Shown here: positions 1 to 64,000 of the stretch, one piece after another
How the letters are laid out: each line of letters opens with the position of its first letter
Numbering within the stretch: the stretch's first letter is position 1
Assembly: GCA_037146775.1 (NCBI GenBank)
Contig: JBAWWL010000005.1
Location: 102,241-166,240 of the forward strand
Direction: 5' to 3'
DNA from: Candidatus Omnitrophota bacterium
Lineage (GTDB): Bacteria; Omnitrophota; Gorgyraeia; Duberdicusellales; 4484-171
DNA length: 64,000 nt
Program-made: the position numbers and the translations under genes
The notes under the pieces: model-generated
The model's input: only the letters and a program-made list of their open reading frames with translations
Databases searched by the model: none
What the model was told of the DNA's origin: nothing

Positions 1-62
1 AATCATCACTGAAATCATTCGCATAATCACTGCAATCAATTTTAATAGGAGGGTAATATAAA

Positions 63-716
63 ATGGATCATAACCAAAAAATTGAAGAAGCGTTAAATAT
101 TATTTGGGAGGAAAGAGAAAAGAAAGTTTACGATAGGAGCGCAATAATAAAAAGATTTTTGGAATCAATCAATGAAGATATTTCTCAGGATTTACTTAGT
201 GAAGGTTTTGTCTTGATAGAGAAAGATATTATAAAATTTAGCGCTAACGGCGAATCTAAAGCCAGAGATATTATCAGACGAGAGCGGCTTGCCGAGAGGC
301 TTCTTATGGATGTTCTTGAGTTGGGAAGGAAGGAAGTCGATTCTTCAGCATGCGCTTTTGAACATATATTATCAAAAGAAGTTGAGCAAAGTATATGTAC
401 GCTTTTAGGCCATCCCAAAGAGTGTCCGCACGGCCTTGCTATTCCTATCGGCGATTGCTGTGAAAAAGCAAAAGGTTTGCTTGAAAGTATTGTGATACCT
501 CTGCCAAAACTTAAACCAGGACAGGCGGGAAAAATCGTTTATGTTTTGACGCGCGATCACCCTCAACTCCATAAGCTGATGTCTTTCGGTATTGTTCCCG
601 GGGCAAGGGTGGTATTGCATCAGCTATCACCTTCGGTAATCATCCAAGTTGAAGAAACCCAGGTAGCCTTAGAAGAGGCCATCGCTAAAGAAATTTACGT
701 CAAAAGAATTAATTAG
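63..716 (+). CDS. DtxR/MntR-family metal-dependent transcriptional repressor with C-terminal FeoA/SH3-like domain
   Basis: N-terminal HTH. The segment 'RRERLAERLLMDVLEL...ACAFEHILSKEVEQ...GHPKECPHGLAIP' matches the DtxR metal-binding and dimerisation region. The C-terminal 'KLKPGQAGKIVYV...GIVPGARV' is FeoA-like. Confidence 0.75.
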   Translation: MDHNQKIEEALNIIWEEREKKVYDRSAIIKRFLESINEDISQDLLSEGFVLIEKDIIKFSANGESKARDIIRRERLAERLLMDVLELGRKEVDSSACAFEHILSKEVEQSICTLLGHPKECPHGLAIPIGDCCEKAKGLLESIVIPLPKLKPGQAGKIVYVLTRDHPQLHKLMSFGIVPGARVVLHQLSPSVIIQVEETQVALEEAIAKEIYVKRIN

Positions 717-755
717 CTAATGCATGTATTTTCGATTAAAAAATAGATGCTATTT

Positions 756-800
756 TTACTTGACATAGGGTAGGGGGGTATGGTATGCTATAAATGAAGG
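756..800 (+). promoter_or_regulatory. Putative promoter with G6-tract operator-like element upstream of the csoR-like gene
   Basis: TTGACA at 760-765 is followed by 'tagggtaGGGGGGtatggtatgctataaat'. The G-tract flanked by TA-rich arms resembles CsoR/RcnR type-1 operators, and an RBS 'aaggagg' follows. Confidence 0.3.
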
Positions 801-809
801 AGGAACAAT

Positions 810-1091
810 ATGGTAGACTACCCTAGTCACGACGAAAACTTAGTATCCTTAAGAAGGATTGAAGGCCAAGTACGCGGAATTCAAAAGATGATTCAAGAGC
901 GCAAGTATTGCGTTGATATCTTAAATCAGATCCGCTCGGCAATAATGGCTCTTGCTTCCGTAGAGGATAAAATACTGGAAAAGCATTTTCAAGCTTGCGT
1001 CGGTCAAGCCGTCCGCGGATCATCCAGCTCTGAACGTACAAGAAAACTTGAAGAGATATTGAAGCTTCTTAAGCAATTTAGAAAATTGTAA
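810..1091 (+). CDS. CsoR/RcnR/FrmR-family metal-sensing transcriptional repressor
   Basis: 93 aa. 'LVSLRRIEGQVRGIQKMIQERKYCVDILNQIRSAIMAL' is the typical DUF156 helix bundle, with conserved Cys and His positions. Confidence 0.8.
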   Translation: MVDYPSHDENLVSLRRIEGQVRGIQKMIQERKYCVDILNQIRSAIMALASVEDKILEKHFQACVGQAVRGSSSSERTRKLEEILKLLKQFRKL

Positions 1092-1101
1092 GAGGTTTAT
1101 T

Positions 1102-2118
1102 ATGCTACGAAAAGTTCTGATTGCTCAAGCATTGGCGGTGCTATTTACTTTAAACTTTGTTTTTGCTGCTTCTGAGGGTTTTTTTTATAAAGAAGCTAAT
1201 TTAATTGGCAGCTATTCTAGCCGCGATGGGTGGGCGGATAAAAATGGGACAATGATGAACAGTTCTGTGGGTTTTGAGCTCTATCGTAAGTTTTCCGGTG
1301 ATTACGGAGATTTCCTTACCCTTGACCTTCAGATGCGCGCCTCTTACGACAGTAAAAAGAATTCAAGTCAAGCTTGGGGCTTGGAGATTCATAATGCATG
1401 GCTAGAGTATAAACTTTCCCAATATGCAAAGATAAGGGCCGGACATTTTGATCCTTCGTTTGGCCTTGAGCCGATGTTAGATACGCATAGTACCTTGCTT
1501 CAGACTTTGGCTGAGCAAGATATCGGTTTTAACAAAGATTGGGGAACTCAGGTGCGCGGGTCGTTTCCCGCGTTTGACTATGAGGCTAGCCTGCAACTCG
1601 GTTCAGGAATGAGCATGCGCAGGCGGGATGACAGCTATCTTGCGACATTAAGAATAGGCTCGCCGCAAGGTAAGAACCTGCAGGGAGGAATTTCTGTTTT
1701 GTCCGGTATGGTTTTAGAGAGCGAAGGCATGCGCACTTTTCCTAAAAATAAACTATTGTCTGTTGATGCGATGAATAAAAAAAGAATCGGTATCGACGGC
1801 CAGTATCTTTATGGCCCGTTTCTTTTTAAAGGAGAATTTGCTTACGGCGAGAACGATAAAAATGATGTGTTAGGGTATCTTACAGAAATAGATTATACTT
1901 TTCCTTCGCATCAGAATTTAGAGCTCGAGTTGCAGTATAAAACTTGGATCAATGATATTCATGAAGCCAGTCGCGATAACCCGACAATTACGCTGGGAAC
2001 AACTTACAAATTAAACCAAACTGTAACCTTACGCGCAGCATTCTTGCATAATTTCGGCATGGAGGATTTAAAGCCCGAAGATCGCTTTGTGGTGCAATTT
2101 TATTTCTTTGGAGGTTGA
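1102..2118 (+). CDS. Secreted protein, possibly an outer-membrane beta-barrel porin
   Basis: Signal peptide 'MLRKVLIAQALAVLFTLNFVFAAS'. Alternating amphipathic segments and an aromatic-rich C-terminus '...FVVQFYFFGG'. No specific family was recognised. Confidence 0.4.
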   Translation: MLRKVLIAQALAVLFTLNFVFAASEGFFYKEANLIGSYSSRDGWADKNGTMMNSSVGFELYRKFSGDYGDFLTLDLQMRASYDSKKNSSQAWGLEIHNAWLEYKLSQYAKIRAGHFDPSFGLEPMLDTHSTLLQTLAEQDIGFNKDWGTQVRGSFPAFDYEASLQLGSGMSMRRRDDSYLATLRIGSPQGKNLQGGISVLSGMVLESEGMRTFPKNKLLSVDAMNKKRIGIDGQYLYGPFLFKGEFAYGENDKNDVLGYLTEIDYTFPSHQNLELELQYKTWINDIHEASRDNPTITLGTTYKLNQTVTLRAAFLHNFGMEDLKPEDRFVVQFYFFGG

Positions 2119-2119
2119 T

Positions 2120-2710
2120 ATGAAAAATATTTTTAAGATTTTATTGGTTTTTGTTGCTCTAATTTTCTTTGCCCAAGCTGCTTACGCTGCGGTAGGCTGT
2201 AGCCTCAATGACCCGGATCGGGATGTAAAAAGGATATACCCTGAATCGACCGGCTACAAAACTACTTTTATTACTATTAAGGAAAAAGGCGGAGAGGTTT
2301 TAAAGAAAAAAATAGAGGATAAGTTTCAAGATAGCTTTGAGCCGGTCTATGAAAGCATTGATGTCCCTTACTCTTTTTATACCGTGCTTAAAGGAAAAGA
2401 GGCTATCGGCTATATCCACGGAGTAAACCAAAAAGGTAAATATGGAGGTATGCAAATTATCATCGCCACCGATCTTACGGGTAAGATAATAGATTTTTAC
2501 TATCAGAAGATGTCTTCTCCTGAGGCCGGAAAGTTTATGGATCTTAAATTTACCTCTCAATTTAAAGGGTTGGCTCTCGACGATTTCTTAAAAGGCAATC
2601 TCCCCATAAACGATCCTAGCGTAAATAGCCCCGAAGATTTTAAGGCTACCTTGCGCGGCCTTAAGAAAAATATAATTTTATTGGATATGTTGTTGCTTTC
2701 TAAACAATAG
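2120..2710 (+). CDS. Secreted FMN-binding domain protein
   Basis: Signal peptide, then 'KGKYGGMQIIIATDLTGKIIDFYYQKMSSPEAG', which resembles the FMN_bind domain (RnfG/NqrC-like) core. The start was chosen at the ATG after RBS 'ggagg' rather than the upstream in-frame overlap. Confidence 0.55.
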   Translation: MKNIFKILLVFVALIFFAQAAYAAVGCSLNDPDRDVKRIYPESTGYKTTFITIKEKGGEVLKKKIEDKFQDSFEPVYESIDVPYSFYTVLKGKEAIGYIHGVNQKGKYGGMQIIIATDLTGKIIDFYYQKMSSPEAGKFMDLKFTSQFKGLALDDFLKGNLPINDPSVNSPEDFKATLRGLKKNIILLDMLLLSKQ

Positions 2711-2719
2711 GAGGTTTTA

Positions 2720-3094
2720 ATGAAAAAAACTATATTCATTCTCGTATTAGTTTCGGTATTTTCGTTATTGTTTGTTCTCTCCGGCTGCGGGCCAAATCCG
2801 GGGATTTATGGAAAACCTTTAACCGAAACCAAGGCTACAGCCATCGCAAGCGTTCTTAAGGCACCGGATAAATTTATCGGCCACGTCATCCGGCTTGAAG
2901 GAAAAATTATTCAGGAATGTCCTGCCGGAGGATGGTTTATGCTTAAAGATGATACGGGGGTGATATTCGTAGACCTGCACCCTTCCGAAATCGCTATCCC
3001 ACAGGCAGTCAATCACCGCGTGGCCGTGCAGGGTAAGGTTAAAAATGATTCCAGTCAAGTTTTTGTGATTGGAGAAGGAGTTGAATTAAAATGA
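2720..3094 (+). CDS. Lipoprotein of unknown function
   Basis: Lipobox 'LLFVLSGCG'. 124 aa with RBS 'aggagg' upstream. It is co-oriented and tightly linked with the following ABC genes. Confidence 0.5.
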   Translation: MKKTIFILVLVSVFSLLFVLSGCGPNPGIYGKPLTETKATAIASVLKAPDKFIGHVIRLEGKIIQECPAGGWFMLKDDTGVIFVDLHPSEIAIPQAVNHRVAVQGKVKNDSSQVFVIGEGVELK

Positions 3095-4278
3095 AAACCA
3101 TTTCTATCGCTTATAAGAATTTAAAGCGTAAAAAAATCCGTACCGTGCTGACAATAGGGGCGGTGGCAGTAGCGGTTGCGGTACTGGTGAGCCTTTTTGG
3201 CTTTGACGCGGGCTATCAGCAAGGATTGAGCAATGATATCGATAAGCTTGGCTATCATCTTTTAGTTACGGCAAAAGGTTGTCCTTATGAGGCGGCAACG
3301 CTAATGCTTTCCGGTGGAGGGGGCTTGCGTTACATGGAAGATGCTGTTTACAATCGTATCGCAAAAGACCCGCGTGTCGATAAAATTATGCCAGAACTGG
3401 TCTCCAGTGTTTACAATCAGGAGGGTGGACCAGATAAGCGCGGTACATTCGCTCTCTACATGGGCATAGAAAAATCCTATCTTGATTTAAAACCCTGGGC
3501 GAAGTTTAAATCCGGCGGATGGTTTTCTTCCCTAGATGCCGACGAGGTGATTATAGGCTACGAAGCGGCGGAATTAGAACAGCGCTTAGTGGGGGATCAG
3601 ATTTTTGTTCCTAAGATCAACAAAGTTCTTACCGTTAAAGGAATTTTTGAGCGTACCGGCACACAAGATGACGGTATGATTTTTATTCCGCTGGCCACCG
3701 CTCAGCGTATATTTAATCTTCCGGGAAAACTTACCGGCATCGGCATAAAACTTAAAGATATTCAACAGATAAACGAATTCGAGGAGTCGCTTTATAACGA
3801 GCCGGGCATCCAGGTGGTGAGTCTTGCCCAGGTGCGGGGAACAATTCTTAATCTTGTGGCTTCGGCGCGAGCAATGGCTAATTCCGTTGCTCTTATCGCT
3901 ATTTTTATTGCGGTTCTCGGCGTGACCAACACCATTCTTATGTCTGTGTTTGAGCGTACGCGCGAAATAGGAGTAATGAAGGCATTGGGTGCTTCCGCCG
4001 CGGATATTTTCAAAATAATTTGGACCGAGACTACGCTTATTTGCGTGTTCGGCGGATTGTTCGGTGTGACGCTTGCCTCCCTAGGGACCTCGATCGTAGA
4101 AAAAATTATTCGTCACACCCTGCCTTATGCGCCTTCGGGAAAGCTTGTTTTGATCAAGCCGGAATTTATGTTGATTGCGTTTCTGGCTACGGTAGTAATG
4201 GGTTTGCTGTCCGGTATTTATCCGGCGTTACGCGCATCTAAAATGAGGCCGGTAGAAGCAATTCGGTCGGGAGAATAA
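3091..4278 (+). CDS. ABC transporter permease, FtsX/MacB-LolCE family
   Basis: N-terminal TM helix, a large periplasmic domain and a C-terminal FtsX-like 3-TM bundle ('ILMSVFERTREIGVMKALGAS'). Confidence 0.8.
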   Translation: MKTISIAYKNLKRKKIRTVLTIGAVAVAVAVLVSLFGFDAGYQQGLSNDIDKLGYHLLVTAKGCPYEAATLMLSGGGGLRYMEDAVYNRIAKDPRVDKIMPELVSSVYNQEGGPDKRGTFALYMGIEKSYLDLKPWAKFKSGGWFSSLDADEVIIGYEAAELEQRLVGDQIFVPKINKVLTVKGIFERTGTQDDGMIFIPLATAQRIFNLPGKLTGIGIKLKDIQQINEFEESLYNEPGIQVVSLAQVRGTILNLVASARAMANSVALIAIFIAVLGVTNTILMSVFERTREIGVMKALGASAADIFKIIWTETTLICVFGGLFGVTLASLGTSIVEKIIRHTLPYAPSGKLVLIKPEFMLIAFLATVVMGLLSGIYPALRASKMRPVEAIRSGE

Positions 4279-4280
4279 CC

Positions 4281-4976
4281 ATGAAAGATCATGTGATTCA
4301 CGCTGAAAAATTAACTAAAGTTTATAAACTTTTAGCCGAAGAAATTTATGCGGTCCGCGATATTAATCTTGATATTGAATCCGGTGACTTTATCGCCATT
4401 ATGGGGCCATCGGGTTCAGGAAAGACCACCCTTCTTGATAGCCTGGGTTGTTTGAGCGCGATTACAAGCGGTAAATTAAATATTCTCGGCAAAGACGTCT
4501 CACACGCAAAAGAAAAAACCCTTGTGTTGATGCGGCGAAAATTCCTAGGTTTTGTTTTTCAGGATTTTTTGCTCATTCCCACGCTTACCGCGCTTGAAAA
4601 TGTGCAGTTACCTTTATTTTTTGCGCGCGCGCAGCAACGGAGCTCACGAGCGATTGAACTCTTAGAAAGAGTCGGGCTTGGAAAGCGCATTAATCATTTG
4701 CCTAAAGAGATGTCCGGAGGCGAGAAGCAAAGAGTAGCTATCGCCAGAGCATTAGTAACCGGGCCTAAAATACTTTTTGCTGACGAGCCAACAGGGAATT
4801 TAGATACAAAAAGCGGTGAACAGATATTTCAGATTCTAAAAGATTTAAATAAAAGCGATGGTTTAACCGTAATTTTGACCACGCACAATAATAAACTCGG
4901 CGCGCTCGCTAGCCGGATTATTTATCTTAAAGATGGTTGCATAGTTCCCAAGGAAGAATCAAGCTTAAATGTTTGA
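4281..4976 (+). CDS. ABC transporter ATP-binding protein (MacB/LolD-like)
   Basis: Walker A 'GPSGSGKTTLL', signature 'LSGGEKQRVAIARAL', Walker B 'ILFADEPTGNLD'. Confidence 0.9.
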   Translation: MKDHVIHAEKLTKVYKLLAEEIYAVRDINLDIESGDFIAIMGPSGSGKTTLLDSLGCLSAITSGKLNILGKDVSHAKEKTLVLMRRKFLGFVFQDFLLIPTLTALENVQLPLFFARAQQRSSRAIELLERVGLGKRINHLPKEMSGGEKQRVAIARALVTGPKILFADEPTGNLDTKSGEQIFQILKDLNKSDGLTVILTTHNNKLGALASRIIYLKDGCIVPKEESSLNV

Positions 4977-5073
4977 ATTTTCCTTCTTGCTGATAGCCTA
5001 GTGTAGCGTTATATTGGTAGATGGCGATCTTTGTATTTTGATATTTAAATTATCTATTAAAGGAGGAAAAATG

Positions 5074-5481
5074 TTTAAAAGGATGTTAGCGTTTTTAATT
5101 GTAGGAACATTTAGCTTAATATTGAGTAGGGTATCTTTTGCTCAAGGTTGCGGTCTGCATGGTAGAGATCAGCAAATAGCACAAGCAGAGCATAATAGTC
5201 ATACCTATGCAGAGGCAGAAACGGCTGCTCAGGCTGTCTCAAAGGAAGTTGTTAATGTAGGCAACAAAATCTGCCCGGTTTTAGGAGAAAAAGTTGGCGA
5301 GAACGGCATGGAGCCGGCAACCTATGAATATGAAGGAAAAATTTACAATTTTTGTTGTACTGCTTGCATAGATGAATTTAAAAAAGACCCTGCGAAATAT
5401 ATAAAAAAAATAGAAGAAGAGAAAAAAGGGCTAGAAATAAAAATGCAGCCCGAGAGTCAACAAGGCCATAGAGCGTTATAA
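5074..5481 (+). CDS. Secreted YHS/TRASH-domain (metal-binding) protein
   Basis: Signal peptide 'MFKRMLAFLIVGTFSLILSRVSFA'. The C-terminal 'CPVLGEKV...YEYEGKIYNFCCTACIDEFKKDPAKY' is a YHS-like motif. The start was chosen at the ATG behind 'aaaggagg'. Confidence 0.55.
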   Translation, partial: FKRMLAFLIVGTFSLILSRVSFAQGCGLHGRDQQIAQAEHNSHTYAEAETAAQAVSKEVVNVGNKICPVLGEKVGENGMEPATYEYEGKIYNFCCTACIDEFKKDPAKYIKKIEEEKKGLEIKMQPESQQGHRAL

Positions 5482-5579
5482 AATCAATTTACCCCTCAAT
5501 TTTCACAAGATATCGAGAATTACTTTTTTAAAGATGATAGTGGGGTCGGAAGATCGTTCCCGTGCTATAAAACCTAAAT

Positions 5580-5606
5580 CCCACCCCGGGGGTGGGCTTT
5601 GGTTTT
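5580..5606 (+). terminator. Rho-independent terminator-like hairpin
   Basis: 'cccaccccgggggtggg' GC stem followed by 'ctttggtttt'. Confidence 0.4.
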
Positions 5607-5637
5607 AATTAAGGATAAGTTTTGGGGTTAGAATAAG

Positions 5638-6156
5638 TTGGATATTAAAATTATTCGCAGCCGCAGGAGATTACGCACGGTGAGTGCGCGTATGGTTAAC
5701 GATTGCTTAATAGTAAGCGCGCCGCTAGCGCTTTCCCAAGTACACTTAGAGAAAATTGTTTCCGGTTTTAGATTAAAGTTTGAAAAGAAGAAGCTGAAAG
5801 AAGAATTAGATAGAAATCAACCGCTTTCTGAAATTGCTGCGTGCCTTAATGAGAAATATTTTGGCAATCAACTAAAGATCAACTCCGTAGAGTATGTTAC
5901 CAGCCAGAACAGTAAATACGGCTGTTGTAATCATCGTACCGGCCATATCTGCATATCACACAAGGTAGGCTTAATGCCAAAATGGGTCAGGGATTATGTT
6001 TTGATTCATGAAATGGCGCATTTAATAGAGCCAAATCACAGTAAGTCGTTCTGGGATATTGTTTCCCGCTATAAGCTTGCTGAGCGTGCCCGCGGCTATC
6101 TTATGGCAGCTGGGCTGGATATCGGTCAAGGAGAGGAATTTGGCCCGCAGGAATAA
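5638..6156 (+). CDS. YgjP-like M48/DUF45 metal-dependent hydrolase
   Basis: 'HEMAHLIEPNHSKSFWDIV' matches the HExxH...NHSxxFW signature of the YgjP/SprT-like family. It has a TTG start. Confidence 0.65.
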   Translation: MDIKIIRSRRRLRTVSARMVNDCLIVSAPLALSQVHLEKIVSGFRLKFEKKKLKEELDRNQPLSEIAACLNEKYFGNQLKINSVEYVTSQNSKYGCCNHRTGHICISHKVGLMPKWVRDYVLIHEMAHLIEPNHSKSFWDIVSRYKLAERARGYLMAAGLDIGQGEEFGPQE

Positions 6157-6334
6157 TTTCTGGGACGTGATACTTAACCAACGATTCGCATAAAAATAAG
6201 TTGACACTAATACGTTCCGTGATTAAATAGCTTTACCGAAAAAAGGCAGTTGCTAATCAAAAAGTTTCATAACTGCCGAGACTATATTCTGTTATGCGTA
6301 AGTTCTAGCTTTGCATTTGGTGTAGAGCATTTTT

Positions 6335-6432
6335 TCGGTATACCCCGCCAAGAATCTTAAATTTCTTACGAAATTTAAGAGGCGGTCCTTCGGGCAAAAA
6401 ATGCACGCGTTTTCGCGCAGGCATTTTTTAGG
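6335..6432. other. Small structured stem-loop element (family A/B/C, copy A)
   Basis: Outer stem ccccgcc/ggcgg, an inner hairpin 'aaatttcttacgaaattt', a 'ccttcggg' hairpin, then a stem 'aaaaaatgc...gcatttttt'. It has the same architecture as the 61990-62130 copy. Confidence 0.3.
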
Positions 6433-6444
6433 TTAGAACTAAAA

Positions 6445-6592
6445 AATGGGGAGGTCGTAAAACGGCCTGAGAGTTCCCGTGACGACGGGATTACCCTTTG
6501 AACCTGTTCGCCTTTGTTTTAGCAAGTGGCGAAATCTCGACAAATTACAATTTGTCGGAATCTGGATAATACCAGCGTAGGAAATGGGCTCG
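6445..6592 (+). ncRNA. TPP (thiamine pyrophosphate) riboswitch aptamer
   Basis: 'ggggaggtcg...cCUGAGAgttcccgtgacgacgggattACCCTTTGAACCTG...ATCTGGATAATACCAGCGTAGGAA' contains the conserved THI-box segments, with two inserted hairpins in the P3 region. It lies upstream of thi4-thiM-thiE. Confidence 0.8.
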
Positions 6593-6597
6593 AATTT

Positions 6598-6632
6598 TAG
6601 ACCCTTATGTCGCTGGCATAAGGGTTTTTTAA
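6598..6632 (+). terminator. Riboswitch expression-platform terminator
   Basis: 'gacccttatgtcgctggcataagggtttttt' is a stem plus U-run immediately 3' of the aptamer. Confidence 0.7.
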
Positions 6633-6689
6633 TGAACACATCATTTTTCTAAGCGTGTAGCGTACAGGGAAAATGATGTGTCCAAGAAG

Positions 6690-6790
6690 TACATCCCGGC
6701 TCGCCTGTATACGGGGTAAATTTTCTTCGTAAATTTACCTCCGAGCTCGTCGGGATCAACTCGCGCTATCATTTTTTGGCTTGGGTACAC
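6690..6790. other. Structured stem-loop element (family A/B/C, copy C) in the thi4 leader
   Basis: 'ggtaaattttcttcgtaaatttacc' hairpin (similar to copy A 'aaatttcttacgaaattt'), then 'cgctatcattttttgg...ccaaaaaatgatgcg'. Confidence 0.25.
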
Positions 6791-6825
6791 ACCAAAAAAT
6801 GATGCGCTCATTGAGGAGGTTATCG

Positions 6826-7599
6826 ATGCAATTGGACGAGATTAAAATTTCTAAAGCTATCATTGAATCGTTTAGTAAAAAATTGACAGAGGCATTGGAT
6901 GTTGATGTGGCAATTGTCGGAGCAGGCCCGGCTGGAATGGTTTGCGGTTATTATCTGGCTCGAGCCGCAAAAAAAGTAGTGCTTTTCGAGAGAAAACTTT
7001 CAGTCGGCGGAGGAATGTGGGGTGGTGGTATTATGTTTAATGAAATTGTGGTGCAGGATAAGGCTAAAAGAATTTTAGATGAATTTGGCATTAAAACCAG
7101 GCGTTATGAAAAAGGTTATTATTTGGCAGATTCTATTGAGTCAGTTTCAGTTATTTGTTCCAAGGCAGTGCAAGCGGGACTAAAGATTTTTAACCTGATG
7201 AGCGTTGAAGATGTAATGGTGCGTAGTAAAAAAGTAACCGGGTTAGTACTAAACTGGACAGCAGTTGAAATGGCTAATTTACATGTTGATCCGATTACAA
7301 TGCGGGCTAAATTTACAGTGGACGCTACCGGTCATCCCGCGGAAGTAGCCCGTATAATCGAGAAAAAATCCGGTATCAGGCTGAAAACAAAGACCGGTAA
7401 AACCTTAGGCGAAAAATCTATGTGGGCAGAGGTCGGCGAGGATACTATTGTAAAGAATTCAAAAGAAGTTTGTTCTGGTTTGTATGCTTGCGGAATGTGC
7501 GCAAATGCGGTATTTGGCGGGCCGCGCATGGGGCCGGTATTTGGGGGGATGCTATTGGCAGGAGAAAAAGTTGCCAAAGATTTAATTAAAAAGCTTTAA
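6826..7599 (+). CDS. thi4: Thiazole synthase, Thi4 family
   Basis: '[16 protein letters not shown]...[18 protein letters not shown]...' is a FAD/NAD-binding GxGxxG fold with Thi4-type sequence throughout. RBS 'gaggagg' precedes this ATG. The longer ORF-track start at 6781 lacks an RBS. Confidence 0.85.
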
Positions 7600-7623
7600 G
7601 CCGCAATAACTTTATTCTCCTTC

Positions 7624-7790
7624 GCCGGATGAAGGCGAGAATGCATTAATGTATTCGGCTTCGGAGAAATGAACTAGATATCCTCCAGAGTTCGCAAAAT
7701 ACGAACTCTGGAGAGATTTCTCCGTAACCATAAGACTGATGGAGAACCCCGCGCTGGCAAGCTGTGGAGAGTAATAAGGTGCTTCATTGT
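7624..7790 (+). ncRNA. Conserved structured intergenic element (copy 1 of 2), candidate cis-regulatory RNA
   Basis: 'GCCGGATGAAGG...AATGTATTCGGCTTCGGAG...CTCCGTAAcCATaAGAtTGATGGAGAAcCCC...TAAtAAGGTGcTTCATTG' is shared with the 20569-20703 copy. An extra perfect hairpin is inserted inside the GGAG/CTCC stem in this copy. Confidence 0.4.
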
Positions 7791-7866
7791 TCTATCTGGT
7801 ATTTAAAGCAACTGGATTATGTTAGGGGTGGGTGTATAATAACAGTCGAGTATAGGAGAAAAGATT

Positions 7867-8670
7867 ATGGAAAAAATAAGCATTGATGCTTATAGCTTGC
7901 TAGAAAGAGTAAGAGCGCAGAAACCAATAGTGCACCATCTTACTAACTGGGTTACTATTTATGATTGCGCCAATATTGTTAAGGTGCTGGGCGGGTCTCC
8001 GGTTATGGCACATGCCAAAGAAGAAGTTGCTGAAATGGCGTCTTTAGCTAGCGCGCTGGTTTTAAATATCGGCACACTCACCGTTGAATTAGTTGAGGCG
8101 ATGAAAATTGCTGCTTCTAGCGCCAAAAATAAAGGCATTCCTATTATACTAGATGTTTGTGGCGCCGGAGCTACAACCTTACGTGATAAGAAAAGCTTTG
8201 AATTACTTGAGAATACGCATATTGATATCATCAAGGGTAACGTTTCCGAAATTGCCAGAATTGCCGGAGAAAACGTTGTCACAAAAGGGGTAGATGCCGT
8301 TTCAGTTAATCATGATATGCGCTTTATCGCTGAGCGTTTAGCCCGAGAGCGTAAATGCACAGTAGTGGTTACCGGCAAAGAAGACATAATCAGCGACACG
8401 AAAACTACTTACTGCGTTGCCAACGGCGACCCGATAATGGCGTATGTAGTAGGAACGGGTTGTATGGCCGCCTCGGTTATCGCTACCTTTGCCGCCATCG
8501 AAAAAAATTTTGTATACGCTTCAACTGCGGGCCTTGTTTGTTTTGAAATCGCCGCAGAATTAGCCGCTAAGCAATCACCCGGCCCCGGTTCTTTTAAAGA
8601 ACAGTTATTTGACTACCTTTTTCGTTTAGATAAAAAAACTATCGACGAACGGCAGAAGGTAACAGCATGA
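7867..8670 (+). CDS. thiM: Hydroxyethylthiazole kinase
   Basis: 'IVHHLTNWVTIYDCANIVKVLGGSPVMAHA...DVCGAGAT...VVGTGCM' shows ThiM family hallmarks. Confidence 0.9.
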   Translation: MEKISIDAYSLLERVRAQKPIVHHLTNWVTIYDCANIVKVLGGSPVMAHAKEEVAEMASLASALVLNIGTLTVELVEAMKIAASSAKNKGIPIILDVCGAGATTLRDKKSFELLENTHIDIIKGNVSEIARIAGENVVTKGVDAVSVNHDMRFIAERLARERKCTVVVTGKEDIISDTKTTYCVANGDPIMAYVVGTGCMAASVIATFAAIEKNFVYASTAGLVCFEIAAELAAKQSPGPGSFKEQLFDYLFRLDKKTIDERQKVTA

Positions 8671-9278
8671 AAGGCTATTATTTTATTACCGACGCTATTT
8701 TAAGTAGAGCCGGTAACTTTAGTGATGTCAGGAATGCCTTGCGTGCCGGGGTTAGGGTTGTACAGTATAGGAACAAGTGTGGCTCTACCAAAGCAATGCA
8801 TGAGGAGGCGTTAAGTTTGCGCGCACTCTGCAAAGACATACTTTTTATTATCAACGACAGAATTGATATAGCTCTAAGCGTTGGCGCTGACGGAGTGCAT
8901 TTAGGCCAGGAAGACTTGCCATACGCAAGTGCTAGAAAACTTTTGGGAAAAAAGAAAATTATCGGTATGACCGTGCACAGTGTGGCAGAGGCTAAAAGGG
9001 CACAAAGTTTAGGTGCAGACTATATCGGGGTTTCGCCGATTTTTACTACTCAGACAAAAAATGACGCTGGCAAAGCCTTAGGGGTTACGATTATAGAAAA
9101 AATTAAAAAAGAAGTACAGCTGCCGTTAGTCGCTGTAGGTGGTATAGATTTAATTAATGCCGCTTTTGTAATTACCGCCGGAGCGGATAGCCTATGTGCG
9201 ATATCCGCGGTCATACGTAAAGCTAACGTAAAGAACGAGATAGAAAAGTTTCAGCGACTATTTAAAAATAGCCGTTAA
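8667..9278 (+). CDS. thiE: Thiamine-phosphate synthase
   Basis: 'YFITD...VQYRNK...IIND...GVHLGQEDL...IGVSPIFTTQTK...AVGGI' TMP-TPase motifs. Start overlaps the thiM stop (ATGA). Confidence 0.9.
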   Translation: MKGYYFITDAILSRAGNFSDVRNALRAGVRVVQYRNKCGSTKAMHEEALSLRALCKDILFIINDRIDIALSVGADGVHLGQEDLPYASARKLLGKKKIIGMTVHSVAEAKRAQSLGADYIGVSPIFTTQTKNDAGKALGVTIIEKIKKEVQLPLVAVGGIDLINAAFVITAGADSLCAISAVIRKANVKNEIEKFQRLFKNSR

Positions 9279-10150
9279 TATGTTTTTTGAGCAACGCAAG
9301 GCATCGAGCCATCGCAAGGAGCGGTGTTAAATTCTTGGAATCCTTCCCGGCAGCTTGAGAAATCAATTTTCTCTTTTTGAGCAGCTTCCTTTACTTCCCT
9401 GATTAATCGCTTCCGCATTTCTATCGGAAGATAAATATATCCGGATATTCTTTCGCCCTCTCGATAATATATTTTTTGCCAAAGATCTTTGTGTGCAGGA
9501 AATATTGTTACCATTCTTTTAAAATTATCGGGTTTTATTTTATATGTAGAAGTGATGATTTGTTTCACGCCTCTCATTTTTAATTCTCGGACCATTTTTT
9601 TTATCTCGCCGGTATTGAGCGGATAAATTAAAGGGTCAAAGCGGCAGGCGACGAAGGTAATGTGAGAAAGTAGCTCAATCGCCTTTAGTTTTTCTTCTAT
9701 TTGCGGTACAAAAGGTTCCAACTTATTTGCAAGTTTCTGGTTAAGCGTGGTAATCGTAAAGCTAACCACAATGTTTTTGTAATCTTTAAATATATCCATG
9801 TCTCTGGTAATTAAAGATGATTTAGTAACTAGCTGTACTTGCGCGGGAACATTTCTTACTGTTTTTATGAGTTCTCTGGTAAGTTTTAGTTTTTTTTCCA
9901 ACGGTTGATAGGGGTCGGAGGAATTAGCGATAGTCAGGATGGCATTTGCGGGTAATTTTTTTATTTCCTTTCTTAGCTGTACTAAAAAATTCTTTTTCGG
10001 CCTGGGTGAAAAAAAATTGATTATATAGGAAGATGCATAGCAATAGCGGCAACCATGTCCGCAGCCCACATATGCCGACACGCTGTATTTTTGAGGGCAA
10101 GTACATAGTTTTGCTTTCCAGGGGTCAAAAGGCGTAATAGCAGCCATCAA
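9275..10150 (-). CDS. Radical SAM protein, SplB-like (DNA photolyase COG1533-type) family
   Basis: CxxxCxxC motif 'CGHGCRYC' near the N-terminus. Overall length and architecture fit SplB-like radical SAM enzymes. Confidence 0.65.
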   Translation of the reverse strand: MMAAITPFDPWKAKLCTCPQKYSVSAYVGCGHGCRYCYASSYIINFFSPRPKKNFLVQLRKEIKKLPANAILTIANSSDPYQPLEKKLKLTRELIKTVRNVPAQVQLVTKSSLITRDMDIFKDYKNIVVSFTITTLNQKLANKLEPFVPQIEEKLKAIELLSHITFVACRFDPLIYPLNTGEIKKMVRELKMRGVKQIITSTYKIKPDNFKRMVTIFPAHKDLWQKIYYREGERISGYIYLPIEMRKRLIREVKEAAQKEKIDFSSCREGFQEFNTAPCDGSMPCVAQKTY

Positions 10151-10191
10151 CGTTATATTTTAGAAAAGAAGTCTTATAAGTCAAATCATTT

Positions 10192-10240
10192 AATCGCTCC
10201 GCAGAGATTTCCGGGCTTTTGGGATGAATGCGGAGCGATT
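10192..10240. promoter_or_regulatory. 12-bp perfect inverted repeat in divergent intergenic region
   Basis: 'aatcgctccgca'-N25-'tgcggagcgatt' lies between the radical SAM gene (-) and the tpx-fusion gene (+). Confidence 0.35.
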
Positions 10241-10424
10241 ATCCCGCGAGGTCGGAGAAGCTTATTGTTTAAAGCCACTCATTCGTTTTTCGGAGGAAAA
10301 TTATTATCGTTGCAAAAACGTATAGAAATATTACAATATAGACGCAAAAGCCGGCGGTATATATGTAGTATTTTTTCTGTAAATCATCTTGCTGCGGATG
10401 GTTTCAGATAATAAGGAATATGCA

Positions 10425-11276
10425 ATGGATCGAATTGTTACTTTTCAAGGCAATCCTTTAACTTTGGTGGGTAGAGTTTTGCGGCTCAACGCCCCTGCGC
10501 CTCAGTTTAAAACAGTTTCTACATCTTTAAAAGAGGTGAATCTTTCCGACTTTCAGGGGAAAACAAAAGTTATTACCTCTTTTCCTTCCGCGGATACTCC
10601 GGTTTGCGACTTGCAACTAAAAGAATTTAATAAAAGAGCGGTTTCATTATCTGGCGATATAGTTATTCTGGGTATTAGCAAAGATTTACCTTTTGCCCAA
10701 AAGCGGTTCTGCGAACTCAATAACATCAAAAATGTAACTACGCTTTCCGACTATAAATATTCCTCCTTCGGCTTAAATTACGGTTTACTCATTAAAGAAT
10801 TAAATCTTTTAGCCAGGGCGGTATTAGTCGTGGATAAAAATGATATATTAAGGTATATGCGCATAGTGGATGAAATAACGCAGCCGCCCAACTATGACGA
10901 TGTTTTAAAGAATCTTGAAATTGTATTGCATAATTCGGTTATCCCTCCAAAAGAGCAATTGCCCGGTCATTGCAAGCCCTGCGAGGCCGGCACCCCTGCT
11001 TTATCTAAAGAAAGAATAGAGAAGCTTCTTGTCGAACACCACGGTTGGCAATTGGTAGAAGATAGAAAATTAGTCAAAGAATTCCAGCATAAAGATTTCG
11101 CCGAAGCAAAATATTTTCTTGATATAGTCGCGCTTATCGCCGAAGAACAGGGCCATCATCCTATGATGACTATAATGTATACTAAGGTAAAAATTACGCT
11201 TACTACGCACGCATCAGGAGGGTTGACCGAAAACGATTTTATAATGGCAAAAATCATCGACGAAGTAAGGGGGTAA
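10425..11276 (+). CDS. tpx: Fusion protein: thiol peroxidase (Tpx, atypical 2-Cys peroxiredoxin) + pterin-4a-carbinolamine dehydratase (PCD/DCoH)
   Basis: The N-terminal approximately 165 aa aligns to Tpx ('VTFQGNPLTL...SFPSADTPVCDLQ...LPFAQKRFC...ARAVLVVDKND'). The C-terminal approximately 100 aa is PCD-like ('EHHGWQLVEDRKLVKEFQHKDFAEAKYFLDIVALIAEEQGHHPMMTIMYTKVKITLTTH'). RBS precedes the ATG at 10425. Confidence 0.8.
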   Translation: MDRIVTFQGNPLTLVGRVLRLNAPAPQFKTVSTSLKEVNLSDFQGKTKVITSFPSADTPVCDLQLKEFNKRAVSLSGDIVILGISKDLPFAQKRFCELNNIKNVTTLSDYKYSSFGLNYGLLIKELNLLARAVLVVDKNDILRYMRIVDEITQPPNYDDVLKNLEIVLHNSVIPPKEQLPGHCKPCEAGTPALSKERIEKLLVEHHGWQLVEDRKLVKEFQHKDFAEAKYFLDIVALIAEEQGHHPMMTIMYTKVKITLTTHASGGLTENDFIMAKIIDEVRG

Positions 11277-11277
11277 T

Positions 11278-11787
11278 ATGAGAGTTGCGGTCCTCGTGGA
11301 AGATAGCTATCAGGTTTTGGAGGTATGGTATCCGTATCTGCGTTTACGGGAAGAGACCGTTGAGACCGTATTTGTCGGAACCGGAAAAAAACATTACAAA
11401 AGTAAGGAAGGATACCCCCTGGAAGAAGAAATTTGCATTAAAGAGATAAAGGTGAGCGATTTTGACGGGGTGATCGTTCCGGGCGGTTATGCTCCGGATA
11501 TTTTACGCCGGCATAAAGAAGTAAATGATTTTGTGCGGGAGATGTTTAAGAAGAATAAATTGATAGCCGCAATCTGTCATGGCGGATGGGTGTTGATTTC
11601 TGCCGGAATATTGCAAGGTAAAAAAGTAACCTGTTTTGATGCGATTAAGGATGATATGATGAACGCCGGAGCAAAATACCGGGATGAAGAAGTGGTGACC
11701 GACGGCAATGTCATTACTTCGCGTAATCCCTATGATTTGCCCGCGTTCTGTACCCAGATAATTAAGTTTCTGGAAAAAAATAAATAG
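11278..11787 (+). CDS. DJ-1/PfpI family protein (class I glutamine amidotransferase-like)
   Basis: 'DGVIVPGGYAPD...AAICHGGWVLISAGIL' carries the nucleophile-elbow Cys motif of the PfpI/DJ-1 family. Confidence 0.85.
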   Translation: MRVAVLVEDSYQVLEVWYPYLRLREETVETVFVGTGKKHYKSKEGYPLEEEICIKEIKVSDFDGVIVPGGYAPDILRRHKEVNDFVREMFKKNKLIAAICHGGWVLISAGILQGKKVTCFDAIKDDMMNAGAKYRDEEVVTDGNVITSRNPYDLPAFCTQIIKFLEKNK

Positions 11788-11796
11788 ACAAATACT

Positions 11797-12027
11797 ATGG
11801 CTACGCTCTACCGCACGATTATATATTCAGGGATAATTGCTTTTATCCTTTTGTCCGCAAATATTATTTTCGGCATCATGGGACTCAACTTTATTATTCA
11901 TAAATGGTTAGGGATTTTTACTTTTATTTTTGCCTTCATACATGTGGGGCTTATTGTGTATAAAAATCTGCTCGTGCAACATAAGCGAAAGGTAACTACT
12001 CGCGCTACAAAAGGAGGAGTATTATGA
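11797..12027 (+). CDS. Small hydrophobic membrane protein (hypothetical)
   Basis: 76 aa with two predicted TM helices. Stop/start overlap with the next gene (ATGA). Confidence 0.35.
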   Translation: MATLYRTIIYSGIIAFILLSANIIFGIMGLNFIIHKWLGIFTFIFAFIHVGLIVYKNLLVQHKRKVTTRATKGGVL

Positions 12028-12356
12028 AATTTTTTATATTGTTTACGAGCTTTTTGTTGTGTGCAGCTGCGGTTTATGCACATCCGCCTAGCAGCGTAAA
12101 TATTTCCCGTAAAGGCACCACCATCGAAGTTGTAGTAACCCATACGGTTTCCAATCCATCACAACACTATATTAAGCTTATCGAAGTATTTCTAAACGGC
12201 AAAATGATTATTGAGCAGCATTTTTGTCTGCAAACTGCAAATAGCCAGCAGGCCGTGTATAACATTCCTGAGTTGAAAAACGGTGATACAGTGGAAGTCG
12301 AGGCTGATTGTAACCAGTTTGGAGAACTAAAACAGAAAATTATTATTAAAGAATAA
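12024..12356 (+). CDS. Signal-peptide superoxide reductase-like (desulfoferrodoxin Fe-binding domain-like) protein
   Basis: After the signal peptide, 'AHPPSSV...VVVTHTVSNPSQHYIKLIEVFL...ADCNQFGELKQ' parallels the 1Fe-SOR segments 'KHVPVIE...HPNTTEHHIRYIELYF...CNIHGLWEN'. Rubredoxin is encoded immediately downstream. Confidence 0.5.
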   Translation: MKFFILFTSFLLCAAAVYAHPPSSVNISRKGTTIEVVVTHTVSNPSQHYIKLIEVFLNGKMIIEQHFCLQTANSQQAVYNIPELKNGDTVEVEADCNQFGELKQKIIIKE

Positions 12357-12449
12357 CATCGCCACAATTTTTACCTGTCGCGCGAAATTATGATGCAGTC
12401 TTTTCTTTAGGAGAAGAGGTATTTGAAGCTGCTTGGCAAGGAGGTACAT

Positions 12450-12611
12450 ATGAAAAAATACAGATGTATTGTATGTGGTTATGTGTATGATCCAGAATTG
12501 GGAGATCCGGATGGCGGCATAGAACCGGGGATAGCCTTTGAAAAACTGCCTGATTCCTGGTTGTGTCCTGTGTGCGGCGCGGATAAAACACAGTTCGAAG
12601 CTGTACAGTGA
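12450..12611 (+). CDS. rd: Rubredoxin
   Basis: '[44 protein letters not shown]' is the classic double CxxCG rubredoxin. RBS 'aaggagg' precedes the ATG at 12450. Confidence 0.9.
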
Positions 12612-12733
12612 AATTAGGGAGGTGCGATATGGGCACAAAAGGTATTGAACCAGTCGGTGTAGATTTGAGAAAATTAATTACTTTGCTCAATAAAGCGTAC
12701 TCGGACGAACGGCTTGCGCATTAAAATCGCCAT

Positions 12734-13906
12734 ATGATGATAAAAAAAGACATTTACTGGACGGGTTACATTGACTGGGCTTTAAGAAATTTCCACGGTT
12801 ATTCAACGCCCTCGGGCTCTACTTATAACGCCTATCTTCTTCTCGATGAAAAACCCACGCTGATAGATACGGTGAAGCGCTATGGTTATGAGGAAATGTT
12901 ATATAATATCCGAGAAGTAATCGACCCCTCTAAAATACGCTATATTATTTCTAACCATACCGAAATGGATCATTCGGGCTCAATTGGCAAAATGCTTGAG
13001 CATTGTCCCGGTGCTGAAGTGGTGTGCTCGGCCAAGGGAGAGGAGGGTTTAAAAAAACATTTTGGGTCGGATTGGAAATTCAAAGTGGTTACTACCGGCG
13101 ACAGTATATCTATCGGTAAACGTACGCTTAAATTTTTCCCCGTACCCATGGTGCACTGGCCGGATTCCATGGTTACCTATTGTCCCCAAGAAAAGATATT
13201 ATTTTCTAATGATGCATTCGGACAACACCATGCCAGCTCAGAGCGTTTCGCCGATGAGGTTGGTATCGAAACTGTCTGCAAAGAAGCAGAGAAATATTAT
13301 GCCAATATTGTGTTACCATATGGAAGCCAGGTCGTAAAAGCGTTAGAGGCGCTTCAGTCTTTACCTATCGAAACGATCTGTCCTTCGCACGGTCTCGTCT
13401 GGCGCAGGGCGGAAGATATTAAGCGTATCATTGCACTTTATACGCAGTGGGCGCAATATCAGTCCGAGCCGCGCGTCGCTATTGTCTATGATACTATGTG
13501 GCATTCGAGCGAAAAAATGGCTTTGCGCTTATGCCAGTTACTCGAAAAAGACGGCCTTGCGGTAAAATTAATGAGTTTACAAGCCGTGCATATTTCGGAT
13601 GCGATGACCGAAGTGATGCGTTCCAGGGTAATTTGTATCGGTAGCGCAATCTTAAACAATAAAATACTCCCCAGCATGGGAGCGTTCCTTACGTATATGA
13701 AAGGATTAAAGCCAAAAAACCGTTCCGGTTTTACTTTTGGTTCGTACGGTTGGTCGCAAATCGGTTTCAAAGAACTGGAGGATGCGTTGCATGAGTCCGG
13801 GATAACGAAGTTATGTGACAGTGTCTATAGTAACTGGGTGCCTGACGAGGGAGAACTTAAACGGCTGGAAGAGGTAGTGATAAAAATAAAACAGGCAATA
13901 CTTTAA
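12734..13906 (+). CDS. fprA: Flavodiiron protein (FprA / rubredoxin:oxygen oxidoreductase-like)
   Basis: N-terminal metallo-beta-lactamase-like diiron domain ('HTEMDHSG...') followed by a C-terminal flavodoxin-like domain ('RVAIVYDTMWHSSEKMA'). Confidence 0.9.
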   Translation: MMIKKDIYWTGYIDWALRNFHGYSTPSGSTYNAYLLLDEKPTLIDTVKRYGYEEMLYNIREVIDPSKIRYIISNHTEMDHSGSIGKMLEHCPGAEVVCSAKGEEGLKKHFGSDWKFKVVTTGDSISIGKRTLKFFPVPMVHWPDSMVTYCPQEKILFSNDAFGQHHASSERFADEVGIETVCKEAEKYYANIVLPYGSQVVKALEALQSLPIETICPSHGLVWRRAEDIKRIIALYTQWAQYQSEPRVAIVYDTMWHSSEKMALRLCQLLEKDGLAVKLMSLQAVHISDAMTEVMRSRVICIGSAILNNKILPSMGAFLTYMKGLKPKNRSGFTFGSYGWSQIGFKELEDALHESGITKLCDSVYSNWVPDEGELKRLEEVVIKIKQAIL

Positions 13907-13919
13907 AAAGGAGTGAACT

Positions 13920-14402
13920 ATGACAAATGTGTTTAGCCCGCAAGAAATATTACGGATAGCGATTAAAGTCGAAGAAAACGGCAAGCAGCTTTATGAAATG
14001 TTGGCCAAGAATGCGAAAGAGAAAAAAATAAAAGATATATGGAACTATTTGGCGACGCAGGAAGGGCTGCATAAGAAAACTTTTGAAGAAATGCTGGAAA
14101 AAGCAGGGGATTATGTCGTCTATGAATATAGCCCGGGCGAATACGACGCGTATCTCAAAGCTATTTCTGCGCAATATGTTTTTGCTCCGGAACACATCGC
14201 AAAGAAAATTTACGATGGATTTGCGTCGGACATAGATGCGCTTGACTTTGGTATTTCCATCGAAAAGGATTCGATCCTTATCTACTCGGCGTTACGAAAG
14301 TATATAAAAGCGGATAAGCAATCCGCGATAGACAAGGTTCTTTTCGAAGAAAAAGACCATTTGGTGAAGCTTATTTTACTCAAAGATTCGTTAAAGAAGT
14401 GA
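13920..14402 (+). CDS. Ferritin-like/rubrerythrin-like diiron domain protein (no rubredoxin domain)
   Basis: Two E...ExxH half-sites ('EENGKQLYEML...ATQEGLHKKTFEEML' and 'EKDSILIYSALRKY...EEKDHLV'). Confidence 0.6.
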   Translation: MTNVFSPQEILRIAIKVEENGKQLYEMLAKNAKEKKIKDIWNYLATQEGLHKKTFEEMLEKAGDYVVYEYSPGEYDAYLKAISAQYVFAPEHIAKKIYDGFASDIDALDFGISIEKDSILIYSALRKYIKADKQSAIDKVLFEEKDHLVKLILLKDSLKK

Positions 14403-14409
14403 GGTTGTA

Positions 14410-14640
14410 ATGGAAATAAAAATTTATACCACGGCTACATGCCCTTATTGCCGCATGGCAAAACAGTACATCTCTTCTCAGGGGTTTTTTTATCAGGAAA
14501 TTGATGTGTCGAGTAACCAGGCTGCTTCGGAGGAGATGGTGAAGCTTTCCGGTCAAATGGGCGTTCCTACCATTTTCATTAATGGCCAGGTAGTAGTCGG
14601 CTTTGATAAAAACCGTATTGATTCTTTGTTGGGATCGTAA
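14410..14640 (+). CDS. Glutaredoxin-like protein (NrdH/Grx family)
   Basis: 'IYTTATCPYCRMAKQY...GVPTIFINGQVVVGFD' shows the thioredoxin-fold CPYC active site. Confidence 0.75.
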   Translation: MEIKIYTTATCPYCRMAKQYISSQGFFYQEIDVSSNQAASEEMVKLSGQMGVPTIFINGQVVVGFDKNRIDSLLGS

Positions 14641-14679
14641 TTGAAACTTCTAACCCGCGTTGTATAATTTAATAAACCA

Positions 14680-14898
14680 ATGCCCCTTTATGCATACTAC
14701 TGCAAGAAATGTTCCGAAAAGTTTGATCTGCTTTTGGGCATGAGCCAGGAGAAAACAGAATTGAAATGCCCGGCTTGTAAAAGCAAAAAGATAGAAAAAG
14801 TATTCGCTCCGTTTCGGGTAGGCGGCTCAAGCAGCGAAAAGAATTCTTCCTCGAAGTGTGGTTCCTGTTCCGGAGGGTCCTGTTCAGGCTGCCACTAA
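14680..14898 (+). CDS. FmdB-family zinc-ribbon protein
   Basis: 'YAYYCKKCSEKFD...LKCPACKS...' has two CxxC pairs, with a Ser/Gly/Cys-rich tail. Confidence 0.7.
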   Translation: MPLYAYYCKKCSEKFDLLLGMSQEKTELKCPACKSKKIEKVFAPFRVGGSSSEKNSSSKCGSCSGGSCSGCH

Positions 14899-14934
14899 AT
14901 TAGGCTAAAGACCACAAAGGAAAATAATATTAAT

Positions 14935-15030
14935 ATACTAAACCCTACCCCAAAAATCCTAAACTCTAAACAAACTCAAAACCAAAATTATCCAAACTCG
15001 AACCATTAGAGTTCAGTGTTTTTAGTGTCG
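14935..15030. repeat. Heptamer-built palindromic repeat family, copy I (partial)
   Basis: 'cctaaactctaaacaaactcaaaaccaaaa...gagttcagtgtttttagtg' shares CTAAAC/TTTAG motifs with the copies at 23640 and 57428. Confidence 0.4.
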
Positions 15031-15035
15031 AGATT

Positions 15036-15947
15036 ATGAAAACATACGACTTAATAATTCTTGGTGCCGGCCCGGCTGGCATAACTGCTGCAGTCTATGC
15101 AGCCAGAAAAAAACTCGATTTTTTAGTTATTACCCAAGACGTCGGTGGACAAACCGTTTGGAGCGGTGATATAGAAAATTATACCGGTTATCAATTCATC
15201 AGCGGCCCGGATCTTGCTTTAAAATTTCAAGAACACATGAATGCTTTTTCCATGTCGGTACATATGCCGGAAGAAGTTCAGTATCTCGCGAAAGCCGGCC
15301 GATTAGTAGAGGTGCGGACCGATAAAGGAAGCTATCTTTCTAAGGCGGCAATTATTGCGACCGGAAAACATCCACGTTCTCTCAGTGTTCCCGGAGAAAA
15401 AGAATTTAGAAATCGCGGCGTGACGTATTGCGCTACCTGTGACGGCCCTTTGTTCAAAGACAAAACCGTAGCCGTGGTTGGAGGAGGCAACTCCGCACTT
15501 GATGCGGCGCTGCAGATGATAAAGATCTCGCCAAAAGTTCATGTCATTAATACCGCTGCCCGTCTGACTGCGGACCCTGTTATGACAGAGAAGCTGCAAA
15601 GGGCAACGAATGCCGAAATATGGAATAATGCCAAAGTAACAAAGATCAGCGGTGATACCTTCGTAGGGAGTTGTGAAGTAGAAAAAGATGGTGTATCATT
15701 TTCTCTGGCGGTGTCGGGGATTTTGATAGAAATTGGCTTAATTCCTAATTCTGATTTTACTAAGGCAGTGAAACGCAACGATGTGGGGGAAATTATTGTC
15801 GATAACCATAATAGCACCGACATCGAAGGTATTTTTTCCGCGGGAGACGTAACAGACGTTTTTGAGAAACAAATTATCGTTGCCTGTGGTGAAGGCGCAA
15901 AAGCCTGCCTTGCGGCATTTCATTATCTATCAACTCATGATTTTTAA
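15036..15947 (+). CDS. trxB: Thioredoxin-disulfide reductase-like flavoprotein
   Basis: 'DLIILGAGPAGITAA' FAD-binding motif, redox-active 'CATCDG', and a second GGGNSA NAD(P)-binding motif. Confidence 0.8.
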   Translation: MKTYDLIILGAGPAGITAAVYAARKKLDFLVITQDVGGQTVWSGDIENYTGYQFISGPDLALKFQEHMNAFSMSVHMPEEVQYLAKAGRLVEVRTDKGSYLSKAAIIATGKHPRSLSVPGEKEFRNRGVTYCATCDGPLFKDKTVAVVGGGNSALDAALQMIKISPKVHVINTAARLTADPVMTEKLQRATNAEIWNNAKVTKISGDTFVGSCEVEKDGVSFSLAVSGILIEIGLIPNSDFTKAVKRNDVGEIIVDNHNSTDIEGIFSAGDVTDVFEKQIIVACGEGAKACLAAFHYLSTHDF

Positions 15948-15985
15948 ATGTTTCTTGCTTCCAAGTATCGAGAGGATTTTTTAAC

Positions 15986-16465
15986 ATGATCATATTATCT
16001 CCTACGCTAATTAATTTTTTCGAAAAACAAACATTCGTAATTGTTTCTACTATTGATAGTTCAGGGAGCATTAATTGTGCGGCAAAAGGAATTGTTATGG
16101 CCCAGAAGCAAGGCAAGATCTACCTGATAGACCTTTACAAAACGAACACCTTTCACAATTTACAGGAAAATCACACCATTAGCGTTACTGCCGTAGATGA
16201 ACATCTGTTTATGGGGTACACATTAAAGGGCCGGGCACGTATGGTGGCACGTGATAAAATAGGCGCACCGCTGATAAAAAAATGGGAAGCAAGAGTTGTC
16301 CATCGCATTTCCAAGCGGCTCATTAAAAACGTCAAAGATAATAGAGATTCTCGGCACCATCCTGAAGTAAAGTTTCCTTATCCTCAGTATCTTATTGAAA
16401 TGTCAGTTGAAGAGGTGGTAGATTTGACACCCGCCCACCTTAAACAAGATTTTTCTCGTTCATGA
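15986..16465 (+). CDS. Pyridoxamine 5'-phosphate oxidase-like FMN-binding split-barrel protein
   Basis: 159 aa. The 'FVIVSTIDSSGSINCAAKG...' N-terminal pattern is typical of PNPOx-like general stress proteins. Weak call. Confidence 0.45.
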   Translation: MIILSPTLINFFEKQTFVIVSTIDSSGSINCAAKGIVMAQKQGKIYLIDLYKTNTFHNLQENHTISVTAVDEHLFMGYTLKGRARMVARDKIGAPLIKKWEARVVHRISKRLIKNVKDNRDSRHHPEVKFPYPQYLIEMSVEEVVDLTPAHLKQDFSRS

Positions 16466-16544
16466 AATTTCTATAACTTTCGGTAATTTTTTTAAATTTC
16501 TTCTTGATTTTTGTTCGAATACATTATATTTTATAGAGGTAATC

Positions 16545-18314
16545 ATGATGACGCCAATAGAAAAATGGGTAGAAGAAGTTGCCGGATTGACTGAACCAAA
16601 AGAAATTTACTGGTGCGACGGTTCGGAAAAGGAAGCGCAACGTCTTATTGAAAAAGGGATACGAGAAGAACGTATCAACGGTAAGCCTGTATTCCATGAG
16701 TTGAACCAAAAAAGCTGGCCGAACGCATACCTGCATCGCAGCCACCCCAATGATGTCGCACGTACGGAAAATTTGACTTTTGTCTGCCATCCAGATAAAG
16801 AAACCAATGGTCCGAATAATAATTGGATGGCGCCCCAGGACGCTAAACAAAGACTTACGCAATTGACCAAAGGGTGCATGAGGGGAAGAACTATGTATGT
16901 GCTTCCTTTTGTGATGGGACATCCGGACTCGCCAATTGCTAAATTTTGCGTACAGGTAACCGACAATTCATATGTTGCAATCAACATGCGGATCATGACG
17001 CGCATGGGTAAGGATGTCCTGGATCGGATCGGTAACAGCGATAATTTTATTAAAGGGTTACATTCCGTAGGAGATCTTGATCCTGAACGCCGCCTGATCG
17101 TACATTTTCCCGAGGAACGCTTAGTTTGGAGTGTCGGTTCAGGCTACGGCGGTAACGCGCTATTGGGTAAAAAATGCATATCATTGCGCCTTGCTTCCTG
17201 GATTGGATATCAGGAAGGTTGGCTTGCCGAACACATGATTGTTGTCGGCGTCGAAGACCCTCAAGGAAATATTGATTATTTAGTTGCGGCATTACCGAGT
17301 GCCTGCGGCAAAACAAATTTAGCCATGTTACGTTCGGCGCTGCCCGGCTATAAAATATGGACTCTCGGAGACGATATCGCCTGGCTACGTATTGGCGAAG
17401 ACGGCCGGTTGTGGGCCACAAATCCTGAGATGGGATTTTTCGGCGTTGCTCCGGGCACCTCTTTAAAGACTAACCCGTTAATGATTGAAACATTAAAGCA
17501 AGGCACATTTTATCCTACGCTTTTTACGAATACTGCTTTGGATATCGACACCAATGAGCCGTGGTGGGAAGATTTGAGTGCACAGCCGCAGCATATGCTG
17601 GATTGGCAAGGAAATACATTTTTGCCGCAGTCAGGCGCAAAGGCCGCACATGCGAATTCGCGCTTTACCGTATCTACGCTGCAATGCCCGACCCTGTCGA
17701 AAGAATTTAATAATCCAAAGGGTGTGCCGATTTCCGGAATTATCTTAGGTGGCAGGCGCTCTGGCCTTATCCCGCTGGTGTATGAGAGTTTTGATTGGCA
17801 GCATGGGGTATTTTCTGGAGCAATGATGGGCTCTGAAACTACTGCTGCGGCGCAGCATGCGGTAGGAGTTTTACGCCGCGACCCCATGGCCATGCTTCCT
17901 TTTTGTGGTTATAATATGGGGACTTACTTTGGTCACTGGCTCGCTATCGGTAAGAAGCTGAAACATCCGCCCAAAATATTTTTTGTTAACTGGTTCAGAA
18001 AAGATGACAACGGCCGATTTCTTTGGCCCGGTTTTGGAGAAAATATCAGAGTGCTTCAGTGGATAATCGCTCGTACGAAGAATAAAGCCCAGGCAAAGGA
18101 AACGCATATAGGGCTTGTTCCCGATATGGGAAGTTTTGATCTTTCCTCGCTCTCTATTCCCAAAGCACATATAGAAAAGCTCTTTTCGATTGATGAGAAA
18201 AAGTGGGATGCCGAATTAAAAGAGGCTGAAGAGTTTTTCAAGAAATTTGGTACATGTATACCCGAAGCTTTGCACCAGGAATTTGATATTTTGGAAAAAA
18301 AGTTAAAAACGTAA
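16545..18314 (+). CDS. pckG: Phosphoenolpyruvate carboxykinase (GTP)
   Basis: 589 aa with a family-typical N-terminus ('YWCDGSEKEAQRL', 'HPNDVARTE'), the PEPCK-specific loop 'LPSACGKTNLAML', and a C-terminal nucleotide-binding region. Confidence 0.9.
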   Translation: MMTPIEKWVEEVAGLTEPKEIYWCDGSEKEAQRLIEKGIREERINGKPVFHELNQKSWPNAYLHRSHPNDVARTENLTFVCHPDKETNGPNNNWMAPQDAKQRLTQLTKGCMRGRTMYVLPFVMGHPDSPIAKFCVQVTDNSYVAINMRIMTRMGKDVLDRIGNSDNFIKGLHSVGDLDPERRLIVHFPEERLVWSVGSGYGGNALLGKKCISLRLASWIGYQEGWLAEHMIVVGVEDPQGNIDYLVAALPSACGKTNLAMLRSALPGYKIWTLGDDIAWLRIGEDGRLWATNPEMGFFGVAPGTSLKTNPLMIETLKQGTFYPTLFTNTALDIDTNEPWWEDLSAQPQHMLDWQGNTFLPQSGAKAAHANSRFTVSTLQCPTLSKEFNNPKGVPISGIILGGRRSGLIPLVYESFDWQHGVFSGAMMGSETTAAAQHAVGVLRRDPMAMLPFCGYNMGTYFGHWLAIGKKLKHPPKIFFVNWFRKDDNGRFLWPGFGENIRVLQWIIARTKNKAQAKETHIGLVPDMGSFDLSSLSIPKAHIEKLFSIDEKKWDAELKEAEEFFKKFGTCIPEALHQEFDILEKKLKT

Positions 18315-18315
18315 C

Positions 18316-19203
18316 ATGAGTCAGATCATTCTTTCCACACAATTTTCCGACCTTAAATTATTTCGCCGCGGCAAAGTTCGTGACGTGTATGAAGCAGAGG
18401 ACAGCCTCCTTATTGTCTCTACCGACCGTATTTCCGCTTTTGACGTGGTGCTTCCTAATGGAATTCCCGAAAAAGGAAAAGTGTTGAATCAACTTTCGCT
18501 TTTCTGGTTCTATTTCACTCAAGGGATCATTCCCAACCATGTTATTACTTCAGATGTCAGCCAATATCCGGCTTCGCTTCAAAAGTATGCAGATGCATTA
18601 GACGGCCGCTCGATGCTGGTGAAAAAAACCAAACCGATCGCGTTTGAGTGTGTAGTTCGAGGGTATTTGGCAGGTTCAGCGTATAAGGAATATCAGGAAA
18701 AAGGAAGCGTGTGCGGCATGCAGTTACCTTCGGGTTTACGAGATGGAGATAAACTTCCTCAAACCATGTTTACGCCGGCAACAAAAGAAGAGCACGGCCA
18801 CGACATCAATGTTGATGAGGCATTTATGGAAAAAAAACTTGGTGTGGAATTGAGTCGCACCGTGAGGGAGGCAAGTATCCGTATCTATGAAAAAGCAGCA
18901 GCCTATGCTCTTAAGAGAGGTATTATTATTGCTGATACTAAGTTTGAATTCGGCTCTGACAAGAACCAAATTATCTTAATCGATGAAGTATTGACGCCTG
19001 ATTCTTCCCGTTTCTGGCCGAAAGAAACGTATCAGCCTGGCCGTTCCCAGGCCAGTTACGATAAGCAGTTTGTCCGCGATTATCTGGAAAGTATAAGTTG
19101 GGATAAAAATCCTCCTGCACCAACTCTGCCCGAAGAAGTTGTCATAAAAACCGCAGACAAGTATAAAGAAGCTTTACGGTCTTTGGCTGATATCAGTCTG
19201 TAA
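18316..19203 (+). CDS. purC: Phosphoribosylaminoimidazole-succinocarboxamide synthase (SAICAR synthetase), long form
   Basis: 'FRRGKVRDVYEAEDSLLIVSTDRISAFDVVLPNGIPEKGKVLNQLS' is a canonical SAICAR synthetase N-terminus. Confidence 0.9.
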   Translation: MSQIILSTQFSDLKLFRRGKVRDVYEAEDSLLIVSTDRISAFDVVLPNGIPEKGKVLNQLSLFWFYFTQGIIPNHVITSDVSQYPASLQKYADALDGRSMLVKKTKPIAFECVVRGYLAGSAYKEYQEKGSVCGMQLPSGLRDGDKLPQTMFTPATKEEHGHDINVDEAFMEKKLGVELSRTVREASIRIYEKAAAYALKRGIIIADTKFEFGSDKNQIILIDEVLTPDSSRFWPKETYQPGRSQASYDKQFVRDYLESISWDKNPPAPTLPEEVVIKTADKYKEALRSLADISL

Positions 19204-19213
19204 ACAATTTGTT

Positions 19214-20521
19214 ATGCATTCCAAACAGGGCGAACAGTTTAGTCGTGTAGCCGGTAATCTTTCCGGCATGAAGTTCATTTTTCGTTCTCTACGCTACAGG
19301 AACTTCCGCCTTTTTTTTGCCGGCCAACTTGTCTCTCTGATCGGTACGTGGATGCAGACAATTGCGATGAGCTGGTTTGTGTATCAGTTTACCAACTCTA
19401 CGCTTACCCTGGGTATTGTGGCCTTTTGTAGCCAGATACCTTCATTTTTTATTGCCCCCTTCGCCGGCGTTTTTATCGATAGGCTGAATAAACATAAAAT
19501 TCTTGTTATTACCCAGACGCTTTCCATGCTGCAGGCTTTTGCTTTGGCTTTTCTTGTTATCAGCAAGATCTACCTTGTGTGGCCGATCATAGTGTTGAGT
19601 TTATTTCTCGGATTCGTTAACGCCTTTGACATTCCCGGCCGGCAAGCGTTTATCGTCGAAATGGTTGGGAAAAAAGAAGATTTGGGTAATGCCATTGCGC
19701 TCAATTCGCTTATGTTCAATATCGCGCGTTTGCTAGGGCCGTCGATAGCGGGAATTTTGATTACCGTTGTCGGAGAGGGAACATGTTTCCTTATTAACGG
19801 TGTAAGTTTTCTTGCGGTTATCGCCGCGCTTTTAGCGATGAAGAATCTGCATCATAAACGCGAGATAAAACGATCGCATGTATTGGAAGATTTAAAAGAA
19901 GGCTTTCGTTACGCATTTCGTACCTTGCCTATCAGGTTTATCTTGATGCTTCTGGGTATGATCAGCCTGGTGGGAATGTCTTACGCGATTTTAATGCCTG
20001 TCTTCGCAAGGCATATATTAGGCGGAGGCCCGCAAACATTTGGATTTTTGATGGCCTCTATCGGAATAGGCGCTTGCGCCGGGACCGTATATCTTGCTTC
20101 GCGCAAAAATATTGCCGGATTTATAAAAATTATTGCTTACGCCACAGGTATTTTTGGATTGGGGCTGGTATTATTTTCTTTGTCGCGTACGTTGTGGCTG
20201 TCTCTGTTGATTTTATTCGTTACGGGGTTTGCAATGATGGTGCAAATGGCTTCATGTAATACCATTCTGCAGACCATAGTGGAAGACGACAAGCGCGGAA
20301 GAGTAATGAGTTTTTATACCATGTCTTTTATGGGTATGGCTCCTTTCGGCAGCCTTATCGCCGGGATTATGGCCACACATATAGGCGCACCCTTGACCGT
20401 AACTTGTGGCGGATTGGCTTGTTTTGTCGGCGCGCTTATTTTTGCTAAAAGTATCCCCTTATTTAAAAAGCACATTCATTCTCTTTATAAGAAAACAGGT
20501 ATTTTTTCACCCGTAGCATAA
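19214..20521 (+). CDS. MFS transporter (EntS-like family)
   Basis: 12-TM pattern. The N-terminal 'FRSLRYRNFRLFFAGQLVSLIGTWMQ' is typical of the enterobactin-exporter-like MFS subfamily. Confidence 0.75.
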   Translation: MHSKQGEQFSRVAGNLSGMKFIFRSLRYRNFRLFFAGQLVSLIGTWMQTIAMSWFVYQFTNSTLTLGIVAFCSQIPSFFIAPFAGVFIDRLNKHKILVITQTLSMLQAFALAFLVISKIYLVWPIIVLSLFLGFVNAFDIPGRQAFIVEMVGKKEDLGNAIALNSLMFNIARLLGPSIAGILITVVGEGTCFLINGVSFLAVIAALLAMKNLHHKREIKRSHVLEDLKEGFRYAFRTLPIRFILMLLGMISLVGMSYAILMPVFARHILGGGPQTFGFLMASIGIGACAGTVYLASRKNIAGFIKIIAYATGIFGLGLVLFSLSRTLWLSLLILFVTGFAMMVQMASCNTILQTIVEDDKRGRVMSFYTMSFMGMAPFGSLIAGIMATHIGAPLTVTCGGLACFVGALIFAKSIPLFKKHIHSLYKKTGIFSPVA

Positions 20522-20568
20522 ACCCGGCTTTTTGAGTTAACGGCCGCAAAGTACTGTTATTCTTGTTT

Positions 20569-20703
20569 GCCGGATGAAGGTGAAAAAGTATCAATGTATT
20601 CGGCTTCGGAGGAATTTCTCCGTAATCATTAGATTGATGGAGAATCCCTCCCATGATCTGCCGGAGGCAGCGCGGGCGGTAAAATAAGGTGTTTCATTTG
20701 CGG
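20569..20703 (+). ncRNA. Conserved structured intergenic element (copy 2 of 2)
   Basis: Alignable to 7624-7790. It shares the 5' 'GCCGGATGAAGG', the GGAG/CTCC hairpin, 'GATGGAGAA.CCC' and the 3' 'TAAAATAAGGTG.TTCATT' that pairs with the 5' end. It lies about 46 nt upstream of the ZIP transporter gene. Confidence 0.4.
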
Positions 20704-20748
20704 CAAAGCGAAATTAAGATATAATAAGCCTGTTAGGGGATTATTCAT

Positions 20749-21498
20749 ATGATGGTTTGGATATATAGTTTGGTAAGCGTTACGATAGTTAGTTTTATAT
20801 CATTGATTGGAGTTTTTACTCTTTCGCTGCGCCGCGAAAAACTAGATAAAATATTACTTCTTTTGGTAAGTTTTTCCGTTGGTGGGTTATTCGGCGACGC
20901 TTTTATACATCTTCTTCCGGAAACATTTGAAAAAATTGGAGCAAAGCTGGTTGCCTCATCTCTTATTATTTTCGGTATTTTGATTTTTTTTGTATTAGAA
21001 AAAATTGTCCGCTGGCGACATTGTCATACGCCAACGTCCGGCGAACACTTGCATCCGGTAGTCACTTTAAATTTAATCGGTGACGGCGTGCACAACTTAA
21101 TCGATGGCATGATCATCGGTGCTAGTTTTTCAATAAGCATTTCTATCGGGATAGCCACCACATTAGCGGTTATTTTACATGAAATACCTCAGGAAATAGG
21201 CGACTTCGGCGTATTAGTACACGGAGGACTCTCGATCAAAAAAGCGCTTTTTTTTAATTTTATTTCCGCGCTCACCTCGATTGTTGGCGCGGTTATATCG
21301 CTTACGATAGGCTCGTACGTCAAAGGATATACCGTGGCATTGCTTCCGGTAGCTGCCGGTGGTTTTTTGTATATTGCCGGTTCAGACCTTATCCCGGAAC
21401 TGCACGGTTGTGATACCAAGATATCTACTTCCCTTTGGCAATTTCTTTTTATCATTCTCGGTATTTCGACCATGGCTTTACTTACTCTGCTGGGTTAA
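20749..21498 (+). CDS. zupT: ZIP-family divalent metal transporter (ZupT-like)
   Basis: 'GDAFIHLLPE' and 'HNLIDGMIIGASF...HEIPQEIGDFGVL' are ZIP signature helices. Confidence 0.8.
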   Translation: MMVWIYSLVSVTIVSFISLIGVFTLSLRREKLDKILLLLVSFSVGGLFGDAFIHLLPETFEKIGAKLVASSLIIFGILIFFVLEKIVRWRHCHTPTSGEHLHPVVTLNLIGDGVHNLIDGMIIGASFSISISIGIATTLAVILHEIPQEIGDFGVLVHGGLSIKKALFFNFISALTSIVGAVISLTIGSYVKGYTVALLPVAAGGFLYIAGSDLIPELHGCDTKISTSLWQFLFIILGISTMALLTLLG

Positions 21499-21504
21499 CC
21501 GCAC

Positions 21505-22665
21505 ATGAATATTTCTAAACCATCCGCTTTAAAATTTATCATTCTTTTGGGTGTGGTCAGCCTTTTTTCCGATGTCACTTACCAGGGAATGCGCAGTATC
21601 TCCGGGCCGTATTTTGCTATTCTTGGGGCAAGTGCGGCGGCAGTGGGGATAGTCTCCGGTTTCGGCGAACTTATCGGCTATGCCCTGCGTTTAGTTTCCG
21701 GATATATCAGCGACAAAACCAAAAAATATTGGACCATAACTTTTATCGGTTATGCCATTAATCTTTTGGCCGTACCGCTTTTGGCGCTGGCTCATCGCTG
21801 GGAAATTGCTGCCATGCTTATTATTATGGAGCGAACAGGTAAAGCCATACGGGCACCCGCTCGTGACGCAATAATTTCGCATGCCGCAAAACAAGTCGGC
21901 CAAGGCTGGGGTTTCGGCCTGCATAAAGCCATGGATCAGGTTGGCGCACTTTCGGGCCCCTTGATTGTCGCGGCAGTACTTTATGCAAAAGGCGGTTACC
22001 GGGCAGGGTTCTTAACTTTAGCTATTCCGGCATTTTTAGCTTTGGCGGTACTGCTTGTGGCGCGTTTCATATATCCTGAGCCGCGCGACTTTGATCCGGT
22101 CAATATTAAGATAGAAAAAAAAGGTTTGCCAAAAATTTTTTGGATATATCTTGCGGGTACGGCCTGTATTGCGGCGGGCTACGCGGATTTTCCTCTGATC
22201 GCTTATCACTTCAAAAAGACGGCTATAGTGAGCGATAACTGGATTCCTGTTTTTTATTCCGTAGCCATGGCAGCCGGCGCTCTGGCCGCGCTTATTTTCG
22301 GACGCCTTTTTGATAAATTAGGCATAGTAGTGCTTGTTTTGGTCGTTGTTCTTTCTGTATTTTTTGCTCCGCTGGTGTTTTTCGGTGGTTTTAACTTAGC
22401 GCTTTTGGGTATGGTATTCTGGGGTATTGGTATGGCCGCACAAGAATCTATTATGCGCGCGGCCGTAGCAGGCATGGTTTCCCCGGGTAAACGCGGTTCT
22501 GCTTACGGGATATTTAATACCGGCTACGGCATATTCTGGTTTTTAGGCAGCGCGTTAATAGGAATTTTATACGACCATTCAATCCTTTCTCTGGTTATAT
22601 TTTCCGTAGTTATGCAGCTGGTTTCTGTTCCGATTATATTGTTGGCATATAAAAAATCAGAATAA
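21505..22665 (+). CDS. MFS transporter
   Basis: 386 aa with about 12 predicted TM segments and a 2x6 TM repeat organisation. Confidence 0.7.
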   Translation: MNISKPSALKFIILLGVVSLFSDVTYQGMRSISGPYFAILGASAAAVGIVSGFGELIGYALRLVSGYISDKTKKYWTITFIGYAINLLAVPLLALAHRWEIAAMLIIMERTGKAIRAPARDAIISHAAKQVGQGWGFGLHKAMDQVGALSGPLIVAAVLYAKGGYRAGFLTLAIPAFLALAVLLVARFIYPEPRDFDPVNIKIEKKGLPKIFWIYLAGTACIAAGYADFPLIAYHFKKTAIVSDNWIPVFYSVAMAAGALAALIFGRLFDKLGIVVLVLVVVLSVFFAPLVFFGGFNLALLGMVFWGIGMAAQESIMRAAVAGMVSPGKRGSAYGIFNTGYGIFWFLGSALIGILYDHSILSLVIFSVVMQLVSVPIILLAYKKSE

Positions 22666-22832
22666 TTTGCTTCAGAATTAACCGAAAAAAATACCAATAC
22701 ATTTTTTGGGTTAAAATCATAGAAATGGATTGACAATTAATAAATACATAGTATCTTATGAAAGATAATGTTAAAATATTATTTAATCCAAATGTATTTT
22801 TCCGTTTTTAACCAGCGCAGCAGGTAAGAAAA

Positions 22833-23621
22833 ATGAAGATAATTGTGTGCATAAAACAGGTTCCTGATACAACCGAGGTCAAGATAAACCCCGAAACCAA
22901 TACCCTCATCAGAGAAGGGGTGTCTTCTATCATTAATCCCTTTGATATGTATGCTATTGAAGAGGCGGTACGCTTAAAAGAGAAGTTTGCGGCGGAAACG
23001 ACAGTTATTACTATGGGCCCACCCCAGGCTGAAAGCGCTTTGCGTGAAGCTTTGGCTATGGGTATTGACCAGGCAATTTTACTTTCCGACCGCGCCTTTG
23101 CCGGTTCGGATACCTGGGCCACCAGCTTGGTTTTAGCGAAAGCAATAGAAAAGATAGGAAATTTTGATTTGGTAATTTGCGGGAAACAGGCTTCAGATGG
23201 TGATACCGCCCAGGTAGGCCCGGGAATAGCCACTCACATTAATCTTCCCCAGGCAACATACGTGCGTAAAATAGAAAATGTTGACATAGAGCATAAGACT
23301 ATCCGTCTAGAGAGGCTTCTGGAAGATGGCTATGAAATTTTAGAGGTAGTCATGCCGGCGTTATTGACGGTAGTAAAAGAGATAAATGAGCCGCGGTTAC
23401 CATCGCTTCGCGGTAAGATGCGTGCACGCAGCCAAGCTATTGCTACCTGGACGCATAAAGATTTAGGTTTGAGCGAAGAAAAGTTGGGGCTAAAAGGTTC
23501 CCCCACGCAGGTGGTAAAGATATTTACCCCTCCGCCCAGAGAAAAAGGAATGATTCTGGAGGGAGAGCCGGAAGTCGTAGTGGGTAAATTATTAGAAGAA
23601 TTAAAAAAACACCTTATTTAG
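22833..23621 (+). CDS. etfB: Electron transfer flavoprotein beta subunit
   Basis: 'MKIIVCIKQVPDTTEVKINPETNTLIREGVSSIINPFDMYAIEEAVRLKEK' is a highly typical EtfB N-terminus. Confidence 0.9.
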   Translation: MKIIVCIKQVPDTTEVKINPETNTLIREGVSSIINPFDMYAIEEAVRLKEKFAAETTVITMGPPQAESALREALAMGIDQAILLSDRAFAGSDTWATSLVLAKAIEKIGNFDLVICGKQASDGDTAQVGPGIATHINLPQATYVRKIENVDIEHKTIRLERLLEDGYEILEVVMPALLTVVKEINEPRLPSLRGKMRARSQAIATWTHKDLGLSEEKLGLKGSPTQVVKIFTPPPREKGMILEGEPEVVVGKLLEELKKHLI

Positions 23622-23639
23622 TATGTTTATAAATCCGAA

Positions 23640-23762
23640 ACACGAAATCCTAAACACTAAACAAATCAAAAATTCAAAATCCAAAACCAAAAAAGTTTTA
23701 AGTTTGTGATTTCAAGTTTTGTATTTATTTAGGATTTAGAGTTTAGTGTTTAGAGTTTGAGC
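23640..23762. repeat. Heptamer-built palindromic repeat family, copy II
   Basis: Left arm 'aaatcctaaacactaaacaaatcaaaa...' and right arm '...atttaggatttagagtttagtgtttagagtttgag' form an imperfect long inverted repeat. It ends 5 nt before the etfA start. Confidence 0.45.
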
Positions 23763-23766
23763 AAAT

Positions 23767-24966
23767 ATGAGTGACGCAATAAAAATAATAGTTGATAAGT
23801 GCGTGGGCTGCGGTTTGTGTCTAAAGGTTTGCCCTTTTTCTGCTATCACATTGGCCCACAAAAAAGCGGTTATTGATGTAGCAAAATGCAATTTGTGCGG
23901 TGCCTGCAAAGATTCATGTAAATTCTCCGCGATCACCATCTTTAAGCCACAGATCGTAAAAGCCGATTTTTCTTCCTATAAAGATGTCTGGGTATTCGTC
24001 GAGCGGGAACGGGACAAAATCGCCGGCGTATCGTTTGAGTTGCTCGGTAAGGCGCGCGAGCTCGCAAAGGATTTACACTGCAAGGTTGTGGCAGTTTTGT
24101 TGGGCAAGAATGTTAAAGAAAAAGCTCAGATGCTTATACAGAAAGGTGCGGATAAGGTAATTGTGGTAGAGCGTAACGAGCTGGATAATTTCATTTCCGA
24201 AAATTACGCCGGTGTCATTAGCCATCTCGTTGGAAAATATAAACCGGAAATATTTTTGGCCGGAGCGACTACCTGTGGCCGTTCTCTGGTTTCTCGTATC
24301 GCAGTAACTATCTATGCCGGGCTTACTGCCGATTGTACGGGTTTGGATATTGATAAGGAAAAAAGATTGCTTATTCAGACTCGCCCGGCGTTCGGCGGAA
24401 ACATTATGGCTCAAATTATTACTCCCAATCACCGGCCGCAGATGGCAACGGTGCGCCATAAGGTAATGAAAGAAGCTGAAGCCGATACTAAGCGGAAGGG
24501 CGAAGTGATAGAAGAAGTGGTGGATGGCGCAGTCATTAATGCGCGGGTTACGTTCATCGATTTTATTCAGGAAGAAACCGGAAAAGTAAACTTGGCTGAT
24601 GCCGATATTATTGTTTCGGGCGGCAGAGGCTTGGCTGACGCAAAAAATTTCCCCATACTTCAGGAATTAGCGCAAACTCTCGGTGCTGCCGTGGGCGCTT
24701 CGCGTTCGGCTGTGGACAGCGGTTGGATCAACTATTCTCATCAGGTGGGACAAACCGGCAGAACAGTCGCACCAAAAATATATATTGCGTGCGGTATATC
24801 GGGGCAAATCCAACATTTAGTGGGTATGCAGTCGTCAAAAATCATTATAGCTATCAACAAAGATCCCGACGCACCTATTTTTAAAGTAGCGAATTACGGG
24901 ATTGTGGGGGACTTGTTTAAGGTTATCCCGCTGTTAACAAAAAGTCTGAAAGCAGTAAGGAAATAG
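23767..24966 (+). CDS. etfA: Electron transfer flavoprotein alpha subunit with N-terminal 2x[4Fe-4S] ferredoxin domain
   Basis: The N-terminus carries 'CVGCGLCLKVCP' and 'CNLCGACKDSCK' ferredoxin motifs. The remainder is EtfA/FixB-like, with a C-terminal FAD-binding 'SGQIQHLVGM'. Confidence 0.9.
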   Translation: MSDAIKIIVDKCVGCGLCLKVCPFSAITLAHKKAVIDVAKCNLCGACKDSCKFSAITIFKPQIVKADFSSYKDVWVFVERERDKIAGVSFELLGKARELAKDLHCKVVAVLLGKNVKEKAQMLIQKGADKVIVVERNELDNFISENYAGVISHLVGKYKPEIFLAGATTCGRSLVSRIAVTIYAGLTADCTGLDIDKEKRLLIQTRPAFGGNIMAQIITPNHRPQMATVRHKVMKEAEADTKRKGEVIEEVVDGAVINARVTFIDFIQEETGKVNLADADIIVSGGRGLADAKNFPILQELAQTLGAAVGASRSAVDSGWINYSHQVGQTGRTVAPKIYIACGISGQIQHLVGMQSSKIIIAINKDPDAPIFKVANYGIVGDLFKVIPLLTKSLKAVRK

Positions 24967-25000
24967 CACACCAGTAACATTCAAGGCATACGGTATACCC

Positions 25001-28000
25001 ATGTTTTTAAGAGAATTAGAAATTTTCGGTTTCAAATCCTTCCCAGAGAAAACCACCCTCAAATTCGAAGCCGGCATTACGGTTATCGTCGGTCCTAACG
25101 GCTGCGGCAAATCAAACGTGTTAGATGCTTTAAAATGGTCGCTGGGCGAGCAAAGCGCTAAGTCGCTTCGCGGCACAAAAATGGAAGATATTATTTTTAA
25201 CGGCACGGAAAACCACCCTCCCTTAAGTTACGCCGAGGTGACCCTGTCTTTTGATAACCAGGATAATTATCTCCCGATAGAATACAAAGAAGTTGCAGTA
25301 ACGCGCAGGCTCTATCGTTCGGGCGAAAGCGAATACCTGATCAATAAAAATCCCGTACGACTCAAAGACGTCGAGGGCTTATTTATGGGGACCGGCCTCG
25401 GTGAAAGTACCTACTCGTTTATCGAACAGGGTAAAATCGAAGTATTTTTGAGCTATAAGCCGGAAGACAAACGCCTTATATTTGACGAAGCCAGCGGTAT
25501 CGTGAAATATAAAGAAAGCCGCAGGGAAACGCTCAAGAAACTGGAAGAAACTGATGAGAACCTGCTTCGTCTGGAAGATATAATTTCGGAAGTGAAGCGC
25601 CAAATACGCTATCTGGAAAGGCAGGTGGAAAAGACGCGCAAATTTAAAGAATGCCAGGAAAGGCTGATTGAAGTAGAAAAGCAACTGGCGGCTCTTAAGT
25701 TCTCCGATTTGGAAAAAAAGATAAATGTGATCCTGGAAGAGCTCAATACGTTAAAAACCAGGGAGGTTGACAAGGAAAAGAATCTGAAAGAGTATAAAGA
25801 GAAATGGGATGAATTAAATACCGCCCTGAATCAATTGCGTAAGCAGTTACAGGAAGTAAGCTCGCAGGTTTTTTCGCTTAACGCCCAGATAGAAACTTCT
25901 CTTGGCTATATTAAAGTTAGTCAGCAGAGGATACAGGAATTGAATGAGCGCAATCAAACGATAGAACAGAATAAACAAGCGTATGGCCAGCGGCTCATCC
26001 TGCAGGACAAGCGGCTTGAGGAAGAACGAACAAAACTTGCCTCTATTGCAACCGAATTGACTGCGCTTGTTGCTCATATCGAAGTATTGCGGCAGGAGAA
26101 TGTTCTTATAGAGAAAGATACGTCCGAGGTGCATAAGAAAATCGGCACAGAAAAGATGCGTCTTCTGGAGCTGGAAGAGCGCGGGGTGCAGCTGCGCAAC
26201 AGCTTGGTGGAAATACAAACAAACACGTCTTCGTTCACTAATCGGAAAAAGCGGCTGCTTTTGGATAAAGCAAAGATAGAGGGATTTTCTGCCGAAAAAA
26301 AAGAGATTTTAGGCCGCCTGCAAAAAAACCTCAGCGAATTTACTGTGCAGCTCGCGGCGCTCAAAGATAAGAGAAACGTATTACTTTCGAAAGAGCAGGA
26401 ACTTATTGCCTTACGCGAACAGTTACAGCAGGAATTAATTAAGAAAGAAAAGGAGCAGGTTGAGCTGAACTCGTATTACGAATTCTTGCGCGATTTACGT
26501 ACCAAGTATGATACGTTTTCCGCTAAGAGGACCGTGACGGTCGTCTTCAACGAAGAACCAAAAAACATCAATAAGCTGATTGTTTCCTTGAAGGGTGTAA
26601 CATTCGAGCAGGAAAGCGGCACGTTCAAGGCGGTCATAGAAGCAAAAGTGATATCGTTTGAAGAAGAACAGTTGCAAGAAAAGCTGAATATTATCCAGAG
26701 GGATATAGAAGATATAAAACGCCGCTTGGTCGAGGTTGAGCAGCAGAAAAAGCAAGTAAGCGAAGAGACGTCTGCCGGAAGCACACAGCTCGAGGAACAG
26801 GAACGGTTGTGGCAGAGAACTTCTCAGGAAAAAGAAAACATAGAACGAGAATGCCTGCGTTTTAGCGAAGAATTTGAGTTGGTGGAGAAGGAACTCACCG
26901 CTAACCGTCAGGATCTAGAAAATTATGAAAGGAAACAGAAAGATTTAGAAGGCGAAATAGCGGGCTCGGAAGAACAGTTGCAGAGTGCAAAGTCTAATGT
27001 CGATGGTTTGCAGGAACAAATGAGCAAAAACACTGCCAGGACTAACGAGCTTGACGTAGAAATTGCCAAAAGCGAAACACATAAACAGTCTCTCTATCGA
27101 GAGAAAGAGAGCTTAGATTCAAAAATTTTACTGCTTGCCGAGGAAAAAGGTAATATTGAGAAAGCCCTTAAAGATATCGCAACAGAGAAAGAAGGGAATC
27201 TCACCCGCGTGCGTACGCTTGAGGAAGAAGCTCGTAGCCTAGAGAACTCCATCGCCCAAGATAAAGAACGTATCCAACAACATCTTGGGCAGAAGGAGTC
27301 GTGCGAAAGAGAAGAGGCCGCGTTCATCCAGCGCATCGAAGAAGACAGGAAGGGGCTTGAGGCGATAGAAAAAGAATTAGAAGAAGTGAAGTCTTCAGTT
27401 TATAACAAGAAACTTGAGATCCAGGGGCTTGATTACGAGAAAGAGAAAATTAAGGACTATCTTATGCAGGTCTATCATATTACGTTTGATGCGGCGGCTG
27501 TGCAGCCAACCCCGGATTCTCAGGCACAGTCGCTTGAACAGTTAGCACAAGACAAAGAAAGCCTAAAGAAAAAAATAGACACACTTGGGGAAGTCAATCT
27601 TGTTGCTATTGAAGAGTTTGATGAGCTGAAAAAGCGGGAAGAATTTTTGGAAAAACAAAAAAATGATCTTGTTACCTCAAAAGAAGATCTCAAAAAAGCG
27701 ATTCAAAAGATCAATAAAATTTCGCGCGAGCTTTTTTTGGAGACTTTTGCGAAAGTGGAAGAAGAGTTCAAAAAGAATTTCCGGTTTCTTTTTAACGGCG
27801 GCCGAGCGCAGTTGATGTTGATTGATCAGGAAAACGTCTTGGAATCGGGCGTTGAAATCGAAGTGCAGCCGCCGGGTAAAAAACTGCAAAATGTCACTCT
27901 TCTTTCCGGAGGAGAAAAGGCCCTCACCACCATTGCCCTGATTTTTGCGATTTTTAGAGTGCGCCCTTCGCCTATTTGCGTACTTGACGAAATCGATGCT

Positions 28001-28231
28001 CCGCTGGATGAAGCCAACGTCGATAGGTTTAATCATATCCTGAAAGAATTTTCCGCACACTCCCAATTTATCGTTATTACCCACAACAAGAAAACCATGA
28101 GCAGGGCCGATGTGCTCTATGGCGTGACGATGCAAGAGAAGGGCGTATCAAAGCTGGTCTCCGTTAAATTTGGCGAAAACGAAAAAAAACCTCTGCCCGC
28201 ACAAACCGAACCGACGCCAACCAACCAATAG
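25001..28231 (+). CDS. smc: Chromosome segregation protein SMC
   Basis: N-terminal Walker A 'GPNGCGKSNVLDAL', long coiled coils, a C-terminal signature 'LSGGEKALTTIALIFAIF' and Walker B 'VLDEIDAPLD'. Confidence 0.85.
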   Translation: MFLRELEIFGFKSFPEKTTLKFEAGITVIVGPNGCGKSNVLDALKWSLGEQSAKSLRGTKMEDIIFNGTENHPPLSYAEVTLSFDNQDNYLPIEYKEVAVTRRLYRSGESEYLINKNPVRLKDVEGLFMGTGLGESTYSFIEQGKIEVFLSYKPEDKRLIFDEASGIVKYKESRRETLKKLEETDENLLRLEDIISEVKRQIRYLERQVEKTRKFKECQERLIEVEKQLAALKFSDLEKKINVILEELNTLKTREVDKEKNLKEYKEKWDELNTALNQLRKQLQEVSSQVFSLNAQIETSLGYIKVSQQRIQELNERNQTIEQNKQAYGQRLILQDKRLEEERTKLASIATELTALVAHIEVLRQENVLIEKDTSEVHKKIGTEKMRLLELEERGVQLRNSLVEIQTNTSSFTNRKKRLLLDKAKIEGFSAEKKEILGRLQKNLSEFTVQLAALKDKRNVLLSKEQELIALREQLQQELIKKEKEQVELNSYYEFLRDLRTKYDTFSAKRTVTVVFNEEPKNINKLIVSLKGVTFEQESGTFKAVIEAKVISFEEEQLQEKLNIIQRDIEDIKRRLVEVEQQKKQVSEETSAGSTQLEEQERLWQRTSQEKENIERECLRFSEEFELVEKELTANRQDLENYERKQKDLEGEIAGSEEQLQSAKSNVDGLQEQMSKNTARTNELDVEIAKSETHKQSLYREKESLDSKILLLAEEKGNIEKALKDIATEKEGNLTRVRTLEEEARSLENSIAQDKERIQQHLGQKESCEREEAAFIQRIEEDRKGLEAIEKELEEVKSSVYNKKLEIQGLDYEKEKIKDYLMQVYHITFDAAAVQPTPDSQAQSLEQLAQDKESLKKKIDTLGEVNLVAIEEFDELKKREEFLEKQKNDLVTSKEDLKKAIQKINKISRELFLETFAKVEEEFKKNFRFLFNGGRAQLMLIDQENVLESGVEIEVQPPGKKLQNVTLLSGGEKALTTIALIFAIFRVRPSPICVLDEIDAPLDEANVDRFNHILKEFSAHSQFIVITHNKKTMSRADVLYGVTMQEKGVSKLVSVKFGENEKKPLPAQTEPTPTNQ

Positions 28232-28287
28232 TTGTGGTGATACAGCGTATTTTTCCGCACAGAGAATATTTCTTAATTCCCTAAAAT

Positions 28288-29451
28288 TTAAGCAGGAATG
28301 ATTTTATTTTTGCCTTCGCGTTTGGCTTGATAGAGGGCGGCATCGGCTTTTTGGGCAAGCGTGTATTTGTCTGTGCCGTCTTGCGGGTAATTGGAGAGGC
28401 CGATACTGACGGTAAGCCGTGTACTTAAAATTATTTTTTCTGCTAAAGCTTTTCTAATCCGTTCTCCGGTTTGCAGCGCTTCTTCTTTGCTTGTCATCGG
28501 CAGGATAATAGAGAATTCTTCTCCTCCGTAGCGGCAGAGAATGTCTGCTTGGCGGCTATTTTCTCTTAAGACTTCGCTTACTTTTTTGAGCGCTTCATCA
28601 CCCTGGATATGTCCATGAGTATCGTTGAAGTGTTTAAAATCATCGAGGTCAATCATGATGAGCGAAAGCGGGTAATTTTTTAATTTTGCCTTTGTCAGCT
28701 CTTCGTCAAATTTATACTGAAAGTAGCCATGATTCCAGAGTGAAGTGAGCGTATCGGTGTGTACTTTGATGAGCGTATCTTCGAAGGCCCGGGAATTCTC
28801 CAGCGCCCCGGTCGCCTGTTCTACAAACATATTGAAAATACGCATGTCTGATTCCACGATCGTTTTTTTAGTCACGTAGTTGTCGACAATAATGACCCCT
28901 TGAGGTTTATCTTTGAGCCAGAGCGACGCAATCAGAAATTCCTTCAGCTGCAGTTGCTTAATAAGCGGGTCATTGCACAGCTCGAGAGTTTTCTCTTCTT
29001 TAATGTGGAGCGTGCCTTTTTCCCACAAGGTGTTAAAAATAAAACCACTTTCCGAGTTGAGCGGGAAAGAAAGTGATCGTATAAACTCTAGAAATTTCAG
29101 TTTGATTTTTCCTTCTTTAATGCAATGGTACGTTTTGATAAGGTCGTAGAGGTCCATCTTTTGTTGTTCGATACTGCGCCAGATTGTATTCGCCTCTTGC
29201 ATATCTACCGGGCCGATTCCCATAAAGCCGTCTATGGTTTTATCTCTTTCGTCGATCAAAAAGAGGCTGGCGCGGTTAAATGAAAGGCCTTCGTGGGCGG
29301 TGAGTCCGGTGAGAATGATATATGCTATTTCTTCCAACCGCAGCGTCGTTCTCATCGCCTTATTCAGTTCGTAGAAAATATAAAGCTGAGAACGGGTCTT
29401 TTCCAGCTCTTCCTGCAGTTTCTTTATCTGCTCTTCTAGTTGATATTCCAT
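28288..29451 (-). CDS. GAF-domain diguanylate cyclase (GGDEF)
   Basis: C-terminal 'RYGGEEFSIILP' GGDEF active-site motif, an upstream GAF-like domain and an N-terminal coiled coil. The start was chosen at the ATG at 29451 to avoid overlap with divergent queA. The ORF track extends to 29586. Confidence 0.75.
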   Translation of the reverse strand: MEYQLEEQIKKLQEELEKTRSQLYIFYELNKAMRTTLRLEEIAYIILTGLTAHEGLSFNRASLFLIDERDKTIDGFMGIGPVDMQEANTIWRSIEQQKMDLYDLIKTYHCIKEGKIKLKFLEFIRSLSFPLNSESGFIFNTLWEKGTLHIKEEKTLELCNDPLIKQLQLKEFLIASLWLKDKPQGVIIVDNYVTKKTIVESDMRIFNMFVEQATGALENSRAFEDTLIKVHTDTLTSLWNHGYFQYKFDEELTKAKLKNYPLSLIMIDLDDFKHFNDTHGHIQGDEALKKVSEVLRENSRQADILCRYGGEEFSIILPMTSKEEALQTGERIRKALAEKIILSTRLTVSIGLSNYPQDGTDKYTLAQKADAALYQAKREGKNKIIPA

Positions 29452-29558
29452 ATAAAATAGTAAATAACATAATTCCGGGTAAAAGTCAACTTTTCTCGCA
29501 ATCGTGAGAGTTTTATTGCTGCTTTTCTTTTCCTTACTATCTGATACAATAACCTCCC

Positions 29559-30605
29559 ATGGATGACCGTGCATTTCATATATCAAATTTTGAGTACGCC
29601 TTACCTTCCTGTTTGATCGCTCAGGAACCGGCTATGCCTCGTGATAGCTCTCGCCTTTTGATCGTTAATAGAAAAGAGCATACGATAGAAGAGGGGAGCT
29701 TTGGGGATATTGTTGCTTTTTTACACAAGGGCGACGTTTTAGTTTTGAATGATACCAGAGTGATGCGCGCAAAGCTCTTGGGTAAAAAGAAAAGCGGTGC
29801 GGTGATAGATGTTCTCCTTTTAAAAGAAAAAGATAAGAACACCTGGGAGGCGCTGGTAAAGCCAGGCAAGCGTGCCCGGATTGGAGAAACAATTCTTTTT
29901 GAGGATAACGGCCTTGCCGCTTCCGTGGTCGATACCACACCTCAGGGCGGCCGGCTTTTGCGATTTTCCTCAAGTGATGTGCCCGCGCATCTAGAGCGTT
30001 TGGGCAAGGCGCCATTACCGCCCTATATCAAAAAGGATATTGATGACGCCGATAAGTATCAAACTGTCTATGCGCGTAAACAAGGTGCGGTGGCTGCCCC
30101 GACCGCAGGCCTGCATTTTACTCCCGGCCTATTGGACGAAATTGAGAAAAAAGGCATACTTACAGTACGCATTACGCTTCATTGCGGTTTAGCTACGTTT
30201 CGGCCGGTTAAAACCGACGATATACGCAAGCACATAATAGAGCCTGAGTGGATAGAAGTTTCTTCCGAAACCGCAAAAATAGTTAATCAAGCAAAACGCG
30301 CAGGTTCGCGGATCGTTGTCGTAGGCACAACTTCCATAAGAACGTTGGAGAGTTTATCTTGTGTCGATGAACACGGGGTGGCTCTCCTTAGCCCTTTTTC
30401 GGGGGAAACTCGTCTTTATATTGTTCCCGGCTATAGTTTTAAGATGGTAGACTCGGTTATCACCAATTTTCATACTCCCCGCTCGACCAACCTTATCTTG
30501 ATTGCTTCTTTTTGCGGTCAGGATCTGTTAAAAAAAGTTTATCAGTACGCTATCAAACAAAACTTCCGTTTTTTCAGCTTTGGCGATGCCATGCTGATCG
30601 TCTAA
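29559..30605 (+). CDS. queA: S-adenosylmethionine:tRNA ribosyltransferase-isomerase
   Basis: 'FEYALPSCLIAQEPAMPRDSSRLLIV...VLVLNDTRV...' is full-length QueA-like. Confidence 0.9.
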   Translation: MDDRAFHISNFEYALPSCLIAQEPAMPRDSSRLLIVNRKEHTIEEGSFGDIVAFLHKGDVLVLNDTRVMRAKLLGKKKSGAVIDVLLLKEKDKNTWEALVKPGKRARIGETILFEDNGLAASVVDTTPQGGRLLRFSSSDVPAHLERLGKAPLPPYIKKDIDDADKYQTVYARKQGAVAAPTAGLHFTPGLLDEIEKKGILTVRITLHCGLATFRPVKTDDIRKHIIEPEWIEVSSETAKIVNQAKRAGSRIVVVGTTSIRTLESLSCVDEHGVALLSPFSGETRLYIVPGYSFKMVDSVITNFHTPRSTNLILIASFCGQDLLKKVYQYAIKQNFRFFSFGDAMLIV

Positions 30606-30737
30606 TCCTTTCGTTCAAGCCAGATTTTCAAGCAAACAGGGAGATTTTAGGCGTATCGGTAAGTTACCCGCAAGGAGCATTAAGTCATAAGTCACTCATG
30701 GTGAGCGGGTTAAAGATTAAAAAAAAGACAGTTATTG

Positions 30738-30775
30738 CATTGACGAACCGTTTTATTTCTAATATAATAAACATT
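30738..30775 (+). promoter_or_regulatory. Sigma70-like promoter upstream of the EF-G paralog
   Basis: TTGACG-N17-TATAAT ('ttgacgaaccgttttatttctaatataat'), about 100 nt upstream of the start codon. Confidence 0.45.
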
Positions 30776-30874
30776 CTACGAACAACATAACGCACCAGCC
30801 TTTTGAGGCACGCTTTTTGGGGTGAGTTGCGGCGGTGAAGGCTGTGGTGGATTTACCTACAAGGGAGGAGTGCT

Positions 30875-32884
30875 ATGCGAGAGGACCTAAATAAAAAAAA
30901 GGTTTTTCTTTTGTGTGGGCATGCTCAGTCGGGTAAGACTTCAATCTGTGAAACACTTCTTTTTAAATGTGGTGCCACCAGCCGGCTCGGTAAGATCGAC
31001 GAGGGTACCACTGTCAGTGATTACGAAGAAGACGAAAAAGAGCGCAAGAGCTCAATCAATATGTCGGTGCTTTATGCGGAATATAAAGATAATTTCTTGC
31101 AGTTTATCGATGTGCCGGGGTATCTTGATTTTATCGGTGAATTAAATTGCGCTGCCAGAGCCGTTGACTTTGCCGCCTTGGTTGTCGATGCTTCCGGCGG
31201 AGTTGAGGTGGGAACGGAAAAGGCATGGGAAATTATCAGGAAAGAAAATTTACCGTGTTTTTTTATCGTCAATAAAATCGACAAGGAAAATACCAGTTAC
31301 GAAAAAACCGTGGAAGACATTCGTAACGGTCTTACCAAAAAAGCCATACCGTTCGCTACGCCGGATAAAGGAAAGATTATCAGCGTCCTTAAAGATAAAA
31401 GTAATCCGTATTACGGACAAATTGTCGAGGCTGTTGCGGAAACCGACGATGCGCTTTTGACGAAGTATTTAGAGAAGGGTACGTTGGAGGAGCAAGAATT
31501 AATAGCAGCCCTGAAAAAGGCTGTTCTCGGTGCGCAGATTTTTCCGGTAATTCCTTTTACGGCTCTCCAGGCACAGGGTATAGATACGCTTTTAGAAACA
31601 CTTTTAGAAGATATGCCCTCGGTTGCTCAAGGCCGGCCGCGGCAGGCAAAGAATACCAAGACAAATGAGATGGTAACCATCGAACCAAAAACCAACGCCC
31701 CATTAGCCATGCAAATTTTTAAAACAGTAATTGATCCGTTTGTCGGCCAGCTGAATATTTTCAGGGTTTTTGCAGGCAAGATCGCGTCAGGCTCTGAAGT
31801 TATGAATTCTAGCAAGAAAGAAAAAGAAAAAATCAGTCAGTTGTATCTTATGCAGGGAAAACAACAAGTTCCCCAGGAAGCACTCTGCAGCGGAGATATA
31901 GGAGCGTTGGCAAAACTGAGGGTCACTACTACGCAGGATACATTCTGTGAAGTTAACAATCCGCTTGAGTTTTCGTTAATAGAATTTCCTCTTCCTTCTT
32001 TTTCTGCTTCGGTGAAGCCAAAAACGCGCCAGGATGAAGATAAAATTTCCAGCGTGCTTTCTCGTCTTACCAGCGAAGATCAAACGTTTAAGGTATCGAG
32101 AGACTCACAGACTAAAGAGCTGATTATTTCTGGTATGGGAGAACTGCACCTGCACGTTATTATTGAACGAATGAAAAGAAGATATCAGGCAAATGTTGAG
32201 CTGGGAACGCCGAAAGTCGCATACCTGGAAACAGTCACCCGTTCGATTAAAGTGCAGGGCAAACATAAGAAACAATCCGGCGGCCGCGGCCAATACGGTG
32301 ATTGCTGGATAGAAGTTGAACCTAGAGAGCGCGGTAAAGGCTTTGAGTTTGTAGATAAAATATTTGGTGGCGCTATTCCGCGTAACTTTATTCCTTCTGT
32401 TGAGAAAGGGATAGTAAAAGCGCTCGACGAAGGAATACTTGCGGGTTATCCCGTCACTGATTTGAGAGTTATCCTCGTCGACGGTTCATATCACGACGTA
32501 GACTCTTCCGATATTGCTTTTCAGATAGCCGGTTCAATGGCATTTAAGAAAGCGCTTGAGCAAGCCGGCAGCGTGCTTCTTGAGCCGATTATGAACGTTG
32601 AGATCGTTGCTCCGGAAGAATTTATGGGCCAGATTACCGGTGATATTAATGCTCGCCGCGGAAGAGTAATGGGGATGGAAGTAAAAGGCAGAAATCAAGT
32701 AGTGAAAGCCCAAGTACCCCAGGTGGAAATGTTTAAGTATGCCTCCGATCTGCGTTCGTTTACCGGCGGACGGGGGAGTTATTCGATGCATTTCTCTCAT
32801 TACGAGATTGTTCCCGGCCGCCTATCTCAGGCAATTGTTGAGGGCGCAAAGAGAGAAACCGAAAAGGTTGCGAAGGTAGAATGA
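30875..32884 (+). CDS. Divergent EF-G family translational GTPase (EF-G paralog)
   Basis: G1 'GHAQSGKTS', G3 'DVPGYLDF', G4 'NKID'. Domains II-V are EF-G-like ('...ISGMGELHLHVIIERMKRRY...'). Confidence 0.8.
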   Translation: MREDLNKKKVFLLCGHAQSGKTSICETLLFKCGATSRLGKIDEGTTVSDYEEDEKERKSSINMSVLYAEYKDNFLQFIDVPGYLDFIGELNCAARAVDFAALVVDASGGVEVGTEKAWEIIRKENLPCFFIVNKIDKENTSYEKTVEDIRNGLTKKAIPFATPDKGKIISVLKDKSNPYYGQIVEAVAETDDALLTKYLEKGTLEEQELIAALKKAVLGAQIFPVIPFTALQAQGIDTLLETLLEDMPSVAQGRPRQAKNTKTNEMVTIEPKTNAPLAMQIFKTVIDPFVGQLNIFRVFAGKIASGSEVMNSSKKEKEKISQLYLMQGKQQVPQEALCSGDIGALAKLRVTTTQDTFCEVNNPLEFSLIEFPLPSFSASVKPKTRQDEDKISSVLSRLTSEDQTFKVSRDSQTKELIISGMGELHLHVIIERMKRRYQANVELGTPKVAYLETVTRSIKVQGKHKKQSGGRGQYGDCWIEVEPRERGKGFEFVDKIFGGAIPRNFIPSVEKGIVKALDEGILAGYPVTDLRVILVDGSYHDVDSSDIAFQIAGSMAFKKALEQAGSVLLEPIMNVEIVAPEEFMGQITGDINARRGRVMGMEVKGRNQVVKAQVPQVEMFKYASDLRSFTGGRGSYSMHFSHYEIVPGRLSQAIVEGAKRETEKVAKVE

Positions 32885-33570
32885 AGATAGCTACATTCGG
32901 TCTTGAGATACAACCTGGCAAATACAAATATACCTGCGAGTGTTTCGAAAAACTAGTTAAAAAGTTTTCACCGAAGAAAGAAACGCCCTATACGGTTGAA
33001 TGTGTTGGTGACGATTATGTCAAAGCCGATGCTATTGTGTTTGACAGCAATAAAAAATTGGATTTTATTTTTATCGATTTAGAAAAAATAGAAAACCGTG
33101 CCATGAGAACCGGTGAAGAGCAGGAGAAATTATTTCTTAAAAAATGCCAGGATCTGCTTGAGAAAGAGGAGCTTCTTTGCGAGCAGCAGTTTAGCGCTTC
33201 GGAGCAATCTTTTCTGAAAAATATTTCACCAGTAACATACAAGCCTTGTCTTGGGGTTCCGGCAGTCGAACATATAAATAAGCTTATCGAAGAGCTCATG
33301 CGTAAAGCCGGCGTCATACTTTTTTTTACTGCCGGAGAAAAGGAAGTCCATGCATGGGAAGTGGCGCGTGGCTCTACGATTGTTGAGGCCGCCGGTAAAA
33401 TTCATACCGACCTGGCCAGGGGTTTTATTAAGGGAGAAGTCACGCAATGCAAAGACTTGGATAAATTTTTTAATATGGCAGAGGCACGGGCTAAAGGATT
33501 CGTGAAAGTCGTTGATAAAAACTATATTATGGAAGAAGGCAATATCATTGAAATAAAATTCAGCGTCTAA
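32881..33570 (+). CDS. YchF/Ola1-like protein with degenerate G-domain and intact C-terminal TGS-like (YchF_C) domain
   Basis: The C-terminus 'FFTAGEKEVHAWEVARGSTIVEAAGKIHTDLARGFIKGEV...GNIIEIKFSV' closely parallels the YchF C-terminus. The N-terminal 'GLEIQPGKYKYT' stands in place of the P-loop 'GLPNVGKST'. It is translationally coupled (ATGA) to the EF-G paralog. Confidence 0.6.
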   Translation: MKIATFGLEIQPGKYKYTCECFEKLVKKFSPKKETPYTVECVGDDYVKADAIVFDSNKKLDFIFIDLEKIENRAMRTGEEQEKLFLKKCQDLLEKEELLCEQQFSASEQSFLKNISPVTYKPCLGVPAVEHINKLIEELMRKAGVILFFTAGEKEVHAWEVARGSTIVEAAGKIHTDLARGFIKGEVTQCKDLDKFFNMAEARAKGFVKVVDKNYIMEEGNIIEIKFSV

Positions 33571-33573
33571 CGG

Positions 33574-33600
33574 CACAGATTACAAAATCTGTGTAATCAG
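33574..33600. promoter_or_regulatory. Palindromic ACAGATT/AATCTGTGTAATC motif immediately upstream of purH
   Basis: 'cacagattacaaaatctgtgtaatcag' contains the exact 13-mer 'aatctgtgtaatc' (33586-33598) also found upstream of folE. Confidence 0.4.
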
Positions 33601-33609
33601 TGGTTTATT

Positions 33610-35124
33610 ATGTTAAAAATAAGAAGAGCTTTGATCAGTGTGTGGGAAAAAAAGGGTTTGGTTGAGTTCGCGCGAAAATTAGCCGAATGGAAGGTTGAGA
33701 TAATTTCTACCGGTAAAACCGCAACCATGCTGCGCTCCAGCGGCATCCCCGTTAAGGACGTATCCGCCGTTACTTCGTTTCCCGAAATTCTTTCCGGAAG
33801 AGTTAAAACTCTGCATCCAAAAATATTTGGCGGTATATTGGCGAACAAAAAACACCCTTTACACATGGAGGAGATAAAAAACCTGAGTATCCAGCCGATC
33901 GATATGACGGTAGTTAACCTGTATCCATTTATGCAAAAAATTGGTTCAAAATTGAACTTTGACGAAATGATGGAATATGTCGACATCGGCGGCTGTGCGT
34001 TGCTTCGGGCTTCGGCAAAGAATTTCAAAAATGTCGCCTGTCTCAGTTCCCCAGCGCATTATAAACTCGTACTTGAGGAGATGGAAAAAAATAAGGGCGA
34101 TATTAGCGAGGAGACACTTAAGTTTCTCGCACAAGAGGCTTTTTATGTAACCAAAGAATACGATTCCTGTATCTACAATTATTTTTCCGGCAGGGAAGTA
34201 TTGAATTGGGATTTGGAAAAGATAAATTCGCTGCGTTACGGAGAGAATCCCCATCAGACAGGAGCTCTTTATAAAACGGCCAAGGCCCAGGAATTAAAGT
34301 ATACACAGCTTCAGGGTAAAGAATTATCCTTCAATAATCTTCTTGATTTGGATACCGCCTTTATTATTGTGAGGGATTTTGTCGAGCCGGCAGTGGCTAT
34401 CGTCAAGCACGCTTCTATCTGCGGCGTGGGTGTTGACAGGCGCTTGCCGCACGCCTACAAAAAAGCCTATGTAGCCGATCCTATCTCCAGCTTCGGCGGT
34501 ATTGTCGGCATTAACAGGAAAGTTGACAAAGATACCGCCCAGCAATTTATAAAAAGCGATTTTAAGGAATGCGTGATTGCTCCTTCTTATTCTAAAGAGG
34601 CACTTAAGATTTTTTCTTCCAAGAAAAACCTGAGAGTACTCGAGGCAGATTTTCATCAGAAATTGAGTTATCAAGATATTAGGGCGACCGTTTTTGGCTA
34701 TCTCGTCCAGGACAGAGACGCTTTGCTTTTAGAAAAGGCAAGCATGAAGGTGGTTACGAAAAGAAAACCGACACAACAAGAACTTAAAGATATGTTTTTT
34801 GCCTGGAAGATTGCTAAATACGTAAAATCAAATGCTATTGTGATCGCTAAAAATGTTACTGTGTTAGGTATTGGAGGGGGGCAGCCGTCGCGAGTGGGCG
34901 CGGCGAAAATTGCTCTAGATCGTGCAGGAAAATCCTGCCGTGGGGCAGTGATTGCTTCCGATGGCTTTTTCCCAAAAGAAGATTCATTAAAAGTTGCGTA
35001 TAAAAAAGGGATCAGAGCCGTAATACAGCCAGGCGGCTCGATCAAAGACAATGACCTTATTGCGCTTTGTAATAAACTCAAAATAAGCATGGTATTTACG
35101 GGTATACGCCACTTCCGCCACTAA
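33610..35124 (+). CDS. purH: Bifunctional AICAR transformylase / IMP cyclohydrolase
   Basis: The MGS-like N-terminus 'RALISVWEKKGLVEFARKLAEWKVEIISTGKTA' followed by the AICARFT domain. Confidence 0.9.
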   Translation: MLKIRRALISVWEKKGLVEFARKLAEWKVEIISTGKTATMLRSSGIPVKDVSAVTSFPEILSGRVKTLHPKIFGGILANKKHPLHMEEIKNLSIQPIDMTVVNLYPFMQKIGSKLNFDEMMEYVDIGGCALLRASAKNFKNVACLSSPAHYKLVLEEMEKNKGDISEETLKFLAQEAFYVTKEYDSCIYNYFSGREVLNWDLEKINSLRYGENPHQTGALYKTAKAQELKYTQLQGKELSFNNLLDLDTAFIIVRDFVEPAVAIVKHASICGVGVDRRLPHAYKKAYVADPISSFGGIVGINRKVDKDTAQQFIKSDFKECVIAPSYSKEALKIFSSKKNLRVLEADFHQKLSYQDIRATVFGYLVQDRDALLLEKASMKVVTKRKPTQQELKDMFFAWKIAKYVKSNAIVIAKNVTVLGIGGGQPSRVGAAKIALDRAGKSCRGAVIASDGFFPKEDSLKVAYKKGIRAVIQPGGSIKDNDLIALCNKLKISMVFTGIRHFRH

Positions 35125-35240
35125 CCCAAAAAATGCATGCTTCGCAGGCATTTTTTGGGTTAATCTTTCTTTTTAAAAATATCACTCTGCTATTCGGAAT
35201 AAAAAACTATCGAAACAGATTTTAAAAAGTTCCACCGTCT

Positions 35241-36593
35241 ATGAAGCCGACAAAGATACATAGTTTTTCCGACGCCCAAGCCTATCTAAACAGCTTTGTT
35301 AACTATGAGCGTAACGTTAAATTTCCTTATGCGAAAACATTAAAATTAGACCGCGTCGAAACTCTTCTCGAGCGCCTGCGTATTTCTTATCAGTCCTTGA
35401 GAGTGATCCATATTGCCGGGACAAAAGGTAAGGGCTCAACCGCGTATTTCTGTGCGCACGTATTAGCCGCTTCCGGCTTTCGTGTGGGTTTGTATACCTC
35501 GCCGCATTTTTTTAATTTTAGGGAACGGATTGTGATCAAGAAGCCTGTGTGTAGCGGCCAGAGAACGGTGGTAAAAGATACTTGTATCGCAGAAAAGGAT
35601 GTGGTGGAGATAGTGCGTGGTATGCAACCAGAGCTGGAACGCTTACGTTATAAAAAAACGTTAGGGATGTTGAGCTTCTTTGAGGTATATACCGCTATAG
35701 CCTTTACATATTTTCTTAAAAACCATCTCGACTTTGTTGTCTTAGAAACCGGCCTCGGCGGCCGCCTCGACGCCACCAATGTCGTAACGCCTTTGTGTTC
35801 CGTTATCACTCATATCGGCTATGATCATATTGATACGCTTGGCACTTCTCTGGCCAGTATCGCGCGGGAAAAAGCCGGCATTATCAAACATGCGGTCCCG
35901 GTGATTGTCGCTTCACAGAGGGTATCCGTTTATCGTCAGATTCGTAAACGCGCTCTAAAGCAAAGGACTCCGGCATTTTTTTTCGGCCGCGAGATAAAGG
36001 CAACAGAGATCCGGCTTGGGAAAAACAGCACCACTTTTAATTTTCATTATAACGGTATTGCTTTGAAAAACATAAAAATATGTCTTCGCGGAAAATATCA
36101 AATCGAGAACGCCTCTTTAGCCATAGCGTCAATTATGGTATTGCAGCAACAGGGATATGTGAGAGGTTCCGTACTTTTTCGGCAAGGGCTTCGTGATGCA
36201 TTTGTGGCGGGGAGGTTCGAGACGGTTAAAAGAAACCCTCTGATCGTTGTCGATGTCGCGCACAATCCTTCTGCGTTTACCGCTTTGGCAGAAAATCTGA
36301 AATTATATTTTCCCGCAAAAAAAATAATTCTTATTTTTGCCGCCTCCCGCGATAAAGATGTCCGGCACATGCTCGATAAAATAAAATACACACAGCTTAT
36401 CCTTACCCGTTTTTCTAACCCCAGGTCATTTACGCCGGACGAGATAAGGTCGCGATGCCGTATAAAAAATACCTTGATAGCCAGTGACGTTAAGGAGGCC
36501 TTGGGTATGGCGAGACAGTTCTGTACCCGCGAACACGCGATCGTGATTAGCGGCTCGTTGTTTTTGGTAAGTGAGGCAAAAAGAATAGTGTAG
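35241..36593 (+). CDS. folC: Folylpolyglutamate synthase / dihydrofolate synthase
   Basis: Mur ligase fold with P-loop 'HIAGTKGKGST' and 'VLETGLGGRLDATNV'. Confidence 0.85.
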   Translation: MKPTKIHSFSDAQAYLNSFVNYERNVKFPYAKTLKLDRVETLLERLRISYQSLRVIHIAGTKGKGSTAYFCAHVLAASGFRVGLYTSPHFFNFRERIVIKKPVCSGQRTVVKDTCIAEKDVVEIVRGMQPELERLRYKKTLGMLSFFEVYTAIAFTYFLKNHLDFVVLETGLGGRLDATNVVTPLCSVITHIGYDHIDTLGTSLASIAREKAGIIKHAVPVIVASQRVSVYRQIRKRALKQRTPAFFFGREIKATEIRLGKNSTTFNFHYNGIALKNIKICLRGKYQIENASLAIASIMVLQQQGYVRGSVLFRQGLRDAFVAGRFETVKRNPLIVVDVAHNPSAFTALAENLKLYFPAKKIILIFAASRDKDVRHMLDKIKYTQLILTRFSNPRSFTPDEIRSRCRIKNTLIASDVKEALGMARQFCTREHAIVISGSLFLVSEAKRIV

Positions 36594-36704
36594 CCCATAA
36601 GGCGTTCAGTCAACGATCGGTGCGCCACCAGCTTCCCATAATCCGTTTACTGTGCCGACTTTATCGATAGACTTTCTGGAGACTTTGCACTACAATACAT
36701 AGCT

Positions 36705-38147
36705 ATGTATTATGGCCAATTGAAAAATTATAATTGTAAAGACACTATTGCTGCGATTGCGACATTTCCTGCCCAGTCAGCCATAGGTATCATTAAGATT
36801 TCCGGCAAACGTGCGATCTCTATTGTGTCAGGGGTTTTTCTATCCCGGAAAAAGAAGGATCTCAAAAAAGTAAAAACATATACATTGCATTACGGCTGGA
36901 TCGTAGAGAAATTAAAAGTAAAAAATCAAAAATCAAAAAAGAACGTAATGGTCGACGAAGTTTTGGTAAGCGTAATGAAAGGGCCTCGTTCATATACCAA
37001 AGAAGATGTTGTCGAGATATCCTGTCATGGCGGGCCGGCGGTATTACAGAAAATTTTAGAAATTATAATCCAACAAGGAGCGCGGCCGGCCTCGCCGGGG
37101 GAATTTACCTACCGAGCTTTTGTAAACGGCAGAATTGACCTCTTACAGGCGGAGGCGATAGCCAGTATCGTAGAAGCAAAAACTTCACATTCGCTTGAGC
37201 CGGCGATGCAGCAGCTAAGAGGCGAGGCTTCCGTCCGTTTGCAGGAGATAAAAGAAACGATAAAAGAACTTTTTAGCCACACTCAAGCACTGCTTGATTT
37301 TCCCGAAGATAATATCACGCTGAGCGTTTCTGCTGTTACCAAGAGGCTTGTCGTGGTCAAGAAAAAGCTGGATGCCATGCTCCAGGGCGGCACACGGGCC
37401 AGGATACTTAAGGAGGGTTTACGTTGTGTTATCTGCGGTAAAACTAACGTAGGCAAGTCGACTCTTTTTAATCGCCTCTTGAACCAGGAACGCGTTATTG
37501 TCAGCCGATTACCCGGTACTACCCGGGATGTTGTCGAAGAAACTATTTCCATAAGGGGCGTTCCTTTGCGTATATATGATACTGCGGGGATCCTTGAGCC
37601 GAAAGATTTGGTTGAAAAAAAAGCTGTTGAAAAATCATCACACGCTTTCCAGGAAGCGGATATGGTGCTTTTGATGCTTGATGGTTCGCGCAAACTGCAA
37701 AAAGCCGATAGATTTCTTTTAGAAAAGATTACGCAGGCGGTAAAAGCAGATACGGGCAAAAAAGTCATCGTTATTATTAATAAAACCGATTTGCGGCAGA
37801 AATTGGTGTGTGAGAATTTAACGGGAGCTTGTGTCCGTCTGGTGCGGGTGAGTGCCTTGAGGGATAAAGGAATTAAGAGTTTAGAGAAGGCAATAGTTGA
37901 CCTTGTCTATAAAGAGGGATTAAAGAGGGACGATATTATTTTTTTAAATCAGCTGCAGCGCAGAACCCTGGAAGAAGCAAATCTCAGCATAGCCGAAGCC
38001 CTTGAATATCTACGAAAAAGTTATACGATAGATTTTGTGCAGGCATCGTTGCAACAAGCCATTGATGCCATAGGCAGGATTAGCGGCGCGATACCCAACG
38101 AGGAAATTCTCAAAGAAATATTCAGTAGATTCTGTATCGGCAAATGA
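36705..38147 (+). CDS. mnmE: tRNA modification GTPase MnmE (TrmE)
   Basis: G-domain 'ICGKTNVGKSTLFN...DTAG', N-terminal THF-binding domain, and the C-terminal 'CIGK' motif. Confidence 0.9.
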   Translation: MYYGQLKNYNCKDTIAAIATFPAQSAIGIIKISGKRAISIVSGVFLSRKKKDLKKVKTYTLHYGWIVEKLKVKNQKSKKNVMVDEVLVSVMKGPRSYTKEDVVEISCHGGPAVLQKILEIIIQQGARPASPGEFTYRAFVNGRIDLLQAEAIASIVEAKTSHSLEPAMQQLRGEASVRLQEIKETIKELFSHTQALLDFPEDNITLSVSAVTKRLVVVKKKLDAMLQGGTRARILKEGLRCVICGKTNVGKSTLFNRLLNQERVIVSRLPGTTRDVVEETISIRGVPLRIYDTAGILEPKDLVEKKAVEKSSHAFQEADMVLLMLDGSRKLQKADRFLLEKITQAVKADTGKKVIVIINKTDLRQKLVCENLTGACVRLVRVSALRDKGIKSLEKAIVDLVYKEGLKRDDIIFLNQLQRRTLEEANLSIAEALEYLRKSYTIDFVQASLQQAIDAIGRISGAIPNEEILKEIFSRFCIGK

Positions 38148-38204
38148 GCACACAATAGACATCCCGCAAAGATCAGGATGTCTTGATTAAGAAGATTAGG
38201 GCAA

Positions 38205-38316
38205 GATTACACAGATTGTTTTAGAGAGAATCCCGCACATTTTGTTTAGAAACTCTTAATCTGTGTAATCGATTTTAAATCAGTGTAATCAGGTATAATC
38301 TTAATAAATTATACCT
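38205..38316. promoter_or_regulatory. folE leader: 13-bp perfect inverted repeat of the AATCTGTGTAATC motif plus -10-like palindrome
   Basis: 'gattacacagatt' (38205-38217) and 'aatctgtgtaatc' (38258-38270) are exact reverse complements. 'gtgtaatcag' occurs again at 38284-38293. 'ggTATAATcttaataaattatacc' holds a TATAAT inside an 8-bp inverted repeat. Confidence 0.4.
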
Positions 38317-38339
38317 AAAGATTATACCAGGAGGCAAAA

Positions 38340-38897
38340 ATGGATAAGAAGAAAATTCAAAAGGGTGTAACGTTAATATTGGAAGCGGTCGGCGCGGATT
38401 TGGGAAAAAAAGATATTGGGACCACTCCGCAGCGTGTCGCTGAAATGTACGAAGAAATACTGGCCGGGCAATTTAGCAGCGCGGAAGATGAGTTGGAAGT
38501 AGTGTTGGAACAGAAGCATGACGAAATAATCCTGCTTAAAGATATACCGCTTTATTCGCTGTGTGAGCACCATCTTCTCCCTTTTATGGGTAAAGCGCAT
38601 GTTGCTTATATTCCTGATGAGCGTATAACCGGTTTAAGTAAAATTGCCAGGGTAGTGGACGTGCTTTCCAAGCGTTTACAGGTTCAGGAGCGGCTTACCA
38701 CCGAAATTGCCGACGTGATCATGAAAAAACTTAAGCCCAAAGGGGTTATGGTAGTTATAGAAGCGGAACATTTGTGTATGTCTATGCGGGGAGTGAAAAA
38801 ACCAGGAACGCTGACTACTACTTCTGTGGTCAGGGGGGTATTTCGAACCAATCAAAAAACTCGCCAGGAAACTTTAAGTTTAATCAGCACGCGCTGA
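38340..38897 (+). CDS. folE: GTP cyclohydrolase I
   Basis: '[11 protein letters not shown]...[19 protein letters not shown]...' shows the FolE catalytic motifs. Confidence 0.9.
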
Positions 38898-38910
38898 TAC
38901 GAGTATCGCT

Positions 38911-40863
38911 TTAGCCGTTTTCTTCAACAAACATTTCTTCGTATACTTCCGGAGGCAGTTCGTGAAAAAACATTGATGGCCGGGAGATAACCAGTCCATT
39001 TTTGAAGGTATATTTTGTTTCCGGATAGGTAATGTAGAGAAACGTTTTTGCCCTCGTCGTTGCGACATAGAAGAGCCGGCGTTCTTCTTCCAGGGCGCTT
39101 GCAGACGCAAGTGCTTTTGGGTGCGGGAACTCATAATCGTTAAAACCGATAATAAAAACTCCCGTCCATTCTAAACCCTTCGCTTGGTGAATAGTAGAGA
39201 GCGTTACGTAGTCATTATTTCCTGGTGCGGAAACCATGGTTTCTCCCTTGAAATTTTCAAACGAACCGAATTCAGCAAGGAACCGCTTGACTGTAGGATA
39301 ATCGGAAGCCATTTTGGCTAACTCTTCCAGGTCAAGAATTCTGTCGTCCGCGTTATCAAAGGTAAGATAGCAGTAATCTTTGTAGAAGGTAAGCACCTTA
39401 CTGATTGTGTCTAGGGGTGAGGAGATTGCTTTTAATTTTTCCATCAGGGAGAAAAATTCACGGCATCCCTGGCGTTGTTTCTGCGGCAAATTCTTTTCGA
39501 GTTGTACGATTCCCAGCCCTTCTTCGGTCAGGCCCTTCCATATTTTATTCGCGTAGCTTCGGCCGATTCCTTTATAGAGCGAGATTGCGCGCTTAAAAGA
39601 GAGTTCATCGCGGGGATTGCTGATAAGTTTAAGATAAGACAAGACATCTTTAATGTGGGCCTGTTCAAAAAAGCGTACGCCTCCGCGCACGATATAGGCG
39701 ATATCTCTTTTTAACAATTCGATTTCTATCTCCAGCACCTGAAAATGAGAGCGGAACAACACCGCGATCTCTTTTAAGGGTATCCCCAGCTCGGATAACT
39801 CCATTATCCGTTGCGCCACAAATTTTGCCTGTAAATATACATCTTTTGTTTTTATGACCAGAGGAATATCGGCAGGCTCTTTAATGGCCTTGAGCGTTTT
39901 AGGAAACTGTTTTGTGTTGTGGGTAATAATTTTGTTAGCTAGCGCAAGTATTTCCGGTGATGAGCGGTAGTTGGTTTCCAGCTTAAAAATTTTTGCTCCC
40001 TCAAAAACCTTCGGAAAGTCTAAAAGATTATTGATTTCTGCTCCCCGAAAAGAATAGATTGATTGCGCGTCATCTCCGACCGCAAGAATATTCTTATGTA
40101 CGAACGAGAGTTTTTTGAGAATCTCAAACTGAATGCGGTTAGTGTCTTGATATTCGTCGACCAGGATGTAGTGGAATCCTTCAGCATATTTCTTGCATAG
40201 TTCTTCATTCTTGAGAACCTTAAGCCAGTTGCTCAAGAGGTCGTTAAAGTCCATAGTGTTTGTTTCTTTCTTCTTGCGCTCAAAATAATGTAGCACTCGT
40301 TTGATCTGAAAAAGATGTTCTTCGATGTGGGGATAGAATTTCAACACAACCTCTTCGATTTCTTTTTGTGAATTTACTGCTAAATCCCATACACTCGAAA
40401 TAACATCTTTTTTCGGAAACAAAGCCTGTTTTCCCGCCAGCCCCAGCTCCTCAAGGCAATCTTCGATAAGATCCTTGGTATCTTCCTTATCAATGATAGT
40501 AAAGTTGGGGGCGTAGCCGAGCGCCTCGGATTCTTTACGTAGAATCATATTACCTACATGATGAAATGTTCCGGCCCATATTCCCTTGAGGGTTGATTGC
40601 AAAAGGTTTTCTGCGCGTTGCATCATTTCTTTGGCTGCTTTATTTGTAAAGGTGACGAGCAGTATCTGTTCCGGCCGCACCCCCCTTTCGAGAAGATACG
40701 CCAACCGGTAAATTAATACCCGCGTTTTCCCGCTGCCTGCCCCGGCTAATACCAGCGAAGGCCCATCGGTTTCCTGTACCGCTTGCAGCTGTTGCGGGTT
40801 GAGGCTTTCGGTGTAATTAATACTTGTAGGCAGAGCAAAATGGTTTAATTTATAGCTTTTCAT
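38911..40863 (-). CDS. pcrA: ATP-dependent DNA helicase PcrA/UvrD family
   Basis: Motif I 'LAGAGSGKTRVL', motif II 'ILVDEYQDTN', and the remaining SF1 motifs through the 650 aa length. Confidence 0.9.
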   Translation of the reverse strand: MKSYKLNHFALPTSINYTESLNPQQLQAVQETDGPSLVLAGAGSGKTRVLIYRLAYLLERGVRPEQILLVTFTNKAAKEMMQRAENLLQSTLKGIWAGTFHHVGNMILRKESEALGYAPNFTIIDKEDTKDLIEDCLEELGLAGKQALFPKKDVISSVWDLAVNSQKEIEEVVLKFYPHIEEHLFQIKRVLHYFERKKKETNTMDFNDLLSNWLKVLKNEELCKKYAEGFHYILVDEYQDTNRIQFEILKKLSFVHKNILAVGDDAQSIYSFRGAEINNLLDFPKVFEGAKIFKLETNYRSSPEILALANKIITHNTKQFPKTLKAIKEPADIPLVIKTKDVYLQAKFVAQRIMELSELGIPLKEIAVLFRSHFQVLEIEIELLKRDIAYIVRGGVRFFEQAHIKDVLSYLKLISNPRDELSFKRAISLYKGIGRSYANKIWKGLTEEGLGIVQLEKNLPQKQRQGCREFFSLMEKLKAISSPLDTISKVLTFYKDYCYLTFDNADDRILDLEELAKMASDYPTVKRFLAEFGSFENFKGETMVSAPGNNDYVTLSTIHQAKGLEWTGVFIIGFNDYEFPHPKALASASALEEERRLFYVATTRAKTFLYITYPETKYTFKNGLVISRPSMFFHELPPEVYEEMFVEENG

Positions 40864-40998
40864 ACCGATTTATCTTATCAGAGATTTTCAAAAAATCCAG
40901 AAACCTTTGTCATTAAGTGGATAAAAAATTTGTTTTAAGATTTCCTCAATGATATAATAAACAACTAATGAAAAACCTCAAACTTATTCAGGAAACTC

Positions 40999-42213
40999 AT
41001 GGTATTTAATATTATTCTTTTCGTCATTCTTATTTCGCTTTCTGCTTTCTTTTCGCTTTCGGAAACGGCAATTTTTTCTTTAAGTAACCTTAAACTGCAC
41101 CGTCTGCAAGAACATTATATGCAGGGAAAAATGGTCAGGCGTCTCCTGCAAAGGCCGACCCGCATGCTTTCTACCATTAACTTCGGCAATATGTTGGTCA
41201 ATATCGGCGTTTCATCGCTTTTTACTACCTTTTTTGTATCGCTCATCGGCGATGAGGGGTTGATTGTGGCAATTTTTGTCAGCGGCATATGCATTCTTTT
41301 TTTAGGGGAAGTATTTCCCAAAACATTTGCGATCTACATGGCCGAACCGCTGTCTCTTGCGTGCGCACCTTTATTGAGTTTCTTTTCGAAACTTTTTTTA
41401 CCGTTCGTGTACCTTATCGAAAAGATAGTTGCTCTCATATCTTCAATGCTTATCCGCCAGCCAAAAAAAGTTTCGTTTACCTTTGAAGAGCTTAAAACCG
41501 CCTTTCTTTTGAGCAGGCATGACGGTCAGATCAGCGCCGGAGAAGAAAAACTTGGCATGAGTGTTTTGGAATTCAAGGATACCTGGGTGAGCCAAATTCT
41601 GAACCCGCGTATCGATATCTATGGTGTTGATTCAAAACTGTCGCAGGAAGAAGTCTTACGGATCTTACGTGAAAAAAAACACTCAAAATTTCCTATATAC
41701 GAAGGTTCCCTGGATAATATTACCGGCATACTCTATGCGAAGGACATATTCGTCAACCCGCATACTGATTATCATACGCTTTTGCATGTGCCTTTATTTA
41801 TACCGGAAAGCAAAAAAATAGACGAGGCATTGAAGCTTTTTCTGGAGAAGAACGAACGTATCGCTATTGTGGTAGACGAATACGGCGGTACACAAGGGCT
41901 TGTCACTTTTGAGGATATTGTGGAAGAGATATTCGGCGAGATCTACGATGAGTTTGAAACGCCCCGTGAAGCCATAGAAAAGATCGATGAGGTTACCTAT
42001 CGATTCGGAGGCCGCGTGCCGGTAAAAAAAATTAATTTAGATTTACGCCTCCAGTTGCCCGAAGAGCAAGATACGGTCGCCGGATTTTTACTGTCGCGCA
42101 TGGATAAGATTCCGCATCCCCAGGATATATTTTATTTTAATAATTTGGAGTTTCTGATTGAGCGTTCGTCGGCAAAACGGATTATCAGCGTTATTTTAAA
42201 AATAAAACGATGA
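40999..42213 (+). CDS. CNNM/HlyC-CorC family transporter (DUF21 + CBS pair + CorC_HlyC)
   Basis: N-terminal DUF21 TM domain 'FSLSETAIFSLS', a CBS pair and a C-terminal transporter-associated domain. Confidence 0.8.
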   Translation: MVFNIILFVILISLSAFFSLSETAIFSLSNLKLHRLQEHYMQGKMVRRLLQRPTRMLSTINFGNMLVNIGVSSLFTTFFVSLIGDEGLIVAIFVSGICILFLGEVFPKTFAIYMAEPLSLACAPLLSFFSKLFLPFVYLIEKIVALISSMLIRQPKKVSFTFEELKTAFLLSRHDGQISAGEEKLGMSVLEFKDTWVSQILNPRIDIYGVDSKLSQEEVLRILREKKHSKFPIYEGSLDNITGILYAKDIFVNPHTDYHTLLHVPLFIPESKKIDEALKLFLEKNERIAIVVDEYGGTQGLVTFEDIVEEIFGEIYDEFETPREAIEKIDEVTYRFGGRVPVKKINLDLRLQLPEEQDTVAGFLLSRMDKIPHPQDIFYFNNLEFLIERSSAKRIISVILKIKR

Positions 42214-43169
42214 CGTATCTTTATCTTTTCGGATGTGTGGCGTTTATGGTGTTGCAGGGTTTTTTTGCCGCCATAGAAATCAGCGTGATATCTTCAAGTA
42301 TGTTGAAATTACGCCATCGCCAGGGCAAAGGCGATGCCCGCGCCACGAAAATATACCGGTTGTTAGAAGAGCCAGAAAGATTCCTGGCTACCATCTTGGT
42401 GGGCATTAATTTATCGCTCGTACTAAGTTCTTGCTTTCTTACGTTTGCCCTGATTCATGCGGGGCTGCACAAAAGTAACTTTTGGGCTACGGCTTTTTTT
42501 ACTCCGCTGGTCGTGATATTCAGCGAACTTATTCCGAAAAATATCGGCCGTCATTTCAAAGAAGAGTTTTGTTACATGACAATAGGAATGTTTAGCTTCT
42601 TTGAGGCGCTGCTTTCGCCGGTCGTCAGCAGCATCGAGAAGATGAGTAAATTTTTGATGCGTATATTCATCGGCAACGTGCGCAAGCGTTCTTTGTTTGT
42701 GACGAAAGAAGAGCTTAAGCATTTGTTGAAAGAGATAGAAGAAACCGGTGGCATCGATAAAGGGGAGAAAGCGGCGATAGAAGAATTATTTGCCTGGGAA
42801 AGTAAAAAGATAAAAGCCGCCGCCGTTTCTTTGGAAAAAGTAGTGACTGTTGACTACGCCGATTCGCCGCAGCGTGTTACCGAGGTTATTCAAAAATACA
42901 ATTTTACCCGCTACCCGGTTTTCAAGCAGAAAGAGATTATCGGCTACCTGAATGCATTCGACCTCTTCTATAATCCCGACAAAAACTGGCAGGCGTTTAT
43001 ACGGCCGCTCACGATTGTGGGAGCGAACCAGAAGCTTTACGAAGTTTTTACTACCCTCAAGGCAAAAAAAGAAAATATTGCGCTGGTACTTGAGGGAACC
43101 ACGGTCTATGGAATGGTGACGCTGCAGGATGTGGGTAGAGAAATTATCGCTTCGCTTATAAAAATTTAA
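42210..43169 (+). CDS. DUF21-CBS domain membrane protein (CNNM-like, lacks CorC C-domain)
   Basis: DUF21-like N-terminus 'FAAIEISVISSS' plus a CBS pair. Start overlaps the upstream stop (ATGA). Confidence 0.7.
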   Translation: MTYLYLFGCVAFMVLQGFFAAIEISVISSSMLKLRHRQGKGDARATKIYRLLEEPERFLATILVGINLSLVLSSCFLTFALIHAGLHKSNFWATAFFTPLVVIFSELIPKNIGRHFKEEFCYMTIGMFSFFEALLSPVVSSIEKMSKFLMRIFIGNVRKRSLFVTKEELKHLLKEIEETGGIDKGEKAAIEELFAWESKKIKAAAVSLEKVVTVDYADSPQRVTEVIQKYNFTRYPVFKQKEIIGYLNAFDLFYNPDKNWQAFIRPLTIVGANQKLYEVFTTLKAKKENIALVLEGTTVYGMVTLQDVGREIIASLIKI

Positions 43170-43263
43170 TTTCTTCGCAGAAACCACCGGACCTTGGAAT
43201 CCGGGAATGTGCACGGGACATTATCTGTTTCGGGCAGAGACAACAGAAAAGAAACCCCAAGCT

Positions 43264-43869
43264 TTACTTTTGCAGCAGTTTTTTTAACTCTTCCGCTCCG
43301 ATACAGTGGATACCTAATTTGTGTGCCCAAGAGACGAGGCCGTTATCCGAGGTGGCCAAGAGCGCGTCTAATTCTTTGGCAAGTAGCAGTAAATCAAAAT
43401 CTTCCTTGCTGTCGACGATGCCCTCGCGCAATGCGGTACGGTATTCTTCCCGCAAACGCTTGATGATTTCTTCATCTTCCCTTATCTTGTCACCGGACGG
43501 TTTCGCTTGGCCGAGGCTTTCTTTTAGTTCTCTACGGGCATATTTTTCGGCGATTCGCAAGCCCTTGTTGACCCGTAAGCGAAATTCTTCGATAAATTCA
43601 TAAAGAAAGATAGAAGGGATTTGCGTTTGATATGAAGCTGGAGGTTTTTTATTGATGAAAATAGTTTCTTCCAGCGAAGGCTTTGTGTCGATAAATTTAA
43701 GCATTTCCTCGTAGACAGAAGGAGGCATGTAGCAGAGAACATTTTGTTTCTCTTTTAACTGAGCAAGTATTGTGCGCAGCGCGCTTTCGGGAGCATCTCC
43801 AAAAAAAACACGCGAATCGGGATTTACCACCATACTTGTGTCAATAACCACGCGTATTTCTTTTTCCAT
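43264..43869 (-). CDS. PIN-domain-like putative nuclease
   Basis: N-terminal 'RVVIDTSMVV' (beta1-Asp) and a C-terminal 'LLATSDNGL' (T-x-D) arrangement, as in PIN domains. About 200 aa. Confidence 0.45.
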   Translation of the reverse strand: MEKEIRVVIDTSMVVNPDSRVFFGDAPESALRTILAQLKEKQNVLCYMPPSVYEEMLKFIDTKPSLEETIFINKKPPASYQTQIPSIFLYEFIEEFRLRVNKGLRIAEKYARRELKESLGQAKPSGDKIREDEEIIKRLREEYRTALREGIVDSKEDFDLLLLAKELDALLATSDNGLVSWAHKLGIHCIGAEELKKLLQK

Positions 43870-44021
43870 AATTTATATTGTAACGTAAAATACGCCAGAG
43901 CGGAAGGAAAAGTTTTCAGTGCGCGTAAATATGCGCGGCAAACGGGAATATTTTTAAAAAAAATCTTGATTTAGTCGGTATATGTTGTTAAACTTATTAT
44001 TGTAAAGAAGGAGGTAACATA

Positions 44022-44918
44022 ATGAAGAATATACTAAAGGGTTTTTTGGTCATTATTTTTGTTTTTGGGCTAGCCGCATGCGATAAGATTTTCCCTCCCA
44101 AAGATACCGGAAGCGCAGAAAAGGAAACATTAAAGATAAAGGGGCCGCTTCTGGCGCGAGTCAATGAGTGGGTGATTGGTGTCGACGATTTTAAGAATTA
44201 CTTAAACAGTCTTGAACCGTTGGCCAAAAAGACCGGGCTGGACATAAACAGTTCGGAATTTAAAACCAGATTTTTAAGTGATTTGATCAAGGCGCAAATA
44301 CTTGCGCAGATTGCGGTAGATCGCGGCCTTGACAAAGATCCGGATGTTCTCAGGGCTTTACGTGATACCCGCGATACACTTTTAGCCGCGAAAGTAAGGG
44401 ATGATTTGGAGAAGAGGACAGGCGTTTCCTATGCGCAGATACAGGCATTTTACGAGAAGAACAAGAAACTAATCACTAAACCACAGGAAATAAAAATAAG
44501 AGAGATTGCGGTAAACAGCGAAAGTCAGGGGAAAGAGATAAATATCAGAATTTTGCAGGGAGAAAGTTTTGATACGCTCGCCAGGCAATACTCAATTTTA
44601 CCTTCAAAAGATAATGGCGGCGATCGAGGTTGGGTAAGTCCTACGCCAAAGGATATTGAGAACAGCAGAAAATATTGGACCGCCTTGGCGACGCTTGATA
44701 AAGGCAACGTTTCTAATGTGTTCAAGGCAGATGACGGCAATTATTATATTGTTAAGGTGGAAGATGTGCGCGGCGGGCAGGAAGTTCCTCTCGCGGATAT
44801 CGAGAAAGATTTAGAAAAAGCTTTAAAAGCCGAACAGATAGAAACAGAGGAAAACAAGCTTATCGAGAAATTCAAAGGAAAAAACAGAATAGAGAAGAAC
44901 GAAGACTTGATAAGATAG
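44022..44918 (+). CDS. Lipoprotein peptidyl-prolyl isomerase, parvulin (PpiC/PrsA/SurA-like)
   Basis: Lipobox 'VFGLAAC'. A SurA-like N-terminal chaperone region, then a parvulin domain 'SILPSKDNGGDRGWVSP'. Confidence 0.7.
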   Translation: MKNILKGFLVIIFVFGLAACDKIFPPKDTGSAEKETLKIKGPLLARVNEWVIGVDDFKNYLNSLEPLAKKTGLDINSSEFKTRFLSDLIKAQILAQIAVDRGLDKDPDVLRALRDTRDTLLAAKVRDDLEKRTGVSYAQIQAFYEKNKKLITKPQEIKIREIAVNSESQGKEINIRILQGESFDTLARQYSILPSKDNGGDRGWVSPTPKDIENSRKYWTALATLDKGNVSNVFKADDGNYYIVKVEDVRGGQEVPLADIEKDLEKALKAEQIETEENKLIEKFKGKNRIEKNEDLIR

Positions 44919-45010
44919 TTTCTTTACGTCTTGAGTTGACCTGTGGTCCGAGTTCGCTTACGTTTGCGCCAATGAGTATCTTCCCGATGGATCGATAAAA
45001 AAGGAGAAAC

Positions 45011-45814
45011 ATGGATAAGCGAATGATAAATTTGATTATCGGCGTGTGTTTTGCGCTTATCGCGATATTTTTAATTCATCGGCAGATGATGCAGAATGAG
45101 GCGCGCATCCAAGAGCTTATTCGCCAGGGTCAAATCGTTGAAGTGGTGATAGCTAAGGATGATATTGCCAAAGAGACGACTATCACCGCCGACATGGTTA
45201 AACTTGAAAGAGTTGCTTCTAAGTCGTTGCAGCCCGGAGATCTTACTTCCCTGGATTCGGTTATAGGAAAGTTTGCGGTCGTAGATATTCTTAAGGGCCA
45301 GCACATTAATAGTGATATGGTAAAACCGCTGTTAAGCGTGCGTTTCCTTTCCGAACGAATCCCTCCCGGTATGCGCGCTATCACTATCACTGTTGATAAG
45401 CTTTCTGCTATCGAAGGCCTGATAAAACCGGAAGACAAGGTCGATATTATAGGGACATTTACGTTCCCTGGCGGCGGTTCGCCCGTCATTATCACGCTTT
45501 TGCAGGGAGTAAAAGTACTTGCCACCAATAAAAATATTTCTCCGTATCGCGCTGAAGGTAAAGCGGATACCATTACTTTGGCGTTAAAGCCGGATGATAT
45601 CAAGATGCTTGCTTATTCCATTGAGATCGGTAAAGTTAGAATGGTATTACGTACGCCGCTTGATACATCCGAGGAGTATGAATATTCTGCGCTTACCTTT
45701 GAAGGGCTTTTGAATAAAATAGGCATGATGCAGAAACCAGTACAGCAGTCTAAGCCACCGACGATAGAAGTGTATAAAGGTTCAAAACAGGAAGAAGTCC
45801 CGGTTATTAAATAA
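45011..45814 (+). CDS. cpaB: Flp pilus assembly protein CpaB/RcpC
   Basis: N-terminal TM helix, a SAF domain ('IVEVVIAKDDIAKETTITADMVKLERV'), then a beta-rich C-domain. Confidence 0.8.
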   Translation: MDKRMINLIIGVCFALIAIFLIHRQMMQNEARIQELIRQGQIVEVVIAKDDIAKETTITADMVKLERVASKSLQPGDLTSLDSVIGKFAVVDILKGQHINSDMVKPLLSVRFLSERIPPGMRAITITVDKLSAIEGLIKPEDKVDIIGTFTFPGGGSPVIITLLQGVKVLATNKNISPYRAEGKADTITLALKPDDIKMLAYSIEIGKVRMVLRTPLDTSEEYEYSALTFEGLLNKIGMMQKPVQQSKPPTIEVYKGSKQEEVPVIK

Positions 45815-45826
45815 CGAGGGAGGAAA

Positions 45827-47431
45827 TTGATGGTTAAACGGCTCGTTGCGGCAATGGGTGTTTGTTTCCTCTGTTTTAGCTGCGCCACTATTTTTTCGCA
45901 AAATATTTTGGATAAATATGACGAAGAGGTTACACTTATCGTCGGCGAAGCCTACGTTATTCCCGTTGCATCCCCTCAGCGTGTCTCTATGCGCAATCCT
46001 GACGTTTCTGATATCGGCAAAGTGAGCGATACGGAAATAGTAATAGTGGCGAAACAGGCCGGAGATACCGCCCTGACGGTATGGGATAAGGAAGGCGAAA
46101 AAGTATTTTATATTACGGTATATGCGCACGATGTAGACCGGATATTCAAGCGCCTGGAAAAACTTATCCGTAAAGATCTGAAAATACCCAATGTGGTGCT
46201 GAAAAAGAATCAAGCGAGCGGTACGGTTATTATAACCGGCGATGTTACCTCCCTCGACAAAGAGCAGATAGATAAAATATTGGAGCCGTTTAAGGAGAAG
46301 GTGGAAAATATTCTCACCGTCAAGAAAGAAACCAAGATGGTTGAGATAGAAGCGCGTATTTTAGAAATAAATAAAACCGAGCTCGATAAATTAGGTGTGC
46401 AATGGATGGAATATATTCAAATACGGCAAGAGCCTTACAAGGCTCCCTCGGCAGATCAAGGCGTTACCACAACGCTAGATCGGCGTAGTGCCTCGGCTAA
46501 TGGGTTTTGGGGTTTTGGAAAATTTTCAAAAGATGCAATCACCGCAAAAATTAATTTACTCATTACCTCGGGGAAAGGAAAAGAATTATCGCGGCCGAAA
46601 CTTTTGTGTTTAAGCGGCGAGGAGGCTAAACTTACCGTTGGCGGCGAGGTACCTTATTTAAGCAGCTCCACCGCTTCTGCGGTAGGTACCACAATCAGTA
46701 TCGCTTACAAAGAATACGGTGTGATTTTAAAAATGCGGCCGATAGTTTCTCTTGATAGCAAAAAAATATTCGCTTCTTTAAGGGCAGAAGTAAGCGCGCT
46801 TGACTGGGAAAACGGCGTAGTGGTTTCCGGCATAAAAATTCCGGCATTCGCTACCCGCGTTGCGGAAACCGTTGTAAATTTACAGTCAGGAGATACTGTT
46901 TTTATCGCAGGCCTTATTAAGAGCAAAGATTCCGAAGGCCTTCAGAAATTTCCTGCATTAGGTAACTTACCTGTTATAGGCAACCTTTTTAGATCAAAAG
47001 AATTTCAGAATAACCAGACGGAACTGGTGATTTCTCTCACGCCCAAGGTCGTGCAGCCGGACGAGAAAGAGGACCTTATGGAAACGACGGAAATTGCCGA
47101 CAAGAAAATTATGGATGTTTACAGCGGTATTATTCCCTCGCAGTTACAGGGTTATATCGTAGAGATTGAAAAAATGATTTCCGGCAACCTTTCTTACCCG
47201 GCATCGCTGATGAATACCGGTTGGGAAGGAATGGTGGTATTGCAGTTGGACATTTTTCATACCGGAGACATAAAGAATGTTAAGGTGTCCAAAACATCCG
47301 GGCACCGTATTTTTGATTCGGACGCAATAAAATTGGTAAAGAGCCTGTCTTTTCCTCCTTTCCCTCCAGATGTCGGCGTTGAGGAATTGAATATAGAAAT
47401 TCCTATAGTGTATCGAGAGAGAAATAAATAG
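45827..47431 (+). CDS. cpaC: Tad secretin CpaC/RcpA with C-terminal TonB-like (TonB_C) domain
   Basis: Secretin core '...GGEVPYLSS...PALGNLPVIGNLFRSKEFQNNQTELVISLTPKVV'. An extra C-terminal approximately 100 aa, 'YPASLMNTGWEGMVVLQLDIFHTGDIKNVKVSKTSGHRIFDSDAIKLVKSLSFPPFP', resembles TonB_C. Confidence 0.8.
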   Translation: MMVKRLVAAMGVCFLCFSCATIFSQNILDKYDEEVTLIVGEAYVIPVASPQRVSMRNPDVSDIGKVSDTEIVIVAKQAGDTALTVWDKEGEKVFYITVYAHDVDRIFKRLEKLIRKDLKIPNVVLKKNQASGTVIITGDVTSLDKEQIDKILEPFKEKVENILTVKKETKMVEIEARILEINKTELDKLGVQWMEYIQIRQEPYKAPSADQGVTTTLDRRSASANGFWGFGKFSKDAITAKINLLITSGKGKELSRPKLLCLSGEEAKLTVGGEVPYLSSSTASAVGTTISIAYKEYGVILKMRPIVSLDSKKIFASLRAEVSALDWENGVVVSGIKIPAFATRVAETVVNLQSGDTVFIAGLIKSKDSEGLQKFPALGNLPVIGNLFRSKEFQNNQTELVISLTPKVVQPDEKEDLMETTEIADKKIMDVYSGIIPSQLQGYIVEIEKMISGNLSYPASLMNTGWEGMVVLQLDIFHTGDIKNVKVSKTSGHRIFDSDAIKLVKSLSFPPFPPDVGVEELNIEIPIVYRERNK

Positions 47432-47486
47432 TAGAACAACATTCTTTTTGTTCGGCCGCTATACTTGAAAAAATAATACTGATCAC

Positions 47487-49652
47487 ATGGAAGCGAAAGT
47501 AATATCTTTTTTTAGTACCAAGGGAGGCGTCGGTAAAACACTTGTTTCGTTAAACGTTGCCGTTCAGCTTGCCATACAGAACAAGCGTGTTTTCCTTTTG
47601 GACCTTGATTTGGGCGCACCTCAGGCCACATCGAAATTGATCGGTGTTGACAGCAAATACTGCCTTTTTAACCTCATCGACTATCTCAAAGAATTCAAAG
47701 AGAAAAAAAGAAAAGTAGATAATTATGCGGTAACGTATCAGAATATAATGTTTTTGCCTTCCATTTTTAAAATGTCTCAAAGAACAGCTTTTACTCCCCA
47801 GGTAGTAAAAGATTTTATCTCGGTTATCTGGGACGATTTCGATTACATCATCATCGATGCGGGCAGTAATCTTACCGATAACCTTATCGCGGCACTGGAA
47901 TGCTCAAACCTTATCAGCTTGATTCTTACCCCGGATATTCTGGCGGTATATCAGACACAGTGGCTTATGGACACGTTACAGAGCTTAGGGTTTCCGCTCA
48001 CCATGATTAAGGTGGTGCTGAACCGTGCCGAAAGCAAAGGCTCTATTACCTGGCAGGAGGTAAAGGCATTGCTCCCGGCTGAGACTATAGCTCTCATCCC
48101 TTCGGAAGGCAGGGCTGCCGGCCTTGCCGTTAACCGCGGAGTGCCGCTGGTACTTGATAGCCCGCAGTGCCGGTTTACTCTCGCTATTCAAAAGCTATCC
48201 AAGGATATTGTCGAACGAAAAGACATGTATATCAGCCACAAAAGCCTTTCCGACGTGCGTCTGGCCAAAGAAAAATTTGAGGGAGGAGAAGAGGCTTTCT
48301 GGCAGCGCGTAGGAGTTATAGAACGCGAAGAGAAAGTGGCGTTGATTGAGGAAGAGGATGAAATTATCCGCTTCAAGAAACAAGTCCACGAAAGGCTTAT
48401 CGAAGAGCTTGATTTGAAACGTCTTCATATTGAAACGTACGCCACGAGTCCTCAGAAAATGAATGAGCTAAGAGCCAAAGCGGAAAAGGTGATTTCTAAT
48501 GTTATCAGCAAGGAAGCGGGTGGTTTTATTTCTGCCACCGAGGTACGCAGGCAAATTACCAAGGATATTCTGGAAGAAGCTCTTGGTTTGGGCCCACTCG
48601 AGGACCTTTTGCGTGATCCTACGATAACCGAAGTAATGGTAAACAATAAAGACCAGATCTACATTGAACGCTTTGGTAAGTTAGAGGTAACCAGCAAAAA
48701 ATTTACCACCAACGAACAAGTGAGGATTGTTGTTGAGCGTATCTTGGCGCCGCTGGGCAGACGTATTGACGAGTCGGTTCCTTACGTGGATGCCCGTCTT
48801 CCCGACGGCTCCCGTGTAAACGCAATTATTCCGCCCCTTTCTCTTACTGGCCCCACTCTGACCATAAGAAAATTTGCCAAACAGCGCTGGGGTATGGAGG
48901 ATTTGATAAACCGTTTCGGAAGCCTTACCCATGATATGGCGCTTTTTCTTGAAGCTGCGGTAAGGTCGCGTAAAAATTCGCTTGTTTCCGGAGGCACCGG
49001 TTCGGGGAAAACTACGTTTTTGAATATCTTGTCTGCCTATATTCCCGACAGTGAACGTATTATTTCTATAGAAGATGCGGCTGAATTGAAATTGCGCCAG
49101 GCTCACTGGATTCGTTTGGAATCCCGTCCGCCCAACATCGAGGGCAGAGGCGAAATTACTATCAGAGATTTATTCAGGAATACGTTGCGTATGAGACCGG
49201 ACAGGATCATCGTCGGTGAAGTGCGAGGCAGGGAAGTGTTGGACATGCTTCAGGCAATGAACACCGGCCATGACGGCAGTATGTCTACTATTCACGCCAA
49301 TTCCACACATGACGTTTTAATCAGGCTTGATAGTATGATTTTGATGAGCGGCGTAGAGTTACCGCTGCGTGCTATTAGAGAACAGGTTTCTTCGGCGATT
49401 AACTTAGTGGTTCATACCGCCCGTCTTTCCGATGGTTCGCGTAAAGTAATAGCTATCACTGAAATCATTGGCATGCTTGATGAGACGCATATTAATATGC
49501 AGGACATATTTGTGTATCGCCAGACCGGTGTAGATAAAGATGGCAATGTTCAGGGGTATTACACACCGCTTGGTTATATTCCCACTTTTTACGATGAAAT
49601 CAGGGCCAGAGGTATTGATTTATCCAGGGAAATATTCGTTCCTAAGGATTAA
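47487..49652 (+). CDS. Fusion of TadZ/CpaE-like ParA/MinD ATPase domain and TadA/CpaF secretion ATPase
   Basis: The N-terminal '[22 protein letters not shown]' is a deviant Walker A within a MinD-like domain (approximately 260 aa). The C-terminal approximately 400 aa is CpaF-like ('[13 protein letters not shown]', '[12 protein letters not shown]', His box '[12 protein letters not shown]'). Confidence 0.8.
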
Positions 49653-49670
49653 CTTGTTGTTTGTCTTATT

Positions 49671-50744
49671 ATGGCACACGGTATAGAAAAGATCCAAAAA
49701 CTGCTGCAAGACCCGAAGATTACCGAAATAATGATTAACGGGTCGCGGGATACCTTCATTGAAATGGGAGGGTTAAAGAATCGCCTCCCAGATTGTATTT
49801 TCACCGAGGAAGACATCAAAGAGATAATTGACGAGTATTTTAATAAAGTAGGTAAACCCGTCAACTACTACAATCCTTTCGGCGACGTATGCATCGAAGA
49901 TGGTTCGCGTTTTAATATTATTACCTACCCGCTTGCCCGCTGCGGCACCTCATTAACTGTTAGAAAATTTAACCGTGAGCTCCACAGCCTGGATGATTTG
50001 ATAAAAGAAGGGACTCTCACCCGCAGGATGGCCGATTTTTTAATCGCTTGCATCCATGGCAGAATCAATGTTTTATTTTCCGGCGCTACCGGAAGCGGTA
50101 AAACCACGACCATGGAAATGCTTTCTTACCATATTCCCGAACAGGAACGTATTGTTACCATTGAAGACACCGCGGAACTTCAGCTGCATCATCCCAATTT
50201 AGTACCCATGGAAACACGTTCTCCCGACCAGGATGGAAAAGGAGAAGTGACTTTGCGCGATCTGATACGTAACGCTTTACGTATGAGGCCGGACAGGATT
50301 ATCGTCGGTGAGGTGCGAGGTCCTGAGGCGTTGGATATGATTCAGGCAATGTCTACGGGCCATCGCGGAACGCTTGGAGTCATTCACGGTAACTCTCCGC
50401 AAGAAATAACCAGCCGTCTTGAAACGCTCATTCTTTCTTCCGGTATACGCTTGCCGCAGGAAGAGATACGCAGGATGATCGGTAACACCCTTAATGTGAT
50501 TATTCAGCAGGAGCGGTTTCCTGACGGAGTAAGGCGTATTACTCATATTTCAGAGGCGCGTGGGGTTGAACGCGGAGAAGTAGCGTTGCAGGATTTATTT
50601 ATCTTTCGCCGTGAAGGTAAAACCCCTGACGGTAAAATCAAAGGTAAATTTAAGACCGTCATGAGAATGTATCCCCGCTTTTTTGCCGATTTCCAAAGGT
50701 TAAAACTGATGGATGAAACGATATTCGGCGAAGATTCTAATTAA
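49671..50744 (+). CDS. Second TadA/CpaF-type secretion ATPase (short form)
   Basis: '[14 protein letters not shown]', '[12 protein letters not shown]', '[12 protein letters not shown]'. It lacks the long N-terminal extension. Confidence 0.85.
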
Positions 50745-50821
50745 ACCCCGTCTTTCTGCGCATTCTCCTTAACCATTTCTAATATTGTGAGTTTAAGTTA
50801 TAATAAGGCTGGTAGCTTTAC

Positions 50822-52273
50822 GTGACGGCTGCAAAGTGCGGGTTAGAAAAAAATATGCGCGCAAAAATCGACGCTCGTTTAAAAAATCTAGTAGTACGTC
50901 TGGCAAAAAGCAATAAAGGTTTGGGGGTGCGTTTATTGGCCAAACTTATCAAAGAGAAACACGGGATTGCTCTTTCTAAAAGCGCCGTACAGAATATTTT
51001 TAAGCAAGGGCATATAAAGCAATCAAGGGGGAGGAAAACTTATCTTTCGCGCTATCAACGCAAAGATATTGTTCCCTGCGGATTTTTGCTGCTTAAAGCC
51101 ATAGATTCTCAAGTCGGGCTCTTTGATTTACTTACGGACCAACTACGAATGTATTTTGCGCGCATGCAGCCGGCATTATTGAAAAAAATCATTATGCTGG
51201 TTACTTTTTCTTCCTATCAAGGCCTCACCACCAAAGTGTCCGCACGGGAACCCGGTTTCTTACGTATCACAGATCTACGCTCTTACCCTGCCAGAAAAGT
51301 TAAGTTTTTTCTCTCGCGCATCGCCGACTACAAGCCCTTAGTGACTGTTGAAAAAATAAAGCCTCTGCTTGAGCCTGTTTCGACAGTAAAATTCTACTTT
51401 GGTAATAACACCGTAGGTTATACCGACGCTAATTTTTCTACTATTTGGGACAGCCCTTGCCGTATTAGCCATTTTTTTCAACCCTATTATTATGTGCTTT
51501 CGAGGCTTTCGGCTATGCTTCGAGACCAGACACTCATTCTTTATTATACGCAAAGTTTTAATTATCTTTCGCCTTTAGTGGTAAGTTTTATCGATGGTTT
51601 AGCTACGGGCATTACCAAGGTAGAATTGCTTGGCCCCAGTGGTGCAGTTATACACCAAGAAAACCATGCTATCCCTAAGCTTTCTTTCTTGATCGGCTAT
51701 TATCCCAAGATAATCGCAAAAGGAATGACCTTTTTAGAGAAAGAGCAGCATTTTAAAAAAGTGGAGGGCTTTTGGCAAGATTTGTCTTACGCGTATATTC
51801 TTACCCGATTTTCGCAGCCCAAAGGGAACAAAGGAATCATCACAAACAGTATTCTGGTAAAAACCATAAAGAAATCTCTTCCTTCCTGGGCTGTGCTTAC
51901 CGATAAAAGGACTAATATCGCCGCACTACTGAAACGTTATTTGTTACTCTGGCCGTATCGGGAAAAGACGTTTCTTGAAGATATGAAAATTATCGAGCGC
52001 TCTTACGTTTTTGAGGAAAGTAAGAAAGATACTCAGTTGCCTGCCCTCACAAGCCTCACCCTAGAGAAAGAATCGGATTTTCTCCATATTGCCGAACTAT
52101 TAGCCGCTCTTTTTAGCGCGCGTGTAGCCCAAGCAAAGTTTAAAGAATTGTCGGGCGAATATGTAACAGGTAAGGAATCCTGCCGGTTGGTTATCACCAG
52201 CCCCCCGGCGTTTAAGGAAAAATTTAACATGAATTGTTTCTTTCTTGGTGGTAAACGCGTTATTTTGCTCTAA
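50822..52273 (+). CDS. Hypothetical soluble protein embedded in the Tad locus (N-terminal HTH-like segment)
   Basis: 483 aa with no TM helices and no recognised domain. The N-terminal 'LGVRLLAKLIKEKHGIALSKSAVQNIF' looks HTH-like. A start at ATG 50855 is also possible. Confidence 0.4.
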   Translation: MTAAKCGLEKNMRAKIDARLKNLVVRLAKSNKGLGVRLLAKLIKEKHGIALSKSAVQNIFKQGHIKQSRGRKTYLSRYQRKDIVPCGFLLLKAIDSQVGLFDLLTDQLRMYFARMQPALLKKIIMLVTFSSYQGLTTKVSAREPGFLRITDLRSYPARKVKFFLSRIADYKPLVTVEKIKPLLEPVSTVKFYFGNNTVGYTDANFSTIWDSPCRISHFFQPYYYVLSRLSAMLRDQTLILYYTQSFNYLSPLVVSFIDGLATGITKVELLGPSGAVIHQENHAIPKLSFLIGYYPKIIAKGMTFLEKEQHFKKVEGFWQDLSYAYILTRFSQPKGNKGIITNSILVKTIKKSLPSWAVLTDKRTNIAALLKRYLLLWPYREKTFLEDMKIIERSYVFEESKKDTQLPALTSLTLEKESDFLHIAELLAALFSARVAQAKFKELSGEYVTGKESCRLVITSPPAFKEKFNMNCFFLGGKRVILL

Positions 52274-52606
52274 GTCTGCCTTGTCCTCTCCAGGGGTACT
52301 GCCTCTTGGAAGTATTTTTCACTGCTTTCCGCGCAGCAATTATTTTAGATTTTACCAGAAATACCGTAAAATTTACCCAAAAAAGAGTATCCATTCCGTA
52401 TTCCAAAAACCCCCACGATTTCCCGATCTTACGAGAGATTAATTTTTTGATAGAAGAATAGACGATTATATTCACTATAAACGATTTCAAAAATATCCTT
52501 TCTCATTCTTAGACTATCTTTCTGCGTATTGGGAAAATAGCCAAATTCGGCAATACCAGATTGAATTTTTTAAAAAGTAAACGCTTCCAAAAATTGCTTA
52601 TCCTAC

Positions 52607-52643
52607 CTTGATTTACGCGTAAAAAATATGGTATACTTAGTTG
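52607..52643 (+). promoter_or_regulatory. Putative sigma70 promoter for the pilin array
   Basis: 'cTTGATTtacgcgtaaaaaatatggTATACTtag' is a -35-like element, an approximately 18-nt spacer and a -10 TATACT. Confidence 0.4.
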
Positions 52644-52788
52644 TGAATTAGGAGGCGACGAAAAGGCAATTCCCGGTGTAAGCCGGGATGCGCAAAGCCA
52701 CGGGTCCCGAACGTTTGCAGGTTGTAGGTAATAAGTATTAATTTAAGTGTCTATACTTATCACCTACATATTAATGAAGGAAAGGGAT

Positions 52789-52840
52789 AGCCGAGCTGCC
52801 GAACGTCTCGAAAGAGCGGCAGTTCGGCTATTTTTATTTT
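52789..52840 (+). promoter_or_regulatory. Strong hairpin + U-run in the pilin leader (attenuator/terminator-like), directly before the first pilin RBS
   Basis: 'agccgagctgccgaacgtctcgaaagagcggcagttcggct' is a 13-bp stem, followed by 'atttttatttt' and then 'aggagg'. Confidence 0.4.
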
Positions 52841-52854
52841 AGGAGGCCAAAAAG

Positions 52855-53160
52855 ATGAAAACAAAAAAGATATCGGCGCAGTCAGTCATTGAATATATTT
52901 GCGTAACCATGGTGTTTGCTGCCGTGGGTATAGGAACTTTTGTTGCGGCAAACCATGCGGCAGTAGCGAATCTGCGCGGTCATGGCACCAACTATCAGTC
53001 TCAGACTAACCTTATGGGTCAAACCACCTATGCCGGTATCGACAAAGAACAATACAACTGGCCTTCTACTTGGGATCAGGCATATCCGGGAACAAGCAGC
53101 AAGCAGGTTCGCCAATTTGTGGATAATCCGGAACAAACTTCAGGACAAGGAGGAGAGTAA
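52855..53160 (+). CDS. Flp/Fap-family type IVb prepilin-like protein 1
   Basis: 'MKTKKISA|QSVIEYICVTMVFAAVGIG' has a class III signal-peptide motif (A|QSxxEY) plus a hydrophobic helix. Confidence 0.7.
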   Translation: MKTKKISAQSVIEYICVTMVFAAVGIGTFVAANHAAVANLRGHGTNYQSQTNLMGQTTYAGIDKEQYNWPSTWDQAYPGTSSKQVRQFVDNPEQTSGQGGE

Positions 53161-53339
53161 TGTTAGCCCATATCAGAAAATCAAAGGCGCAGAGTATTCT
53201 TGAATACGTGTCGTTAACGCTTATTGTATGGGGAGCGTTGTCGGCAATGACATTTTATATTCAGCGGGCGATGGAAGTAAGGACCCGGCATCTTAACCAG
53301 GAATTAAACGAGAATGCCAGAGGAAATGGGATGATTTAA
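53160..53339 (+). CDS. Flp-like prepilin 2 (59 aa, below ORF-track cutoff)
   Basis: ATG overlaps the previous stop (taATG). 'MLAHIRKSKA|QSILEYVSLTLIVWGAL'. Confidence 0.6.
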   Translation: MLAHIRKSKAQSILEYVSLTLIVWGALSAMTFYIQRAMEVRTRHLNQELNENARGNGMI

Positions 53340-53353
53340 AAGGAGCGAGAAAC

Positions 53354-53800
53354 ATGAAGCAACATAACCATAAAATCATGGCTCGAGGGCAAAGCATAAC
53401 AGAGTATTTGATCGTGTTAGCAGCTATTATCGGCGCTATTGTGGCCAGCACTATCGGCATACGTTATGGGGTAAACAGAGGTATGAAGACCGTTAATGAA
53501 AAATTTGAAAAAGGCATTGCTACCAGCAGCGTTCCGGGAAAGCAAAAGGCATATTTACAAACGGAAGAGTCTTACGATGATTCAAGACAGCATAAAACTG
53601 ACCCGGCATGGGAAAACACCGATCAGCCAGGAGGCCCTCAGTATACTGGTGGCTATGAATATGAGGAGTGGGTGCGTAATAATCCCGACAGCGCTTACAA
53701 TGCGCCGGAAGATGGGAAAACATTATATGATACCGGCGTTAAACCGTATCCGGCAAAAAATTATTGGGTAGGCAATGTCAGGGGGCAGAAAGGTAAGTAG
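53354..53800 (+). CDS. Flp-like prepilin 3 with extended C-terminal domain
   Basis: 'MARG|QSITEYLIVLAAIIGAIVA'. 148 aa. Confidence 0.7.
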   Translation: MKQHNHKIMARGQSITEYLIVLAAIIGAIVASTIGIRYGVNRGMKTVNEKFEKGIATSSVPGKQKAYLQTEESYDDSRQHKTDPAWENTDQPGGPQYTGGYEYEEWVRNNPDSAYNAPEDGKTLYDTGVKPYPAKNYWVGNVRGQKGK

Positions 53801-53808
53801 GCGTTTTT

Positions 53809-53973
53809 ATGTATAGAAAAACAAAAGCACAGAGTTTTATCGATTATGCAGCGTTAATTGCGATTATTGTGGTATCGCTGCTAGCCATGTCCGGCTATGT
53901 TATGCGGTCAATTAACGCGAGGGTTGCCCACATGTGGGCGGATTTATATCATCCACAAAACGGAGTAAGGTAG
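53809..53973 (+). CDS. Flp-like prepilin 4 (54 aa, below ORF-track cutoff)
   Basis: 'MYRKTKA|QSFIDYAALIAIIVVSLLAM', identified by manual translation. Confidence 0.6.
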   Translation: MYRKTKAQSFIDYAALIAIIVVSLLAMSGYVMRSINARVAHMWADLYHPQNGVR

Positions 53974-53989
53974 GAGGAGGTGAGTTGTA

Positions 53990-54172
53990 ATGGTTAAGAA
54001 GGCGCAGAGTATTCTCGAGTACGTCATCGTTCTTTCAGCTATCGTAGCAGCAGTTATCGCAATGGCAAGAGGTCCGGTAACGCAGGCGGTAAACAAAATG
54101 TTTACTGATTCATCTAACGTGATCCAGGAGAAGTCGGGCATTTTTTATCAGCAGTCAGCCGGTGGTAAGTAA
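53990..54172 (+). CDS. Flp-like prepilin 5
   Basis: 'MVKKA|QSILEYVIVLSAIVAAVIA'. Confidence 0.7.
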   Translation: MVKKAQSILEYVIVLSAIVAAVIAMARGPVTQAVNKMFTDSSNVIQEKSGIFYQQSAGGK

Positions 54173-54201
54173 GGGGTATTATTCTTGAAGGAGGTGTGAA
54201 A

Positions 54202-54516
54202 ATGTTAACCAGACGTAAAAAGGGACAATCAGTAGCGGAATACGCGATCTTAATTTCTCTTTGCGTTGCCGCATTTATGGGGATACAGAACGAAGTACGC
54301 AGAGCTATTCAGGCTCGCGTTCACGACGCGGCAGTAGAACTAACGCAAGGCGGCACATGGCAATATGAGCCTTCTGCAGGCGTTAAGACGACCACGAACC
54401 AGAAGTCAGAGCGTATTAAAGATGAAAACTGGATTGATAAGGGTGACGTGGATTCAGTGTATCAGAAAGTTGCAGATACCAACAGCGCTGATTACAAATC
54501 CGACGAAACGAAATAA
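54202..54516 (+). CDS. Flp-like prepilin 6
   Basis: 'MLTRRKKG|QSVAEYAILISLCVAAF'. RBS 'gaaggagg' is 7 nt upstream of ATG 54202. Confidence 0.7.
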   Translation: MLTRRKKGQSVAEYAILISLCVAAFMGIQNEVRRAIQARVHDAAVELTQGGTWQYEPSAGVKTTTNQKSERIKDENWIDKGDVDSVYQKVADTNSADYKSDETK

Positions 54517-54567
54517 GGACGCTTATTATTTTATTTTATTACGCACATAACTTAAGGAGGTGCGAAC

Positions 54568-54921
54568 GTGTTAACCAGATGTAGAAAAGCACAAAGTACT
54601 CTTGAATATGCCCTTCTCATCGGAGTGGTGGTAGGAGTGCTGTTGACCATGCAGAACTACTTAAAAAGAAGTATGCAGGGTAAATTACAGGCTACCGCTG
54701 ATGAAATGGGCGAACACTATTCTCCTGGCGATACGAAACGTCACGAACGTCTCTATTCGTCAATCGACAGCGTGACTGAAACGTCGATTTATGGAAAAGC
54801 ATCCGATACTTCCGGTGAAGTCGGAAGAACCCGCACCGTTATTAAGGGCGGAAAACAAGAGCAGGCGGCCACCAGAGAAAACCGCGGTCTTGACAGAGAA
54901 AGATGGGAGCACAAGAAATAA
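54568..54921 (+). CDS. Flp-like prepilin 7 (GTG start)
   Basis: 'MLTRCRKA|QSTLEYALLIGVVVGVLL'. RBS 'aaggagg' precedes it. Confidence 0.65.
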   Translation: MLTRCRKAQSTLEYALLIGVVVGVLLTMQNYLKRSMQGKLQATADEMGEHYSPGDTKRHERLYSSIDSVTETSIYGKASDTSGEVGRTRTVIKGGKQEQAATRENRGLDRERWEHKK

Positions 54922-55001
54922 ATTCCGCCGGGCTTACGCATCGTTGGTGTCAAGTATGGGCAGGGGTGTAAAGTAGTTGTAGTAAACTGAAAGGATGAAT
55001 A

Positions 55002-55328
55002 ATGTTAATGAAACGTAAAGCAGTGACTGTATTGCAGTACAGTTTCCTTATCGCAGTAACGGTGGGAGTATTGCTTACCATGCAAAATTACATAAAACGC
55101 AGTATGCAAGGGCAATTGCAGACTTATAGCGATTCCATGGGTGAGCAATACTCCCGGGGACTGACGAATATACACGACCATTATTCATCCACAGCGAAAA
55201 CCACAGAATGGAAGCTACCCACATTCAATATACGCGGTAATGGCGGCGACTGTACGCATACTCAGGGAACATATACGGCCACCTCGGAACGAGAGCTTTT
55301 ACCTCTTGATGCGGAGCGCTGGAATTAA
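55002..55328 (+). CDS. Flp-like prepilin 8 (variant motif)
   Basis: 'MLMKRKA|VTVLQYSFLIAVTVGVLL', with Q in place of the E+5 residue. Its paralogy to prepilin 7 is evident ('LTMQNYIKRSMQG'). Confidence 0.6.
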   Translation: MLMKRKAVTVLQYSFLIAVTVGVLLTMQNYIKRSMQGQLQTYSDSMGEQYSRGLTNIHDHYSSTAKTTEWKLPTFNIRGNGGDCTHTQGTYTATSERELLPLDAERWN

Positions 55329-55357
55329 CAAACCGTTTTAAGAGCAGCTATAAAAAC

Positions 55358-56035
55358 ATGAATGTAACCAATAAAAGAACAGATTGTTACCGATACGGTT
55401 ATAAAAAGGCACAGTCTTTTCTGATGTACGCCTGTTTAATTGGCATAGTTATCGGAGTACTGTTGACCATGCAGCGTTATATCGGCAGAAGCATGCAAGG
55501 GCTTCTGAAGCAGAATCTAGATAATATGGGCGGTGAAAAAGTGTCCGGTAAACAATATAGTCCTGGACGCTGGTTTGGTTCAAAGAGTTTAGTGCGGGTT
55601 AATACCAGTGGTTTTGACTACGAAGGCAGACATGGTTTTGGTGTGAATATTGCGAACAGCCAGCGTAGCGAATCCGTCCGTATCACCGATACAATTAACC
55701 CCGGAGACCTTCCCCCGGTAAATTTAGATACTAAAAGCGTGCTTGACGGAGAGGATAAGCGGTTGATCCAAGATACGTATGGTTCTGATTTTGATCCGGG
55801 TATAAATAAAGTGGAAAATAATGTGAATGGTGGCGTCCGTGACTGGGAGTATGTGTCGGAGAAAGCGCCGGATAGTGTTGGCGCCAATGCCGACGAGAAT
55901 TTCGATCAGAGAACAAAAAACACCTTTGGCGAACATATTCCTGAGTCCTCTACCGCGGGCGCGGTGGGCGAAAGCAAGGGGCCTAACTACGAAGGAGAAG
56001 CCGGAACCAATTTACCAGAAAATAAGGCACAATGA
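55358..56035 (+). CDS. Flp-like prepilin 9 with large C-terminal domain (225 aa)
   Basis: 'YKKA|QSFLMYACLIGIVIGVLLTMQRYIGRSMQG'. Confidence 0.6.
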   Translation: MNVTNKRTDCYRYGYKKAQSFLMYACLIGIVIGVLLTMQRYIGRSMQGLLKQNLDNMGGEKVSGKQYSPGRWFGSKSLVRVNTSGFDYEGRHGFGVNIANSQRSESVRITDTINPGDLPPVNLDTKSVLDGEDKRLIQDTYGSDFDPGINKVENNVNGGVRDWEYVSEKAPDSVGANADENFDQRTKNTFGEHIPESSTAGAVGESKGPNYEGEAGTNLPENKAQ

Positions 56036-56427
56036 GAAAAGCAAACGCTATTATTGAATATACATTTATTATTGCTATAGTAATTAGTGCTCTTGCGGGC
56101 ATGAATGCGTATTTAAAACGCGTAGTGCAGGCGCACATTAAAAGAGAAACCGATGAGCACTTATATATGCCTTCATCTTTCTTATGGCAAAGTTCAGTTA
56201 CTTTTCGCAGGCAAGAAACCGAGCATGACCGCCGTGAATATGCTCACGGCGATACAGTGGTCAATGTAACCAGTCGCAGTCCGTCGGTGAGTTTGCATGC
56301 GCCTTCTCCGCCCGGGGTTCCGGTGGCGGGTATACATGCGCAGGATGCAGCGTCAGCGCCTCCTGGCCAGAGTAACCCAAGTAATCCGACGAGCGATGAG
56401 CAAACCGAAGTGCCAGCGGCAGATTAA
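56032..56427 (+). CDS. Flp-like prepilin 10
   Basis: 'MRKA|NAIIEYTFIIAIVISALAG'. Start overlaps the previous stop (ATGA). Confidence 0.65.
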   Translation: MRKANAIIEYTFIIAIVISALAGMNAYLKRVVQAHIKRETDEHLYMPSSFLWQSSVTFRRQETEHDRREYAHGDTVVNVTSRSPSVSLHAPSPPGVPVAGIHAQDAASAPPGQSNPSNPTSDEQTEVPAAD

Positions 56428-57032
56428 TGTATTTTATGAAGACCATGAAAAAATTATTTAGCAAAAAAGCCCAGGCAATGGTAGAGTTGGCAATCCTGGG
56501 GCCCCTGCTTTTAATGGCGGTTGGCCTGGTGGTTACCTATGTAGCCAAGATGAATAATGACCAGTGGGTATTGATGGAGGCATTTCGCCGGGCACTCGCC
56601 CATTCTCATGACGAAAACAAAAATGTTGGCTACGGCACCTATGATGACCGCAGAATGGCTTCAGTGCAGGAGCCGATTCTCGGCCAAAAAACTCCTTCAA
56701 GCGGCTCTGCTTGTGTGGTGTGGTCAATTCCCTCGGTAGACGGAGATGGCCAGGACCCTCAAAGTACCACTATTGTAAAAGTAAACGGTGGCATCTGGGC
56801 GATTCCTGGTTATAATGAATATGATCTTGGGCCAGGCGCCGGCGGCGGCGTAGAACCCCTTTATTTAACTGCCAAAGGTTCGAATCTTACTGTTAAAACC
56901 GAAGACGGGGTGACTACCTCAACCCGTTCTGGCGGAGTGGGCGAGTTCATGTTATATAAAATCAATAAAAAGAATCATCCGCAGGGCCGTGGTAGCGGAG
57001 ATTCACGTACCTTTACCGGCCATGCTGACTAG
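56427..57032 (+). CDS. TadE-like pseudopilin
   Basis: 'KKAQAMVELAILGPLLLMAVGLVV' resembles the TadE N-terminal motif (G/A-x-VEFALV-P). Alternative starts at 56436 and 56445. Confidence 0.6.
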   Translation: MYFMKTMKKLFSKKAQAMVELAILGPLLLMAVGLVVTYVAKMNNDQWVLMEAFRRALAHSHDENKNVGYGTYDDRRMASVQEPILGQKTPSSGSACVVWSIPSVDGDGQDPQSTTIVKVNGGIWAIPGYNEYDLGPGAGGGVEPLYLTAKGSNLTVKTEDGVTTSTRSGGVGEFMLYKINKKNHPQGRGSGDSRTFTGHAD

Positions 57033-57081
57033 CGGGTAATATAAACTGTTGTTGTTTTATGGAGACTTAAGGAGGAGACGG

Positions 57082-57342
57082 ATGCGAACGAGAAAAGCCC
57101 AAAGCATATTAGAATCAGTGCTTGCCTATGTTGCCGGAACCGCGCTTTTAGGTGCGGCTATGGGTATTTTTGCCTGGGGCATAGCACATATTCCGATTAG
57201 ACAGGTTACTTATGAGGCAACGCGCATTATTGCCGGAACTCCGCGTTGTCGTATGGTGGATAAAGACGGCGCAAAAAAAACAGGTATCGGCAGTATGCCG
57301 GTTTGGCCGACTTATTTTGTCGGCGGCGGAGTTACGCCATAA
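57082..57342 (+). CDS. Flp-like prepilin 11 (variant)
   Basis: 'MRTRKA|QSILESVLAYVAGTALLGAAMGIFA'. RBS 'aaggagga' precedes ATG 57082. Confidence 0.55.
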   Translation: MRTRKAQSILESVLAYVAGTALLGAAMGIFAWGIAHIPIRQVTYEATRIIAGTPRCRMVDKDGAKKTGIGSMPVWPTYFVGGGVTP

Positions 57343-57427
57343 TAAGTGCTATGATAATGTTAAAAGTTTTATGAAAGACTATGGATAAAAGTATTGAATT
57401 TAAAGGGATATTGTCACCGGAGGAGGG

Positions 57428-57590
57428 AAACTCTAAATCCTAAACCCTAAATAAACTCAAAATGAGCCAAACCCAAAACCCACAACGAGATGAATTAAGA
57501 CAAAAGCCTTGTATTTTTTAATGTTTTGAGTTTGGGGTTTGATATTTTGGATTTGTTTAGAGTTTAGAGTTTCGGGTTTAGAGTTTAAAA
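57428..57590. repeat. Heptamer-built palindromic repeat family, copy III (longest)
   Basis: Left arm 'aaaCTCTAAATCCTAAACCCTAAAtaaactcaaaa...'. Right arm '...ttttgagtttggggtttgat...gTTTAGAGTTTAGAGTTTcgggTTTAGAGttt'. Arms of about 60 nt each around an approximately 35-nt loop. Confidence 0.5.
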
Positions 57591-57639
57591 AAACAGAAGA
57601 TAGTTTTGACAATACCGAAATTATAAAGAGGAGGCATTT

Positions 57640-59331
57640 ATGCTTACCTATATGAGAAAAAATATCAAAGCATGTACCAGCCATAACGGCCAGGTTGCGG
57701 TGTATTTTATCGGAGCTATGGCCACCTTAGTGGTAGTGGCTTTTATTATTATTAATATAGGTAAGACTGCCAAAGATAAAACTCATGCGGATAATGCCGC
57801 TGACGCAGCAGCCTTAGCCGGCTGCTCAGTCATGGCTACTTCCTTTAATTATTCTTCTCATGATAACAGTAATGAGCCTCGAGGCGTTGGCGTGCCCGGG
57901 CCAGCAGCAAGTACGGGTTCTCAGGTATCCCTTTCTAATTCCGGCTATAAAGCTGCCATAGGAGGCATGATGCACCGGCATTTCCAACAGGCGCGTAATG
58001 AGTATAAACGCAAAGCTACAGAAGCTAAACGTAAAGCCAGAAAAAATTCTATGGAACGCTCAAACGAGAACCAAACTTCTATGTATGACCCGAGCGCTTT
58101 TGCTGCAGAGAGCGCGGATTATCAAGCTTCCAAAGAAGGCGAAGCCAACCGTTTTAATATCGAACAACAACAGATAGCAGCTGAAGAGTGGAAAGCTTGG
58201 TCTGACCAGCAATATATGGCAAGGTCGTATACTGTTGATAAGCCTGGTTTTGGTTTTGCCGGGACCGGAGGCTCTGTCGGGTTAAGCGGCACTAGTAGGG
58301 TCGCATCTCTTAGTAACGTGCCTACCCCTCAGCCTAGCGATGGTGACGCGGGAGTCGGTGATCCTTATGGTGAAAATGCTGCTTCATCTGGAGAGGCAAA
58401 ATCTTCAGATTACCACAGCCAAGCTTTAGTAGTAGCCTATAAAGTTCTTTTTCAGAATGCGGGCATTCATCACCGTTTGGGCCGTTTAACCAGCAAGATG
58501 TATGAAAAGTTCTTAGAGGGTATTAGCGAGGGAACCGTGCAAAGCGGTATGCCGCTTACTTTCTGGTGGGTGGATGGTGCTGCGCGTTTTCACATGGTGA
58601 CTGGCGTGGTAGAAATCGAATCTGCCAACAAGCATCAAAAAAGAACTACTCCTGGTGGCGGCGCTGGCGCTGCTTCAGTAGCTGCCAGTTTATCTTCTGG
58701 TTGGAAAGGAAAATTTGCTATGACTGGCATTATGGGTTTGCGTATGTCTTCCATGCAATCAGCCACCGGCTATAGCACCCATACCGGACTCAATTCCACT
58801 GCTAAAGGTCATGATATTACCGCCCAGAACCCTTGTTTGTACCCGATCTTCCGGCCCTTAGGTATGGCTACTTCAGGTGCGGCTGAGGGAACTGCGCGTG
58901 GCCAGGGAGATACGCCCAGTGAAATGCATCAGGCTTTAAACGGCGGTGACGCTTTGCCTACTGCTGGTTTAGTCAGTGCTGGATCAAGTCCGATGGGAGC
59001 GGCTTCTATGAAGCTTGCGGTAGGGGGCGGCCCCACTAGCGGAGATCCTACGTATGCTGGTACCATGAGTGACGGAACTCCTAGCGACGATAATGCGGTG
59101 AGAGATGATGAGATTGTTAATTCCCGTATGGTTATGGCTTCCTGTTTTCAGTTTCATATGGGTAGCCCCATTAAAGGCATTGCTGCGGATATCGATGTAA
59201 TGACTTTTTATCCGCCGGTGGTAAGCATGGCAGTAGCCAGCTTTAACTATACTGGTATGGGCAACATTGCTCGTGCTAGTGGCGATGGTTCTGATGCGCG
59301 GCATGAATGCGGCTTGGTAGCAGCATTCTAA
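57640..59331 (+). CDS. TadG-like pilus-assembly protein (TadE/G-like N-terminus, large Gly/Ala/Ser-rich C-terminal region)
   Basis: N-terminal 'NGQVAVYFIGAMATLVVVAFIIINIGKTAKDKTHADNAADAAALAG' matches the TadG-like motif (...QxAADAAALAGA). Confidence 0.6.
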   Translation: MLTYMRKNIKACTSHNGQVAVYFIGAMATLVVVAFIIINIGKTAKDKTHADNAADAAALAGCSVMATSFNYSSHDNSNEPRGVGVPGPAASTGSQVSLSNSGYKAAIGGMMHRHFQQARNEYKRKATEAKRKARKNSMERSNENQTSMYDPSAFAAESADYQASKEGEANRFNIEQQQIAAEEWKAWSDQQYMARSYTVDKPGFGFAGTGGSVGLSGTSRVASLSNVPTPQPSDGDAGVGDPYGENAASSGEAKSSDYHSQALVVAYKVLFQNAGIHHRLGRLTSKMYEKFLEGISEGTVQSGMPLTFWWVDGAARFHMVTGVVEIESANKHQKRTTPGGGAGAASVAASLSSGWKGKFAMTGIMGLRMSSMQSATGYSTHTGLNSTAKGHDITAQNPCLYPIFRPLGMATSGAAEGTARGQGDTPSEMHQALNGGDALPTAGLVSAGSSPMGAASMKLAVGGGPTSGDPTYAGTMSDGTPSDDNAVRDDEIVNSRMVMASCFQFHMGSPIKGIAADIDVMTFYPPVVSMAVASFNYTGMGNIARASGDGSDARHECGLVAAF

Positions 59332-59346
59332 AGCAGGCAGCTGGCT

Positions 59347-60237
59347 ATGAAAAATTATAAATTTTTTATTTTTGGTTTCTTTCTTCTATTTTTCCTGCCT
59401 TTTTTAGCCGAAAGCCAAACAGCTCCCCCTGACACCCCGGCATTCCCCTTACCTATGCATACTGAAAAAATCGGAGAAAGAACCGAAGAGGTTGACGGAT
59501 TTGTTAATACTTTTTACCAATATTTTTCTCAGCTTTCTAGCCAAGAAATTATTGAATTTTACCGTAATGCATTAGTCGAGCAGGGCTTAGAGGAGGTAGA
59601 GGTCTCTCCAGGTCCGGCTTCCGTTGCAGTACATTTTGCTAAAGGTAAAAGCAGAATTGTTTTCGTAGTACTTTATATTTGGAATAAGCCGCTCGACCAG
59701 TGGGCCAAGGAAGATGAAGGAAAGACCGTATATTTTCTCAATGTTTTCGATAATCGCGATGTTTTACAGCTGGCTAACGCCGAATTTAAATATCCGGACA
59801 GGCTTAGCTTCGCTCCGGTGTATCCCCAAGCCAAGCAGTTTTGTTTACGCGATGAGCCTTCTAAATGGAAAGTTGCTGCTTACTTAAGCGACGGCGAGGT
59901 TGAAAAAATAGCTAACTTTTATATGAAAGAAATGCCGCAGTATAATTGGAAGTTTACCGGTACCAATAGTTATGAAAGCAACCAGAATATTGTCGACGCT
60001 CTCTTAAACGGCGACCCTAACCCGAAAAAACTTTCCGGAGAAGAAATGATGCCGGGAGTAACCGTAGACGTGAAAGGAGCCACTTTAACGTATGCACAAG
60101 GAGACGGTAAACGTTGTGCTATCAATATTATGCAGTTTCGTGATCCGCCGGACGTGCTCGCGCAGCACAGAATTAACCCGAGTGCTTTTAAAAAATACGG
60201 CAATATTTATATCAGTTTAGTGGTGTATGACCAGTGA
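59347..60237 (+). CDS. Secreted protein, paralog family member 1 (unknown function)
   Basis: Signal peptide 'MKNYKFFIFGFFLLFFLPFLAES'. Shares 'xxFYRNALVEQG...' and the C-terminal pattern with the 60453 and 61307 proteins. Confidence 0.55.
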   Translation: MKNYKFFIFGFFLLFFLPFLAESQTAPPDTPAFPLPMHTEKIGERTEEVDGFVNTFYQYFSQLSSQEIIEFYRNALVEQGLEEVEVSPGPASVAVHFAKGKSRIVFVVLYIWNKPLDQWAKEDEGKTVYFLNVFDNRDVLQLANAEFKYPDRLSFAPVYPQAKQFCLRDEPSKWKVAAYLSDGEVEKIANFYMKEMPQYNWKFTGTNSYESNQNIVDALLNGDPNPKKLSGEEMMPGVTVDVKGATLTYAQGDGKRCAINIMQFRDPPDVLAQHRINPSAFKKYGNIYISLVVYDQ

Positions 60238-60282
60238 AATTTTACTTGTGTATGGAATAGTTTACAATAAAATATAAATGGT

Positions 60283-60450
60283 AGTTATGAAAAATAAAAG
60301 ATCCAAATCTCAGGCAATACTCACCTACGCAGCGCTTATCGCTATCGTCATTACCGTGCTTATTATTATGTGGGGCTATATCCAGCGCCGAGTGCAGGGT
60401 GTGTACCAGGCAGCTGGCGATTCTATCGGCGAAGGCGAGCAGAAAGATTA
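60283..60450 (+). CDS. Flp-like prepilin 12 (55 aa, below ORF-track cutoff)
   Basis: Manual translation gives 'MVVMKNKRSKS|QAILTYAALIAIVITVLIIMWGYIQRRVQG...'. Confidence 0.5.
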
Positions 60451-60452
60451 AC

Positions 60453-61295
60453 GTGGCTTTTAAAAAATATATAACAAGCTTATTCTTCCTGATAACTTTT
60501 TTTCTGCAATGTTTTGTGTGTGCGGCTGACTTGCCTTGTCCCGCTTCAAGTGAATTAGTCCAACAATCACAACAGGATACCGCGAATATGAATAATACGA
60601 GCTATGAATACCGCTCCAAACTTTCTAAAGAAGAAATAACTTCCTTTTACCGTACCCTATTTCTTACACAAGGCATGAAAGAAAATCCTGCCACAAAAGA
60701 TACTCTGGTATTTGCAAAATTCCCCCAAAAAATAGTGACCATTACTTTTAGCTCGGATCCGGACGGCCAAGTACGTTTTATGTTTACGAAAAGCGAGTTT
60801 ACCAAGATGCAAATTGTGCCTACCCAGGATTTCAAAAGTCCGCAAACTCTCGATTTTATGCCTACCTATACCCAAAGCCAACAATTTGTCTATAACACTT
60901 TTTACTATCCGATGATCGGCATAGCGTATCTTTCGCGCAGCCAACCCGATGATGTGGCTGGTTTTTATACCAAAAGAATGTCTTCTTTTGGCTGGCAGCT
61001 GGCTTCCGATACACCGCAGCAGGGAACGTACGATCTTTTTGCCTGGATAAGGGTAATTGATCCCTTCACCAAGGCAATACCAATGCTTCAGGTTACCGGA
61101 TATCAGGAATTGGCTCCGCCGCTTAAGCTTCGCGGTAGAACGCTGACCTTTAAACAGGAGGGCAAAAGCTGCACTATTACCATTTATAAATTCGAAGATA
61201 TTATTGCTAAGGCTCAAGGTACTGCCTGGGATGCGAGTCCTTTTCAGCAATATGGCGATACGGTTATTGCGGTGTATTATTTTTCAAAAACATAA
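60453..61295 (+). CDS. Secreted protein, paralog family member 2
   Basis: A GTG start just after the prepilin-12 stop gives the signal peptide 'VAFKKYITSLFFLITFFLQCFVCAA'. 'SFYRTLFLTQGM' and the end '...VIAVYYFSK' parallel member 1. The longer ATG ORF (60399) overlaps the prepilin gene. Confidence 0.5.
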   Translation: MAFKKYITSLFFLITFFLQCFVCAADLPCPASSELVQQSQQDTANMNNTSYEYRSKLSKEEITSFYRTLFLTQGMKENPATKDTLVFAKFPQKIVTITFSSDPDGQVRFMFTKSEFTKMQIVPTQDFKSPQTLDFMPTYTQSQQFVYNTFYYPMIGIAYLSRSQPDDVAGFYTKRMSSFGWQLASDTPQQGTYDLFAWIRVIDPFTKAIPMLQVTGYQELAPPLKLRGRTLTFKQEGKSCTITIYKFEDIIAKAQGTAWDASPFQQYGDTVIAVYYFSKT

Positions 61296-61306
61296 AGAGG
61301 TGAACC

Positions 61307-61804
61307 ATGGACTATAAACGCGTTATTTTTTTATTCGCTTGGTTTTTTGTTTTTATTGCTGCCATGACTCAAACCGAAAAGCTTACAAAGCTTACCCCGC
61401 GTAATACCGAATTAATTGACCGCCGGCAGCAAAAACCAGAGCAGTATGTTACGGTAACAAACTATAAGTATGCTACCTTAGCTCGCCAAGACGAAGTAGT
61501 GCAATTTTATCGCAAAATGTTTACAAACGACGGCTTTTCTGAAGTACGTGGCTATTCGCCTGATGGCCAGTCTCAGGGGCCCATTCCACAGTCTCAGTCG
61601 TTCTTTTTCTTTACCAAGCCCAATACTATGGTTATGCTCAATTTGCTTCTACAGCAAGAGAGGGGCCGGCATATTTACTATGTTACCGTCAACGAACTTG
61701 ATTCCAAAGCCGCTAAAACTTTTGTTAATGAAATGAATCAAAATACGGGTGCCCAAGAAGGACCTCTTGAGTCTGAAGCAACCGAGGTAACTCCGCAAGA
61801 GTAA
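61307..61804 (+). CDS. Secreted protein, short paralog family member 3
   Basis: Signal peptide 'MDYKRVIFLFAWFFVFIAAMTQT'. 'VQFYRKMFTNDGFSE' shares the FYR motif with members 1 and 2. Confidence 0.5.
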   Translation: MDYKRVIFLFAWFFVFIAAMTQTEKLTKLTPRNTELIDRRQQKPEQYVTVTNYKYATLARQDEVVQFYRKMFTNDGFSEVRGYSPDGQSQGPIPQSQSFFFFTKPNTMVMLNLLLQQERGRHIYYVTVNELDSKAAKTFVNEMNQNTGAQEGPLESEATEVTPQE

Positions 61805-61989
61805 AAAAAGAAGAAACGAAGAGTATATTTTTGCCCGCTTTTTTGCCAGAGCGTTATGCGAGGCACTCCTCATTTCCTTTTTGATCCAAAAATTTGCATT
61901 AGAAAGTGATTGGCGTGTTTTACCCATTGAAAGGGTTGTGGTTGTGCAATAATTTTCTGCACTAAAGAAGTGCAGGCAAATCTTGGGAT

Positions 61990-62130
61990 TACCCCGCCGT
62001 TTTCCAAAATTTCCATAGCCCAGCAGGCTGCCCTACGGGCGCCTGTTGGTTAGAAATTTCGGCGGTGGCCCTTCGGACAGATTTTTCCTGCTCCCGAAGG
62101 GAGCGAAAAAAATCTGGGTTGATCTCTTTT
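61990..62130. other. Structured stem-loop element (family A/B/C, copy B)
   Basis: 'taccccgcc...aaatttc...gaaatttcggcggtggcccttcggac agatttttcctgctcccgaagggagcgaaaaaaatct' has the same stem order as copy A, with compensatory differences and an inserted hairpin. Confidence 0.3.
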
Positions 62131-62787
62131 TACACTATTGTCAGGCCCAAGCTTCCTGGTTAGCCGCCATCACAAGAATCACACTTCCTAAAATCAAGTA
62201 AAATCAAGGGTCAAACCTCAAAACTAAAAACTAGCTTTTTGACAGGGAAAAATGAACCTATTTTTATAAGGATAAAGTTGAGGGCGGGAGACAAGTTTCT
62301 CTCTATTTATCAAACAAGGCGCGTAGATAGTAAAAATTTTGGTGTAAAATTTTATTTCTTGGTAAACAACAAAAAGATCAGGTAATAAACAATAACCATA
62401 ACCAGAAAGGCTATTATATGGTTTTGATTGCCGTTGCACACTGAAGGTAAGATGAGATCAAGGCTTATGAGTTTAAAATAGTTTAAATGCCTGGCCGTGC
62501 CCTCGGTGATGGTGCGTCCAATCACGATACCAATGTGTACTGCTGCGGAAAGCAAAATTAATTTGAAAAAAGCATCTATAAACCGGTTTGCTGTTATTTT
62601 TGCCATTGATGTATAGACCTCCTTTTATGCTATTGTAGCACTTTTTGACCACGAAGCAATTTGCGATTGAAAAGTGCGGAAAAAAAACGTATAATAAATG
62701 TAATAATCATAGAGACTATAATAAGTATATACCCGTTCGTAAAAAAACTATAGTCCCGAAGCCGTAACGCTATACAAAGGAGAGAGC

Positions 62788-63633
62788 GTGTTATATTTTT
62801 CTTACATTCTGCTTACTGCCGCAATCGTTATATTTTCTTACTACGGCGTAACGATGGCATTAAAGCAGTGGGACCAAACCCAGAAGCGCCGCGCAGAAGA
62901 AGTTACCTCCCAGTTCGAGAACATGTTTATCTTCATTAACAAGAAGATGCTTCTTCTTCTCTTTCCTATTGTTGCGCTGGCTCTGGCAGCCCTGGGTTAT
63001 ATCTTTACGAAAAAATGGTGGATTGGCGCCGTTCTTTTAGCGGTCGGTTTTTTAGCCCCTTCCTGGGTCATGCATCAGCTTGACCAGCGCCGCCGGAAGA
63101 AATTTGTCCTGCAGCTGGTGGACGGCCTGATGATTATGAACAGCTGTTTAAAGGGAGGCCTTACCTTAACTCAATCGTTTGAGGTTTTAGCCGAGGAGAT
63201 GGCTCCGCCGCTAAGCCATGAGGCGGCGCTCTTAAACCGCGAGATTAAAGTCGGCGTCACACTCGAAGAGGCGCTTTTGCGTCTTGAGCGCAGGATGCCG
63301 TCGGAAGAAATGACCTTAGTTACTTCAGCGGTATTGGTGGCGAGAGAGACCGGAGGAGATCTTACAAAAGTATTTTCGCGATTAGTTGAAACCATCCGTG
63401 ATAGGATTAAACTTCGCGAGCTTGTTACCACACTCACCTTGCAGGCGCGCCTGCAATCCATTGTAATTTCACTCTTGGGCCCTGTATTTTTTATAACGGT
63501 GCGTAAAATACAACCTACGCATTTTGATATCATGATGCAGGATGATCTGGGGCGAATGCTTTTAGGTATTGCGCTTATTTTGCAGATACTAGGTATTGTG
63601 TTGATTGTTATCTTTGGAAAGATAGAAGTATGA
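62788..63633 (+). CDS. tadB: Tad pilus inner-membrane platform protein TadB (GspF-like domain)
   Basis: N-terminal TM, a cytoplasmic T2SSF-like helical domain ('...FEVLAEEMAPPLSHEAALLNREIKVGVTLEEALLRLERRMP...') and C-terminal TMs. Confidence 0.75.
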   Translation: MLYFSYILLTAAIVIFSYYGVTMALKQWDQTQKRRAEEVTSQFENMFIFINKKMLLLLFPIVALALAALGYIFTKKWWIGAVLLAVGFLAPSWVMHQLDQRRRKKFVLQLVDGLMIMNSCLKGGLTLTQSFEVLAEEMAPPLSHEAALLNREIKVGVTLEEALLRLERRMPSEEMTLVTSAVLVARETGGDLTKVFSRLVETIRDRIKLRELVTTLTLQARLQSIVISLLGPVFFITVRKIQPTHFDIMMQDDLGRMLLGIALILQILGIVLIVIFGKIEV

Positions 63634-64000
63634 TTTGGCTTGCTTCGTTATTATTGGTTGCTGGTTTTGTGATTTTTTTTATCGGTTTATATCCGCGGCC
63701 GTCAGAGACGATCTCTATTTTCGGCAAAAATATAAAAGAATCGGAATCCCTATTTTCTTTTTTCTTAAGCCCCTTTGCGCCTCTCAATGAAGGCCTTTTG
63801 AAAATTTTCCGAGTAGACAAAGCGCTTAAAGATAAATTATATTTGGCACGTTGGAGGACTACCGCGGCTGAATTTCTCGCCGCTAAGGAATTACTTGCAA
63901 TTTTTTTACCGCTCATTCTCTTCCTTTTCGGGGTCAATAATGTCTGGTTCTTGCTGGCTGCCGGCGCTTTCGGTTTCGTATTTCCTGAGTTACTCATCAA
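63630..64000 (+). CDS. tadC: Tad pilus platform protein TadC (partial, runs off window end)
   Basis: ATG overlaps the tadB stop (ATGA). 'MIWLASLLLVAGFVIFFIGLYPRP...LYLARWRTTAAEFLAAKELLAIFLPLILFLF' is a TM plus T2SSF-like helical domain. No stop before position 64000. The ORF track shows only the antisense frame. Confidence 0.6.
   Translation, partial: MIWLASLLLVAGFVIFFIGLYPRPSETISIFGKNIKESESLFSFFLSPFAPLNEGLLKIFRVDKALKDKLYLARWRTTAAEFLAAKELLAIFLPLILFLFGVNNVWFLLAAGAFGFVFPELLI

Follow-up and report, generated by a model that had tools for sequence, protein, structure and literature searches.

Among the described systems closest to the locus studied here is the Tad secretin RcpA of Pseudomonas aeruginosa. 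The gated outer-membrane channel of RcpA is composed of 13–14 subunits, and RcpA ends in a random-coil S-domain of approximately 17 residues that binds the pilotin TadD; its last four residues bind TadD, and this binding is essential for assembly (PMC10499894). At the other end of the protein, a beta-hairpin of P. aeruginosa RcpC binds the N-domain of RcpA and completes its sheet (PMC12307814). The S-domains of GspD and InvG are short helix or coil peptides bound by a lipoprotein (AspS/PulS and InvH, respectively), and they follow the last secretin strand on the outer face of the barrel, close to the inner leaflet of the outer membrane (PMC10499894). In type IVa pili, TsaP has been described as the anchor of the PilQ secretin to peptidoglycan (PMC8811193), while TonB3/PocAB is needed for pilus assembly and polar localisation, a contact between TonB3 and PilQ having been proposed (PMC5285504). 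A defining feature of TonB is an N-terminal transmembrane helix with the SHLS motor-binding motif, and the C-terminal domains of TonB and TolA bind their targets by beta-strand addition (PMC12204202). Secretin targeting, assembly and anchoring differ between systems, and RcpA–TadD is the only solved Tad case.

We analysed a window of 64 kb (the whole stretch of DNA under study, to which all coordinates refer) from a Candidatus Omnitrophota bacterium. As in RcpA/CpaC systems, the secretin encoded in this window sits in a tad locus, next to genes for CpaB/RcpC, TadZ, CpaF/TadA-type ATPase, TadB/C, Flp pilins and TadE/G-like proteins. The genes around the secretin are as follows.

44022..44918, + strand: SurA/PrsA-like PPIase lipoprotein, first gene of the operon (Rotamase_2/3 and Rotamase; weak SurA_N_3)
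45011..45814, + strand: CpaB/RcpC periplasmic alignment-ring protein (Pfam SAF and RcpC; tail ...TIEVYKG...)
47487..49652, + strand: TadZ::CpaF fusion of 721 aa (Pfam AAA_31/ParA/CbiA at residues 4–195, T2SSE at 366–662)
49671..50744, + strand: second CpaF-like ATPase, 357 aa (PF00437)
50822..52273, + strand: conserved operon protein of 483 aa, with no Pfam match above the cut-off
52855..57342, + strand: approximately 12 small genes for Flp-type pilins/pseudopilins (N-termini ...KAQS(I/T)LEY..., then a hydrophobic helix)
56427–57032, + strand: TadE-like gene within the pilin array (weak TadE match)
57640..59331, + strand: TadG-like protein (PF13400 Tad, 33.8 bits)
62788..63633, + strand: TadB/TadC-type platform protein (PF00482 T2SSF, 66.9 bits)

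The invariant core of this operon consists of the lipoprotein PPIase, CpaB, the secretin with its TonB_C domain (secretin::TonB_C) and TadZ::CpaF, the order of which is kept in approximately 80 loci. The PPIase gene lies directly upstream of that for CpaB in essentially all of the approximately 80 related loci with enough flanking sequence, and its lipobox (...GLAAC followed by DK in the window) is conserved across loci, with Asp or Glu at position +2 in most. CpaB, like P. aeruginosa RcpC, has a conserved C-terminal hairpin tail, the motif of which ([VI]E[IV][YF]RG) ends a low-complexity tether and is conserved in approximately 78 loci. TadZ::CpaF, combining a ParA/MinD-like N-terminus with a T2SSE pilus ATPase, is fused and located directly 3' of the secretin in all related loci with flanking sequence. 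The second CpaF-like ATPase shares 42% identity with the CpaF part of this upstream fusion and is found only in the clades nearer to the window, and homologues of the 483-aa protein occupy the same position in many loci. Secreted paralogues are encoded at 59347–61804 of the window. Compared with RcpA/CpaC systems, the operon thus differs in being headed by a lipoprotein PPIase, in the fusion of TadZ with CpaF and in the lack of a TadD-like TPR lipoprotein from the locus.

The secretin is encoded by an uninterrupted ORF (45827..47431, + strand) that gives 534 aa from the listed TTG codon. The ATG at 45830, with a GGAGG ribosome-binding site upstream, is the more likely start; the resulting 533-aa protein is identical over its full length to a protein of a Candidatus Omnitrophota MAG at NCBI (P0001). 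The parts of the secretin are arranged as follows.

45830..45901, + strand: signal peptide, residues 1–24 (sequence MVKRLVAAMGVCFLCFSCATIFSQ; predicted helix at 2–17)
45920..46123, + strand: N-domain (pil_N, beta-sandwich), residues 31–98 (PF13629, 43.5 bits; pLDDT >90)
46127..46324, + strand: N1-like alpha/beta domain, residues 100–165 (from the model, pLDDT approximately 90)
46325..47059, + strand: secretin core with beta-barrel and gate, residues 166–410 (PF00263, 138 bits)
47060..47134, + strand: flexible linker, residues 411–435 (pLDDT <50 at residues 413–429)
47135..47419, + strand: TonB/TolA-type C-terminal domain, residues 436–530 (PF03544, TIGR01352; pLDDT >90)

Pfam matches, given here in the 534-aa numbering from the TTG, placed T2SS-T3SS_pil_N (PF13629) at 33–97, with 43.5 bits against a cut-off of 23, and Secretin (PF00263) at 245–410, with 138 bits and an E-value of 2.8e-40; neither Secretin_N nor STN gave a Pfam match in the secretin. 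Between these two, the model contains an N1-like domain with two helices (H102–116 and H141–157) and three strands (E122–127, E132–139 and E158–164), a region that in relatives gave BON or YscD-like matches. The best sequence matches in the PDB were 8jvb (141 bits) and RcpA 8odn (105 bits), and Foldseek returned 9wfd/8jvb, 8odn and GspD/PilQ/InvG. Superposition of the full-length monomer model on the solved secretins gave an rmsd of 16–40 Å owing to domain orientation, and only the identity of these matches was used. The protein therefore resembles the RcpA/CpaC secretins (P. aeruginosa RcpA, 8odn; A. caldus secretin, 8jvb/9wfd) in carrying a pil_N N-domain and a Secretin core. Since its signal peptide has no lipobox, the secretin is not a lipoprotein. 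The ORF product is the secretin that forms the outer-membrane channel of the Tad (Flp) pilus in this Candidatus Omnitrophota bacterium, and the CpaC/RcpA type assigned to it in a preliminary description was borne out by the PF00263 and pil_N matches, the match to RcpA 8odn and the surrounding tad locus.

We then consider the C-terminal segment. TonB_C (PF03544) matched at 454–530 (534-aa numbering), covering profile positions 2–78 of 79, with 53.6 bits against a gathering cut-off of 24.6 and an E-value of 3e-14; TonB_2 (25.7 bits against a cut-off of 22) and the NCBIfam profile tonB_Cterm (TIGR01352, 49 bits against 27.1) matched in the same protein. In AlphaFold models, residues 436–530 form a domain of alpha-beta-beta-alpha-beta topology with pLDDT >90, preceded by the low-confidence linker at 413–429. 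When the domain-only model was compared with the PDB using Foldseek, ranks 1–24 were all C-terminal domains of TonB, FusB, HasB or TolA, with a target-normalised TM score of 0.59–0.77 and an rmsd of 1.6–3.0 Å for the TonB/FusB entries and lower scores for HasB/TolA. The best matches were H. pylori TonB, FusB, P. aeruginosa TonB, E. coli TonB and TolA domain III. The domain shares with TonB/TolA both the fold and the motifs YP, SSG..FD and, in the last strand (LNIEIPIVY), IPIxY, and residues Y442, P457, G479, S490, D496 and P525 are invariant. The preliminary description had likened the last 100 or so residues to TonB C-terminal domains, and had named the lack of a TonB_C match, a disordered tail or an extension of the barrel as results that would speak against this. 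Both the Secretin and the TonB_C profiles were significant, and the predicted structure is a confidently folded domain, neither disordered nor a barrel extension; together with TIGR01352 and the 24 top Foldseek ranks, these results identify the segment as a real TonB_C domain.

The fusion recurs throughout the relatives. Secretin and TonB_C were both present in all 120 homologues among the matches listed, down to 30% identity, and nearly all of the best 150 representatives of 50%-identity clusters matched through the TonB_C domain. The best 80 GTDB species loci, all of them Omnitrophota MAGs, matched to approximately residue 529. The number of TonB_C copies among 267 retrieved relatives was one in 250, two in 16 and none in 1, and the named members of the fused family are all from Omnitrophota. 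A sharp gap in score separates the fused clade (at least 419 bits) from unfused CpaC/GspD types (at most 128 bits), with only one protein in between, which has 375 aa and lacks TonB_C (254 bits). Throughout Omnitrophota, secretin::TonB_C is the form that Tad secretins normally take, and there is hardly any room for doubt about the architecture, the fold and the phylum-wide conservation of the fusion. The architecture was described at the outset as non-standard, which holds in comparison with the characterised Tad secretins and their RcpA-type tail, but not within Omnitrophota, where the survey of relatives suggested at the same time found it to be the norm. Searches of the literature on Omnitrophota/Omnitrophica secretins and on TonB C-terminal domain fusions yielded no description of this architecture, which has apparently never been described or explained before.

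Mean pairwise identity was 0.44 in the C-terminal domain, compared with 0.50 in the secretin core and 0.42 in the N-domain, and only 0.14 in the linker. The TonB_C domain is thus about as conserved as the rest of the secretin, which at the level of sequence indicates purifying selection. Among 53 homologues, the linker has 15–51 aa (mostly 24–29) and is rich in E, K and A, with 7% Pro. One relative (P0258) has cleanly lost TonB_C and kept the same operon, including the PPIase, indicating that the domain is not strictly essential and that the PPIase does not depend on it.

Apart from this domain, the secretin differs from TonB and TolA in several respects. In place of the SHLS transmembrane helix, its N-terminus consists of the signal peptide followed by pil_N; in place of the proline-rich or helical domain II that spans the periplasm, it has the secretin and the linker; and its domain is borne by an outer-membrane protein, so that the topology is inverted relative to TonB. 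Neither the ORFs scanned in the 64-kb window nor the gene tables listed for the inspected related loci contained a gene of the ExbB/ExbD/TolQR/MotAB type, and no TonB-dependent receptor was detected among most window ORFs of at least 130 aa searched with Pfam. A search of the window and of ±6 kb around 80 loci for a second TonB_C protein or a split version was negative. Lacking the other defining parts of TonB, the secretin alone cannot transmit energy from the inner membrane.

The TonB_C domain occupies the position of the TadD-binding tail of RcpA. Whereas RcpA ends in its short S-domain, our comparison shows that the Tad secretins of Omnitrophota carry, in place of a pilotin-binding tail, a linker and a folded domain of the TonB/TolA type, in one or two copies. 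As in GspD and InvG, this appendage follows the last secretin strand and would lie at the outer side of the barrel, next to the inner leaflet of the outer membrane, but in contrast to their S-domains it is an autonomous globular domain of approximately 95 residues on a flexible tether. A Pfam scan of the sizeable ORFs of the 64-kb window, covering most of those with at least 130 aa, revealed no TPR/TadD-like gene, and no TadD-like gene lies within ±10 kb in two related loci (L001 and L002). The initial view that the locus lacks a lipoprotein pilotin is therefore upheld with regard to TadD-like proteins, but it needs to be qualified by the conserved lipoprotein PPIase that heads the operon.

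These features suggest that the TonB_C tail may serve as a docking module through which the secretin is assembled, localised or anchored; this is the most likely role, with about an even chance of being correct, because the established activity of the fold is the capture of a short beta-strand (‘box’) of a partner. The C-terminus of the secretin would emerge on the periplasmic side, outside the barrel, and each channel would then be surrounded by a ring of TonB-type domains under the outer membrane, on tethers of up to approximately 9 nm. By gripping another envelope protein, the module may do what the TadD-binding tail does in RcpA; the lipoprotein PPIase heading the operon is a putative candidate for this protein. 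In a mirror-tree analysis of 72 loci with CpaF controlled, the partial r between the C-terminal domain and the PPIase was 0.41 (0.23–0.35 for other parts). Co-evolution did not single out the PPIase, as the same value (0.41) was obtained for the cytoplasmic TadZ. By E. coli rules, Asp or Glu at lipobox position +2 would specify retention in the inner membrane, which does not fit a classical outer-membrane pilotin. Two further candidate ligands were set aside. The CpaB tail was rejected as a specific TonB_C ligand because the RcpC hairpin binds the N-domain of RcpA in a system without TonB_C. The Ton/TolB-box-like motif QxFL[DS]L at the mature N-terminus of the secretin was present in only 48 of 242 members and restricted to a clade, and is thus not a family-wide ligand. 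If the domain acts in docking, the solution of Omnitrophota would differ from that of RcpA–TadD in placing a strand-capture domain on the secretin itself and in employing a dedicated lipoprotein PPIase.

Other explanations of the fusion, among them a tether to peptidoglycan or to inner-membrane partners as raised in the preliminary description, were weighed against this docking role. That an error of assembly or gene calling joined the secretin gene to a neighbouring tonB-like gene is next to inconceivable: the reading frame in the window is continuous, no locus has a separate TonB_C ORF, and recurrence of the architecture in hundreds of independent assemblies (NCBI, JGI, ENA and Logan) already refutes it. 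It is unlikely, though deserving of some weight, that the secretin ring is held to the cell wall by non-covalent binding of the domains and can thereby resist the pulling forces of the pilus, a role played in type IVa pili by the PilQ AMIN domains or by TsaP, a LysM protein. The flexible tethering of the domain beneath the outer membrane would suit this, as would its occurrence in one or two tandem copies, a variable copy number being typical of wall-binding modules. TsaP offers a precedent with PilQ (PMC8811193), and no component that binds or cleaves peptidoglycan has been reported for Tad machines (PMC12307814). However, the domains are mostly acidic (median pI 4.9), which is unexpected for binding to anionic peptidoglycan, and the well-established activity of the fold is beta-strand addition to proteins. 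Older in-vitro work reportedly detected peptidoglycan binding by TonB C-terminal domains. More improbable still is that the domains need no external partner and form a stabilising belt by binding each other or a strand of the neighbouring subunit. The matches of the domain in the PDB include 1u07 and 1qxx, which we take to be truncated TonB C-terminal domains able to form strand-swapped dimers, and linker residues 26–27 of the domain-only model form a short beta-bridge with the domain. By analogy with RcpA, 13–14 copies would be close together (PMC10499894). Against such a belt, the sole cis-motif examined, at the mature N-terminus, is not conserved family-wide, and conservation within the protein is lowest in the linker; the secretin models are of monomers, in which oligomer contacts are not visible.

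The systems of type IVa pili (PilQ/AMIN, TsaP and PocAB–TonB3) resemble the present one in that a type IV filament superfamily secretin is joined by an additional module in the periplasm for its anchoring or placement, but these modules are N-terminal AMIN domains or separate proteins, whereas TonB_C is fused to the C-terminus here; TonB3, in particular, exists as a protein of its own in the inner membrane, and that it contacts PilQ is only a hypothesis. A covalent counterpart of the PocAB–TonB3 requirement is conceivable, in which a ‘reverse TonB’ on the secretin captures a Ton-box-like strand of a protein anchored in the inner membrane and possibly driven by a motor, but we consider this very improbable, and equally so the link to the inner membrane that it would provide for the gating or localisation of the secretin or for the dynamics of the pilus. 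By Rosetta-stone logic, a gene fusion is often a sign of physical interaction, which counts in favour of such a partner. The requirement for TonB3/PocAB and the proposed TonB3–PilQ contact (PMC5285504) are in line with it, as is the effect of A. baumannii TonB2 on pilus-dependent transformation. On the other hand, neither motor genes of the ExbB/ExbD/TolQR/MotAB type, in the scanned window ORFs or the inspected tables, nor another TonB_C protein occurs nearby, and the N-domain of this secretin is pil_N rather than the N0/STN-like domain invoked for PilQ. In addition, the tether, mostly of 24–29 residues, is short compared with a periplasm of approximately 24 nm, and the CpaB hairpin already links the inner and outer membranes (PMC12307814).

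The fusion may also be read more widely, as a ‘Rosetta stone’ showing that TonB-type C-terminal domains interact directly and generally with the secretins of type IV filaments, but this generalisation has little probability, and there is as little to be expected of it as the missing mechanism behind the dependence of type IVa pili on PocAB–TonB3. The strand captured by the permanently attached domain would then be Ton-box-like and belong to a partner in the inner membrane or linked to a motor, or, during attack, to an envelope protein of the prey or host; if so, the gating or placement of the secretin, or the dynamics of the pilus, would be coupled to that partner and not to a pilotin. The fusion makes the long-unexplained genetic connection of TonB paralogues to type IV pili open to concrete testing. 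The bacteria of the phylum Omnitrophota are ultra-small and suspected of predation or parasitism. Since Tad pili are considered a hallmark of attachment to hosts in this phylum (PMC10066038), the identity of the ligand of the proposed docking module would show how a key attachment machine is built into the envelope.

With no membrane anchor, no spacer and no ExbBD nearby, the NCBI name ‘TonB family protein’ is misleading for this secretin, since it derives solely from the match to the C-terminal domain. Hundreds of database entries under this name are Tad secretins and can mislead inferences on metabolism or transport, an example being the ‘TonB-domain’ genes noted beside giant ORFs (bioRxiv 10.64898/2026.06.07.730766). 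As regards taxonomic labels, one divergent cluster representative of the family is labelled Hydrothermarchaeota and is suspected to come from a mis-binned contig.

The secretin ORF (45827..47431, + strand) was open throughout, with an ATG at 45830 directly after the listed TTG and a GGAGG ribosome-binding site upstream. The ATG-started protein of 533 aa, to which residue numbers refer here (+1 for the 534-aa TTG version), was 100% identical over its full length to P0001, a homologue from an NCBI Candidatus Omnitrophota MAG (173.6-kb contig). Pfam profile search detected T2SS-T3SS_pil_N (43.5 bits), Secretin (138 bits, E 2.8e-40), TonB_C PF03544 (53.6 bits, gathering score 24.6; spanning profile positions 2–78 of 79) and TonB_2 (25.7 bits against 22), and NCBIfam tonB_Cterm TIGR01352 was also matched (49 bits against 27.1). 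The full-length AlphaFold2 model A1, built from 53 homologues, showed the following parts.

Parts of the secretin in model A1
N-terminus: signal-peptide helix
aa 31–98: N-domain, beta-sandwich
aa 100–165: alpha/beta domain
Secretin core, with gate and lip loops (191–232, 365–393) of low confidence
aa 413–429: linker, disordered (pLDDT <50)
aa 436–530: C-terminal (TonB_C) domain (pLDDT >90)

The C-terminal domain was composed of a helix (437–452), two strands (467–476 and 481–488), a second helix (493–505) and a further strand (519–528), and the same fold was recovered in a domain-only model. When this domain was compared with the PDB using Foldseek, ranks 1–24 were exclusively TonB, FusB, HasB and TolA C-terminal domains; fold matches included H. 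pylori TonB (6sly; E 6.6e-5, target-normalised TM 0.71) and FhuA-bound E. coli TonB (2grx; TM 0.77), and a PDB sequence search was in agreement. For the full-length model, the top matches were secretins (A. caldus 9wfd/8jvb, RcpA 8odn, GspD, PilQ and InvG), with TonB domains as separate local matches. The preliminary description had proposed a TonB_C-like domain from the residue pattern; the PF03544 and TIGR01352 scores and the well-folded model confirm a real C-terminal TonB_C, neither disordered nor an extension of the barrel.

Secretin and TonB_C occurred together in 120 of the 120 homologues among the matches listed, down to 30% identity, and the named ones were from Omnitrophota, with the NCBI label ‘TonB family protein’ or the JGI label ‘pilus assembly protein CpaC’. 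In an exhaustive profile search over 1.84 billion cluster representatives, nearly all of the best 150 matched from the N-domain through the TonB_C end. At least 466 relatives were confirmed in GTDB species representatives; the best 80 of these loci were all in Omnitrophota MAGs, and 79 matched to about residue 529, the sole exception being cut by a contig end. Recurrence of the same fusion in hundreds of independent assemblies therefore excludes an assembly artefact. A search from the divergent member P0242 gave 69 matches of at least 419 bits, all fused, followed by one 375-aa protein without TonB_C (254 bits) and, at 128 bits or less, by ordinary CpaC and GspD secretins without TonB_C from Ralstonia, Planctomycetaceae and Caulobacteraceae. 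With this sharp score edge and the Omnitrophota-only loci, the fused Tad secretins form a discrete clade, on present data specific to Omnitrophota. Some TPA metagenome bins with the Omnitrophota-type operon (loci L014, L015, L017, L028, L029, L038 and others) carry the coarse label ‘uncultured Planctomycetia/Planctomycetales’; these labels look like coarse or wrong taxonomy, and L015, despite its label, is the same contig as L001, with identical synteny. The label of one cluster member, RLG57178.1, is Candidatus Hydrothermarchaeota archaeon; we suspect a mis-binned contig.

Among 267 retrieved proteins, one TonB_C copy was present in 250, two in tandem in 16 and none in one (P0258). Tandem members (P0124, P0126, P0128, P0132, P0133, P0135, P0138, P0188, P0204 and P0214; loci L084 and L085) are 640–1090 aa long, with linkers between the two domains. 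P0258 (L083 5513–6775) keeps the same operon, and its stop codon lies only ~70 bp from the next gene, indicating a clean loss of TonB_C. In L084, a double-TonB_C locus, the Tad genes are followed by a type IVa/T2SS-like cluster (9627–15718; PilM, PilO, secretin and MshE-type ATPase), the secretin of which (STN, Secretin_N and Secretin) is without TonB_C; the fusion is thus confined to the Tad secretin. Mean pairwise identity was 0.44 for the TonB_C domain, 0.50 for the secretin core and 0.42 for the N-domain, against 0.14 for the linker, which is E/K/A-rich and 15–51 residues long (mostly 24–29). Invariant TonB_C residues include a YP motif and SSG..FD and IPIxY segments, typical of TonB_C. 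With this pattern of conservation, the TonB_C domain is a functional module under selection, carried by a flexible tether.

The secretin gene belongs to a Tad/Flp pilus operon, and the other large ORFs scanned in the window were housekeeping genes.

Other genes of the Tad operon
44022–44918: SurA/PrsA-like PPIase with lipobox
45011–45814: CpaB/RcpC, between PPIase and secretin
47487–49652: TadZ::CpaF ATPase, fused, 721 aa, after the secretin
49671–50744: second CpaF-like ATPase, stand-alone
50822–52273: conserved 483-aa protein, no Pfam family, weak HTH_32 match at N-terminus
52855–57342: ~12 small Flp-type pilin genes, N-termini ...KAQS.LEY...
57640–59331: TadG-like protein
62788–63633: TadB/C-type platform protein

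The order PPIase, CpaB, secretin::TonB_C, TadZ::CpaF was found in every one of ~80 loci with enough flank and was unchanged where TonB_C is present twice. Scanning of the large ORFs in the window revealed no ExbB/ExbD/TolQR, TonB-dependent receptor or TPR lipoprotein; no second TonB_C gene lay near the secretin, and no TadD-like gene was found locally around it.

The definition of TonB and TolA rests on three parts: an N-terminal SHLS transmembrane helix for binding the ExbBD/TolQR motor, a middle domain that spans the periplasm, and a C-terminal domain for target binding through beta-strand addition (PMC12204202). The Omnitrophota secretin shares only the last of these, lacking the SHLS helix and the periplasm-spanning domain, and carries it on an outer-membrane protein, so the secretin polypeptide itself is unable to transmit inner-membrane force; NCBI's label ‘TonB family protein’ is an artefact arising at the domain level. 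P. aeruginosa RcpA has, after its secretin domain, a random-coil S-domain of ~17 residues, the last four of which insert into a groove of TadD, the TPR lipoprotein pilotin; RcpA without these four residues does not assemble a secretin (PMC10499894). The Omnitrophota linker and TonB_C stand in exactly the S-domain position, and the fused protein is a Tad secretin whose C-terminus is built differently. The TonB_C fold has an established activity, capture of a partner's beta-strand, and on this basis the best-supported reading is that a ring of tethered TonB_C domains would dock to another envelope component, replacing the pilotin tail and serving channel assembly, localisation or anchoring; we give this docking role roughly an even chance.

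The preliminary description had suggested tethering to peptidoglycan or to inner-membrane partners. A peptidoglycan tether, resembling PilQ AMIN domains or TsaP, would fit the flexible linker and the variable copy number of one or two, and no wall-binding part is known in Tad machines (PMC12307814), but the TonB_C domains are acidic (median pI 4.9) and no primary literature evidence was retrieved for peptidoglycan binding by the fold, making this role unlikely. Self-association into a belt around the channel seems distinctly improbable. We regard coupling to an inner-membrane partner as highly improbable: type IVa pilus assembly needs PocAB-TonB3 by a mechanism not understood, and contact of TonB3 with PilQ has been proposed (PMC5285504), but no motor genes were found nearby among the ORFs scanned, the tether is short, and the CpaB hairpin already bridges the periplasm (PMC12307814).

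For the docking role, the lipoprotein PPIase is, through guilt by association, the obvious candidate partner or a dedicated chaperone. It heads the Tad operon in essentially every locus, and to our knowledge no such gene occurs in characterised tad loci. In nearly all loci it is a lipoprotein, and the residue following the lipidated Cys is usually Asp or Glu; the +2 Asp of the window's PPIase would specify inner-membrane retention by E. coli rules, which counts against it as partner, as does its retention in the P0258 locus after TonB_C loss. Co-evolution analysis gave no signal singling out the PPIase as TonB_C partner. The PPIase could serve the secretin or the pilins as a dedicated chaperone. 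Two candidate ligands were rejected: the conserved CpaB tail, which resembled a Ton-box-type ligand, is the generic RcpC hairpin (PMC12307814), and a QxFL motif with which the mature secretin begins occurred in only 48/242, in clades near the window.

Tad genes including RcpA have been analysed across Omnitrophota without mention of TonB_C (Seymour et al. 2023, PMC10066038), no secretin fusion is mentioned in a 2025 survey of how TonB/TolA evolved (PMC12204202), and a 2026 preprint notes ‘TonB-domain’ genes beside giant ORFs in secretion/pilus-rich loci, with no secretin link discussed (bioRxiv 10.64898/2026.06.07.730766). Further literature searches found no description, and the architecture, although visible in automated annotations, appears to be undescribed. 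It would be moderately surprising to a secretin or pilus specialist, and makes TadD-independent secretin assembly and the link between TonB and pili accessible to testing.

The operon showed further features. In all related Omnitrophota loci with flank, the gene immediately after the secretin encodes TadZ (ParA/MinD-like) and the CpaF/TadA ATPase as a single protein (720–724 aa); the P. aeruginosa Tad system has TadZ and TadA as two proteins (PMC12307814). The second CpaF-like ATPase shares 42% identity with the ATPase part of this fusion and could be a dedicated retraction or extension paralogue; it is restricted to clades nearer the window, with a DUF192 gene in its place in the distant loci L002, L083 and L085. 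Homologues of the 483-aa protein (480–600 aa) occupy the same position in many loci. The Flp-type pilin/pseudopilin array is unusually large, with about 12–13 paralogues (52855–57342 and 60278–60451) sharing ...KAQS(I/T)LEY... N-termini and very different C-terminal parts. The TadG-like gene is followed by three paralogues (59347–60237, 60399–61295 and 61307–61804; about 25% mutual identity) with hydrophobic, signal-peptide-like N-termini, matched to no family. Directly upstream of the operon, as in L001, lies an antisense PIN_5-domain ribonuclease gene (43264–43869, − strand), with two CNNM/CBS transporter genes before it; this gene arrangement persists at 39% secretin identity.

What the first reader, a model, noticed from the sequence alone, without database searches (positions are those of the whole stretch)
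47487..50744. TadZ(CpaE)-TadA(CpaF) fusion ATPase followed by a second stand-alone TadA
The first 260 aa of the 721-aa protein are a MinD/ParA-type ATPase. The deviant Walker A is 'KGGVGKT', with no receiver domain. The rest is a complete CpaF/TadA hexameric ATPase with Walker A, Asp box and His box. A second, shorter CpaF paralog follows immediately. Fusing the localisation ATPase to the motor ATPase, plus a duplicate motor, is a non-canonical Tad arrangement. It may indicate distinct extension and retraction motors or two substrate classes.
Basis: partly seen in the sequence, partly recalled or inferred. Interest (0 to 1): 0.6.

Follow-up and report, generated by a model that had tools for sequence, protein, structure and literature searches.

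The report
TadZ–TadA fusion pilus motor, Omnitrophota
This is a genuine, widely conserved gene in which the positioning ATPase (TadZ) and the motor ATPase (TadA) of a Tad adhesion pilus are fused, followed by a second, stripped-down motor paralog; the fusion was already described in the predator Bdellovibrio, so it is a new member of a known kind rather than a new system.

Summary
ORF 47487-49652 (721 aa) is a ParA/MinD-type ATPase (aa 1-250, Walker A KGGVGKT, no receiver domain), joined by a ~40-aa disordered linker to a complete CpaF/TadA motor (three-helix bundle, N-terminal domain, ATPase domain). ORF 49671-50744 (357 aa) is a second CpaF-like ATPase.

The fusion is not an assembly artefact. 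More than 110 protein clusters of ~720 aa from independent assemblies share the architecture, and 17 species-level Omnitrophota genomes keep cpaB-secretin-tadZA-tadA2 in order.

It is not new as a kind. It aligns end to end with Bdellovibrionota proteins in rcpC-secretin-tadZA-tadB loci. A 2026 preprint describes the "atypical TadZA fusion ATPase" of Bdellovibrio bacteriovorus, which also has extra tadA paralogs.

The second ATPase is more unusual:
- It lacks the three-helix bundle that a 2025 study called part of the minimal CpaF architecture.
- It keeps every catalytic motif.
- It forms a deep sister clade to canonical CpaF plus the TadZA cores, so it is not a recent duplicate.

The locus has one secretin and one TadB/TadC pair, so both ATPases probably serve one machine. 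The extension/retraction idea is untested. Interest is modest.

The parts
44022..44918 (+). SurA/PrsA-like peptidyl-prolyl isomerase, first gene of the conserved module
   Evidence: Pfam Rotamase_2/3. The same position is kept in L001, L002, L085 and L086.
45011..45814 (+). CpaB/RcpC
   Evidence: TIGR03177 pilus_cpaB at 149 bits; Pfam RcpC and SAF.
45827..47431 (+). Secretin (CpaC/RcpA type) with a C-terminal TonB_C domain (aa 454-530)
   Evidence: Pfam T2SS-T3SS_pil_N, Secretin (2.8e-40) and TonB_C (3.2e-14). The TonB_C fusion is also present in L001, L002, L085, L086 and L087, and absent in the Bdellovibrionota loci L003 and L004.
47487..49652 (+). tadZA: the whole fusion ORF (721 aa plus stop)
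   Evidence: A 100%-identical protein, P0001, is in an NCBI Omnitrophota MAG, and more than 110 clusters share the same length and architecture.
47487..48236 (+). TadZ-like ParA/MinD ATPase domain (aa 1-250). Deviant Walker A KGGVGKT at aa 12-18.
   Evidence: Pfam AAA_31, ParA and CbiA. K12/G13/G14/G16/K17/T18, D39/D41 and D124 are invariant or at least 90% conserved. AF2 pLDDT is about 85. The best structural matches are 3ea0 (TM 0.9), then archaeal MinD and FleN.
48243..48362 (+). Flexible linker (aa 253-292) with a short conserved helix, F-[WL]-x-x-[IVM]-G, at aa 269-274
   Evidence: AF2 pLDDT is below 50 for residues 253-292, with a helix at 269-274. The motif is conserved only within the Omnitrophota clade.
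48363..48584 (+). Three-helix bundle of the CpaF/TadA part (aa 293-366)
   Evidence: AF2 helices at 290-308, 316-343 and 351-366. The 'LK.rvH.rL.eelDlk' helix 1 is conserved in all fusions. Foldseek aligns 428 columns to the 424-residue CpaF construct.
48585..49649 (+). CpaF/TadA N-terminal domain plus catalytic ATPase domain (aa 367-721)
   Evidence: phmmer against C. crescentus CpaF (8rkd, 9e24) gives 368 bits over CpaF residues 147-492. All four motifs are invariant in 60 homologs.
49671..50744 (+). tadA2: a stand-alone CpaF-like ATPase that lacks the IDR and the three-helix bundle
   Evidence: It aligns to CpaF residues 150-482. The family has 117 proteins (mode 353 aa) with catalytic motifs at least 98% conserved. 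It is a deep sister clade to CpaF plus the TadZA cores. It lies directly downstream of tadZA in 17 loci.
50855..52273 (+). Conserved 472-aa HTH protein with a Tn5/IS4-transposase-like fold, between tadA2 and the pilin array
   Evidence: Weak HTH_32 and ISNCY hits. There are 25 clusters; every source name given is Omnitrophota/Omnitrophica, and most carry no name. It is syntenic in 12 loci. AF2 pLDDT is 86, and the best PDB match is Tn5 transposase at E 2e-4 with TM only 0.19.
52855..57342 (+). Array of 12 small Flp/class-III-type pilin and pseudopilin genes (leader ...K[AG]QS-x-x-EY), including a TadE-like gene at 56427-57032
   Evidence: Translations. Faint Class_IIIsignal and TadE Pfam hits. 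A 13th pilin-like ORF lies at 60278-60451.
57640..59331 (+). TadG-like protein
   Evidence: Pfam Tad (PF13400) at 4.3e-8.
62788..63633 (+). TadB-like platform protein (T2SSF)
   Evidence: Pfam T2SSF at 2.1e-18.
63630..64000 (+). Start of the TadC-like second platform gene (T2SSF, 288 aa). It runs off the window.
   Evidence: Gene call on the source contig CAZTHQ010000014.1, locus L088 10843-11709.

Best explanation
The 721-aa protein is a TadZA-type fusion ATPase. It is the main motor of a Tad (type IVc) pilus locus in a Candidatus Omnitrophota genome.

Its C-terminal two thirds are a complete CpaF/TadA: a three-helix bundle, an N-terminal domain and a catalytic domain. This part should form the hexamer that docks under the single TadB/TadC platform and drives pilin insertion or extraction by a rotary ATP cycle.

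Its N-terminal third is the TadZ/CpaE-equivalent ParA/MinD ATPase. It lacks the receiver-like domain but has a fully canonical deviant Walker A and switch aspartates. It hangs on a ~40-residue flexible tether.

Inferred: the six tethered ParA/MinD domains dimerise when ATP is bound. They couple the motor to the place where the secretin and platform assemble, through a membrane or landmark contact, so that positioning and motor activity are delivered at 1:1 stoichiometry in one polypeptide. In Bdellovibrio, TadZ plus the linker binds the polarity hub RomR.

The gene that follows (tadA2) encodes a catalytically intact, deep-branching CpaF paralog without the three-helix bundle. It is translated from the same operon. 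Most likely it is a second hexameric ATPase that works on the same machine. Whether it specialises in retraction, in a subset of the ~13 pilins, or in regulation is not shown.
For: Domains and motifs.

The fusion is real and under selection:
- More than 110 clusters at 90% identity, ~720 aa, 58-100% identical, from NCBI, JGI, ENA and Logan assemblies.
- Mean column identity is 70-73% over the full length, including the N-domain catalytic residues.

Homology to the known TadZA:
- End-to-end alignments to representatives whose cluster members are named Bacteriovoracia and Bdellovibrionales.
- Those loci read Flp-TadV-(minor pilin-like ORFs)-RcpC-secretin-TadZA-TadB.
- The Bdellovibrio TadZA is described as a ParA/MinD-like TadZ, a flexible linker and TadA. 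It is essential and binds RomR through TadZ plus the linker.

Context:
- cpaB, secretin, about 13 Flp-type pilins, TadE/TadG-like genes and TadB+TadC all lie in the same locus.
- There is only one secretin and one TadB/TadC pair in the locus.

TadA2:
- Motifs are at least 98% conserved in 117 homologs, and none has an N-terminal extension.
- It is adjacent to tadZA with a 1-164 nt gap in 17 species-level genomes.
- In a rooted NJ tree it is a separate clade (60/60). The rest of CpaF plus the TadZA cores forms its sister (50/60), with similar root-to-tip lengths.
Against: - Nothing here shows expression, hexamer formation, dimerisation of the N-domains or localisation.
- The N-domain matches MinD and FleN, and above all the uncharacterised 3ea0, better than the one solved bona fide TadZ. 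3fkq scores E 5e-12 at rank 29 by profile and is not in the Foldseek top 50.
- The N-domain lacks TadZ's receiver-like domain, so 'TadZ' rests on operon position and on homology to the Bdellovibrionota fusion.
- Omnitrophota cells are ultra-small cocci by report (source), so 'polar' positioning may not apply.
- TadA2 is absent next to tadZA in deeper Omnitrophota lineages (L002, L085-L087).
- TadA2 occurs as an orphan among housekeeping genes in L019, L020 and L023, so it may not be an obligate part of the machine.
- In B. bacteriovorus the extra rcpA2-tadA2 module is dispensable for predation under the tested conditions.
- The AF2 model of the catalytic domain has a low-confidence stretch at residues 525-601.
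Confidence: 0.75

Rival explanations
1. The fusion is an artefact. A sequencing or assembly error merged separate tadZ and tadA genes.
For: None was found. Only a few shorter hits (P0061, P0063, P0250, P0335) look like unfused halves. Several of them sit on short contigs, which is compatible with truncation at contig ends.
Against: - More than 110 independent clusters of ~720 aa from four data sources, down to 58% identity.
- The ORF is continuous across the junction in 60 aligned homologs.
- The same single ORF is present in several further assemblies, some on contigs of 0.35-1.8 Mb: L001, L002 and L085-L087.
- Fusions of the same architecture occur in Bdellovibrionota, and one is studied experimentally as a single protein.
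Confidence: 0.01
2. The N-terminal domain is not a TadZ/CpaE ortholog. It is a MinD/FlhG/FleN-type ATPase that fused independently to TadA, with a different role, for example a membrane-binding switch or a regulator of motor number.
For: - Best sequence matches are archaeal MinD (1g3q, E 1e-14), with NCBIfam minD_arch and minD_bact at 84-87 bits.
- It has the canonical KGGVGKT with both lysines, rather than the atypical TadZ box.
- It has no receiver-like domain.
- The solved TadZ 3fkq ranks only 29th by profile and is absent from the structural top 50.
- The linker carries an F-[WL]-x-[KR]-[IVM]-G helix that recalls the MinD membrane-targeting helix (the resemblance is from my own knowledge of MinD).
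Against: - It occupies exactly the tadZ slot, between the secretin and tadA.
- The whole protein aligns end to end with Bdellovibrionota TadZA.
- Distant members of the same fusion family do carry atypical Walker A boxes such as KSGSGTT, KGGVGQT and KGGTGAS, which fit the TadZ consensus K/RGGXGXS/T.
- TadZ is itself a ParA/MinD/FleN-subfamily protein, so the distinction is partly semantic.
- No minC or minE neighbours are present.
Confidence: 0.15
3. TadA2 is a dedicated retraction motor, or one motor of a pair with opposite polarity. On this view the Omnitrophota Tad system has convergently evolved a PilB/PilT-like two-motor division of labour in place of the single bifunctional CpaF.
For: - There are two catalytically intact ATPases but only one secretin and one TadB/TadC pair in the locus.
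- TadA2 has the minimal N-terminal-domain-plus-ATPase build and a size of about 353 aa, typical of PilT-type retraction ATPases (my own knowledge).
- It lacks the three-helix bundle that is predicted to contact the N-terminal helices of the platform proteins.
- Like pilT, it can sit as an orphan away from the pilus genes.
- It is tightly coupled to tadZA, with a median gap of about 5 nt.
Against: - There are no functional data.
- CpaF alone does both jobs in Caulobacter.
- Deleting the three-helix bundle abolished CpaF expression and FlaI function, so a form without it might not engage the platform at all.
- TadA2 is missing next to tadZA in several Omnitrophota lineages.
- The extra rcpA2-tadA2 module of Bdellovibrio is dispensable and expressed differently.
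Confidence: 0.2
4. TadA2 is functionally unrelated to this pilus, or only loosely related. It could power another process or act as a regulator, and its adjacency to tadZA would be a lineage-specific operon accident.
For: - Orthologs at about 60% identity are orphans among housekeeping genes: L019 (labelled Lentisphaeria), L023 (Kiritimatiellota) and L020 (labelled Planctomycetia).
- In assembly CAZWJT01, TadZA (L085) and TadA2 (L020) are on different contigs.
- The family branches outside canonical CpaF.
Against: - Adjacency with a 1-164 nt gap is conserved in 17 species-level genomes, across TadA2 identities of 67-81%.
- No second platform, secretin or substrate set is nearby.
- Its closest solved relative is still CpaF at 287 bits, against 134 bits for archaeal GspE-like/FlaI and 105 bits for VirB11.
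Confidence: 0.2

Closest known systems
TadZA fusion ATPase of Bdellovibrio bacteriovorus tad locus 1 (bioRxiv 10.64898/2026.07.08.737194)
   Same: [quoted passage not shown]
- The gene sits directly after rcpC and the secretin.
- Additional tadA paralogs are present in the genome.
- The host is a predicted or proven predator or parasite.
- Relatives labelled Bdellovibrionales or Bacteriovoracia align end to end with the window protein at 39-41% identity.
   Different: - N-domain identity to the Bdellovibrionota proteins is only about 22-25%.
- The Omnitrophota linker has its own conserved F-[WL]-x-x-[IVM]-G helix.
- Here tadA2 follows tadZA directly, whereas tadB follows it in the Bdellovibrionota loci.
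- The Omnitrophota secretin carries a TonB_C domain, and the locus has a PPIase and about 13 pilins.
- Whether a RomR-like partner exists is unknown.
Canonical TadZ/CpaE plus TadA/CpaF (Aggregatibacter actinomycetemcomitans, Caulobacter crescentus)
   Same: The same two activities in the same gene order (secretin, tadZ, tadA). The TadA part is 368 bits to C. crescentus CpaF with all catalytic motifs and the 3HB-NTD-CAD architecture.
   Different: - One polypeptide here, instead of two.
- The N-domain lacks the receiver-like domain seen in the solved TadZ 3fkq, deposited as an 'NtrC-like two-domain protein' of 373 aa whose ATPase part starts near residue 142.
- It keeps a canonical deviant Walker A.
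- The CpaF IDR is replaced by the tether to TadZ.
PilB/PilT two-motor type IVa pili
   Same: Two PilT/VirB11-superfamily ATPases for one machine. The second one (TadA2) has a minimal build of about 350 aa and can be encoded as an orphan gene.
   Different: TadA2 belongs to the CpaF/FlaI branch, not the PilT branch: 287 bits to CpaF against 49-50 bits to PilT. No evidence of retraction function exists. This is an analogy only.
Archaellum FlaI-FlaH, and the proposed CpaE ring around CpaF
   Same: A second P-loop protein associated with the motor hexamer. Denise et al. place TadZ/FlaH in the same operon slot. The Caulobacter cryo-ET study speculates that CpaE contributes to an outer cytoplasmic ring that depends on CpaF. 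A natural TadZ-TadA fusion is consistent with such a stoichiometric association.
   Different: FlaH is a RecA/KaiC-like protein, not ParA/MinD (my own knowledge). No structural data exist for a TadZ ring.
PDB 3ea0, ParA-family ATPase from Chlorobium tepidum
   Same: It is the best match of the N-domain by profile (E 3.7e-46) and by fold (TM 0.89-0.91, rmsd 2.0-2.3 Å). It is also a single-domain protein of 245 aa without a receiver domain.
   Different: It is a stand-alone protein whose function is not stated in the entry. I recall it being treated as a TadZ homolog in the TadZ structure paper, but I could not verify this here.

Membership tests
CpaF/TadA motor ATPase (C-terminal part of the 721-aa protein) | PilT/VirB11-type ATPase core with Walker A, Asp box, Walker B and His box | tested here: met
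   T2SSE at 7.5e-64. The motifs are readable and invariant in 60 homologs.
CpaF/TadA motor ATPase (C-terminal part of the 721-aa protein) | Minimal architecture of three-helix bundle, NTD and CAD (Yen et al. 2025, PMC12019362) | tested here: met
   AF2 shows three helices at residues 290-366, followed by the NTD and CAD. Foldseek aligns 428 columns to CpaF 8rjf at E 2e-33.
CpaF/TadA motor ATPase (C-terminal part of the 721-aa protein) | Closest solved relative is CpaF, and the gene lies in a tad locus (secretin, CpaB, TadB/C, Flp pilins) | tested here: met
   368-380 bits to CpaF against about 140 bits to FlaI. Locus content.
CpaF/TadA motor ATPase (357-aa TadA2) | Catalytic motifs and the arginine finger | tested here: met
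   Walker A, Asp box, LRMRPDR plus Walker B, and His box are at least 98% conserved in 117 homologs. The equivalent of CpaF R347 is present.
CpaF/TadA motor ATPase (357-aa TadA2) | Three-helix bundle as part of the minimal CpaF architecture | tested here: not met
   It aligns to CpaF from residue 150 onward. Only 16 residues precede the first NTD strand, and the family median is also 16. The 18-nt intergenic gap leaves no room for a longer N-terminus.
CpaF/TadA motor ATPase (357-aa TadA2) | Falls inside the canonical CpaF clade | tested here: not met
   In a rooted NJ tree it is a separate clade (60/60), sister to all sampled CpaF and TadZA cores (50/60). It is 43-45% identical to all of them, whereas the sampled stand-alone CpaFs and other fusions are about 51-65% identical to the window's TadA core. 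Caveats: NJ only, 250 columns, limited sampling.
TadZ/CpaE localisation ATPase (N-terminal 250 aa) | ParA/MinD-superfamily fold with Walker A-like K/RGGXGXS/T | tested here: met
   Pfam AAA_31, ParA and CbiA. KGGVGKT fits the consensus quoted. TM is 0.8-0.9 to ParA/MinD/FleN structures.
TadZ/CpaE localisation ATPase (N-terminal 250 aa) | N-terminal receiver-like (ARD) domain, as in the solved E. rectale TadZ | tested here: not met
   The Walker A starts at residue 12 and no upstream domain exists. In 3fkq the ATPase part starts at about residue 142.
TadZ/CpaE localisation ATPase (N-terminal 250 aa) | Encoded between the secretin gene and tadA in a tad locus | tested here: met
   The gene order cpaB-secretin-[TadZ domain-TadA] is seen in the window and in more than 20 loci.
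TadZ/CpaE localisation ATPase (N-terminal 250 aa) | Closer to bona fide TadZ than to MinD, FleN or other ParA-type proteins | tested here: inconclusive
   The profile hits 3fkq at 5e-12, but MinD at 1e-31 to 1e-34 and 3ea0 at 4e-46. No TadZ-specific HMM was available in the libraries searched.
TadZ/CpaE localisation ATPase (N-terminal 250 aa) | Localises to the assembly site and recruits Tad components | not testable with these tools
   Requires microscopy or genetics.
TadZA fusion family (Bdellovibrio type) | Single polypeptide: TadZ domain, linker, TadA | tested here: met
TadZA fusion family (Bdellovibrio type) | Full-length homology and shared synteny with Bdellovibrionota TadZA | tested here: met
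   P0259 (whose cluster member P0393 is named Bacteriovoracia) and P0275 (Bdellovibrionales) align over residues 3-719 and 6-719. Their loci carry RcpC-secretin-TadZA. I did not retrieve the B. bacteriovorus HD100 protein itself.
TadZA fusion family (Bdellovibrio type) | Interaction with the polarity hub RomR through TadZ plus the linker | not tested
   The linker sequence is not conserved between the two phyla. I did not search for a RomR homolog.
MinD proper (cell-division site selection) | Stand-alone protein with a C-terminal membrane-targeting helix, encoded with minC/minE | tested here: not met
   It is fused to TadA, no min genes are in the window, and the NCBIfam MinD scores of 84-87 bits are far below the cut-offs of 202-213 bits.

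The most novel reading that the evidence does not exclude
The Omnitrophota Tad machine is a two-motor system. The tethered TadZA hexamer and the three-helix-bundle-less TadA2 hexamer would alternate on a single TadB/TadC platform, one extending and the other retracting the pilus (or each handling a different set of the ~13 pilins). That would make TadA2 a previously unrecognised, deep-branching class of CpaF-like ATPase that breaks the 'single bifunctional motor' rule of Tad pili.
Probability: 0.15. Interest if true: 0.65.

Novelty: new member of a known kind. Interest (0 to 1): 0.3.

Why it matters
A natural TadZ-TadA fusion that is conserved across two phyla of proven or suspected predators is 'Rosetta-stone' evidence that the positioning ATPase and the motor act together physically and at 1:1 stoichiometry. 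This bears on the open question of what forms the outer cytoplasmic ring of Tad machines.

For Omnitrophota, which are uncultivated and ultra-small, it defines the conserved core module of the Tad apparatus thought to mediate host attachment: PPIase, CpaB, TonB_C-secretin, TadZA and TadA2.

The TadA2 family is a concrete candidate for a second Tad motor, and it shows that CpaF-like ATPases exist below the proposed minimal architecture.

None of this overturns current models. The fusion itself is already in the literature.

Tried and rejected
1. **Frameshift or assembly artefact at 48240-48500.** Rejected on conservation.

2. **Programmed stop-codon readthrough giving a TadZ-TadA-TadA2 chain.**
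   - Considered because tadZA and tadA2 are in the same frame in the window and in L001, and because tandem double and triple CpaF chains exist.
   - Rejected because only 7 of 17 loci are in frame, with gaps of 1-164 nt.

3. **TadA2 as a recent tandem duplicate of the fused TadA.**
   - Rejected because identity is 42%, it forms a separate deep clade, and root-to-tip lengths are similar.

4. **TadA2 as a degenerate or inactive paralog.** Rejected because the motifs are at least 98% conserved.

5. **The 472-aa neighbour as a TadZ-like or PilM-like assembly factor.**
   - Not supported. It has a Tn5-transposase-like fold with a weak match.

6. **A pilin-shuffling or inversion system driven by that transposase-like protein.**
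   - No supporting inverted repeats were found in 50700-61000. The repeats there only reflect pilin paralogy.

7. **Looking for the TadZ papers (PMC3272108, PMC3305808) and for '3EA0' in the literature.** None is held in the library.

8. **Searching the rest of the window for a prepilin peptidase or a second platform or secretin.**
   - None was found. Positions 1-43900 are housekeeping genes.
   - No A24 peptidase appears up to the contig end.

9. **A first bootstrap script timed out**. It was rerun with a faster distance routine.

Full report
**1. What is in the sequence**

The window is a stretch of a Candidatus Omnitrophota MAG. The 721-aa protein is 100% identical to NCBI protein P0001, and the source is contig CAZTHQ010000014.1 of GCA_964613555.1. 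Two adjacent + strand ORFs match the finding: 47487-49652 (721 aa) and 49671-50744 (357 aa), separated by 18 nt.

For the 721-aa protein:
- Pfam places AAA_31, ParA and CbiA on residues 4-195 and T2SSE on residues 366-662 (E 7.5e-64).
- NCBIfam gives the TadA-type model TIGR03819 (340 bits) and the MinD models (84-87 bits, far below their cut-offs).
- The deviant Walker A 'KGGVGKT' sits at residues 12-18, so there is no room for a receiver domain.

The 357-aa protein is T2SSE/TIGR03819-positive. It is 42% identical to the fused TadA part.

**2. The fusion is not an artefact**

- A search of 5.8 billion proteins returned more than 110 clusters (at 90% identity) of 718-733 aa with the same domain pair. 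They are 58-100% identical and come from NCBI, JGI, ENA and Logan assemblies. Nearly all named ones are Omnitrophota.
- Alignments of 12 and of 60 of them are continuous through the junction. Mean column identity is 70-73%.
- In the N-domain, G13/G14/G16 and D124 are invariant and K12, K17, T18, D39 and D41 are at least 90% conserved. The four TadA motifs are invariant.
- Single uninterrupted ORFs are present in several further assemblies, some on contigs of 0.35-1.8 Mb (L001, L002, L085-L087).

**3. Anatomy of the fusion**

An AlphaFold2 model built with 60 homologs (mean pLDDT 72.8) shows these parts:

| Residues | Feature |
|---|---|
| 1-250 | Well-folded ParA/MinD domain (pLDDT about 85) |
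| 253-292 | Disordered linker (pLDDT below 50) with one short helix at 269-274 |
| 290-308, 316-343, 351-366 | Three helices, the CpaF three-helix bundle (3HB) |
| about 371-476 | CpaF N-terminal domain (NTD) |
| about 482-720 | Catalytic ATPase domain (CAD) |

Other points:
- Residues 525-601 of the catalytic domain are modelled with low confidence.
- Foldseek against the PDB gives CpaF as best match for the C-terminal part (8rjf, E 2e-33, 428 aligned columns).
- For the N-domain, Foldseek gives the Chlorobium tepidum 'ParA family ATPase' 3ea0 (TM 0.89-0.91), followed by archaeal MinD, FleN and FlhG.
- The short linker helix carries an F-[WL]-x-x-[IVM]-G motif. It is conserved only in the Omnitrophota clade. 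It resembles the MinD membrane-targeting helix, but that comparison rests on my own knowledge and is a low-confidence inference.

**4. It is a member of a known fusion family**

- An exhaustive HMMER search of 1.84 billion 50%-identity representatives found many end-to-end matches (query 3-719 against target about 3-720) at 38-49% identity.
- By BLAST, at least 46 of the 149 other listed representatives have the N-domain-plus-TadA arrangement.
- Cluster look-up names two of them as Bacteriovoracia and Bdellovibrionales.
- Their loci read Flp-TadV-(small unannotated ORFs, presumably minor pilins)-RcpC-secretin-fusion-TadB.
- A July 2026 preprint (10.64898/2026.07.08.737194) describes exactly this 'atypical TadZA fusion ATPase' in Bdellovibrio bacteriovorus:
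  - It is a ParA/MinD-like TadZ with Walker A-like K/RGGXGXS/T, a flexible linker and TadA.
  - It is essential.
  - It binds the polarity hub RomR through TadZ plus the linker.
  - It localises dynamically.
  - The genome has further tadA paralogs. The rcpA2-tadA2 module is dispensable; tadA3 is isolated.
  - The preprint cites an earlier paper for the fusion.
- Seymour et al. 2023 already reported Tad systems in Omnitrophota, with TadB/TadC grouping with Bdellovibrionales. They did not mention the fusion.
- I found no paper that describes the fusion in Omnitrophota.

**5. Is the N-domain 'TadZ'?**

In favour:
- It occupies the tadZ slot.
- The whole protein is homologous to the Bdellovibrionota TadZA.
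- Distant members of the fusion family carry atypical Walker A boxes of the TadZ type, such as KSGSGTT, KGGVGQT and KGGTGAS.

Against, or open:
- There is no receiver-like domain.
- The Walker A is canonical.
- A profile of 17 N-domains hits MinD and FleN (1e-27 to 1e-34) and 3ea0 (4e-46) far better than the solved E. rectale TadZ 3fkq (5e-12, rank 29).

I therefore call it TadZ-equivalent by position and by family, with orthology to classical TadZ untested.

**6. The second ATPase**

- TadA2 aligns to C. crescentus CpaF residues 150-482. It therefore lacks the IDR (residues 1-79) and the 3HB.
- Yen et al. 2025 describe 3HB+NTD+CAD as the minimal CpaF architecture. They found that deleting the 3HB abolishes the protein.
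- TadA2 is nevertheless a conserved family:
  - 117 proteins have a modal length of 353 aa.
  - A median of 16 residues precedes the first NTD strand.
  - Walker A, Asp box, arginine finger plus Walker B, and His box are at least 98% conserved.
- It is 43-45% identical to every CpaF or TadZA core sampled. By contrast, the sampled stand-alone CpaFs and other fusions are about 51-65% identical to the window's TadA core.
- In an NJ tree rooted with FlaI and the archaeal GspE-like ATPase:
  - TadA2 is monophyletic (60/60 bootstraps).
  - All other CpaF and TadZA cores form its sister clade (50/60).
  - Root-to-tip lengths are similar (0.93 against 0.86).
- So TadA2 is an old paralog, not a duplicate of the fused copy. 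Caveats: NJ only, 250 columns, and sampling biased toward relatives of the query.

**7. Synteny**

- In 17 species-representative genomes (16 titled Candidatus Omnitrophota; L017 and L025 titled 'uncultured Planctomycetia'), tadA2 follows tadZA with a gap of 1-164 nt (median about 5). The block cpaB-secretin-tadZA-tadA2 is conserved wherever the contig reaches that far upstream.
- The two genes are in the same frame in only 7 of 17 loci, so readthrough is not a feature.
- In deeper lineages (TadZA 58-61% identical) the PPIase-CpaB-secretin-TadZA module persists without an adjacent tadA2 (L002, L085, L086). L087 keeps secretin-TadZA, with no PPIase or CpaB called upstream.
- In one assembly the two genes lie on different contigs (L085 and L020).
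- TadA2-like genes at about 60% identity are orphans among housekeeping genes in MAGs labelled Lentisphaeria, Kiritimatiellota and Planctomycetia.

**8. The locus as a whole**

Gene order:
1. PPIase.
2. CpaB.
3. Secretin with a TonB_C tail.
4. TadZA.
5. TadA2.
6. A conserved 472-aa HTH protein.
7. Twelve small Flp/class-III-type pilin genes with K[AG]QS-x-x-EY leaders, including a TadE-like gene.
8. A TadG-like gene.
9. Two or three lipoproteins, with one more pilin-like ORF among them.
10. TadB, then TadC, which runs past the window end.

Further points:
- There is one secretin and one platform pair for two ATPases.
- No A24 prepilin peptidase is found up to the contig end.
- Everything upstream of 43.9 kb is housekeeping.

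**9. Mechanism**

Shown:
- Domain composition.
- Catalytic-site conservation in all three ATPase modules.
- The flexible tether.
- The single-machine context.
- Homology to the experimentally studied TadZA.

Inferred:
- The TadA part forms the platform-engaging hexamer.
- The tethered ParA/MinD domains dimerise with ATP and link the motor to the assembly site.
- TadA2 forms a second hexamer that uses the same platform. Its direction or substrate is unknown.
- The retraction-motor reading is attractive by analogy with PilT, but it has no direct support.

**10. Verdict**

- The finding is real and correctly described at the domain level.
- The fusion is a new (Omnitrophota) member of a kind already described in Bdellovibrio.
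- The more unusual element is the 3HB-less, deep-branching TadA2 family.
- Interest is modest (0.3). It would rise to about 0.65 if TadA2 proved to be a dedicated second motor.

Noticed in passing
window 45827-47431 (aa 454-530 of the secretin); also L001, L002, L085, L086, L087: The Tad secretin carries a C-terminal TonB_C domain. The fusion is conserved in the Omnitrophota loci examined and absent from the Bdellovibrionota loci L003 and L004. It might anchor the secretin to peptidoglycan or stand in for a pilotin.
   Followed up: partly
window 50855-52273: A 472-aa protein with an N-terminal HTH and a weak Tn5/IS4-transposase-like fold (pLDDT 86; Foldseek E 2e-4, but TM only 0.19). It is conserved in synteny between tadA2 and the pilin array in 12 related loci. 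D84, D191 and E381 are invariant. It could be a domesticated transposase or a regulator. No inversion-type repeats were found nearby.
   Followed up: partly
window 52855-57342 and 60278-60451: An unusually large array of about 13 small Flp/class-III-type pilin genes with leader motif K[AG]QS-x-x-EY. Several are recent paralogs (direct repeats D1-D3).
   Followed up: partly
proteins P0013, P0014, P0018, P0241 (three domains); P0243-P0245, P0247 (two domains): Single chains that carry two or three tandem CpaF-like ATPase modules and no ParA/MinD domain. Two or three such chains would make a hexamer. Their organisms are unknown, and none is in the window.
   Followed up: partly
window 48270-48330 (aa 262-281 of TadZA): A conserved short helix, F-[WL]-x-[KR]-[IVM]-G, in the otherwise disordered linker. 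It is specific to the Omnitrophota clade and recalls the MinD membrane-targeting helix.
   Followed up: partly
window 40999-43869; L001, L086; L004 16464-18739: A pair of CNNM/CBS/CorC genes (plus a PIN_5 gene in Omnitrophota) lies next to the tad module in the window, L001 and L086. A CNNM pair also lies near TadZA in a Bacteriovoracia MAG. This may be coincidence or old synteny.
   Followed up: no
L002 1436-5860, L085 814-4446, L087 2530-6109: In the deeper Omnitrophota lineages the tad core module is preceded by a divergent operon of FIST, a histidine kinase and a response-regulator-GGDEF protein. This suggests c-di-GMP control of the pilus there. The operon is absent from the window.
   Followed up: no
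window 57427-57586: An AT-rich intergenic region upstream of the TadG-like gene. It holds a 24-nt inverted repeat (88% complementary, arms 111 nt apart) built from TTTAGAG-like units.
   Followed up: no
L001 about 12870-12990 (CP070807.1): In this 1.82-Mb CP-accession assembly (a single contig), the tadA2 ortholog is interrupted by a run of N. The assembly has a gap exactly there, so downstream synteny in that record is unreliable.
   Followed up: partly
window 44022-64000 and L088 to the contig end: No A24 prepilin peptidase (TadV) is encoded in or next to the locus. The Bdellovibrio study also notes the apparent absence of a canonical TadV in its tad loci. The Bdellovibrionota MAG loci L003 and L004 do have one.
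   Followed up: partly
window 59347-60237, 60399-61295, 61307-61804: Three paralogous predicted lipoproteins or exported proteins (weak AF_1845-like Pfam hits on the source contig) sit between the TadG-like gene and tadB. Their function is unknown.
   Followed up: no

Follow-up and report, generated by a model that had tools for sequence, protein, structure and literature searches.

The window, a 64-kb stretch from a MAG of an uncultivated Candidatus Omnitrophota bacterium, carries an array of small genes that encode genuine pilin precursors of a Tad-type pilus or secretion locus. The genes share a prepilin motif, adjoin Tad machinery, keep orthologues in the same order in other species and lie behind a riboswitch with a terminator. 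We think it probable that the locus encodes an Omnitrophota-lineage Tad-type filament machine (type IVc, derived from archaeal Epd pili), in which a riboswitch-led operon of 14 prepilins would supply one major and many minor pilins.

Prepilin genes

Thirteen small plus-strand genes recover the prepilin motif in the ORF listing and alignment (52855-57342 and 60278-60451). They start at 52855, 53160, 53354, 53809, 53990, 54196, 54568, 55002, 55358, 56032, 56427 (TadE-like), 57049 and 60278. Each N-terminus combines a short basic leader, the motif [A/G/S]|Q-[S/A]-x-x-E-Y and a hydrophobic segment some 19 residues long (with best Kyte-Doolittle means of 1.6-2.8), and an AGGAGG-type ribosome-binding site precedes most of the genes. 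Scanned by regex in six frames, the 64 kb as a whole gave 12 motif matches, all within 52855-60451 and none outside it; an HMM built from prepilin N-termini recovered an additional member, 55002. The preliminary description had the motif and the prepilin-type helix right and the range of tail lengths (about 20 to about 190 aa) roughly so, but counted twelve genes rather than 13. Glu is replaced at +5 in 55002 (Gln), 55358 (Met), 60278 (Thr) and 53809 (Asp). The last two had been missed, and a supposed third exception, listed as 57082 and identical with 57049, retains Glu+5 (QSILES) and instead has Tyr+6 changed to Ser.

The small genes, which NCBI annotates as hypothetical proteins, define orthologue groups OG01 to OG13. 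OG01 (52855..53160, 101 aa) has a long acidic tail that varies in length among orthologues, OG02 (53160..53339, 59 aa) is short with a conserved RHLxQELNE tail, and OG03 (53354..53800, 148 aa) has a variable polar tail. OG04 (53809..53973, 54 aa), the member with Asp at +5, ranks with the best-conserved short members, at 56-69% identity in the closer loci and 44-56% identity in L011 and L021. OG05 (53990..54172, 60 aa) would be our guess for the major subunit because its architecture is most like canonical Flp; two of nine orthologues give weak Flp_Fap matches. OG06 (54196..54516, 106 aa) precedes OG07 (54568..54921, 117 aa), a weak Class_IIIsignal match that NCBI calls 'hypothetical protein WCI77_05600'. 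Two OG07 paralogues follow: OG08 (55002..55328, 108 aa), with Gln at +5 here, and OG09 (55358..56035, 225 aa), with Met at +5 here and a long acidic tail. OG10 (56032..56427, 131 aa) has Asn/Ser at +1.

The 3' part of the array encodes TadE-like and TadG-like proteins, as had been proposed from a first reading. OG11 (56427..57032, 201 aa; 31 orthologues) is a TadE-like minor pilin with a Pfam TadE match (0.0045) below threshold. Its AlphaFold2 model (pLDDT 80.3) has a 62-residue N-terminal helix and then a beta-sheet domain, the 'lollipop' shape of pilins; the beta domain had no significant match among solved structures. OG12 (57049..57342; 97 aa as the longest ORF, 86 aa in the NCBI call) keeps Glu+5, has Ser/Ala at +6 and is possibly a TadF analogue. 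The TadG-like large prepilin (57640..59331, plus strand, 563 aa) matches Pfam Tad above threshold (PF13400, 4.3e-08) and is named 'pilus assembly protein TadG-related protein' by NCBI; its structure model (pLDDT 39) is unusable. It lacks Glu at +5 and bears the same cleavage-type motif, K/N-G|Q-V-A-V-Y, so the prepilin-like genes total 14. OG13 (60278..60451, 57 aa) is absent from the NCBI gene calls, and its +5 residue is never acidic across orthologues (T/M/G).

Profile comparison links the family to Flp pilins. Aligned with hhalign to bona fide Flp pilins, it reaches a probability of 74% (E 2.8e-5) with the cleavage motif in register, and the alignment passes through the OG05 sequence. The window prepilins all score below the Pfam gathering thresholds of Flp_Fap and Class_IIIsignal, and they match no NCBIfam model. 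Among 98 members, the top Pfam families are Class_IIIsignal (17), Flp_Fap (9), DUF3290 (9) and TadE (5). The DUF3290 matches are weak and unexplained.

Assembly machinery

The genes around the array are those of a Tad/Flp locus, as the preliminary description recognized. All lie on the plus strand. The first conserved gene encodes a PPIase (44022..44918; Pfam Rotamase_2, 8.8e-14); a Rotamase_2 gene is described as conserved in this locus type in a preprint (bioRxiv 10.1101/2023.11.21.568195). At this position related loci have a candidate counterpart, an ORF of similar size (about 290-320 aa) with an N-terminal hydrophobic segment. RcpC/CpaB follows (45011..45814; Pfam RcpC, 6.2e-22, and SAF), then an RcpA/CpaC-like secretin with a C-terminal TonB_C domain (45827..47431; Pfam Secretin 2.8e-40, T2SS-T3SS_pil_N 2.6e-11, TonB_C 3.2e-14). 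A 721-aa protein fuses ParA/MinD-like TadZ to a TadA-family ATPase (47487..49652; Pfam N-terminal AAA_31/ParA, T2SSE 7.5e-64; NCBIfam TadA-family 1.4e-101). A second TadA-family ATPase of 357 aa (49671..50744; Pfam T2SSE 4.1e-46; NCBIfam TadA-family 8.5e-77) shares up to 81% identity with proteins of Omnitrophota MAGs.

Between this ATPase and the pilin operon lies a conserved 483-aa protein gene (50822..52273) with weak HTH_32 and ISNCY-transposase N-terminal matches only, followed by a terminator-like hairpin (52289-52310). In eight related loci the pilin array is immediately preceded by an ORF of 460-484 aa, which in L009 and L011 is set apart from ATPase 2 by other genes. On the far side of the TadG-like gene are three secreted paralogues, correctly noticed at the outset, that are related at 25% identity (E 3e-27 and 2e-07). 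The first (59347..60237, 296 aa) has an N-terminal signal-like segment and a faint precomputed PF27226 match, the second (60399..61295) is 298 aa as the longest ORF and 235 aa as called from 60588, and the third (61307..61804, 165 aa) comprises the N-terminal half only. Two platform proteins complete the set. One is TadB/TadC-type with a single T2SSF domain (62788..63633; Pfam 2.1e-18); the other (63630..64000), cut by the window end, shows 3 TM segments in the partial sequence and in the full contig is 288 aa with a T2SSF domain (L082 gene 10843-11709, PF00482). The prepilin peptidase that the preliminary description proposed to look for is found neither in the 64-kb window nor in the last 7.8 kb of the contig beyond it, where a Y1 transposase follows TadC and reverse-strand genes occupy the rest.

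A c-di-GMP riboswitch ahead of the pilins

The leader of the array contains a c-di-GMP-I (GEMM-I) aptamer at 52655..52803 on the plus strand (Rfam RF01051, 40.5 bits against a gathering score of 35), with a large insertion in the second hairpin; it also matches the clan variant (E 8.5e-6). Upstream lies a promoter-like site, TTGATT-18-TATACT with TG (52608..52637, plus strand), a consensus match only, and related loci likewise have a ATGGTATA(T/C)T box ahead of their aptamer. The same aptamer is found directly upstream of the first pilin gene above the gathering score in L002, L006, L011 and L021, and is present below it in L004, L005 and L009. Its first hairpin shows many compensatory changes.

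An intrinsic terminator forms the expression platform. This hairpin and T-run (52785..52839, plus strand; RNAfold dG -28.3 kcal/mol, then TTTTTATTT, 25 nt before the ATG) shares sequence with the 3' strand of the aptamer. All ten loci have a comparable hairpin (dG -14 to -28) followed by a T-run, with compensatory substitutions, and in each the hairpin overlaps the 3' strand of a c-di-GMP-I riboswitch ahead of the operon. Because the aptamer 3' strand doubles as a terminator arm, an ON switch is predicted, and we infer that the pilin operon is under its control. Within the prepilin array, no internal terminators were found above chance. In Clostridioides difficile, a class II c-di-GMP riboswitch controls the pilin gene pilA1. 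In both systems a type IV pilin operon is led by a cyclic-di-GMP aptamer with a terminator platform, and both have ON logic, by prediction in our case. They differ in that ours has a class I aptamer (RF01051) with a long second-hairpin insertion and leads a Tad-type rather than a type IVa operon.

Conservation across Omnitrophota

The array is not a recent or variable expansion. Among species-representative genomes of related Omnitrophota, five other species, making six genomes with the window, have 11-13 of the 13 genes as one-to-one orthologues in identical order, and more distant or truncated loci have subsets of OG01-OG13. Orthologues are 45-74% identical at their N-termini and 27-63% in their tails; the tails of OG01, OG03 and OG09 vary strongly in length and charge between species. 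A generic detector finds 0-2 matches per locus in 63 other Tad loci, 5-9 in those seven Omnitrophota loci whose arrays are most complete and 3 in truncated L017. The array is therefore unusually large against ordinary Tad loci, as claimed, but ordinary for its lineage, a result that the preliminary description itself had named as one that would count against it.

No recombination cassettes, long repeats or invertible elements were found among the prepilin genes, and the DNA common to paralogues amounts to stretches of 26-49 nt at 69-92% identity. With copy number and order fixed behind one riboswitch-controlled promoter, the antigenic or adhesive variation first suggested is not borne out. The same gene set in the same order points to a machine with a fixed set of parts, not to a repertoire that varies, and since each small gene has its own orthologue at the same position in other species, the 13 appear to be non-redundant parts of one structure. 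The species-variable acidic tails of three groups leave some room for species-specific surface adaptation.

Relation to known systems

The locus shares its core with canonical Tad/Flp (type IVc) loci: Aggregatibacter flp-tad, Caulobacter cpa and Pseudomonas flp-rcp-tad. Common parts are a TadA-family ATPase, ParA-like TadZ, two single-domain platform proteins, RcpC, a secretin, TadE-like and TadG-like pseudopilins, and short prepilins of Flp size that have Glu+5-Tyr+6 and lack a globular head. Unlike those loci, it has 13 small prepilins instead of about one to three, a TadZ-TadA fusion with a second TadA paralogue, TonB_C on the secretin, no tadV/cpaA, a conserved 480-aa protein, secreted paralogues and riboswitch control. 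Its pilins fall below the Pfam Flp_Fap threshold, and many have polar tails of 60-190 residues.

The Myxococcus xanthus Kil predation pilus is a Tad-like machine that has 14 minor pilins beside a single major one, in which TadE/TadF/TadG-like trimers are proposed as tips and Flp-like 'adapter' pilins are ~59 aa (PMC12075869). Our locus, likewise a Tad machine of a (presumed) predator, would resemble Kil in combining a single major pilin with many minor ones. The 15 Kil pilins comprise four TadE/F/G-like triplets, two adapters and KilP, spread over several loci and partly redundant (PMC12075869), whereas here a single TadE/OG12/TadG set shares one operon with some ten distinct Flp-like genes, each having a one-to-one orthologue. 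No T3SS* partner like that of Kil was seen in the 64-kb window.

Tad complexes have been reported in Omnitrophota (Velamenicoccia) (PMC10066038), and a preprint of 2023 pointed out a conserved Omnitrophota locus whose "many small genes" have class III signal peptides (bioRxiv 10.1101/2023.11.21.568195). These papers share with our locus a link to c-di-GMP signalling (PilZ, GGDEF); in their available portions the small genes are not resolved into 13 ordered orthologue groups, and neither TadE/TadG-like members nor the riboswitch are reported. Archaeal EppA-dependent (Epd) pili (PF04021, UPF0333), from whose like Tad systems are inferred to descend (PMC6668835), have the [K/R]-[G/A]|Q...E motif and short pilins in common with ours. 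PF04021 gives weak matches in 17 of 98 members, none of them seen to pass its threshold, and JGI names some 'UPF0333 family'; the present context differs in being a bacterial diderm with a secretin. The motif is not specifically archaeal, since bona fide Flp pilins of bacterial origin, from Chloroflexota, carry GQ...EY too.

A model and its alternatives

In the filament model, 14 co-oriented prepilin genes would be transcribed from one promoter, with the c-di-GMP-I riboswitch as leader RNA. Bound ligand would let the aptamer hold the terminator 5' arm, so that transcription continues into the pilin genes. A prepilin peptidase encoded elsewhere would cleave the products after the [A/G/S] preceding Gln+1, and the adjacent TadZ-TadA fusion, second TadA-like ATPase, TadB/TadC, RcpC and secretin would assemble them. 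By analogy, TadE-like OG11, OG12 and the TadG-like protein may form a priming or tip complex, with Glu5-less OG13 and the TadG-like protein at the distal end. As adapters or decorations, the other Flp-like members would display polar, often acidic, species-variable tails. The mixed-subunit filament suggested earlier, taken as one fibre with many minor subunits, is still the best reading. Counted against the model are ten Flp-like subunits, which exceed the adapter need of any characterized Tad system, and the sub-threshold Pfam scores, absent nearby prepilin peptidase and unmatched OG11 beta domain.

A less probable alternative is that the locus encodes not an adhesive pilus but a Tad-derived protein secretion system, with the prepilins building a short pseudopilus in the periplasm. 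Type II secretion works with such a structure, and several minor pseudopilins are characteristic of it. The three secreted paralogues inside the operon could be cargo, two ATPases are present, and L021 has a second c-di-GMP-I riboswitch (60.6 bits) after TadC and ahead of a signal-peptide ORF. In other genomes giant 'archaeovorin' proteins, encoded beside the locus, would be further cargo: the preprint calls the conserved locus a >10-subunit secretion system preceding giant genes, and among its genes it names rcpC, one for a Rotamase_2 PPIase and numerous small ones with class III signal peptides (bioRxiv 10.1101/2023.11.21.568195). Unlike those loci, ours is followed by no giant gene within 7.8 kb. 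Its parts are Tad-type (RcpC, TadZ, split TadB/C, TadG), with none of the GspC/L/M type seen among them; at sequence level pseudopilus and pilus look alike.

An unlikely reading, the one favoured in the preliminary description, makes several short Flp-like members (OG02, OG04, OG05, OG13) alternative major pilins, used in different fibres or a mixed heteropolymer for functional or antigenic diversity. These four are well conserved over their full length, and the OG01, OG03 and OG09 tails differ greatly between species. Co-transcription behind one riboswitch, strict one-to-one orthology in fixed order and the lack of cassettes, long repeats or invertible segments among the genes all disfavour it. 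An acidic +5 is generally required in polymerizing type IV pilin subunits, and OG13 never has one. We give almost no credence to some or all of the small ORFs being unrelated small membrane proteins or non-coding, hydrophobic at the N-terminus by chance: no curated family threshold is reached and the annotation is 'hypothetical', but the ORFs lie in a Tad locus with ribosome-binding sites, are conserved in other species, keep the motif in register across 13 genes and some 100 orthologues, align with Flp in hhalign, and in a profile search reach 4631 representative clusters.

A Tad-type locus with fourteen prepilin-like genes

The locus encodes a Tad-type (type IVc) machine, and the bacterium is a diderm. 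Upstream of the small genes lie a Rotamase_2 PPIase, an RcpC/CpaB protein (RcpC, 6.2e-22), an RcpA/CpaC-type secretin (Secretin, 2.8e-40, with a T2SS-T3SS_pil_N domain), a 721-aa TadZ-TadA fusion, a second TadA-family ATPase and a conserved 483-aa protein. Downstream follow three mutually related signal-peptide proteins and then two single-T2SSF platform proteins. Both ATPases belong to the TadA/CpaF family (T2SSE, 7.5e-64 and 4.1e-46), and the best NCBIfam model for each is a TadA-family model (1.4e-101 and 8.5e-77, under the equivalog cut-off). In the 721-aa protein, residues 4-195 carry AAA_31/ParA/CbiA domains, which mark the TadZ/CpaE portion fused to the ATPase. The TadB/TadC pair is encoded at 62788-63633 (T2SSF, 2.1e-18) and by the next gene (288 aa), which is cut by the window end and carries PF00482 in the full contig. 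Proteins from Candidatus Omnitrophota MAGs match ATPase 2 at up to 81% identity, and the remainder of the window holds ordinary chromosomal housekeeping genes.

Some machine components have features of their own. The two TadA-family ATPases stand in tandem at 47487-50744, the first fused to the TadZ/ParA-like domain; to our knowledge, characterised Tad systems use one bifunctional motor, and the two could be separate extension and retraction motors. The secretin gene (45827-47431) encodes a TonB_C domain at the C-terminus (3.2e-14), an unusual feature among RcpA/CpaC-type secretins. The conserved protein at 50822-52273 (about 460-484 aa among relatives) immediately precedes the pilin operon both in the window and in eight related loci, mostly with ATPase 2 as its upstream neighbour. 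Pfam and NCBIfam gave it just weak HTH_32 and ISNCY-transposase-like N-terminal matches, and a PDB search found no relative; it may serve as a regulator or as a part of the machine not yet recognised.

Thirteen small genes on the plus strand between 52855 and 60451 encode prepilin-like N-termini. They start at 52855, 53160, 53354, 53809, 53990, 54196, 54568, 55002, 55358, 56032, 56427, 57049 and 60278 in the ORF listing of the window, and most are preceded by an AGGAGG-type ribosome-binding site. The N-termini run from a short basic leader through [A/G/S]-Gln-[Ser/Ala]-x-x-Glu-Tyr into a hydrophobic stretch. All 13 have the leader, small -1 residue and helix of a class III signal peptide, the helix spanning about 20 residues with a best 19-residue Kyte-Doolittle mean of 1.6-2.8. 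MAFFT alignment recovered the consensus KAQSxLEY...Y..R. A six-frame regular-expression scan of all 64 kb returned 12 motif matches, all within this stretch, and an HMM built from the N-termini additionally picked up the divergent 55002 member. The 57640 protein (563 aa) has a TadG-type pseudopilin N-terminal domain (PF13400, 33.8 bits versus a cut-off of 22.3) and the same cleavage-type motif, NG↓QVAVY; the 13 small genes and this TadG-like protein therefore make 14 prepilin-like genes.

The acidic +5 residue is not universal. Nine of the 13 have Glu and one has Asp (53809), while 55002 (Gln), 55358 (Met) and 60278 (Thr) lack an acidic residue there, as does the TadG-like protein. In OG13, the orthologue group of the 60278 gene, it is absent in every species. 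The preliminary description was right in substance about leader, motif and helix, and short by one in counting twelve small genes. Two of its three members without Glu+5 (55002 and 55358) stand, 60278 and 53809 join them, and the third, placed at 57082 (our 57049), keeps Glu+5 and instead has Ser at +6.

Three further observations concern the array itself. The OG13 gene (60278-60451) is called in the Logan assembly but not in the NCBI annotation of the source contig, a case of small pilin genes being overlooked by annotation. The three secreted paralogues at 59347-61804 show an apparent internal duplication; their sole annotation is a faint precomputed match to the new Pfam family PF27226 (AF_1845), and a word-index search with one of them found no homologue besides itself. 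A long imperfect inverted repeat (57427-57586; arms of about 24 nt at 88% within a hairpin of about 150 nt, folding z-score -4.5) lies in the 300 nt that separate OG12 from the TadG-like gene. The same gap measures only 30-90 nt in related loci, so the repeat seems to be an insertion particular to the window, perhaps a MITE-like element.

Probable Flp-lineage prepilins overlooked by curated models

Curated models pass over these proteins. Window members gave no match whatever to Flp_Fap (PF04964, threshold 32.2 bits), reached at best 16.3 bits against the archaeal Class_IIIsignal (PF04021, threshold 23.7 bits) and matched no NCBIfam model. A Pfam scan across 98 members from the window and related genomes gave weak matches to Class_IIIsignal in 17 (best E 1.1e-4; none shown passing the threshold), to Flp_Fap in nine (best E 2e-4), to TadE in five and, without explanation, to DUF3290 in nine. 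The Flp/Fap and TadE searches proposed in the preliminary description return weak matches within the lineage, but window members miss the thresholds. OG05 orthologues reached at best 18.4 bits against Flp_Fap, and OG11 scored 17.5 bits against TadE/TadF (PF07811, cut-off 22.9). Sub-threshold Pfam scores are weak evidence, because only two of five bona fide Chloroflexota Flp pilins exceed the Flp_Fap threshold.

In hhalign, the Omnitrophota N-termini aligned with Chloroflexota Flp pilins over 38 columns (probability 74%, E 2.8e-5), in register on the cleavage motif and helix and pairing KAQSILEY with GQGLVEY. This profile-level match gives moderate support to homology, by which the window proteins would be Flp pilins in the broad sense. 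Gln+1 was ruled out as an archaeal-specific signal, since GQGLVEY also occurs in bona fide Chloroflexota Flp pilins. In the AlphaFold2 model of OG11 (31 orthologues, pLDDT 80.3), an N-terminal helix of 62 residues leads into a beta-sheet domain, as is classic for pilins. A structure search found no match for that beta domain among solved structures, and a PDB-sequence profile search of the small proteins gave nothing significant, archaeal flagellins being the best at E>1. The TadG-like model (pLDDT 39 from six sequences) was left out of the fold search.

We conclude that the small proteins belong, as divergent type IV prepilins, to the Flp/Tad lineage and have escaped curated models. Public databases name them 'hypothetical protein', 'UPF0333 family' or occasionally 'Flp'. 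A full HMMER scan found 4631 representative clusters with this N-terminus; among 75 word-index matches, all those with an organism name come from Omnitrophota. Pilin counts made with Pfam or TXSScan-type models thus underestimate Tad pilin repertoires in candidate phyla.

An old and fixed gene set

The array is large compared with other phyla and ordinary for its lineage. With one generic [G/A/S]xxxxE[Y/F...]-plus-helix detector, a crude baseline, each of 63 Tad loci from other phyla gave 0-2 matches no farther than 10 kb from the ATPase. The same detector gave 5-9 in the seven Omnitrophota loci whose arrays are fullest, and three in the truncated L017. Five related loci from species-representative genomes (L002, L004, L005, L006 and L009; ATPase 75-81% identical) have 11-13 members each, assigned by best hit to the same OG01-to-OG13 order as in the window. 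Three truncated contigs (L003, L011 and L017) start their arrays as the window does, and a more distant genome (L021) has eight members. The unusual size noted in the preliminary description accordingly holds against other phyla but not among related species, five of which carry 11-13 paralogues.

Conservation differs along the proteins and among the groups. Between orthologues, identity is 45-74% across the first 30 residues of the mature protein and 27-63% in the tails. OG02, OG04, OG05 and OG13 are short and conserved throughout. The tails of OG01, OG03 and OG09 are long, polar and mostly acidic; among species their length ranges over about 15-200 residues and their charge reaches as low as -30. 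DNA shared between paralogues amounts at longest to 26-49 nt at 69-92% identity, and a paralogue DNA repeat comparison in the window found no flanking inverted repeats able to drive inversion. Given this fixed order and content and the short DNA repeats, the genes of the array are an old, non-redundant and fixed set, neither recently expanded nor recombining.

A predicted c-di-GMP switch upstream of the operon

The 580-nt gap before the first pilin gene contains a predicted riboswitch. On the plus strand, a consensus scan placed a promoter-like site at 52608-52637. It is followed by a c-di-GMP-I riboswitch aptamer at 52655-52803 (RF01051, 40.5 bits versus a gathering score of 35) and, 25 nt short of the start codon, by a terminator (52785-52839) made of a strong hairpin (dG -28.3 kcal/mol) and a T-run. 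The 5' arm of the terminator is the conserved 3' strand of the second aptamer helix, so the two structures are mutually exclusive. From this arrangement we infer that ligand binding would prevent termination, making an ON switch. The predicted ligand is c-di-GMP, although it could be a related cyclic dinucleotide.

The switch is conserved with the operon. All ten loci, the window included, have the aptamer-terminator arrangement upstream of OG01. RF01051 scores above the gathering score in L002, L006, L011 and L021 (38.8-46.1 bits, same position) and below it in L004, L005 and L009; in L003 and L017 the arrangement is visible by sequence. Compensatory changes occur in the first aptamer hairpin and the terminator stem. 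An operon scan for internal promoters or terminators that would mark a major pilin found none above shuffled expectation.

A working model and its rival

The best-supported model has four steps. High c-di-GMP would turn the operon on; a prepilin peptidase encoded elsewhere, unlinked to the locus, would remove the leaders; the Tad machinery would assemble the filament; and TadE-like OG11, OG12 and the TadG-like protein would form a priming or tip complex. OG13 and the TadG-like protein lack an acidic +5 residue, as the distal-most subunit of type IV filaments typically does, GspK being the classic case. Our guess for the major subunit is OG05, whose architecture is closest to canonical Flp, and the other Flp-like members may be adapters or decorations. 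The peptidase sought since the preliminary description was not located near the locus: no long ORF of the window has the GxGDxK motif of TadV/CpaA (Peptidase_A24), a TM-count filter with Pfam on every multi-TM ORF of the window found only other transporters, and none was called in the 7.8 kb downstream to the contig end. Functionally, the nearest precedent is the Kil pilus, the Tad-like predation pilus of Myxococcus xanthus, which combines a single major pilin with two Flp-like adapters and four tips of the TadE/F/G-like kind (PMC12075869).

A serious rival is a Tad-derived secretion system in which the subunits form a pseudopilus. A 2023 preprint presents this conserved Omnitrophota locus as a secretion system located ahead of giant genes and links it to c-di-GMP through PilZ and GGDEF (10.1101/2023.11.21.568195); in this contig, however, no giant gene lies within 7.8 kb downstream. 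The antigenic variation raised in the preliminary description is rejected as far as recombination would drive it, given the fixed order and content across species, the shortness of the repeats shared between paralogues and the lack of flanking inverted repeats. Its mixed-subunit filament survives as one fibre with many minor pilins, not as a variable repertoire.

A wider reading accommodates both pilus and pseudopilus, and we consider it improbable as a whole. It holds that the 14 co-transcribed prepilins build a compositionally fixed, unusually complex Tad-derived filament that c-di-GMP would switch on directly through the riboswitch, either a prey- or host-contact pilus with an elaborate multi-subunit tip or a Tad-lineage secretion pseudopilus of a new kind, exporting the giant proteins of Omnitrophota. 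If true, this would be the effector organelle of an epibiotic or predatory lifestyle in ultra-small Omnitrophota, and the first Tad system with about ten distinct Flp-like subunits in non-redundant structural positions.

Significance and neighbouring features

Omnitrophota are abundant, uncultivated and ultra-small bacteria whose presumed lifestyle is to live on other cells or to prey on them, and the Tad-like locus is among the few conserved candidates for their contact or secretion organelle. Its 'hypothetical' small genes are a prepilin family missed by standard models, arranged as 13 ordered one-to-one orthologue groups alongside a TadG-like protein in an operon gated by a predicted c-di-GMP riboswitch. 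The organelle thereby gains a definite list of parts and a regulatory switch that can be tested. Tad complexes in Omnitrophota (PMC10066038) and the locus type with many class III signal-peptide genes (10.1101/2023.11.21.568195) are already published. What appears new in the searchable literature is the resolution of 14 prepilins and 13 ordered orthologue groups, the Glu5-less members, the failure of curated models to detect the family and the conserved c-di-GMP-I riboswitch-terminator.

Related and fuller contigs add several features around the locus. In the more distant genome, a second c-di-GMP-I riboswitch (L021, 20592-20686, 60.6 bits) comes directly after TadC. Stronger than the first and equipped with a terminator of its own, it stands before a signal-peptide ORF that extends beyond the locus and may occupy the giant-gene position of the literature. 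Past the window end, the fuller contig (L082, 11879-18626 in its own coordinates) has a Y1 (IS200-like) transposase after TadC, then several reverse-strand genes with no Pfam matches, two of them 409 aa, before the contig ends; the assembly break may hide what normally follows the locus. In another related Omnitrophota locus (L006), positions 68-139, upstream of a PIN-domain gene, match group II intron domain V/VI at 47.7 bits, which exceeds the gathering score.
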